Source of the DNA: a virus
Taxonomy: Duplodnaviria; Caudoviricetes
Reading direction: 5' to 3' (one strand)
Length of the DNA stretch: 29,253 bases
Virus record (IMG/VR): IMGVR_UViG_3300043120_000165
Coordinates: 1 to 29,253 of that record
Both the position numbers and the translations under genes were made by a program. This document shows, in pieces, positions 1 to 29,253 of the stretch (position 1 is the stretch's first letter; the number at the start of each line of letters is the position of its first letter). The notes under the pieces are model-generated. The model searched no databases, was not told the origin of the DNA, and saw nothing but the letters and a program-made list of their open reading frames with translations.

Positions 1-16
1 GTTTTTCTAAATTCAT
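1..16 (-). CDS. Probable 5' end of the major capsid protein gene (partial, MNLEK...)
   Basis: ATG at 16 preceded by AGGAG (26-30), directly downstream of the prohead protease. The product is inferred from gene order only. Confidence 0.55.
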
Positions 17-20
17 GCTT

Positions 21-617
21 CTATTCTCCTATTTTTATTTTCAAATTTAGTTTTTTTCTTATAAGTTCAGCCTTCATATTTTTCTCTGCTAAATCCATAG
101 TCTTTAGCTCTAAGTCCATAGCCTCTAAAGAACGAGCATAAATCGAAGTCTTATCATAAGCGGGTGTGTCAACGATTGAAACATCATATAAACGTTCAAT
201 CTTTCTGATATGTCTTTTTGGAATATCACCATCACGATTCCATTCCTGTTCACTAACTACAAATGCAAAGCTCATCTTATCCAATAAGCCTGATTTGACC
301 ATCTTAAAAATATCTTGATTACTTTGTGTGTCGAGCAGTTCCGCTCTTACCTTTAATCCAACATCATCACTTGTTAAAGTAAGTGAGCCATTTTTAGTCC
401 TGGCAATGATTAAAAACGAATCCATGTGGTTATACTTCATTGGCACATCTTTGATTGCTGCATCAGTGATTGCACTTCTGCTAATACTTTCAATAAATCC
501 ATACGATTCATCACCAATCAAAGTGGGTTCATCATAAACGATCGCATAACCTTCTAAGATCATCTTGTCATCTGTTTCTTCTAGCCTGACTTCTGCTATT
601 CTGGTTTCTTTCTTCAT
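21..617 (-). CDS. HK97-family prohead protease
   Basis: EGYAIVY, YNH, MSFAF and LYDVSIVDTPAY motifs; position after the portal gene. Confidence 0.95.
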   Translation of the reverse strand: MKKETRIAEVRLEETDDKMILEGYAIVYDEPTLIGDESYGFIESISRSAITDAAIKDVPMKYNHMDSFLIIARTKNGSLTLTSDDVGLKVRAELLDTQSNQDIFKMVKSGLLDKMSFAFVVSEQEWNRDGDIPKRHIRKIERLYDVSIVDTPAYDKTSIYARSLEAMDLELKTMDLAEKNMKAELIRKKLNLKIKIGE

Positions 618-808
618 CGCTTCTCAACCTCCTTAGGTTTTGCTACTTGTTTTTCATACACGTATTCAAGTTCATTGTCCTTGTATGAAATTTCATTAAT
701 CTTGTGTGTCTTACAAAAGGCTTCTATCGTATTAATCTTTTCTTTCTGTTCTTCTAAGACTGTATTTAATACATCTTTTGAAACCTTACCATTAATTGTT
801 ACCTTCAT
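614..808 (-). CDS. Small hypothetical protein in the head module
   Basis: 64 aa; overlaps the portal end by 17 nt and the protease start by ATGA, indicating translational coupling. Confidence 0.75.
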   Translation of the reverse strand: MKVTINGKVSKDVLNTVLEEQKEKINTIEAFCKTHKINEISYKDNELEYVYEKQVAKPKEVEKR

Positions 809-2006
809 TTAAATCATCCTTCCCTACTTGATATTCGTTTGCTTTAGTAGCATCAACATAATTGAGTGACTGTAATCTTCTATCCCCATTTTCTACTGGT
901 TCAAGTCCCAATAACCCTCTTGATTCATTAAGTGACATGATGCCTAACCCCATCAGTTTTTCTATCGCTGTAACCTTTGTGTTCCATGATGCGTATTGAA
1001 GTCTTTCGCTATAAAAGATAATCTCCTCACCACGCATGATTTCATTTTGTGTTAGTAAGCCTAAAGAAAAAGCCTCAGACATTTGAATGGCTAAAGGCTC
1101 GATGGTTTGTTCATAAAATGAGTTGAACTCATCTTCTGTATATTTGGAATGAAAGATTGGAACAGATACACCAAAGTAATCTAAGATTTTTGATTGTAAG
1201 AACTCTAGGGTATCCTTGTCTATTAGCTTTGGATCTGTTGTTAAAGGTACATAATCACCTTTTAAGTCTACCGGAATAATTGAACTTCCCTTATTCCTAA
1301 TAGACTCTTTGAGAATCTCGTTAAATGAATCAAGCTGCTTTTTTTTATCTGTTTCGCTTAACATCGCACTCATTTTGAGGAGTCCTTTAATCTGCATGGA
1401 GCTCTTAAGTGCGTTATCAATACCTTGAAGTACATTCTCATTAATTTGGATTGTTTTTAAGAGTGCTTCCTGGTCACCTTTTGAACTCGATCCACCAAAG
1501 ATCTGATTCGTATGATAAAACCTTTTAATATGAATAATATTCTCATATGGAATTATGAAGGATTCTTGACTGTCAAAGTTAAACTTCAAGTAATAGTTAC
1601 CACCAGAATCAATAATTGGTTCAACGATTGATGGCTTCAGTGGATAAAGTGCTTTGATTTCACCAGTTGAACCGTCAAACATCGGATAGATGAATGCATT
1701 GTCGTTCATTAGCAAAGTCGTAATCACCATATAGATAAACTGATAAGGTGTCATGACCTCATTTGGTTGGTGCTTTAAAATAAAAGACAGTTTGCCAGAT
1801 TTCTCTGTAACTGTCTTATCGTTTGATTTCTTTATGTATCGTGGTTTTAATTTTGCACACTGACTTGCTATCCTATCAATCGCAATCTTCACTACATCGG
1901 ATTTTGAGATGTTATTTCCAAAGTTTGTAAGTGGTAGATTTATTTCATTAACAAATTTAAAGGACTCAGCAGAGCTTTGTTTTTTCTTTCGTTTAAATAT
2001 GGCCAT
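792..2006 (-). CDS. HK97-family portal protein
   Basis: 404 aa; PNEVMT, NAFI, IIHIK, TIEPLA and SLNESRGLLGLEP motifs; AGGAGG RBS. Confidence 0.95.
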   Translation of the reverse strand: MAIFKRKKKQSSAESFKFVNEINLPLTNFGNNISKSDVVKIAIDRIASQCAKLKPRYIKKSNDKTVTEKSGKLSFILKHQPNEVMTPYQFIYMVITTLLMNDNAFIYPMFDGSTGEIKALYPLKPSIVEPIIDSGGNYYLKFNFDSQESFIIPYENIIHIKRFYHTNQIFGGSSSKGDQEALLKTIQINENVLQGIDNALKSSMQIKGLLKMSAMLSETDKKKQLDSFNEILKESIRNKGSSIIPVDLKGDYVPLTTDPKLIDKDTLEFLQSKILDYFGVSVPIFHSKYTEDEFNSFYEQTIEPLAIQMSEAFSLGLLTQNEIMRGEEIIFYSERLQYASWNTKVTAIEKLMGLGIMSLNESRGLLGLEPVENGDRRLQSLNYVDATKANEYQVGKDDLNEGNN

Positions 2007-2025
2007 AGAGACCTCCTAATATATG

Positions 2026-2787
2026 CTATTTATTCGGTATTTTTATAGTACCTGAAATATGAATAGGTGTAAAATCAATTAGATGATCTTGGACATCTAT
2101 TTTAAAATCAGCCAAATCTTCAATATCATGGTTGAAAAAGTAATAGACGATATATTTTCCTGCCCCATCAAATGTAATAAAAAACAAATGCATAATATTT
2201 TTATTATTCTTTAATCTTTCCTTGAAACTATCGAAATGAAACGGGGTTAAGAGATATTTGCTATAGTCTTTTGTAGACAGCATCATATTCGTTAGCAAGC
2301 TAGCATCTTCAATAATAAAACCAAAATCAAAATTTTGATGATAAATGTTGTGCTTTAACATTTCATTCTTAGAATTTTGATAATTTTGTATGTAAGATTT
2401 ATATTTAGATGCATGTTTGTCGAATATTCTATTTAGGTTACTTTCGTAGTCTCTTAATGACGATTTGTTCTTATATTTATGTTCTTTTATTTTTACTACA
2501 TCAAGTTCACTTTCATTCAGGGATTCTTCAAATTGTCTATCTACTTCAGCTTGTTCCATTTTCTGTGAACTCGACTTTTTGACAGATTCAGATCCATCAA
2601 ATTGAAATTGCTCTAACAATATATTTCTATCTGGTCTAGGGATTAAAATATCCGGTCGTTCAAATTGATATGCATTGATATCTTTATTTGTGAATAATAA
2701 ATCAAATATTTCTGTCGACTTTCGACCTATACAATAGACACCGTCAGCATTATTTAAAATATTAACAAATCGATGTACTTCAATCAT
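2026..2787 (-). CDS. Orphan gene between terL and portal; possible PD-(D/E)xK-like nuclease
   Basis: 253-aa ORF with a GGTG RBS. ERPD-x10-LEQF resembles a restriction-fold catalytic pattern; the function is tentative. Confidence 0.7.
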   Translation of the reverse strand: MIEVHRFVNILNNADGVYCIGRKSTEIFDLLFTNKDINAYQFERPDILIPRPDRNILLEQFQFDGSESVKKSSSQKMEQAEVDRQFEESLNESELDVVKIKEHKYKNKSSLRDYESNLNRIFDKHASKYKSYIQNYQNSKNEMLKHNIYHQNFDFGFIIEDASLLTNMMLSTKDYSKYLLTPFHFDSFKERLKNNKNIMHLFFITFDGAGKYIVYYFFNHDIEDLADFKIDVQDHLIDFTPIHISGTIKIPNK

Positions 2788-2811
2788 GATATCACCAAAT
2801 CCTTCGATTAA

Positions 2812-4449
2812 TTATAGCATATTTTCATACTCGATTTTATATCGATTTAATACTGCATATGCAATAATGAGTGCTACAGCTCCATCTATTCTTTTATATT
2901 TACTACCAAGTTTTGATGGTTGAATATTCCCATTGATATCAATCTTTGCTTGGGTATTTGATAAGTTCCATTTCATGATTGGATTATTGTTATAGATCAC
3001 ATTACCATTCTTTAGATCAGCTTCAAGTTGCTTCATTGGTTCAGATAAAGAGTAGATCCCTTGTCGAACCTTTTCCATTTGAAATCCCAAGTCTTCCATT
3101 TCTTTAGTCCAATACTGACTATTCCACGGATCATAACCTACCCATAGAGGTCTAATCTCATAGGTTCTTATCATTGTTAGAAACCATTGTGTAACAAGTG
3201 TGAAGTCATTTTGATTACCTTCAGTCACTGTAATTAAACCTCTTTGAACCCAAATATCATAAGGTACATTATCTTCTTCTTTTCTACGCTTTATAACTTC
3301 ACTTGGCATAAAGAACTGTGGGATAACATACTTCTTACCATCTTTTATTAACAATAAAAGTGCAACTGTAAGGTCTGTGGTTGATGATAGGTCAACTCCA
3401 CCTATAGCGTAGTTGTTTCTTAACTCATTGATATCATAGGTTGCTTCATTATTTAGATCATCATATGTCAACCATGATCCTTGTTCTAATTGCTTAATGT
3501 TGAAGTCTTTAGAAAGCATCGTGACTCTTGTTGATAAGTCATGTCTGGATTTATTCATTAAGTCTTCAAGATATGAATATGTTTTAACTGTTCCTAAGCT
3601 CGGATTACTTTTCTGCCATGTATTCTTATCTTCGTAGATTTCATTAATTGAGTCTTGAGTATATAACCAAGGAAGCACACGTTCATCGTTGATCTCCCTT
3701 TTGATCATCTTTCTAACATAATCAAGTTTACTGTCTAAGAAACCACCCACTGTATTGCCTTCAGTTGTAATGATAAAAATAAGTGGTTCTTCTTTGGTCG
3801 ATTGACTTTGCTTGATCGCATCGTAAACTTTCGAATCAGTCATTTCATGAACTTCATCAATACAACCAACTTCTATATTGTAGCCATCTTTGTTTCGTGA
3901 TTGAGCTGATAACTTCTTAATCTTATTCTTTGTTTTTGGTGAGTAAATATGAAAGATGTTCTTTTTACTACGTTTTTCATTTGATAGTGCTTTCGATCCT
4001 TCTCTCATGTTGTTAATTTCATCAAATAATATATTAGCCTGTTCTGATGTGTTTGATGCACATACAATATCGACGCCACCTTTGGATAAGAAGAATTCTG
4101 CTAAGTCAATACCTGCAATGAATGTAGTCTTACCATTTTTTCTTGCAATAAGTAGAATCACTTCATTAAACCTTCTAAGATTCGAATTCGCCATCTTGAA
4201 TCCATAGGCAGCTTGGAGAATTGCTTTCTCCCATAATTCTAAAATGAATGGTTCACCATTAAATGGGCTTTTTGTATGTTTACAGAATGTTTCTATAAAC
4301 TCAATTCGAATGTTTCCTGGCTTTTCATCAAATATATATCTTGGGTTATTCATATCTTGAATTAGCGTTTCTAGAACTGTTAATAATTCTTTACCAACAA
4401 TGATATTTCCTTTTTGAATCTCCTCATAATACTTCGTTAAATAGTTCAT
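2812..4449 (-). CDS. terL: Terminase large subunit
   Basis: Walker A ARKNGKT, Walker B CIDEVH, nuclease motifs GVDLS, YDPWN and RIDGAVA. Confidence 0.97.
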   Translation of the reverse strand: MNYLTKYYEEIQKGNIIVGKELLTVLETLIQDMNNPRYIFDEKPGNIRIEFIETFCKHTKSPFNGEPFILELWEKAILQAAYGFKMANSNLRRFNEVILLIARKNGKTTFIAGIDLAEFFLSKGGVDIVCASNTSEQANILFDEINNMREGSKALSNEKRSKKNIFHIYSPKTKNKIKKLSAQSRNKDGYNIEVGCIDEVHEMTDSKVYDAIKQSQSTKEEPLIFIITTEGNTVGGFLDSKLDYVRKMIKREINDERVLPWLYTQDSINEIYEDKNTWQKSNPSLGTVKTYSYLEDLMNKSRHDLSTRVTMLSKDFNIKQLEQGSWLTYDDLNNEATYDINELRNNYAIGGVDLSSTTDLTVALLLLIKDGKKYVIPQFFMPSEVIKRRKEEDNVPYDIWVQRGLITVTEGNQNDFTLVTQWFLTMIRTYEIRPLWVGYDPWNSQYWTKEMEDLGFQMEKVRQGIYSLSEPMKQLEADLKNGNVIYNNNPIMKWNLSNTQAKIDINGNIQPSKLGSKYKRIDGAVALIIAYAVLNRYKIEYENML

Positions 4450-4766
4450 TCAGACATTCTACCTATAAACTTGTCAAATTCATCATCTTCATCGACTATA
4501 TTTTTACCCATTATTGAGTTTAGTGTTTTAATAACCGTTCCATATGAATTCACTAACTTAGTGTAATACTTTGCTGCTTCGGTTTGACGTTGCGCACCTT
4601 TTGATGAAACTTGAACAGCTCCATGTTTTTTTATTTGATTTTGAAGTATTCCAAGTTCAACCTTCATAAAAGCTGCTTGTTGGATTAAGTTATCTACTAA
4701 TTCTGTTTTGGTTTCATCAACCGATGAAAAAAGCGACCGAAGTCGCTTGTATTCAAAATTAACCAT
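4446..4766 (-). CDS. terS: Terminase small subunit (P27-like)
   Basis: 106-aa helical protein with IKKHG and an acidic DEDDEFDKF tail; ATGA overlap with terL. Confidence 0.8.
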   Translation of the reverse strand: MVNFEYKRLRSLFSSVDETKTELVDNLIQQAAFMKVELGILQNQIKKHGAVQVSSKGAQRQTEAAKYYTKLVNSYGTVIKTLNSIMGKNIVDEDDEFDKFIGRMSE

Positions 4767-4774
4767 ATATATAC

Positions 4775-6037
4775 CTAACCTTTAAAAATTGAAAAGATAA
4801 TTGCTACTATTGAAAGTACTAATGAAACTAATGCAATTGTTGTATTTAGTTTGTTGTTTTGTATGTCTAGTGCTACTTTATATAACTCATATTGCTCTTT
4901 ATACTTGTTTAGTATAATTTCTAAACTCTCTTTTACAAAAGTATATTCAAAAGGTAATGAAGTTGGATTATCTCCTTCATAAGTACCATATTCGACAGTC
5001 CAGTTATCTTTAAGCTTTTTGTTTAGCTCATCAATGTTGACAGAATTACCAGAATCTCTACTACTCTCGAGTTCAGCAATTTTTCTATAAAGCCATAATA
5101 AATTGCCGAAGTTATAGATTTTTTTAGCTTCAACACTGTAACCCGAAATTTTATAGTTAAGTATGTTCAACTCATAGTAAAAGTATAAATTATAATAAAG
5201 TATATTCCTATATTGTGAGAAAAAAGTCATTATAGATCTATGATCAAAATATCTCTCTGACGTATACAACTGAATATCTTGTATTGGCGTATACTCAGAA
5301 AAAGTTCTATCTAATAAAAAAACAGTATTAGCATGTTTGCTCTTTCCTAAGAGACCCATGTATGGTGGTTGGATTTTTTCTTTGTCTAATGATTTTACGT
5401 GATAAACATATAATGCCATGGACTCATATTTTTTATCAATATTTTTATAAAGAGTATTTTCAACATATTTTTGAAATGCAAGTTTAAGTAAAGAGTCATG
5501 ATGTTCAATATAATCGATAGTTCTATTATTGAGTCCGTTATCTTCAAAATCGAATCTATTATACCTGTTAATGATTTTTCTATTGACATTTCTCAAAGTT
5601 GATACAATAAAATCTCTTTCTTGATTAAAACTTTTAAAAGGTTGTTTTAGATTTAATTGAAACTCTACCATTGCATTATAGTTACTTCTTTGACACCAAG
5701 TCATATTAATTCCACTTATATATTCGTTGTCTTTAGTTGTAATATCGGCAAATAGTCCGTGACTAGAACTCATATTCTGAAAAATTAAGTATTGTGCTTT
5801 ACGTGAATACTTAAAATACATTCTATCTTTAGAAAACTTTTTTTTGTCTAAATGATGAATATTTCTTAATAATCTTTTTATTCCCGTATTGTCAAAAGAA
5901 TCGTAAAGACACACAAACCTTAATGACTGGTTACTATAATTTCTCGAAGAAAAAATTTCCTTGCCTTTGTCTGATTCAAAAAATGATATGTATTTATCTA
6001 GACTTTTATCAAACTCTTTAAAAAAATTATTAGTCAT
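4775..6037 (-). CDS. Orphan protein with a C-terminal transmembrane helix
   Basis: 420-aa AT-rich ORF with a GGGGG RBS; hydrophobic C-terminus IALVSLVLSIVAIIFSIF. Confidence 0.8.
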   Translation of the reverse strand: MTNNFFKEFDKSLDKYISFFESDKGKEIFSSRNYSNQSLRFVCLYDSFDNTGIKRLLRNIHHLDKKKFSKDRMYFKYSRKAQYLIFQNMSSSHGLFADITTKDNEYISGINMTWCQRSNYNAMVEFQLNLKQPFKSFNQERDFIVSTLRNVNRKIINRYNRFDFEDNGLNNRTIDYIEHHDSLLKLAFQKYVENTLYKNIDKKYESMALYVYHVKSLDKEKIQPPYMGLLGKSKHANTVFLLDRTFSEYTPIQDIQLYTSERYFDHRSIMTFFSQYRNILYYNLYFYYELNILNYKISGYSVEAKKIYNFGNLLWLYRKIAELESSRDSGNSVNIDELNKKLKDNWTVEYGTYEGDNPTSLPFEYTFVKESLEIILNKYKEQYELYKVALDIQNNKLNTTIALVSLVLSIVAIIFSIFKG

Positions 6038-6084
6038 TATTTAACCCCCCATTTATATAAGTTACTGTTCATGATTTCTAGATT

Positions 6085-6166
6085 TTCAAAAAAATCGACT
6101 TTCATTTTTTAATTGCCCACCCATGCGGTACCCTTACCACATGTATCATATCATAATGGGGGGGGG
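6085..6166 (-). other. Putative cos packaging region
   Basis: GC-rich island in AT-rich DNA between HNH and terS. On the minus strand: C9, then GGGTACCGCATGGGTGGGC, then A/T tracts. Position and pattern fit HK97-like cos phages. Confidence 0.6.
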
Positions 6167-7072
6167 TTACATAAATGTTTTAAATGATTCAGCCAATGCT
6201 GGAGCAAACACTATTAACAAATCAAAAAAATGCTGCAATAGTGTTTTGTCTTTCTTACCATTTATTATGGAGTCTTTAACTGGACCAATAATCTTAACTG
6301 CCTCATCTTGAGCCTTTTTTTCTTTTGAGAACATTTTTGTCTTCACTGACTTAACTTCATTCATTAAATTATCTAGTTTTACTTCTATGTTTGAAACTAA
6401 ATTAATATCCCCTGTATTTTGACCAGAGACATTGACATTCTGATTGACTACATTGCTAATGTTATTAATAGTTGATGGGATTTGGTTCTTAACTGAATTG
6501 AATTTTGCTTGATAGCATTGCACATCGTATTTTGTATCCTCATCAATTTTCATTTCTTTAATTGAAATTTCCTTCATCTCAATATACTCTATTTCAATCT
6601 CTGAAGTATCTGATGTATTGATTAAAATTGTTTTGCTTCTAACAAACTTAATATTTTCTTCTACCAAAGGTATATAAAGTAAGTATTTTTCAGTGTCTCT
6701 AAAAGCTCTAATTGATTCTAAATTACCTTTGCTATTAAAAGTACCTTTGATCTCAAACAAATATGTCTTTTTCTCATAGGTATCTTGATATTTTTTAAGT
6801 TCTTCTTTGGTTTGCTTATTTTGCTCATAAACATCTTTAACCTTTGAATATCCTTCTTTTGTGACATCTATTCCTTTTACAATTCCTACTTTTGCATAAT
6901 CCAAACCTTTTGCAGCAACTTTTTTCAATCCACCCAAAAAGCCTTGTTTACCTTTTTGCTCATCCGTAACAACCGATTCTTTGTTAATTCCTTCTTCTTT
7001 TTCTTCAATTGTTTCTTCACTTGAATTTTCATCTACATTAATCTTGTTTTCGTCAGTATTCAATGTTCTCAC
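6167..7072 (-). CDS. Orphan moron protein with its own promoter
   Basis: 301-aa ORF; the true start may be TTG at 7063 after GAGGTG. The stop codon abuts the C9 tract. Confidence 0.8.
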   Translation of the reverse strand: MRTLNTDENKINVDENSSEETIEEKEEGINKESVVTDEQKGKQGFLGGLKKVAAKGLDYAKVGIVKGIDVTKEGYSKVKDVYEQNKQTKEELKKYQDTYEKKTYLFEIKGTFNSKGNLESIRAFRDTEKYLLYIPLVEENIKFVRSKTILINTSDTSEIEIEYIEMKEISIKEMKIDEDTKYDVQCYQAKFNSVKNQIPSTINNISNVVNQNVNVSGQNTGDINLVSNIEVKLDNLMNEVKSVKTKMFSKEKKAQDEAVKIIGPVKDSIINGKKDKTLLQHFFDLLIVFAPALAESFKTFM

Positions 7073-7084
7073 CTCACTGTATAT

Positions 7085-7113
7085 ATTATATATAAATTAA
7101 GGTTTTTTGTCCA
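7085..7113 (-). promoter_or_regulatory. Sigma70/SigA promoter of the moron
   Basis: TGGACA-N17-TATAAT on the minus strand. Confidence 0.8.
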
Positions 7114-7145
7114 TCTTAGATGGTCTTACATTGCTTTACTTAAAC

Positions 7146-7433
7146 TTAAAAGTTTCCTTGTTCATCAAATATTACATCTTTCTTGTTAAATCTTCCATGC
7201 TCTTTGTTATGACAATCCCTACAAAGCAACTCCAGGTTATCTTGATTCAAACTTATATTTGTATCGTTAACATTATCTACGGTTAACCTAATCTTATGAT
7301 GAACCTCTTCACCAATTGCTCCACACCGCTCACACTTGCCCTGTGTGGCGTTTATTTTGATATTGCGAGCAACGAGCCAAGCCTTCGATTTATAAAACCT
7401 GTGAAGCTCTTTTGGTTTGCTCATAAGATTCAC
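7146..7433 (-). CDS. Terminase-associated HNH endonuclease (gp74-like)
   Basis: CERC...EVHHK...NLELLCRDCHNKEH; located upstream of cos/terS. Confidence 0.92.
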   Translation of the reverse strand: MNLMSKPKELHRFYKSKAWLVARNIKINATQGKCERCGAIGEEVHHKIRLTVDNVNDTNISLNQDNLELLCRDCHNKEHGRFNKKDVIFDEQGNF

Positions 7434-8538
7434 TTAGTTGTTTCGCCTTAGCATCCACTTGTTCCCAAGCCACATCAAGATCAACTCGTCCAATATGCCC
7501 ATAAGCTGCTAAAGGTTTAAACTTAACATTTTTCAGGTTTAATTCTTTAATAATGCTCGATGGTGTGAAATTGAAGTTCTCTTTGATTAGTTTTAAAAGG
7601 ATCTCATCTGATGCAACTCCAGTACCAAAGGTATCAACCGATACACTGACAGGATTAGCTACACCGATGGAGTAGGACACACAGACTTCGCACCTGTGCG
7701 CTAAATTTGCCGCTACGAGGGCTTTTGCTACGAATCTGGCATAGTAAGCCGCACTGCGGTCGACCTTGCTCACGTCCTTGCCAGAGAATGCGCCACCCCC
7801 ATGTTTTGCATAACCACCATAAGTATCAACAATAATCTTTCTACCTGTTAATCCAGAATCACCATAAGGTCCACCAACAACAAAAGCACCTGTTGGATTT
7901 ATTAAGACCTGAATGTGTGACAGATCTTCTCCAATCAAAGGCTTTAGCACTTCATTTAAAATGATCTCTTTTGCATAGTCTAATTGAATGCCATGTTTTG
8001 TTTGAGCAGATACTACTATCGTTTCATAAGCAATTGGTTCATCATTTTCATAAACGACAGAAACTTGACACTTCCCATCTGGTCCAAAGACGTGTCCATA
8101 CTTTGCCTTTCTAAGCTCATCTAGGCTTCTTGCGATGTCATGTGCCACAACGATTGGTAAAGGCATCAATTCGGGTGTTTCTTTGCAAGCGTAGCCAAAC
8201 ATTAAACCCTGGTCTCCTGCACCTTGTTCATGTTCATTGGTATGATTGACACCAAGAGCAATATCATCGGATTGCTTGGATATCTTTTCGATTACATTGA
8301 ATGGTTCATCATATCCGATTTCTTTTAATGTGTTTAATGCAACCTCTTTATAGTTCACTGATGCTTTGGATGTGACTTCACCAAAGATAAAAACAACATC
8401 ATCTTTGATGGCTGTTTCTACTGCTACTCTTGCAGCTTTATCTTGTTCTAAATGAGCATCAAGAATAGCATCACTAATTTGGTCACATATTTTATCTGGA
8501 TGTCCCTTAAAGACTGATTCGCTTGTTATAATTTTCAT
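7390..8538 (-). CDS. metK: S-adenosylmethionine synthetase (phage-encoded)
   Basis: SESV-x-x-GHPDK, GAGDQG, PDGK, GLTGRKIIVDTYGG and GGGAFSGKD signatures. Confidence 0.97.
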   Translation of the reverse strand: MKIITSESVFKGHPDKICDQISDAILDAHLEQDKAARVAVETAIKDDVVFIFGEVTSKASVNYKEVALNTLKEIGYDEPFNVIEKISKQSDDIALGVNHTNEHEQGAGDQGLMFGYACKETPELMPLPIVVAHDIARSLDELRKAKYGHVFGPDGKCQVSVVYENDEPIAYETIVVSAQTKHGIQLDYAKEIILNEVLKPLIGEDLSHIQVLINPTGAFVVGGPYGDSGLTGRKIIVDTYGGYAKHGGGAFSGKDVSKVDRSAAYYARFVAKALVAANLAHRCEVCVSYSIGVANPVSVSVDTFGTGVASDEILLKLIKENFNFTPSSIIKELNLKNVKFKPLAAYGHIGRVDLDVAWEQVDAKAKQLSESYEQTKRASQVL

Positions 8539-8561
8539 TGTTGTCCTCGCTTTTAATAGTT

Positions 8562-8584
8562 AAAAAGGAAGCTTCATCGCTTCC
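8562..8584 (-). terminator. Intrinsic terminator closing the four-gene cassette
   Basis: GGAAGC-gatgaa-GCTTCC-TTTTT on the minus strand. Confidence 0.75.
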
Positions 8585-8591
8585 CTTGGTT

Positions 8592-8891
8592 TTAGGTTTT
8601 GTTTTTGGTTAGTGGTATGAATGCTGCATACCTTGCATAATGATAGCCTTCACTCTCTACGAGTATTCCAAAGTCATGTTTATCAGATGTTACTAACAAA
8701 CAATGAAATACTCCAGCTTTATCACAATACATTGATTCAAGATGCTCTTTGATGAAATCATAATCGCTTAGTGGATCTCGAATAAAACATTCAAATAAAT
8801 CACTGTTAATTGTAATTGTCTTTTCAATAATGAATTCATCCTGTGGGATAAGTTCTTCTGGTGTTGGCTTTCTAATAAAATTTACTTTCAT
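8592..8891 (-). CDS. DUF6329-like small protein (paralog of 9682-10008)
   Basis: DYDFIKEH...MY.D...HCLLVT...GILVESEGYHYARY. Confidence 0.8.
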   Translation of the reverse strand: MKVNFIRKPTPEELIPQDEFIIEKTITINSDLFECFIRDPLSDYDFIKEHLESMYCDKAGVFHCLLVTSDKHDFGILVESEGYHYARYAAFIPLTKNKT

Positions 8892-9277
8892 GCTGTTGTA
8901 TCCTCGTCAATTCTCCATGCAGTATAAACACTTCTATATGTACAATCCCAAATATCTAGGATGACGCCATCTTTACAAACACTAATGTGACCTGCCATCT
9001 TTAATATGAATGTTCCTTTTGGATGAAGCTCACAGAAGTCACTACCTTTAATTCTTGGTTCACCTTTGATTGCTTTAAAGATAAGTCTTGGCTTTCCTTC
9101 TAAATACTTATAAATGAACTCGGTATCCTTGTAACTGGTGAAACTCCATTCACGCTTTTTCTGATTAAGTTCTCTTCTAGTTTCCATGTAGTCTTTATCA
9201 AATGCTGTCGAAATAGCTCTAACCACACAATCGCCTGTTTTAATACCTTTAGGATGCCTGTTGTAATAGTTATACAT
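8888..9277 (-). CDS. Hypothetical protein with a possible papain-like Cys-His-Asp triad
   Basis: GDCVVRAI...GHISV..DG.I.D.WD. Start placed at the second Met (9277), which overlaps the upstream stop. Confidence 0.75.
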   Translation of the reverse strand: MYNYYNRHPKGIKTGDCVVRAISTAFDKDYMETRRELNQKKREWSFTSYKDTEFIYKYLEGKPRLIFKAIKGEPRIKGSDFCELHPKGTFILKMAGHISVCKDGVILDIWDCTYRSVYTAWRIDEDTTA

Positions 9278-9704
9278 GTGTTTGCCACCCTTCATTCAAC
9301 CACTTAACTAGTTCTTTAACTGAATCGGTTGCAAATACAACCTTTTCATAATGTGTTAATCTTTCATAGACTGTGTAGGTCTTATCATGCCATGGTGAGT
9401 TTATTTGAACAACGATCAATGTGACGTTGGATTCCAAATCTGCAATTCTAAAGTCATCATAAAGATTGCCTTGAAGTGGACAGTTGTTTTTGAACCAAAC
9501 ATAACTCGTTTCTAAATCAACTTTACCACCATGCTTAATTTGCTTGATGATGTTGCCCATGCGTTTAGTCTTACTCTTTAAACTTGAGTCTTTACAAAAC
9601 CAATCGTACCATCCAGCTTGGATTTGAACCTTTACATCATTTGATTCGAAGTTTCCGTTATTGAAGGCTTGAATCCAATCCTTAAGCGTTTGTTGCTTTT
9701 CCAT
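9270..9704 (-). CDS. Conserved-looking phage hypothetical protein
   Basis: 144 aa; GGAGG RBS; AGWYDWFC and YVWFKNNCP...LYDDFRI motifs. Confidence 0.8.
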   Translation of the reverse strand: MEKQQTLKDWIQAFNNGNFESNDVKVQIQAGWYDWFCKDSSLKSKTKRMGNIIKQIKHGGKVDLETSYVWFKNNCPLQGNLYDDFRIADLESNVTLIVVQINSPWHDKTYTVYERLTHYEKVVFATDSVKELVKWLNEGWQTHV

Positions 9705-10008
9705 TGTTCAATCCTCCTATCTCACTTTTTCTGATAAATGCGGAGTATCTAGCATATCTTGAACCTTCTGCTTGAACTAGGATTCCATAATCTAATTCTT
9801 TAGTTGTTACCAAAATAGCATGCCATACATTATTACTATCTGTGTACATTAAGTCCTTGTGTTCTTTTATAAAATCATAATCACCAAGCATATCATCTAA
9901 GAACTTATTAAATCGTTTGTCTGTTATCTCAACTACTCTTTCAATAACAAAATCATCTTGTGGAACAATCTGTTCTTTGTATGCATTTGTGTCAAATTTA
10001 ACTTTCAT
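9682..10008 (-). CDS. DUF6329-like small protein
   Basis: DYDFIKEHKDLMY.D...HAILVT...GILVQAEGSRYARY; GAGG RBS. Confidence 0.8.
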   Translation of the reverse strand: MKVKFDTNAYKEQIVPQDDFVIERVVEITDKRFNKFLDDMLGDYDFIKEHKDLMYTDSNNVWHAILVTTKELDYGILVQAEGSRYARYSAFIRKSEIGGLNNGKATNA

Positions 10009-10044
10009 CGCTATTGCCTCTTTCCTAACCTTTTTGGGTTACTA

Positions 10045-10081
10045 CTATATATCACTCTAAAGGCCTTAAATAGCAAGTCAA
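10045..10081 (-). promoter_or_regulatory. Bipartite promoter/operator motif, copy 1
   Basis: TTGACTTGCTATT-N11-GAGTGATATATA; the same motif occurs at 23481. Confidence 0.7.
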
Positions 10082-10099
10082 TTCGACATCAATTGCTCA

Positions 10100-11311
10100 C
10101 TATAGTGACAATATCTGAAAGTCATTAATATGACTAAGTGGTATCTCTTTTCCGTTACGGATGAGATAGCAATCATCAAGCGATACTTTGTATTTGATAT
10201 AGCGTTTTACAATAACGTCTACAAACCTTCCATCAAGTTCCATGAGTCTCGCACTTCTTTGAAGCTGATCAGCTGCGATCATGGTTGATCCAGACCCACC
10301 AAATAAGTCTAGGACTATCTCATTAACTCTGGACGAATTCGAGATTGCTTTACCAACAAGCTCTAGAGGCTTCATGGTTGGATGTTCTTCATTTCGTTTT
10401 GGTTTGTTATATTCCCAGATAGTATCTTGTGTCCTGTCATCCACAAAGTAATGGGCTGCACCTTCTCTCCATCCATAAAGAATGGGTTCATGTCGCCAGT
10501 GATAATCTTGTCTGCCTAAAACAAGTGCATTCTTTACCCAGATAAGGCACTCAGCAAGTTTGTACCCAGCATTCTTGAAGGCATTTCTAAAGTTGAGTCC
10601 TTCTGTATCAGCATGACATACATAAATAGCACCACCTGGTTTTGTATGTTCAAACATATTCTCAAAGGCTTTATAAAGAAAAAGATAGAAGGTATTATCT
10701 TCCATCTTATCGTTCATAATTTTTCCAGCTGTTCCTTCATAGTCGACATTATATGGTGGATCTGTAAATACTAGATCAATCCGATCATCTTGGATCAGCT
10801 TCTTAACATCTGATTTTTCTGTTGAATCACCACACATCACTCTGTGATTACCTAAGATGTAAATATCACCTTTTTGTGTATATGGTGTATCGGTAAGATC
10901 ATCTGATGGATCAAAGTCATCATCGGTAGCATTGTCTGGAATATCAGCATCTAATTCTTCAAATCCGAATAGTGACATGTCCATTTCAATGTTTGCAAGT
11001 TCTTCTTCAAGTTTAGCAAAATCCCATGTAGCGAGTTCTGCAGTCTTGTTATCAGCAAGCCTAAATGCTTTGATTTGTTCTTCTGATAAGTCATCAGCAA
11101 TAATACACGGTACTTCATCAAGACCAAGCTTAAGACTTGCTTTCAGTCTTGTATGACCTGCAATGATCACATGATCCTTTGTGATCACAATCGGAACCTT
11201 AAATCCAAACTCCTCAATACTCTTTGCTACTGCATCAATTGCAGCATCATTGTTTCTTGGATTGTTTTCGTACTCTTGGAGTGCTGATACTTTCTTCATC
11301 ACTATATTCAT
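10100..11311 (-). CDS. ParB/Srx-domain fused N6/N4 DNA methyltransferase (beta class)
   Basis: N-terminal NNPR...SIEEFGF...IIAGHTR...ADNK; catalytic DPPY, then HPTMKP and DLFGGSGS. Confidence 0.95.
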   Translation of the reverse strand: MNIVMKKVSALQEYENNPRNNDAAIDAVAKSIEEFGFKVPIVITKDHVIIAGHTRLKASLKLGLDEVPCIIADDLSEEQIKAFRLADNKTAELATWDFAKLEEELANIEMDMSLFGFEELDADIPDNATDDDFDPSDDLTDTPYTQKGDIYILGNHRVMCGDSTEKSDVKKLIQDDRIDLVFTDPPYNVDYEGTAGKIMNDKMEDNTFYLFLYKAFENMFEHTKPGGAIYVCHADTEGLNFRNAFKNAGYKLAECLIWVKNALVLGRQDYHWRHEPILYGWREGAAHYFVDDRTQDTIWEYNKPKRNEEHPTMKPLELVGKAISNSSRVNEIVLDLFGGSGSTMIAADQLQRSARLMELDGRFVDVIVKRYIKYKVSLDDCYLIRNGKEIPLSHINDFQILSL

Positions 11312-11771
11312 TTATCCATACCTCTTCACCTTTTTCTAAACGTTTGGCCATCAGTTCTATCTCTGCTTTTTTATCATTGTACTCAATACCGAACTTTGTA
11401 ATGAGTAAATATTTAATCGCTGTAATTTCAGGCAGTGACTGCTTCTTATATTTTGTGATACGTTTTTTAGTACCTGATTTAGTCTCTTCAATTACAGTTT
11501 GTGTTTCTTCATATTCAAATCCAACAGCCCGTTGATACATTGCATCGACGAGCTTTTCTTTTAATTCCTCATCACCATATTGAAAGGCTTTGTTCAATTT
11601 TGGATGAGCTTTTCTTAACTTAATGAGTGTCTTTTCTGTGATACCTAAGTATTCAGCAACCTGTCGTTGAGTTGCTCTTTTAGATATCATTTCAGATATG
11701 GCTTTTAATCTACTATTTAGATGCCCAGATTCTTCCCAACGCTCATACAGATCTAGCATTTTCCCTTTCAT
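11247..11771 (-). CDS. HTH protein, terminase-small-subunit-like
   Basis: HTH QRQVAEYLGITEKTL followed by AMYQRAVG.EYEE...PEITAIKYLL; GGAG RBS. Confidence 0.75.
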   Translation of the reverse strand: MKGKMLDLYERWEESGHLNSRLKAISEMISKRATQRQVAEYLGITEKTLIKLRKAHPKLNKAFQYGDEELKEKLVDAMYQRAVGFEYEETQTVIEETKSGTKKRITKYKKQSLPEITAIKYLLITKFGIEYNDKKAEIELMAKRLEKGEEVWINEYSDEESISTPRVRKQSKKQ

Positions 11772-11849
11772 TTAATCACTCCAACTGTACAACTGTCATC
11801 GCATAAAACTGTAATAGTTTACCAGTTGGAATACTACAAGTATCTCTGC

Positions 11850-11880
11850 AAAAACAAAAAGGAACTCATTTCTGAATTCC
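11850..11880 (-). terminator. Terminator/attenuator inside the leader of the modification-packaging operon
   Basis: GGAATTCA-GAAA-TGAGTTCC-TTTTTGTTTTT on the minus strand. Confidence 0.8.
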
Positions 11881-11952
11881 CATTATTTCTAGGCTGGTTT
11901 TAAAGCCAGTATTCCATGTTATTTATAGCATATCAAAATAGTCAACTTTTAT

Positions 11953-11974
11953 CTATATGCTTAAAGCATAATCG
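11953..11974. repeat. Palindromic site A (TATGCTT-A-AAGCATA)
   Basis: Perfect 7-bp arms; 20/22 identical to the reverse complement of 23153-23174 and 16/17 to 25297-25313. Confidence 0.8.
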
Positions 11975-12048
11975 AAATCGTACACCAATCTTGGTCTTTT
12001 CCAACCAAAAACAACCATGAGTTTGTTATCATATTGATTTTCTTTTCG

Positions 12049-12108
12049 TTTCCACTTTGTTAGCCCATATACACAGATTATCGGCGTAATGAACAAAAAT
12101 TATTCTTG
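12049..12108 (-). promoter_or_regulatory. Conserved GCCGATAA element, copy 1
   Basis: 12049-12086 matches 19991-20028 at 32/38 positions; contains the sigma28-type -10 GCCGATAA. Confidence 0.7.
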
Positions 12109-13086
12109 AATACCCTTTAATTCTTGTTCAAGCATGTATTCCTCTCTAATTTCTGATAATGTTTTGTTACTTTCTTTATGAATTGCGAAAACATATGTTT
12201 GTATACTTGACCATCCGTAAAGATTTTTTAACCAGACTTGCATTGATAACTCTTTACCATCTACTTTAACATTTCCATTTTTCAGAAGAATAGCTTCATC
12301 TTCCCTATCTTTTGCTCTTATCACATCGCCAGCTTTAACTACACCCCAGGATAGCAATGTATCTATTTTTGGAAGTGATCTTCTGGTTATTCCTTTGGTG
12401 ATCCTTTGAGTTGGCTCAGATTTATCAAGTAAGTTCACGTAGAAATCATCATAGTTCGCTAATGGAAGTAATTTTTCTGTATCAAGGTAAATATCAGATC
12501 CTAGTTTATATGGTATTAGTTTAAAGCAACTCATGTCTACTTTGTTTTTGTTTAACCAAGCAACTGCTGATAAAGTCTGTTCGTCAAATTCAGAAGCAAC
12601 TAATATTATTCTTTGGTTCTCATTGAATTTATCCAAAGCATTGTTGACTTTTAAAAATTCTTTGACTTTTCTAAGTCCAAGCTCATATGATGTTAGTTCG
12701 TTCAGCGTAAATTCTTCTTTATACTTTTCAATATAAGGAGCGTAGACAACCTTAACTAGGTCTTCCACTGATTTAATGGTTGCATAACTTGCAGCATATC
12801 TGATAGCTTGAAACTCAAAAGCTTCTTTCCTACCCTCGATATCTTTTTTATCACGTTTGATTTCAATTAATACCACAGAACCATTATTATCAATTGCGGT
12901 TAAGTCACTTCTGCCATTCTTTTCGTTCTTTACCTGTCTACCAATTATTAACAATGATTCTTCATCATCACAAACCATATCAATATTAGTTCTAAGAACT
13001 TCTTCGATATCACTTTCTAGTAGACCAAGATCAGAGAATGTAACCTTTTCTATTTTTGTTGTTTTTTTACTTTTTAAATTGTACAT
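12100..13086 (-). CDS. NucS/DUF91-like PD-(D/E)xK nuclease with a RAMA-like C-terminal domain
   Basis: RSDLTAID...VLIEIKR...QAIRYAA nuclease motifs. The C-terminal LLSWGVVKAGD...AILLKNGNVKVDG...KTLSEIR resembles RAMA. AGGAGG RBS. Confidence 0.75.
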   Translation of the reverse strand: MYNLKSKKTTKIEKVTFSDLGLLESDIEEVLRTNIDMVCDDEESLLIIGRQVKNEKNGRSDLTAIDNNGSVVLIEIKRDKKDIEGRKEAFEFQAIRYAASYATIKSVEDLVKVVYAPYIEKYKEEFTLNELTSYELGLRKVKEFLKVNNALDKFNENQRIILVASEFDEQTLSAVAWLNKNKVDMSCFKLIPYKLGSDIYLDTEKLLPLANYDDFYVNLLDKSEPTQRITKGITRRSLPKIDTLLSWGVVKAGDVIRAKDREDEAILLKNGNVKVDGKELSMQVWLKNLYGWSSIQTYVFAIHKESNKTLSEIREEYMLEQELKGIQE

Positions 13087-13097
13087 GAAATCCTCCT

Positions 13098-13132
13098 AAA
13101 AAAAAGATGCTATACCTTTTCAGTATAACATC
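13098..13132 (-). terminator. Terminator after hsdS overlapping an extended -10 for the nuclease gene
   Basis: GATGTTATAC-tgaaaag-GTATAGCATC-T8; the 5' arm contains TGnTATACT. Confidence 0.65.
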
Positions 13133-13159
13133 ACATTTACATATTGTATATAGTTCACA

Positions 13160-14659
13160 TTATTGCTTAACGTTTCTGTTCATAAGAGAGATCATGTGTT
13201 TATACTTTTGAACTATTACCTCTTGTTTAAATTTTGGCGGGAGTGGGAACAAAATGTTTAGAATATTTTCCCTTGAAATACCAGGAATCAAACTTCTAGC
13301 TTTTGATTTTAAATCAGTAACATAATAACTTAAAACCATTTTTAAGTATTCATAATCCAAAAAATCACTACGTAAAGCCATAATTTGTCGAGCAATGTGG
13401 ATATCTCCTAAATAGTTATATGCGATATCTCCAATTGTTCCTTTAACTGTAATCAACAAGTCGCCTTTTTGAGAAATAACACCTGGCGCATTCGTCCAAC
13501 GATTAATTATCAATCTCCCATTGTCAAAATTACTTGCACCTGTCATATATGGTATTCCAACTTGCTTAGAATTGTACCTATCTTTTGTCAAGTCTCTGCC
13601 AGATATCAATTTAATAACATCACCTAGTCTAATGAATATCCAATCTTCTGGTATCTCGAAAGGAAGTTCTTCTGTAATATCATTATGCCGAGATCCTATT
13701 TTTTCGATTAACCGATAGTTCTCATCTTTATATATGTGACTAACTGATTTGAAAATATTTTTTGAATGACAATATTTATCGAATTCAATTTTAGCAAGAT
13801 TTTCTTGTTGAATCTCACTAAATAAGTCTCCTTTTATTGATACTAATAGAATACTTTTTTGTAGTTCCTCTTTAAATCTGATATCCAGCTGATCATCCAT
13901 AATATTCTGTATTCTAAGTTTTTCTATGAGGGAATCCAAGTAATCAAGTTGATTTGCAATAATCTCTTGTTCTTCTAATGGTGGTACGGGTACATGTAAA
14001 GCCCTTATCTTATTTATACCTACTCCACCTATTATTCCTGAGATAGATGTTTTAAACAAATCTGTAAATTCGGGTGTTTGTAAGAAATAATACAGATATC
14101 TTTCGTTAAACATATATGGGGATATTGCGGCGAGTTTATTACCAAAACACACAATTTGGTTAGTTATAGCAATTTTTCTACCCGCGCTTCCACCTTCTAT
14201 GCAAAACAGTATTGAATTCTCTAATGCTTGCTCAAAGTTTTCATAATCAGAAATACGAACATTATTATTATAATTAATCGTCCGATCAAAATTTACATCT
14301 TTTGTTCCAATATAGGGATATCCAATTTCGGTGTTTGTGTATTTCTTTTTCTTGACTCCTTCGTTTATACTATTCCCAGTTCGTACATTTGCGATACTTT
14401 CAAGAGATGCTATTGCCCAGTGATCAGGAAGATCGTATACTGAATCTAAATCAATATACTTTTTATTCTTGATTCCGTATTCAAACCATCCTAACTCATC
14501 TTTCAGTAAAAAAAGAGGTTTTCCTTTGACGTTATTGTTCTTTCTAAAATTAATAATATCTGTTATTAATTCCTTTGATTCAATGCCATCAGAATTTTTG
14601 AGATATCTACCAAATACATACTCACTCAGTATTGATGTTCTAAGTTCATCTGCAAACAT
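13160..14659 (-). CDS. hsdS: Type I R-M specificity subunit
   Basis: Two TRDs bounded by LPDHW/IPEDW and PVPPLEEQ/PLPPKFKQ conserved regions. Confidence 0.93.
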   Translation of the reverse strand: MFADELRTSILSEYVFGRYLKNSDGIESKELITDIINFRKNNNVKGKPLFLLKDELGWFEYGIKNKKYIDLDSVYDLPDHWAIASLESIANVRTGNSINEGVKKKKYTNTEIGYPYIGTKDVNFDRTINYNNNVRISDYENFEQALENSILFCIEGGSAGRKIAITNQIVCFGNKLAAISPYMFNERYLYYFLQTPEFTDLFKTSISGIIGGVGINKIRALHVPVPPLEEQEIIANQLDYLDSLIEKLRIQNIMDDQLDIRFKEELQKSILLVSIKGDLFSEIQQENLAKIEFDKYCHSKNIFKSVSHIYKDENYRLIEKIGSRHNDITEELPFEIPEDWIFIRLGDVIKLISGRDLTKDRYNSKQVGIPYMTGASNFDNGRLIINRWTNAPGVISQKGDLLITVKGTIGDIAYNYLGDIHIARQIMALRSDFLDYEYLKMVLSYYVTDLKSKARSLIPGISRENILNILFPLPPKFKQEVIVQKYKHMISLMNRNVKQ

Positions 14660-14663
14660 ATTA

Positions 14664-16142
14664 TTATATCCCCATGAAATCTTTGATTTCTTGAATAAGT
14701 TCTTTGATTGAACTATCTAACTCATCTTTTTCTCTTAAATATTGTGTAATAAGTAACTGAGGATCTAATATTTCATTGTTAACATATGGAAAGCCACAAA
14801 AATCTAAATTATAATTTATAGTCTTTATATCTGAATATACAACTTTCTTTGATTTGTAAAATCCCTCAGAGTCCTTAATTTCTATTTTTGATTTAAGCCA
14901 TGTTCGAATTTCATCAAAATGATGATTTGTTATAGGCTTAGTTTTTGAAAATGCTTTGTAATTACTTGGTAAATCTAATCGATAAAACCAAGTTTCTTTT
15001 GTTCCTGAACCATTATTATCAAAGAACAATACATTCGTTGTAATAGTTGTATATGGAGCAAAAACGCTTTTTGGTAACCTTATAACTGTGTGCAAATTAA
15101 AGTTGTCTAATAGATGCTTCTTAATTGCAGATTTGGCTCCATCATCACCAACTAAAAACCCATCAGGTAAAACCACACCAACTCTACCGTTCAATTTTAA
15201 TCTAAACATAATTAGAATCATGAATAAATCTGCAGTTTCTGAACTCCTCATGTCATACGGAAAACTCATCTTGACTATGTCATCTTCTGTCCCTCCATAT
15301 GGTGGATTCATCAATATTACGTCGAACTTCTCATTTTCAGAATAGTCCTTAACATTCTTTATTAATGAATTATCATAATAAAAATGTGGTTCATCAACAT
15401 CATGCAATATTAGGTTTGTTAAACCTAGAGAAAAGGCAAAGGATTTTTTTTCGATACCATATAGATTCCTTCTTGCAATTTGAATATCCTCAGGAGTTGA
15501 AATATTCTTTTCAAAGTGTTTTAAAGCACTAACAAGAAAACCCCCAGTTCCAGCTGCAAAATCCGCTACTGTTTCACCAAGCTGAGGGTTTACAACTTCG
15601 GTTATAAAATCAGTCAATGCTCTTGGAGTATAAAACTCGCCTCCATCTCTCTTAGAATCCTGTAAATCTTTTAGCATTGATTCATATAAATCACCAAACT
15701 CGTGTGCTTCAGTATAGTTTGTAAAATCAACCTCGTTTAATGCATTTATCATTTGTCTTAATTTGGTGCCATTCTTCATAAAATTATTTGCATCTTCAAA
15801 GATGTTTTTAACAATAATATGTCTTTTGGGTGTGTATTCATTGATTTCTATTTTCTTCAAATAAGGGATTAAATCGTTATTAACAAAATTTAGCAAATCA
15901 TCACCAGTCAGTGCTTTTCCGTCATTTGAATCTACTGCCCAATTTCTCCATTTAAACTCTTCTGGTATAACTGACTTGTAATCATCTTCTTTTATTTCCC
16001 AAATCTCTTCTTTTGCATCGTAAATCTTTAAAAATATCATCCAAATAGTCTGCTTTAAATATTGGACAGTTCCTGAAAGATCATCACCTCTCATGATATT
16101 TTGTAGTCTTTTAATCAGTGTTGTTATAGACAAAATACTCAC
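14664..16142 (-). CDS. hsdM: Type I R-M methyltransferase
   Basis: GEFYTPR, DFAAGTGGF and NPPY motifs; GTG start. Confidence 0.95.
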   Translation of the reverse strand: MSILSITTLIKRLQNIMRGDDLSGTVQYLKQTIWMIFLKIYDAKEEIWEIKEDDYKSVIPEEFKWRNWAVDSNDGKALTGDDLLNFVNNDLIPYLKKIEINEYTPKRHIIVKNIFEDANNFMKNGTKLRQMINALNEVDFTNYTEAHEFGDLYESMLKDLQDSKRDGGEFYTPRALTDFITEVVNPQLGETVADFAAGTGGFLVSALKHFEKNISTPEDIQIARRNLYGIEKKSFAFSLGLTNLILHDVDEPHFYYDNSLIKNVKDYSENEKFDVILMNPPYGGTEDDIVKMSFPYDMRSSETADLFMILIMFRLKLNGRVGVVLPDGFLVGDDGAKSAIKKHLLDNFNLHTVIRLPKSVFAPYTTITTNVLFFDNNGSGTKETWFYRLDLPSNYKAFSKTKPITNHHFDEIRTWLKSKIEIKDSEGFYKSKKVVYSDIKTINYNLDFCGFPYVNNEILDPQLLITQYLREKDELDSSIKELIQEIKDFMGI

Positions 16143-16143
16143 C

Positions 16144-18462
16144 TCAATTTTTATATAATAAATTCACTATTGTCTCTATACTTGAAAGATACTGTTTCTT
16201 GCTGCCAAATCTTCTTATAGTATGTACTATACCACCATACTTTCCAAAAGTTTGCAACTCTAATACCGAAATATCTTCTAAAACACTAGAGTCGTGTTTC
16301 ATATATACTTCGAGTAAATCATCAACAATAACACTTATTTCGTTACTGAGTGACTTGTAATATGATGAATCCTTGACATTTTTAACTCTCTCGATCTTCA
16401 ATTTTACTTCTTGATCAAAACCTATCATTGAAATCAAGTCATATATATCAACATCTTTACCTGCTTTATCGAGAAGATCTATTAGATTTACTCCTTTTTC
16501 TTCAAAACGATTGATAATACTAGATTTTTCTTTGGTTAACCATTGCTTTCTAAATATTTCGTGTGTTGCGTACTCTTCTAGGATTATTTTTCTAAAATTT
16601 TCAGAATGATTTGCTACTAGCTTGCCATCAATTCCATAATACAATTCCATTTCGCTAATGATTTTTGCATCAACATCAGTTACTCGATATTTAATACTGT
16701 CTTCATTTAAATCTTCAACTGAATCTTCAACTAAATCATTTTCATCATCTTGATATGGCTTATCCAGAGGTCCAACATAAACTGATGTTGCAGGACCATC
16801 GAATTCAGGATCACTAAATAACAATGTTGCTTTTCTGAAATCTAAAATTGAAAAAAATCTCTTATCTCTATCCCAAACTAGTCGAGTTCCTCTACCAATT
16901 ATTTGCTTAAATTTAGTCATAGAATTTATTACTGTGTCTAGTACAATAACTTTGCATAGTTTAATATTAACACCTGTAGTTAGTAGTTCGGATGTTGTCG
17001 CAATAACTGGATATTTAGAATTCATATCACTAAAATTTTCTAATTGTGATTTTCCAAATTGATCGTCACCTGTTATTTTTGTTACATATCTGTCATCTTG
17101 AGCGACCAAATCACTATTTTCATTTATGAGTGCTTGTCTCATTCTAGCAGCATGGTCTATATCAACACAAAAAACTATAGTCTTCGCGAATCTATCAGTC
17201 TCTTTTAAGTACTCAGTTATACGTTTTGCGACAATTTTAGTTCTTTCATCTATTATTATTTTTTTGTCAAAATCTTTTGAGGTATATACTCTCTGCTCAA
17301 TTTCATTACCGTAAACATCAAGTTTACCTGATTCCGGAATATAACCTTCCAAATCTTTATCAATTCCAAATCTTAAGACTCTATAAGGTGCTAAGAAACC
17401 ATCATCAATACCTTCTTTAAGGCTATATGTGTAAATAGGTTCTCCAAAATATTCACTATTTGATACATCTTCAGTTTCTTTTGGAGTTGCTGTCATACCT
17501 AAGTGTATTGCATCAGAAAAATAATCTAGTACTTTTCTCCAAGCACTGTTCTCCTTAGCGGATCCACGATGACACTCATCAACAATAATCAAGTCAAAGA
17601 AATCAGGTTTAAATTGCTTGAAAGTTTCAAAATCATCTTCTCCAGATAATTGCTGATATAAAGACATAAATATATCATAAGCAGAGTCTAATACTTTTTT
17701 TTCAACTTTAGTGATTACATTTTTATTTTTGAAAGGTGCAAAGTCGTCAAGTATCGTTTGGTCTATCAATATATTTCTATCCGCCAAATAAAGTACTTTT
17801 TTCACCAATCCAGCAGCATATAACCTGTGAATAATTTGAAAAGCAGTGTATGTTTTACCTGTACCAGTAGCCATAACTAACATGGCTCTTTTTTTAAGAT
17901 TAGAATCCTTATTTACCTTAGCGACAAACTCAACTGCCCTATTAATCGCAATTCTCTGATAGTATCTAGGTTTATTTCCACCTTCTCTATAGTGATAAGC
18001 AGTCTTAATAACACTTTCGATATCATCATCTATAGATTTAAAATTCTTATATCTGTTCCAAAGATCATCACTGGAAGGAAAATCATTCATACCAAGCTCG
18101 CGTTCTCTTCCAGTTAACATGTCGTGCTCCAAAAATCCATTACCATTTGTTGAGTAGGCAAAAGGAACATCTAGTATTCTAGCATACTCAATAGCCTGCT
18201 GGATACCATCATGAACAGAGTGTTTAAGATCTTTTGCTTCAACAATTGCTATGGGATAATTATTGTGATGATATAACAAATAATCTGCACGTTTTTGAGT
18301 GCCTCTCTTTGTTCTTTTTCCATTCACTATAACCTTTCCATCAGTAAAAACATCTGATGAGATTACTCTTTTTTCCATTGATATTTTATCAAAAGTCCAT
18401 CCGCTCGAACTTAACGCAGGTTCGATATATCTCTTCTTAACATCTTCTTCAGTAAGATTCAT
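16144..18462 (-). CDS. hsdR: Type I R-M restriction subunit (EcoAI/EcoEI-like size)
   Basis: ADY...VEAK nuclease motif, MATGTGKT, DECH, TATP, QIIGRGTR. Likely start at 18462 after GGGGG; the ORF extends to 18474. Confidence 0.95.
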   Translation of the reverse strand: MNLTEEDVKKRYIEPALSSSGWTFDKISMEKRVISSDVFTDGKVIVNGKRTKRGTQKRADYLLYHHNNYPIAIVEAKDLKHSVHDGIQQAIEYARILDVPFAYSTNGNGFLEHDMLTGRERELGMNDFPSSDDLWNRYKNFKSIDDDIESVIKTAYHYREGGNKPRYYQRIAINRAVEFVAKVNKDSNLKKRAMLVMATGTGKTYTAFQIIHRLYAAGLVKKVLYLADRNILIDQTILDDFAPFKNKNVITKVEKKVLDSAYDIFMSLYQQLSGEDDFETFKQFKPDFFDLIIVDECHRGSAKENSAWRKVLDYFSDAIHLGMTATPKETEDVSNSEYFGEPIYTYSLKEGIDDGFLAPYRVLRFGIDKDLEGYIPESGKLDVYGNEIEQRVYTSKDFDKKIIIDERTKIVAKRITEYLKETDRFAKTIVFCVDIDHAARMRQALINENSDLVAQDDRYVTKITGDDQFGKSQLENFSDMNSKYPVIATTSELLTTGVNIKLCKVIVLDTVINSMTKFKQIIGRGTRLVWDRDKRFFSILDFRKATLLFSDPEFDGPATSVYVGPLDKPYQDDENDLVEDSVEDLNEDSIKYRVTDVDAKIISEMELYYGIDGKLVANHSENFRKIILEEYATHEIFRKQWLTKEKSSIINRFEEKGVNLIDLLDKAGKDVDIYDLISMIGFDQEVKLKIERVKNVKDSSYYKSLSNEISVIVDDLLEVYMKHDSSVLEDISVLELQTFGKYGGIVHTIRRFGSKKQYLSSIETIVNLLYKN

Positions 18463-18561
18463 GATATCCCCCATTTTAGTTATGATTTATTTTCAGATAC
18501 TCTTTTAATATTATACTATAAATAAGTTCAAAAAACGACACCTTGTTACAATTAACGACCA

Positions 18562-19014
18562 CTATAAGTCTTTTTTGAGAAACATCAAAGGTTGATAGTT
18601 TAACCACAAACGTATAATATCTTCCTTTTTTTGGTTATATGAACTCCTCTTTAGCCCTAATTCTTTAAGAATTACTAACACATTACTTCTATCTATGTGT
18701 GAATCTAGAATAATCTTTTGCTCCTCTTTAAGTACGTGTTTAAAACCTTGATAGTTCATAATTATTTCATTACTCTTGTTTATTTCGTCCTCAACCTGAT
18801 TAATCTTGTCTATCCAGTATAAAAGATTCTCATCACCCTTCTTATCTGAAGTACCAGATCCAATCTGATCATATGAAATCCCATGGTACCCTATGAGTTT
18901 AACTTTGTAATAATCTAGTTTTTCGTATAGATCAGGTAGTTTTCTTTTAGATCGTCTTACTTGATCTATCCATTTATAAAACGAGTCGTTTAAACCAGTC
19001 TTCGATTGATTCAT
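18562..19014 (-). CDS. ArpU/RinA-like late transcriptional activator (sigma region-4-like C-terminus)
   Basis: GISYD linker, coiled coil, then LKEEQKIIL...ILKELGLKRSSY. Last gene of the early operon; start at 19014 after GGGAG. Confidence 0.6.
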   Translation of the reverse strand: MNQSKTGLNDSFYKWIDQVRRSKRKLPDLYEKLDYYKVKLIGYHGISYDQIGSGTSDKKGDENLLYWIDKINQVEDEINKSNEIIMNYQGFKHVLKEEQKIILDSHIDRSNVLVILKELGLKRSSYNQKKEDIIRLWLNYQPLMFLKKDL

Positions 19015-19897
19015 GGCTATTCTCCCTTCTTCGCTGGAACATTTCAAGATTATTCAATAACGACTTACGCATGAAGCTGAACTTGTCATCAATTGTTGTT
19101 TCAGTTCTTTTTGAATAACTGACTATATAGTCTGTTGCTGCTAAGACATCATCAAAACCATAAATTGACACTGCTTCATCAAACAGCTTATTGTATTTAC
19201 CTATTTCTAATGTTCCATCTTCTATGTATTGGCTTCTAATAATCGCTTTTGTAATGTAATGGTAATTAGGAAGTGAATATACCCCTTTATCCTTTTTATC
19301 CTCTTTATCTCTTTCTTTTTTCTTTTCTTTTTCTTTTTGTGTACTTTTGTATGCAATAACCTTAGTTGAAGTGTCATTATTGCTATCAATAACCTCACTT
19401 GAAGTGTGATTATCGTTATCAATAACTAGGCTTGAAGTTGTGTTATTGTCAACATTAACTTGTTGTGTTTTTTTGTAGAAATTATTCAGTTCAAGCATCG
19501 TATGTTGATCCAACAGCCAGTACTTCTGATGCTCAATGCCGCGCCTGCGCCTTGTAGAAAGCGTAAACTGCCGCTGTATCGCTTTTGAAGTGAATACACC
19601 AACACTTAGCAGTTCTTTATCAAACAGCCCGTTAGAACCCGCTCTTAGGATTATTTTCTCAATCTCATTCACACTTGGAGCCCAGGCATTACCAATACTT
19701 TTGATTAATGTTTTTGCTGCTTGCTCAGTTGTCATCTCTAAATAATACCCATGTGCATAAATCATGGTTAAAAGGCGGATGTATACCATCTCGCCCATGA
19801 CTCCATACATTAAATTTAAATCCGTTATCTTCTCGTCTTCAAAAAAATTCACATCAAGTGGGAAGTACTGCAGTCCCATCTTAAAAGGTCTTGCCAT
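18974..19897 (-). CDS. DUF4373/Lin1244-like phage replication initiator
   Basis: MARP.K.GLQYFPLDV.FFED.K...TSKAIQR N-terminus, repeat-rich linker, KEKEK tract and helical C-domain. Confidence 0.85.
   Translation of the reverse strand: MARPFKMGLQYFPLDVNFFEDEKITDLNLMYGVMGEMVYIRLLTMIYAHGYYLEMTTEQAAKTLIKSIGNAWAPSVNEIEKIILRAGSNGLFDKELLSVGVFTSKAIQRQFTLSTRRRRGIEHQKYWLLDQHTMLELNNFYKKTQQVNVDNNTTSSLVIDNDNHTSSEVIDSNNDTSTKVIAYKSTQKEKEKKKERDKEDKKDKGVYSLPNYHYITKAIIRSQYIEDGTLEIGKYNKLFDEAVSIYGFDDVLAATDYIVSYSKRTETTIDDKFSFMRKSLLNNLEMFQRRRENSHESIEDWFKRLVL
19282..19460. repeat. Probable phage replication origin: three 33-bp iterons plus a pyrimidine/purine-skewed tract
   Basis: Units start CAATAAC at 19354, 19387 and 19420 (partial at 19453), each containing TTGAAGT and TTAT. 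19282-19338 is almost entirely pyrimidine on the plus strand. Confidence 0.8.
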
Positions 19898-19918
19898 AAA
19901 TTTTGTCCTTTCACATTA

Positions 19919-19960
19919 CAAAAAGCATGCTATTTTGGGTTTTCTATCAGTAGCATGCTT
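19919..19960 (-). terminator. Inverted repeat / possible attenuator upstream of the initiator gene
   Basis: AAGCATGCTA-N18-TAGCATGCTT ending in a T6 run on the minus strand; the loop is large for a terminator. Confidence 0.55.
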
Positions 19961-19990
19961 ATGTATGTCTTTATCTTTTGTTTCCTTCAT

Positions 19991-20050
19991 TTTCCATTTT
20001 CATAGCCCTGATACACACATTATCGGCGCACAAAATCAATATTTATTCTT
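19991..20050 (-). promoter_or_regulatory. Conserved GCCGATAA element, copy 2
   Basis: TAAA-N14-GCCGATAA followed by TGTGTGTATCAGGGCTA; matches copy 1. Confidence 0.7.
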
Positions 20051-20251
20051 AGTTGTTTTATGCAATTCATCAATGAACTTTACAAGGTTTTCTTTTGATA
20101 CTCTCCACCCTGGTCCAATCTTAAATGCGTGTAGTTTTCCTTTTTTGATGTAGGTTGATAACGTCCTTCTTGATACTCTTAATATATCTGCAACTTCTTC
20201 TAATTTGTAATAATCACGTGCTGGTTCTTGACGTTTAGTTTCGCTTGTCAT
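20036..20251 (-). CDS. Excisionase-like HTH DNA-binding protein
   Basis: YKLEEVADILRVSRRTL..YIKKGKL.A.KIG..WRV. Confidence 0.9.
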   Translation of the reverse strand: MTSETKRQEPARDYYKLEEVADILRVSRRTLSTYIKKGKLHAFKIGPGWRVSKENLVKFIDELHKTTKNKY

Positions 20252-20981
20252 CTTTTGCTCCTTGGTATTCTTTTATGATGCGTTCAATAAATGTAATGCC
20301 ACTTCTATAAACATATGTTCTTTGTGAGGTTACTGTACTACCACCACTTGTAACTTTAGCTTCAACGACTCTAAAATACTTCTTATCGCAATATTCTTGA
20401 TATGGAATGTTGGAATCATCTAGGATGCGTTTAGCTCTGAGTATTTTTAGAAGTTCTGTACTTTTAAGTCCATGATATCTAATGACTTCATGGACCATAT
20501 CTAAATCGATAGCACTTCCAGTACCTAGTAAACGATCAATATACTTTATTTTTGGTGCATTAAGTTTTAATTGTGTCTCTACAACACTGTGTTTAATTCT
20601 TAAATCCTCAAATTCTTCTAAAAATGATAATGCAACATCAGGATCTTTAAATTCATCCACATTGTATTTTTGATATTTAATTATACTTGGTAAAACAGTA
20701 CGGTATAACCAGTCACTGATTGCTTCAGCCTCAGTTTTGGTTGATTGAAACATACAACTACTTAAATAGTCAGCGATTATGAAATACTTATTCTTCGAAG
20801 CTCCACTAGAGTCTTTTACCTCAAGTGTTTTAACTGCATTTGATGGAATTCTAGAGCGAAAATCGTTGATATTTTTTATACCATAAATATGGGTTAAGTC
20901 TTTTAAGTTAAAACAGGGTTGATCATCAATGATCGCTGTTCGTACTTTCCCATACCGGTTGTTGTGAAATTCTTTGATCAT
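20235..20981 (-). CDS. BRO-N / KilAC antirepressor
   Basis: F.N..YGKVRT..IDDQP.F..KDL and S.K.EA....W...VLPSI.K; C-terminal PK..Y, PYQEY and TYV..SG..FI. Confidence 0.88.
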   Translation of the reverse strand: MIKEFHNNRYGKVRTAIIDDQPCFNLKDLTHIYGIKNINDFRSRIPSNAVKTLEVKDSSGASKNKYFIIADYLSSCMFQSTKTEAEAISDWLYRTVLPSIIKYQKYNVDEFKDPDVALSFLEEFEDLRIKHSVVETQLKLNAPKIKYIDRLLGTGSAIDLDMVHEVIRYHGLKSTELLKILRAKRILDDSNIPYQEYCDKKYFRVVEAKVTSGGSTVTSQRTYVYRSGITFIERIIKEYQGAKDDKRN

Positions 20982-21009
20982 AACTTATCCTTTCATTTCT
21001 TTTTCTGTT

Positions 21010-21936
21010 TTAGTTGTCTTCATCTTCTTCTTGATTGAGTAGTTTTTGTGCAATGACATGTTCATAAACATGCTGACTTTTGATTTCTGCATGCATATAA
21101 ATCTCTGTTGTTGCTGGATCAGAATGACGCATGATTTTTTGTGTGTCATCCTTGTTTGCTCCATATTGTCTTGCTAATGTTGCAGTTGTATGTCTTAAAC
21201 TATGTGCTGTATGTTTATCATCATCAAATCCAATATCTCTAAGTAGATCCTTGATTATTCTTCTAATGTTTCTTGTTTTCATTCGTTGCCCTAAATACTT
21301 AGGTTTATGGTCAATAAATAATGGTTCATACTGGTCACTTCTTTTCATGATGTATGTTTCGATTGCTTTATTGACTAGAGGCGAGAGTCGAACGAAAGAA
21401 CTCTTAGATGTTTTGCCCTTGCCATGTACATAGAGAATTTCTCCATCATCGATGACGTTTAAATCGCTAACATCTGCACGCTCTATTTCTACTGTTCGCA
21501 TACCAGTAGTAAGCATGAGTAAAACCATAACATAGTCTCTATATTTAATGATGTTTTTGTCTGAATTGATTTGAGCAAGTTTCAATAACTGCCTAGATTC
21601 ACTTTCAGATAAATGTGCACGTTTGAACTTCTTTTCAATCTTTGGACTTTTAATCCCCTCCGATGGATTTGCTCCATGACCGTTCGTGTGATACCAACGG
21701 TAGAAATTTCGTACCACTACCAGGTGATACTTAATGGTTGTCTCTTCAAGCTTGCGTTTAAAAAGATGGTCCCGATAAGCCATAATATCACTGCGAGTTG
21801 GTAAATCAGACAGTGTGTTAGCATAATCGACAAATTGCTGAAGGATCCTTTCATAGGATTGCTTAGTCGTCATACTTACATCGGCATCTTCTAGATACTT
21901 TTTTGTAAGTAGCCTAAACCCTTCTTTAGATGACAT
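21010..21936 (-). CDS. Tyrosine recombinase (XerC/D-like)
   Basis: TGMRTVE, GKGK, HSLRHT and RHSDPATTEIY give a complete catalytic set; SAM-like N-domain. Confidence 0.95.
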   Translation of the reverse strand: MSSKEGFRLLTKKYLEDADVSMTTKQSYERILQQFVDYANTLSDLPTRSDIMAYRDHLFKRKLEETTIKYHLVVVRNFYRWYHTNGHGANPSEGIKSPKIEKKFKRAHLSESESRQLLKLAQINSDKNIIKYRDYVMVLLMLTTGMRTVEIERADVSDLNVIDDGEILYVHGKGKTSKSSFVRLSPLVNKAIETYIMKRSDQYEPLFIDHKPKYLGQRMKTRNIRRIIKDLLRDIGFDDDKHTAHSLRHTTATLARQYGANKDDTQKIMRHSDPATTEIYMHAEIKSQHVYEHVIAQKLLNQEEDEDN

Positions 21937-22004
21937 CTTTTCACCTTTCTATTTCAAATTTCTGATTCTATGTTTATTTTAGAAAACAAGATAGATGGCC
22001 AGTT

Positions 22005-22316
22005 TTACCATCTAATCTTTTTGTATTTCTTGATGCCGTTAAGTTCTTCATATGCACTTAAATAAGTTGCTTCTGCTTTTAGAAACTCAAGTGGATCCAC
22101 ATGAAGCAATATAATCAGTTTAATCACCAACTCGATAGGTAGCCTTTTACCTCTTTGTCCCCCTTCAATTTGTCTGTAATAGACAGCAGAAACATCAAGT
22201 TCTCTGGATAAATACTCAGCTGAATAACCCATTTTGTTGCGATAATTTTTAAGGTAATCACGTACTAATGGTACATGTGACTTCTGTTTTAAGTGCACGG
22301 AATCCTCATCATACAT
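22005..22316 (-). CDS. XRE-family HTH regulator (Cro-like position)
   Basis: LKNYRNKMGYSAEYLSRELDVSAVYYRQIEGG; AGGAGG RBS. Confidence 0.85.
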   Translation of the reverse strand: MYDEDSVHLKQKSHVPLVRDYLKNYRNKMGYSAEYLSRELDVSAVYYRQIEGGQRGKRLPIELVIKLIILLHVDPLEFLKAEATYLSAYEELNGIKKYKKIRW

Positions 22317-22494
22317 TTGTTAATCATTCCTCCTTTCTTGCACATTTCACCTGGTGCCTATGATTATAAGTAAAGAAAAGCATTCAAAAAATGACTTATC
22401 TACTTATTTGATGAGTTGCAACAAAGAGAGTTATTACTTTCCTGTGTTTGCATGCTTTTGATATATTCTGTAATAATTATTGTATACAAAAACC

Positions 22495-22524
22495 TTGACC
22501 GAGCCACATTTGTTGCTCTATAAT
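22495..22524 (+). promoter_or_regulatory. Repressor promoter with a palindromic operator in the spacer
   Basis: TTGACC-N18-TATAAT; the spacer is GAGCCACA-TT-TGTTGCTC (7/8 dyad). Confidence 0.8.
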
Positions 22525-22552
22525 ATAAATAAAAAGGTTAAAAGGGTGAATA

Positions 22553-23152
22553 ATGAACTATCAACTATTATCTGATGATGATTTTAATAATCTTTTCATC
22601 AGTGAAAATTTAAAACGACTACGACTTGCTAATAATTTATCTACCGTTCAAGTTGCACAAATAATAGGTAAATCTAGGCAAGGTTATGTTAACTATGAAT
22701 CCGGTGCTAGAGAAATTAGTATCCATGATTTAATAACTCTGTCAGGTTTTTATAATGTCCGAGTGGATGATATAATCGGTAACCCATATTCAAACAGAAA
22801 TGAAAAGGCTCTAACATTTAGAACCTTCGAAAATATAGAAGATAAAATAGTTGCTGCAATACAGATAACTGTGTCAACGATAAACGACGATATGATCGCA
22901 TATAAGAAAAGCGATCTTGAAATTGATTTTTTCTGGAGAACACAAAAGCATCAAAAAAATCGTGTCATGTTATTCGAGTACTATGACAAAATATACGTCT
23001 CAAAAGTATTTTTTAACAAAGAACATGGTGGCTTCTTCTTCATCAATGATGAACCATACTACTTTACAAAAGCTAATGCTGAAAATCTAATCTTTAAAGG
23101 TGTTTATGCGTCCACGCTTAAAAAAGATTTAGTCATTGAAAACTTCTTCTAA
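22553..23152 (+). CDS. XRE-family repressor (CI-like)
   Basis: LKRLRLANNLSTVQVAQIIGKSRQGYVNYESG HTH; divergent from the lytic operon. Confidence 0.88.
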   Translation: MNYQLLSDDDFNNLFISENLKRLRLANNLSTVQVAQIIGKSRQGYVNYESGAREISIHDLITLSGFYNVRVDDIIGNPYSNRNEKALTFRTFENIEDKIVAAIQITVSTINDDMIAYKKSDLEIDFFWRTQKHQKNRVMLFEYYDKIYVSKVFFNKEHGGFFFINDEPYYFTKANAENLIFKGVYASTLKKDLVIENFF

Positions 23153-23174
23153 CGATTATGCACTAAGCATATAG
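23153..23174. repeat. Palindromic site B
   Basis: CGATTATGCACTAAGCATATAG, an inverted copy of site A (20/22). Confidence 0.8.
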
Positions 23175-23257
23175 TTTTGATTTTTCAAATGTGATAAACT
23201 GTTGTTGGTAAATCAGACGGTTGTTGTCATATGATCAAATTGACGATAGATCCTTTT

Positions 23258-23290
23258 AAAGGAATTGCTTAGGCGATTCCTTTTTTCTTT
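23258..23290 (+). terminator. Intrinsic terminator downstream of the repressor
   Basis: GGAATTGC-TTAG-GCGATTCC-TTTTTTCTTT. Confidence 0.85.
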
Positions 23291-23308
23291 GCATCTACAA
23301 AATTAAAA

Positions 23309-23473
23309 ATGGATATAATCATCAGTTCAGAAATGAAATTCAACATTGCTAAGTCAATCGTAGTAAAGCTGTTTAATCAGAAACTTATTACAATCGATGA
23401 ATTTAGTATTATCATCAATAAGCTAGCATCTACCTATGGTATTAAAGGCGACATTAAAAAAAGCAATGATTGA
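23309..23473 (+). CDS. Small SHOCT-like protein upstream of the serine recombinase (absent from the ORF track)
   Basis: 54 aa, MDIIISSEMKFNIAKSIVVKLFNQKLITIDEFSIIINKL...; the LIT.DEF pattern and position fit this family. No clear RBS. Confidence 0.6.
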   Translation: MDIIISSEMKFNIAKSIVVKLFNQKLITIDEFSIIINKLASTYGIKGDIKKSND

Positions 23474-23480
23474 GTCGTTA

Positions 23481-23516
23481 TTGACTTGCTATTCATTGCT
23501 TTTTGAGTGATGTATA
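23481..23516 (+). promoter_or_regulatory. Bipartite promoter/operator motif, copy 2
   Basis: TTGACTTGCTATT-N11-GAGTGATGTATA upstream of the integrase RBS. Confidence 0.7.
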
Positions 23517-23541
23517 TACTAACGAGAGGAGCGGTCAAAAT

Positions 23542-25260
23542 ATGAAAAACAAAACCGTAAGAATAATCCAACCTAAAATGCATTACACGTTGGATCAAAT
23601 CAATAACCCGATTACCAGAAAACGAGTATGTGCTTATGTCCGTGTATCTACAGACAACATAGAGCAAAAAACAAGTTATGAAGCTCAACGAGATGAGTAT
23701 ACACAACGCATCACAAAGAATCCGGATTGGATATTTGAGGGCATTTATGCTGACGAGGGCATCAGCGGGACTAGTACAAAGAACCGAAAACAATTCAATT
23801 TGATGATAGAGAAAGCGCGAGCAGGACAAATAGATATTATCCTAACCAAATCGATATCTAGGTTTGCAAGAAATACAGTGGACGCTTTAAACTATATCAG
23901 AGAGTTAAGACAAATCAATGTCGAGATTCTTTTTGAAAAAGAAAATATAAGCTCGTTAGATCCTAAAGTAGAATTCCTTCTGACTATCATGTCATCCATG
24001 GCGCAGGAGGAAGCTAGAAACGTATCAGAGAACGTTAAGTGGAATGTTCAGAGACGTTTTAGAGAAGGTGTGCCTATTATCAATCACCAGCGTTTTCTTG
24101 GTTACACGAAGGATAAAAAAGGTGGTAACTTAATTGTTGTACCTGAAGAAGCTCAAATTGTTAAACTAATCTTTAACTTATACATAAGTGGTGTCGGACC
24201 ATCAAAAATTGCTGAACAACTCATTGAGATGGGTGCAAAGACTGGCGCAGGTAAAACTGATTGGAGGTTATCAACCATAACAACGATTCTAAAGAACGAA
24301 AAATACATGGGTGATATGTTGCAGCAAAAAACAATCAGTCTTGACTACCTTAGTCACACAAGGGTTAAAAATAAGAATCATGCACCAACTTATTACACAG
24401 AAAACAGTCATGAAGCAATCATTGATAAAGAGACATTTGAACTTGCTCAACGCATCAGAAAAGACAGAGCTAAGGTAAGAATAGGTGAAAATAAGAATTT
24501 ATCAAAATATACAAATAAGTATCCATTTTCAGCAATGATTGTTTGTAGTGAGTGTGGTAGAACACTCAAAAGACGATACTGGAATTATGGAAAGCCATCA
24601 CAAAGGGTGATGCAACAATGTGGTAGTTACATTGATGGTAAAGCAAATTGTACAGCCAAGGCAAGTCGTCAGGATCTCATTGAAGCTACAACGATTCACA
24701 TGTTAAACAAGGTCTTCTTAAAAGATCTTGATATCATGTCAACGATTCAAAGAGTTATCAAATCAACAATAAAAGTCGATGATGTTCAAAGTGTCATTGA
24801 AAGGTTAACATTGGAAAAAGATGAAAACGAAATGGCCTTATCAAATCTAATAGATACCAAAGTGAAAACACCAGATATTCCAGAAACAATCTTCAATTCA
24901 AAGTACCGTGAATACTCTGATCGCCTTAAAGATCTAACGACAGAAATCAACAAGATTGAACTTGAGCATGTTAAAAATTATGACACGAAAAAACGACTGG
25001 ATAAAATCAATGAGATGCTAGGTAAAAAGAATTTAGTCATTGATGTACTAGATTCAGAGATATTAAAAACGTTTATTTACAAGATGATATCTGTTAGTCC
25101 AAATGAGATAGTATATTGCATTGCTGGAACTAAGAATTATTCAGATGATGAGTTCAAAAACCGTCGTTTCGAATTCTTAAGTACTGAACCAATCATTGTG
25201 GAAACATATCACGCACCCGATGGCTTAACAAAGATGTTATATCGGGTTGTCGTGATATAA
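23542..25260 (+). CDS. Large serine recombinase (integrase)
   Basis: AYVRVST, DEGISG, SISRFAR, recombinase domain, CSECG zinc ribbon and coiled coil. Start set at ATG 23542 after GAGGAG. Confidence 0.96.
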   Translation: MKNKTVRIIQPKMHYTLDQINNPITRKRVCAYVRVSTDNIEQKTSYEAQRDEYTQRITKNPDWIFEGIYADEGISGTSTKNRKQFNLMIEKARAGQIDIILTKSISRFARNTVDALNYIRELRQINVEILFEKENISSLDPKVEFLLTIMSSMAQEEARNVSENVKWNVQRRFREGVPIINHQRFLGYTKDKKGGNLIVVPEEAQIVKLIFNLYISGVGPSKIAEQLIEMGAKTGAGKTDWRLSTITTILKNEKYMGDMLQQKTISLDYLSHTRVKNKNHAPTYYTENSHEAIIDKETFELAQRIRKDRAKVRIGENKNLSKYTNKYPFSAMIVCSECGRTLKRRYWNYGKPSQRVMQQCGSYIDGKANCTAKASRQDLIEATTIHMLNKVFLKDLDIMSTIQRVIKSTIKVDDVQSVIERLTLEKDENEMALSNLIDTKVKTPDIPETIFNSKYREYSDRLKDLTTEINKIELEHVKNYDTKKRLDKINEMLGKKNLVIDVLDSEILKTFIYKMISVSPNEIVYCIAGTKNYSDDEFKNRRFEFLSTEPIIVETYHAPDGLTKMLYRVVVI

Positions 25261-25272
25261 TTTTAAAAGAAT

Positions 25273-25351
25273 TGATGTTCCCCCATTCAAGCAAAATATA
25301 TGCTTAATGCATAGTTTGATGTTTCCACAACGATTTCGATATGTTTCCACA
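25273..25351. repeat. Palindromic site C plus phased ATGTTTCCACA direct repeats
   Basis: TATATGCTTAATGCATA at 25297-25313; ATGTTTCCACA at 25319 and 25341; a degenerate copy at 25275. Confidence 0.75.
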
Positions 25352-25360
25352 TTACGCATA

Positions 25361-25409
25361 AAACAAAAAAAGAAGCATTTAAGCCTATTTGAAGGGGTTA
25401 GATGCTTCT
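25361..25409 (-). terminator. Terminator downstream of rlmD, probably phage-supplied
   Basis: AGAAGCAT(C/T)TAA inverted repeat at 25371-25409 followed by a T tract on the minus strand. Confidence 0.75.
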
Positions 25410-25433
25410 TCTGCTGTTGTATGAATGGCTTTG

Positions 25434-26798
25434 TTAAGCCGTTTTTAAAGAAAGCAATGTGATGGTTTCAACGTGTGCTGTATATGGGAACATGTCAAAT
25501 GGTGTTATCGATTTGATATCGTATTTTGACACCAATAGATTTAAATCTTTTGCAAGTGTGCTTGGATTACAAGACACATAAATGATCTTCTTTGGTGCAT
25601 GTTTTAACAAGAACTCACATAATCTTTCACCTAGACCAGTTCTTGGTGGGTCAAATACGATCGCATCTGGTGTGATGTTTTTTTGTTTCAAGACCGTCAT
25701 GACATCGCCTTTCAATAGGTCGATGTTTTTTTGATTGTTTTGAATAATGGTATCTTTCGCACTTTGTAAGGATGCTTCTACCGATTCAATGGCATAAACC
25801 CTTTTAACATGTGGGGCGATGTATTGTGCGATTGGTGCAATCCCACTATATCCATCGACAACGATATCTGTCTTTTTAAAATCTCCTAATTCAATGATTT
25901 TTTCATACAGTTGGTGTGCTTGTTTCGTATTAAGCTGGAAGAATGCGTCTGGCTTTAATGAGAATACAACATCATTTAAGACTTCGTTGATGGTTTCTTT
26001 ACCAGCGACCAATTCTTGTTTTTTAGTAAAGAACTCACGTGATTTTAAATCATCGTTAATGACCGCATATACGGATACGATTTCTCTGAACTTTTCAACC
26101 AAATATAACCCAAGTTTTTCAACTGCTTCATCATGTTCTTTTAAAATAAAAGTGACTTGTATCTCATTGGTTGCAAGTGCTTTTCTGATGATGATGAATC
26201 GCACTGTGCCTGATCTAGATGTATTGTTATAGGCAAGCATTTTACGTTTATCCATTTGATTTAGAATCAATGTATAAAACTTATTGATGTCACTTTCTTG
26301 AATTGGACAGTCATTGATTTCAACCAAGTGGTTTGAATTTGGTTTATACATACCGATGATGTTTTTTTCGTGCTTATATTGTAACGGCAAGGACGCCTTA
26401 TTACGGTAATGCGTTTTGTCTGGAGAGGCAACGGTGTTCTTGATTTGTTTTAAATCGAACGGTACCTTTAAATAACGCTTCAATGCTTGTATGATTAAAT
26501 CCCTTTTAACATAAAGGGTTTCTTTGTATTCTAAATGTTGAAGTTGACAACCACCACATTCGTGATAAACTGGACAAAATGGTTCAGCTCTTTTCGGATG
26601 TTTGGTTAGGATATTAATCAATTTTGCTTGATAATATGTGCCTTTATCTTCTAATATTTCCACATCAACGAGTTCTGTTGGTAAGGCAAAATCCACGAAT
26701 ACTGCTTTTTTCTCGTGATAGCCAATCCCTTCACCATTGATGCCTAATCTCTTAATTTCTATTTGTACGTTTGAACCTACTTTTAAACTATTTTCCAT
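25434..26798 (-). CDS. rlmD: 23S rRNA (uracil-C5) methyltransferase RlmD
   Basis: TRAM domain, CPVYHECGGCQ Fe-S motif, YRNK, AFFQLN, DPPRTG, YVSCNPST and DMFPYTAHVE. Confidence 0.96.
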   Translation of the reverse strand: MENSLKVGSNVQIEIKRLGINGEGIGYHEKKAVFVDFALPTELVDVEILEDKGTYYQAKLINILTKHPKRAEPFCPVYHECGGCQLQHLEYKETLYVKRDLIIQALKRYLKVPFDLKQIKNTVASPDKTHYRNKASLPLQYKHEKNIIGMYKPNSNHLVEINDCPIQESDINKFYTLILNQMDKRKMLAYNNTSRSGTVRFIIIRKALATNEIQVTFILKEHDEAVEKLGLYLVEKFREIVSVYAVINDDLKSREFFTKKQELVAGKETINEVLNDVVFSLKPDAFFQLNTKQAHQLYEKIIELGDFKKTDIVVDGYSGIAPIAQYIAPHVKRVYAIESVEASLQSAKDTIIQNNQKNIDLLKGDVMTVLKQKNITPDAIVFDPPRTGLGERLCEFLLKHAPKKIIYVSCNPSTLAKDLNLLVSKYDIKSITPFDMFPYTAHVETITLLSLKTA

Positions 26799-26833
26799 AA
26801 TATCACCTATTGAGTATTATATCATTTACCATC

Positions 26834-26861
26834 AAAAAACGCACCCTATTCCGGTGCGTTT
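26834..26861 (-). terminator. Terminator overlapping the epimerase stop codon
   Basis: AAACGCACC-N7-GGTGCGTTT plus a T tract; an extended -10 TGATATAAT for rlmD follows at 26816-26824. Confidence 0.75.
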
Positions 26862-27787
26862 GCCTGATAAGATTTCAAAAATAGAATGGTCTCTGATAAG
26901 GATAAATCAAATGGTTTTAGTGTTTCAACCAAATATTGTTTCATTTTATGGTTGTTGTATCGGTGATTTTCTTGTATGACTTCAAGCTTTTTTAATGAAT
27001 ACTGTTTAAAGTGTGGGATGAGTCTTTTCGCAATAAAGTTTGGCACATATAAGATGAATTTTCTTTGGTTGGTAATCCTGATGATCCGTTTATATAAATC
27101 TTGAATGGATAAATTTGATCCAGATAATATAAATTCGTCATTATATGATTTTAGGGCAGCTGCACATACTGCCTTAGAGACATCTGATGCATCGATAAAG
27201 TTATAGCCGCCTTTGACAGAAAATAATAGTCTTTTCCTTAAAACAGTTCTGATTTCACGGCTAATTGGTCCATTTTTATAATCGTTTGGGCCGATGATGG
27301 CAGACGGATATAAAATCATCCCAGATAATCCTGCTTTAATTAGACTTCTGACATAAAGGGTAGCTTCTAGTTTCGTACTGGCATAAAAGTCAGTTGGGTC
27401 ATCCTCGATGAGTTCCACTGGTTCTTCGATTAAACCCTCTTTATTTTTTTTAATGATATCTGTTGTACTGATGTAAATGAGTCTTGCGCCAGTATAACGA
27501 CATCTCTCGGCAACCATTTTCGTGGTTAACACATTGGATTCATATGATTTTTCTTTCTCTAGATTATGTAGGTCGATATAACCTGCAGCGTGAATAACAA
27601 TGTCACCACGTGATATTTCTGCTTTTAAGAATGCCTCATCCAATAGACTTCCTACCCGCATCAGTGTATTACGCTCAAAAAAAGAAACGGTTTGACGTGT
27701 TAATAGTTTCACTTCATAACCTTCATCTAGTAAATACTTTGTGATGTGATGACCTAAATGGCCACTTGCCCCTGTAACAACAAACAT
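26846..27787 (-). CDS. NAD-dependent epimerase/dehydratase (extended SDR)
   Basis: VTGASGHLG, HAAG, YxxxK (YASTK) and IIGPND. Confidence 0.92.
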   Translation of the reverse strand: MFVVTGASGHLGHHITKYLLDEGYEVKLLTRQTVSFFERNTLMRVGSLLDEAFLKAEISRGDIVIHAAGYIDLHNLEKEKSYESNVLTTKMVAERCRYTGARLIYISTTDIIKKNKEGLIEEPVELIEDDPTDFYASTKLEATLYVRSLIKAGLSGMILYPSAIIGPNDYKNGPISREIRTVLRKRLLFSVKGGYNFIDASDVSKAVCAAALKSYNDEFILSGSNLSIQDLYKRIIRITNQRKFILYVPNFIAKRLIPHFKQYSLKKLEVIQENHRYNNHKMKQYLVETLKPFDLSLSETILFLKSYQANAPE

Positions 27788-27851
27788 TTAACCACACCCT
27801 TGTGTCTTTAGTTATATTTTACCATGTGCTTCAAATAATGCTGGTAAAAAT

Positions 27852-27880
27852 AAAAATCAGATGGGTTTCATCTGATTTTT
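27852..27880. terminator. Intrinsic terminator after ackA
   Basis: AAAAATCAGATG-GGTTT-CATCTGATTTTT, perfect 12-bp arms. Confidence 0.85.
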
Positions 27881-27894
27881 TAATGTATTATTTT

Positions 27895-29070
27895 TTAGTG
27901 AGATAATCTCATGGTGTCTCTAGCAATCATCACTTCTTCATCGGTTGGGATGATATAGACTTTTACCTTCGAATCCGCAGTAGAAATTAATCTTTCGCCT
28001 CTTAATTGGTTTAAAGCATGGTCTAGTTTAACGCCTAGTACACTTAAACGATCAATGATCATTTGACGTAATACTGGTGAGTTTTCACCGATACCAGCTG
28101 TAAAGCAAATGGCATCTAGGCCGCCCATATAAATGTAGTATGAACCAATGTAGTCAGCGATTTGTTTGGCTTGAATATCAAATGCCAATTTAGCTCTTTC
28201 GTTACCCTCAGAAATGGCTTTTTCGATGTCTCTTGCATCATTTGAAATGCCAGAAATACCTAGGTAACCAGACTTTTTGTTTAAGATATCTGTGATTTCT
28301 TGTGCTGTTAAGCCAAGTTTGTTGCCCATGAAGGATGGAATCGCTGGGTCGATTGAACCAGAACGTGTGCCCATTGGGAACCCTTCAAGTGGTGTGAACC
28401 CCATTGAGGTTTCAACACAGTGACCATTTTTAACGGCAGATAATGATGCCCCGTTACCGATGTGACAAACAACGACTTTCGTTTCTGTTGTGCCCATTAA
28501 GGCGTTTGCTTTTTCAGAAACAAATTGATGACTTGTACCGTGGAATCCATATTTACGGATACCAAAGTTCTTGTACCATTCATATGGCGTACCATATAAA
28601 TAAGCATCTGGTGTCATGGTTTGGTGGAATGTTGTATCAAACACTGCGACTTGTGGTACATTTGGTAATACAGCTTTAAACGCTTTAATACCAGTTGCGT
28701 TTGCTGGGTTATGAAGTGGCGCCATTTCACCTAAATCGATGATTTTTTGTAAGACTTGTTCGTCAATTAAGACTGAATCTTTGAAGACTTCTCCGCCTTG
28801 AACGACTCTGTGTCCAACGCCTTCGATTTCGTTAATATCGGAAATGACCTTGTGTTCGATTAACCCTGCTAAGATTAAACTTACACCAACACCGTGGTCT
28901 TTGATTTCTGTTTCGACCACGTGTTTTTCACCATTAAACTTGATGGTAAATAACGCTTTGTCAGAACCGATTCTTTCGACAATACCTGATGTGATTTGTG
29001 TTTCACTCGGCATATCTAGTAATTGAAACTTGATAGATGAGCTACCTGCATTGACAGCCATGATTTTCAT
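27895..29070 (-). CDS. ackA: Acetate kinase
   Basis: NAGSSSIK, GHRVV.GG, APLHNP, FDTTFH, YGFHGTSH, HIGNGAS, FTAGIGEN and PTDEE. Confidence 0.98.
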   Translation of the reverse strand: MKIMAVNAGSSSIKFQLLDMPSETQITSGIVERIGSDKALFTIKFNGEKHVVETEIKDHGVGVSLILAGLIEHKVISDINEIEGVGHRVVQGGEVFKDSVLIDEQVLQKIIDLGEMAPLHNPANATGIKAFKAVLPNVPQVAVFDTTFHQTMTPDAYLYGTPYEWYKNFGIRKYGFHGTSHQFVSEKANALMGTTETKVVVCHIGNGASLSAVKNGHCVETSMGFTPLEGFPMGTRSGSIDPAIPSFMGNKLGLTAQEITDILNKKSGYLGISGISNDARDIEKAISEGNERAKLAFDIQAKQIADYIGSYYIYMGGLDAICFTAGIGENSPVLRQMIIDRLSVLGVKLDHALNQLRGERLISTADSKVKVYIIPTDEEVMIARDTMRLSH

Positions 29071-29253
29071 AATTGATTTCTCCTAATATATACATGTAGG
29101 ACAATCTACATGCTATTTTTTTTAAAACTTAAGTTATTGTCTACTATAATAAACTTATGATGATATCACAGACTAGTTTTCTTTCTCCTTACAGCTTTAG
29201 ACTGGTTATTTAAGGATATAGCTGTGACTTTAATTAAATATGGTAATGAGTTG

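Follow-up and report, generated by a model that had tools for sequence, protein, structure and literature searches.

A predicted four-armed leader RNA in front of the methylation and packaging genes of a prophage-like element

To our knowledge, validated riboswitches in phages are rare. Several kinds of described leader RNA bear comparison with the one reported here: the SAM-I junction is four-way and is accompanied by a kink-turn, a pseudoknot and a ligand pocket in the P3 internal loop, and the NiCo (czcD) riboswitch is a tight four-helix junction with few unpaired bases and ON logic. SAM-VI, as described in PMC6914780, reads SAM through an unpaired U and a junction-terminal U-G wobble, and the same source describes SAM-VI and its relatives as feedback control of SAM supply. 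For the antiterminator putL, cryo-EM later paired the base that lies between its two predicted stems, according to the account in PMC9378689. With regard to gene content, the description in PMC4260502 gives prophages of the Phi1207.3/Phi-m46.1 type metK, HNH, ParB-methyltransferase, terminase, portal and serine recombinase genes, all of which they have in common with the element studied here, and places the integration site of Phi-m46.1 in an RNA uracil methyltransferase gene, which our element likewise adjoins.

That element is contained in IMG/VR record IMGVR_UViG_3300043120_000165, of which we analysed positions 1 to 29,253 (the window, 29,253 nucleotides). In front of its methylation and packaging genes lies a leader of about 80-95 nt that is predicted from sequence to fold into a four-armed RNA (11827-11916, minus strand). 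This is a real structured leader and a previously unlisted one: it is absent from Rfam 15, and no description of the motif was found in the literature searched, including a word search of PMC5737381. At gathering thresholds Rfam 15 has no match in the window, and at E up to 10 its sole hit is a CRISPR repeat on the opposite strand (E 2.8); from five distant loci came two unrelated matches, both below threshold. No SAM class matches; an earlier sequence-only reading of the window had offered SAM as a guess while recognising no SAM riboswitch consensus. ARAGORN calls no tRNA or tmRNA gene in the window. Sequence words of the motif were not found in the searchable part of the supplements of PMC10690425 (10,006 candidates); DNAVirus_8095 of that collection, assigned to Acholeplasmatales hosts, was considered and rejected, as it precedes RusA genes.

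The element and its late genes

The window is a prophage-like record in which a serine recombinase gene lies beside an RNA m5U methyltransferase gene and a type I restriction system has been inserted. From 11771, the minus strand encodes in order a 174-aa protein, a ParB-domain DNA methyltransferase, DUF6329 genes, metK, HNH, terS, terL, portal and protease. Gene 1 (11247-11771), which encodes the 174-aa protein, is terminase-small-subunit-like (phrog_309, E 7e-25; about 30% identity to annotated TerS of several phages), and its family has no match among solved structures. The methyltransferase gene behind it (10100-11311; ParB-N plus an N6/N4 DNA methyltransferase) overlaps gene 1 by 65 nt (11247-11311) in a different frame, a similar overlap occurs in distant members, and translational coupling of the two genes is possible. 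The phage metK, for SAM synthetase, lies at 7390-8538 in the same run. The window seems to carry two small-terminase-like genes, the phrog_309 type at 11247-11771 and a 106-aa gene (4446-4766; phrog_1066, unknown function) immediately ahead of terL. Between an activator-like gene and the late promoter, 12090-18474 is occupied by the type I restriction-modification genes and by a 328-aa gene that matches nothing in Pfam or PHROG, and the resemblance of the window to its relatives ends at 12090. The 161-aa activator-like protein itself has no tblastn match upstream of the leaders. The named relatives are mostly genome bins of Acholeplasmataceae, Izemoplasmatales and other Bacilli.

Fold and distribution of the leader RNA

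Comparison with shuffled sequences shows structure beyond chance expectation in the leader (z = -3.2, none of 200 shuffles folding as well), and a pair of Watson-Crick helices of at least 8 bp arises in 23 of 1000 shuffles. When 53 sequences taken from 96 distinct cores, themselves chosen by pattern, were aligned with plain MAFFT (alignment A2), unguided RNAalifold produced a four-way junction with double changes at 10 of 29 pairs; the isolated 97-mer, 11824-11920, has the same fold as both its minimum free energy and its centroid structure (-30.6 kcal/mol, z -4.8), and the opposite strand reaches -21.2 kcal/mol (z -2.35). The closing helix, P1, pairs 11908-11916 with 11827-11835 and is the 9-bp long-range helix that the sequence-only reading had picked out on the minus strand; it is found by RNAalifold and by covariation, and the last 4-7 nt of its 3' strand double as the start of a strand that can pair with the ribosome-binding site (RBS). 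In P1 columns 4-8 of the unfitted alignment all 12 departures are G-U wobbles, which points to a single strand of minus-strand polarity. The P2 hairpin (11892-11907) pairs GGCU at 11904-11907 with AGCC at 11892-11895, a register paired in 98.6% of cells among the 53 sequences and carrying double changes in L068, L548 and L689. A hairpin at 11894-11909 had been read here instead; its CUGG...CCAG sequence is present, but that register is 87.3% paired and is equalled by 170 of 500 shuffles. P2 accepts a 4-nt loop or a 50-nt insert, so that the arm ranges from 10 to 66 nt among members, with L408 and L479 mis-anchored in the P2 tallies. The single unpaired U that follows (11891) is invariant in alignments A2 and A3, although the patterns partly used for picking members contain it. 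P3 (11850-11890) consists of a lower stem, formed by a purine strand and a U tract, below a GAAA-loop hairpin. That hairpin and the U tract (stem 11860-11881) are present as the sequence-only reading had them; they are however part of a larger arm, whose lower stem joins the U tract to the purine strand ahead of it. P4 (11836-11849; GCA/UGU), with a purine-rich loop of 5-8 nt, had been missed, and a three-way, SAM-III-like model (R1) was dropped once covariation in P4 was seen.

Among 31 diverse members, 94.6% of cells are paired and double changes occur at 18 of 27 pairs (0 of 500 shuffles), as against 35-52% pairing in slid controls, in an alignment that was fitted to a covariance model and so leans towards it, and with a shuffle test that kinship inflates; 6 of the 18 pairs sit in the upper hairpin, where a terminator alone would account for them. 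P4 is paired in 100% of these members, its third pair being A-U in 28 and G-C in 3, an exchange that falls on separate branches of the gene 1 tree (L579; L408 and L417), and its fourth pair is G-C in L571, L579 and L582. The pairs that close the junction, C-G, U-A, A-U, G-U and G-U, are invariant in 31 of 31, a count that is partly circular because the patterns and models used for picking members select the core. We regard the helices as real and the predicted fold as shown by covariation, the absence of which would have counted against the switch proposed in the sequence-only reading. As drawn, the junction has one unpaired base only, so that a metabolite pocket would hardly fit unless the invariant pairs open.

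Relatives were gathered through gene 1, giving 255 loci and 114 distinct gene-anchored leaders. When leaders are anchored on the TerS-like gene rather than on the RNA, the core is present in 108 of the 114, and by eye 4 of the 6 core-less leaders retain the hairpin and U run. The core is kept in gene 1 loci even though the DNA upstream is replaced; it has been lost at least three times (L256/L370, L360, L231), and each time the terminator-like hairpin remains. Members found by covariance-model searches of genomes and a viral pattern scan reach down to 24-37% identity in gene 1. The covariance models matched 27/151, 17/151, 15/150, 5/151, 2/31 and 12/151 in genome samples, counts that overlap between samples and include weak, terminator-only matches; in the large genome searches no more than about 28-29 candidates were scored for each genome, so that a missing match does not amount to absence. 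Pattern scans for distant members contained 2 genuine members among 120 hits, 5 among 16 and 3 among 51 (the last three all previously found), the rest being mostly chance. The weak genome matches that were inspected (E above about 1e-3) are plain terminators, save L417, L571 and the decayed copies L410 and L414.

With redundant contigs counted, 115 of 116 loci have the methyltransferase gene behind gene 1, and 91 of 94 have metK in the flank; both genes are also present in L574, the most distant complete element (24% identity). This linkage is that of one operon inherited whole and not an independent association, and since no intact member lies before any other gene, the downstream genes offer no separate hint of what a ligand might be. 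Decay or rearrangement seems to account for the copies that lack an intact gene 1 behind them, namely L405, L409, L410, L414, L684, L689 and the upstream member of each tandem pair in L220 and L239. The copy in L410 (G036:C9:26982-27052) has a re-paired P2 and no P4 and precedes a lone DUF6329-like gene, and in L427 (1725-2279; G041) an intact motif is followed directly by a deletion-made fusion between the beginning of the TerS-like gene and a portion of metK. L220 (1349-1429) and L239 (2009-2089) hold a second, diverged copy with its own -10 about 95 nt upstream of the ordinary one; P4 is broken in the L220 tandem copy. These second copies are of the L408-type variant, and leaders therefore recombine between elements. 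Natural minimal versions of the motif exist in L571 and L582, as do natural loss variants.

Promoter, terminator and ribosome-binding site

A predicted -35 element, TAGATA (11950-11955), is followed at a spacing of 17 bp by a predicted -10, TATGCT (11927-11932; TATACT in most relatives), both on the minus strand. Among 109 leaders with enough flank, 24 have the window's promoter type (type A), 69 have a different type (type B) and 16 fit neither pattern. Type A is defined by its -35 region, so that only the -10 spacing serves as a test, and a -10-like hexamer does lie 17 bp behind TAGAYA in all 24. The sequence-only reading had instead chosen an extended -10, TGnTATAAA, which occurs in only 2 of these 24 leaders and is not the conserved element. 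With the -10 at this spacing, the predicted transcription start falls near 11920, and P1 would begin some 5 nt into the transcript. A TGC-N5-GCA palindrome (11958-11968, minus strand), seen by eye in the 24 type-A promoters a short way upstream of the -35, is likely to be a regulator site. At type-B loci an activator-like gene, presumably ArpU/RinA-like, lies upstream in 5 of the 7 shown. Since the core stands behind two unrelated promoter types, the RNA is kept independently of its promoter. Sigma-dependent pause sites occur at lambdoid late promoters, and in the window and its type-A relatives a TAnnnT hexamer (11916-11921) lies 5 nt behind the -10, with a TTGAC of the spacer 18 bp away; the hexamer may belong to a second promoter, mark such a pause site or extend P1.

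Within P3, the hairpin with stem 11860-11881 runs at once into the U tract, and intrinsic termination is predicted there. U makes up at least 8 of the final 12 nt of P3 in every one of the 110 members, whose hairpins have a median energy of -9.3 kcal/mol. The lower stem of P3 is one-sided, with purine 5' and pyrimidine 3' in 541 of 550 pairs, which suggests that termination as well as base pairing has been under selection. In an aptamer-controlled attenuator the sensing domain is complete before the terminator is made; here P4 and the P1 3' strand are transcribed after the U tract, and the finished junction therefore cannot decide termination. At most, the terminator serves as a first filter that leaks or is under separate control; its embedding in the fold makes for an unusual two-layer design whichever partner binds. 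In three loci of other phages (L595:2955-2990, L596:2950-2990 and L597:2887-2938), a hairpin and U run precede the RBS of metK or terS at a short distance without the four-way core; in L596 and L597 a promoter-like site lies immediately ahead of the hairpin.

The RBS of gene 1, GGAG at 11779-11782, can be covered by an anti-RBS strand (11823-11833) that pairs with 11777-11787 (equalled in 3 of 200 shuffles). The 8-bp helix of 11823-11830 with 11780-11787 that had been read on the minus strand is indeed there, and 11827-11830 are common to it and to P1. The proposed competition between the two helices is supported by the modelled opening of the RBS: in the free fold of the window the site is buried (opening 0.02), and enforcing the junction raises the opening to 0.91 at a cost of 5.0 kcal/mol. 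An attenuator combined with a translational switch had been proposed; a single fold that also switches the terminator does not fit a terminator inside P3. Across 72 distinct platforms, mostly close relatives (5 members for which no start was found and one tandem copy were left out), enforcing the junction raises the opening by more than 0.1 in 62 relative to the P1-blocked state and in 59 relative to the free fold, without lowering it in any. The two states differ by a median of +1.3 kcal/mol, and in 53 of the 72 the anti-RBS strand outperforms 95% of shuffles. In 27 aligned sequences the anti-RBS helix is 96.6% paired with 3 double-change cells (2 of 500 shuffles), although these fall at only 2 of its 9 pairs (28 of 500). 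In 13 other, mostly distant members, the best duplex between aptamer and RBS never reaches the 5% level against shuffles (best 17 of 200). Little or no opening is modelled for L085, L254, L373-L376, L387, L417, L570 and L579, and in L571 and L582 the modelled OFF state employs the P3 3' strand instead, which is suggestive only. The mutually exclusive platform helix is thus seen in the near clade, with no significant signal in distant members.

Possible partners and comparison with known systems

On the observed sequence, covarying fold, overlap of P1 with the anti-RBS helix and linkage to gene 1, we base a tentative preference, held at somewhat under even confidence, for an effector-gated translational ON switch with an embedded terminator. 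On binding to the invariant junction, a small effector would keep P1 closed and expose the RBS of the TerS-like first late gene. Transcription would start near 11920, and the P3 hairpin and U tract would act as a leaky terminator that keeps basal late expression low; in the models, RNA that reads through defaults to a state in which the end of the P1 3' strand is paired with the GGAG region; and an effector at the junction might then tip the near-equal balance towards the four-way fold, opening the RBS. The junction is invariant while the arms vary and gene 1 falls to 24-26% identity, and an unchanging partner, which may be a small molecule, an ion or host RNA polymerase, seems to fit this better than a fast-evolving phage protein.

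The same evidence bears on the other readings. If a phage protein (the TerS-like gene 1 product, the ParB-methyltransferase or the late activator) bound the junction and controlled gene 1 translation, the tight association of the motif with the TerS-like gene (108 of 114 leaders) and the position of type-B promoters behind an activator-like gene (5 of 7 loci shown) would be natural; yet the core is unchanged while the protein falls to 24% identity, the modelled ON logic would make self-binding a positive loop, and leader variants shift between gene lineages, the L408/L417 variant lying on separate branches, so we consider a phage protein rather improbable. An effector-free leader, made up of a constitutive leaky terminator and a stable 5' structure that protects the mRNA and, together with the RBS helix, sets gene 1 output at a low level, would suit terminator features that are found in all 110 members and outlast core loss, as well as the other phages in which promoter, hairpin with U run and RBS follow one another without the motif. 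A static fold would not, however, need invariant junction bases or G-U wobbles over a range down to 24% protein identity, and we judge it unlikely. Leader-peptide attenuation, in which an AUG at 11917 opens a five-codon frame (MEYWL) whose ribosome would control the terminator, draws on the first three A2 columns, which are mostly ATG or GTG with a G that is invariant even where unpaired (17 of 53 cells), but the start is missing (AGG or AAG) in L011, L021, L049, L206 and L571, a stop falls at codon 4 in L068 and L378, and frame lengths vary by eye; we give it very little credence.

Another alternative is a cis-acting antiterminator like HK022 put, whose junction would bind RNA polymerase or a conserved host factor for read-through of the late operon, the RBS overlap being incidental. 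The leader is predicted to head the transcript of a long series of late genes, its invariant core suits a conserved host partner, P2 and P3 are two stems one base apart as was once predicted for putL (PMC9378689), and structures directly upstream of terminators can lower termination, as reported in bioRxiv 10.64898/2026.06.17.733018. Against this, no sequence likeness to put was noticed, the leader's own terminator is inside the fold and so could not be suppressed by it, a scan of the window from 1 to 11800 finds two minus-strand terminator-like sites only, one of them within the methyltransferase gene, and the conserved anti-RBS helix is left unaccounted for. We therefore regard antitermination as doubtful; if RNA polymerase does bind, this would be a put-like element outside enterobacterial phages. 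HK022 putL resembles the leader in its length of about 70-90 nt, its place at the 5' end of a phage operon and, in the older predicted structure, its adjacent stems with one base between them (PMC9378689). The put RNA itself differs, as two stem-loops and a triplex without a closing P1, a P4 or an RBS role, and comes from another host phylum.

As to the effector, the presence of metK and the methyltransferase in the operon makes SAM the likeliest individual metabolite; even so, over all readings together SAM has only a low probability, and the remainder of the share given to an effector goes to a metal ion or another metabolite. A specific form of the idea, which we put forward with low confidence, is a new prophage-borne class of SAM riboswitch with ON logic: phage MetK would make SAM, SAM at the junction would open translation of the TerS-like and methyltransferase genes, and packaging would be licensed only when new DNA can be methylated. 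Prophage packaging would then be tied to methylation capacity through a new fold. The motif is found in 0 of 22 host-type metK loci, and SAM-I (above the Rfam threshold) stands beside host-type metK in 9 of 20 loci of the order of genome G001 (L657-L676). Four other, related metK-carrying phage regions (two streptococcal ones, FP_Brigit and Arian) have no match to the motif, a point of difference beside the gene content shared with Phi1207.3/Phi-m46.1-type prophages.

The leader has the general mark of riboswitches, a conserved, covarying, aptamer-like domain in a 5' leader. With SAM-III (SMK box) and SAM-VI it shares translational control by RBS pairing (predicted for the leader), conservation centred on the junction, metK in the operon, and an unpaired U with a U-G wobble as in the SAM-VI pocket described in PMC6914780, though an unpaired U and a junction wobble are non-specific and common in RNA. 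In that description, SAM-III and SAM-VI have three stems on one three-way junction and the Shine-Dalgarno sequence within the aptamer, joining P1 and P3, whereas the leader has four helices, with P4 100% paired, and its Shine-Dalgarno sequence (11779-11782) lies outside the fold, about 45 nt downstream; SAM-VI is an OFF switch (PMC6914780), and the leader has modelled ON logic, a terminator inside one arm and no Rfam match. SAM-I (S box, RF00162) is similar in its multi-helix junction closed by P1, and the same host group carries SAM-I before metK; its model does not match the leader, in which the kink-turn, the pseudoknot and the P3 internal-loop pocket are not evident, and its terminator lies downstream of the aptamer rather than inside the fold. 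The NiCo riboswitch is likewise a four-helix junction with few unpaired bases, and the leader's modelled logic is also ON, but the leader has no Rfam match at E up to 10 and no metal-transport genes downstream. Set beside these systems, the leader should not be filed in any SAM class and is instead an orphan riboswitch-like candidate, compact and well aligned, with a defined core and a predicted ON output.
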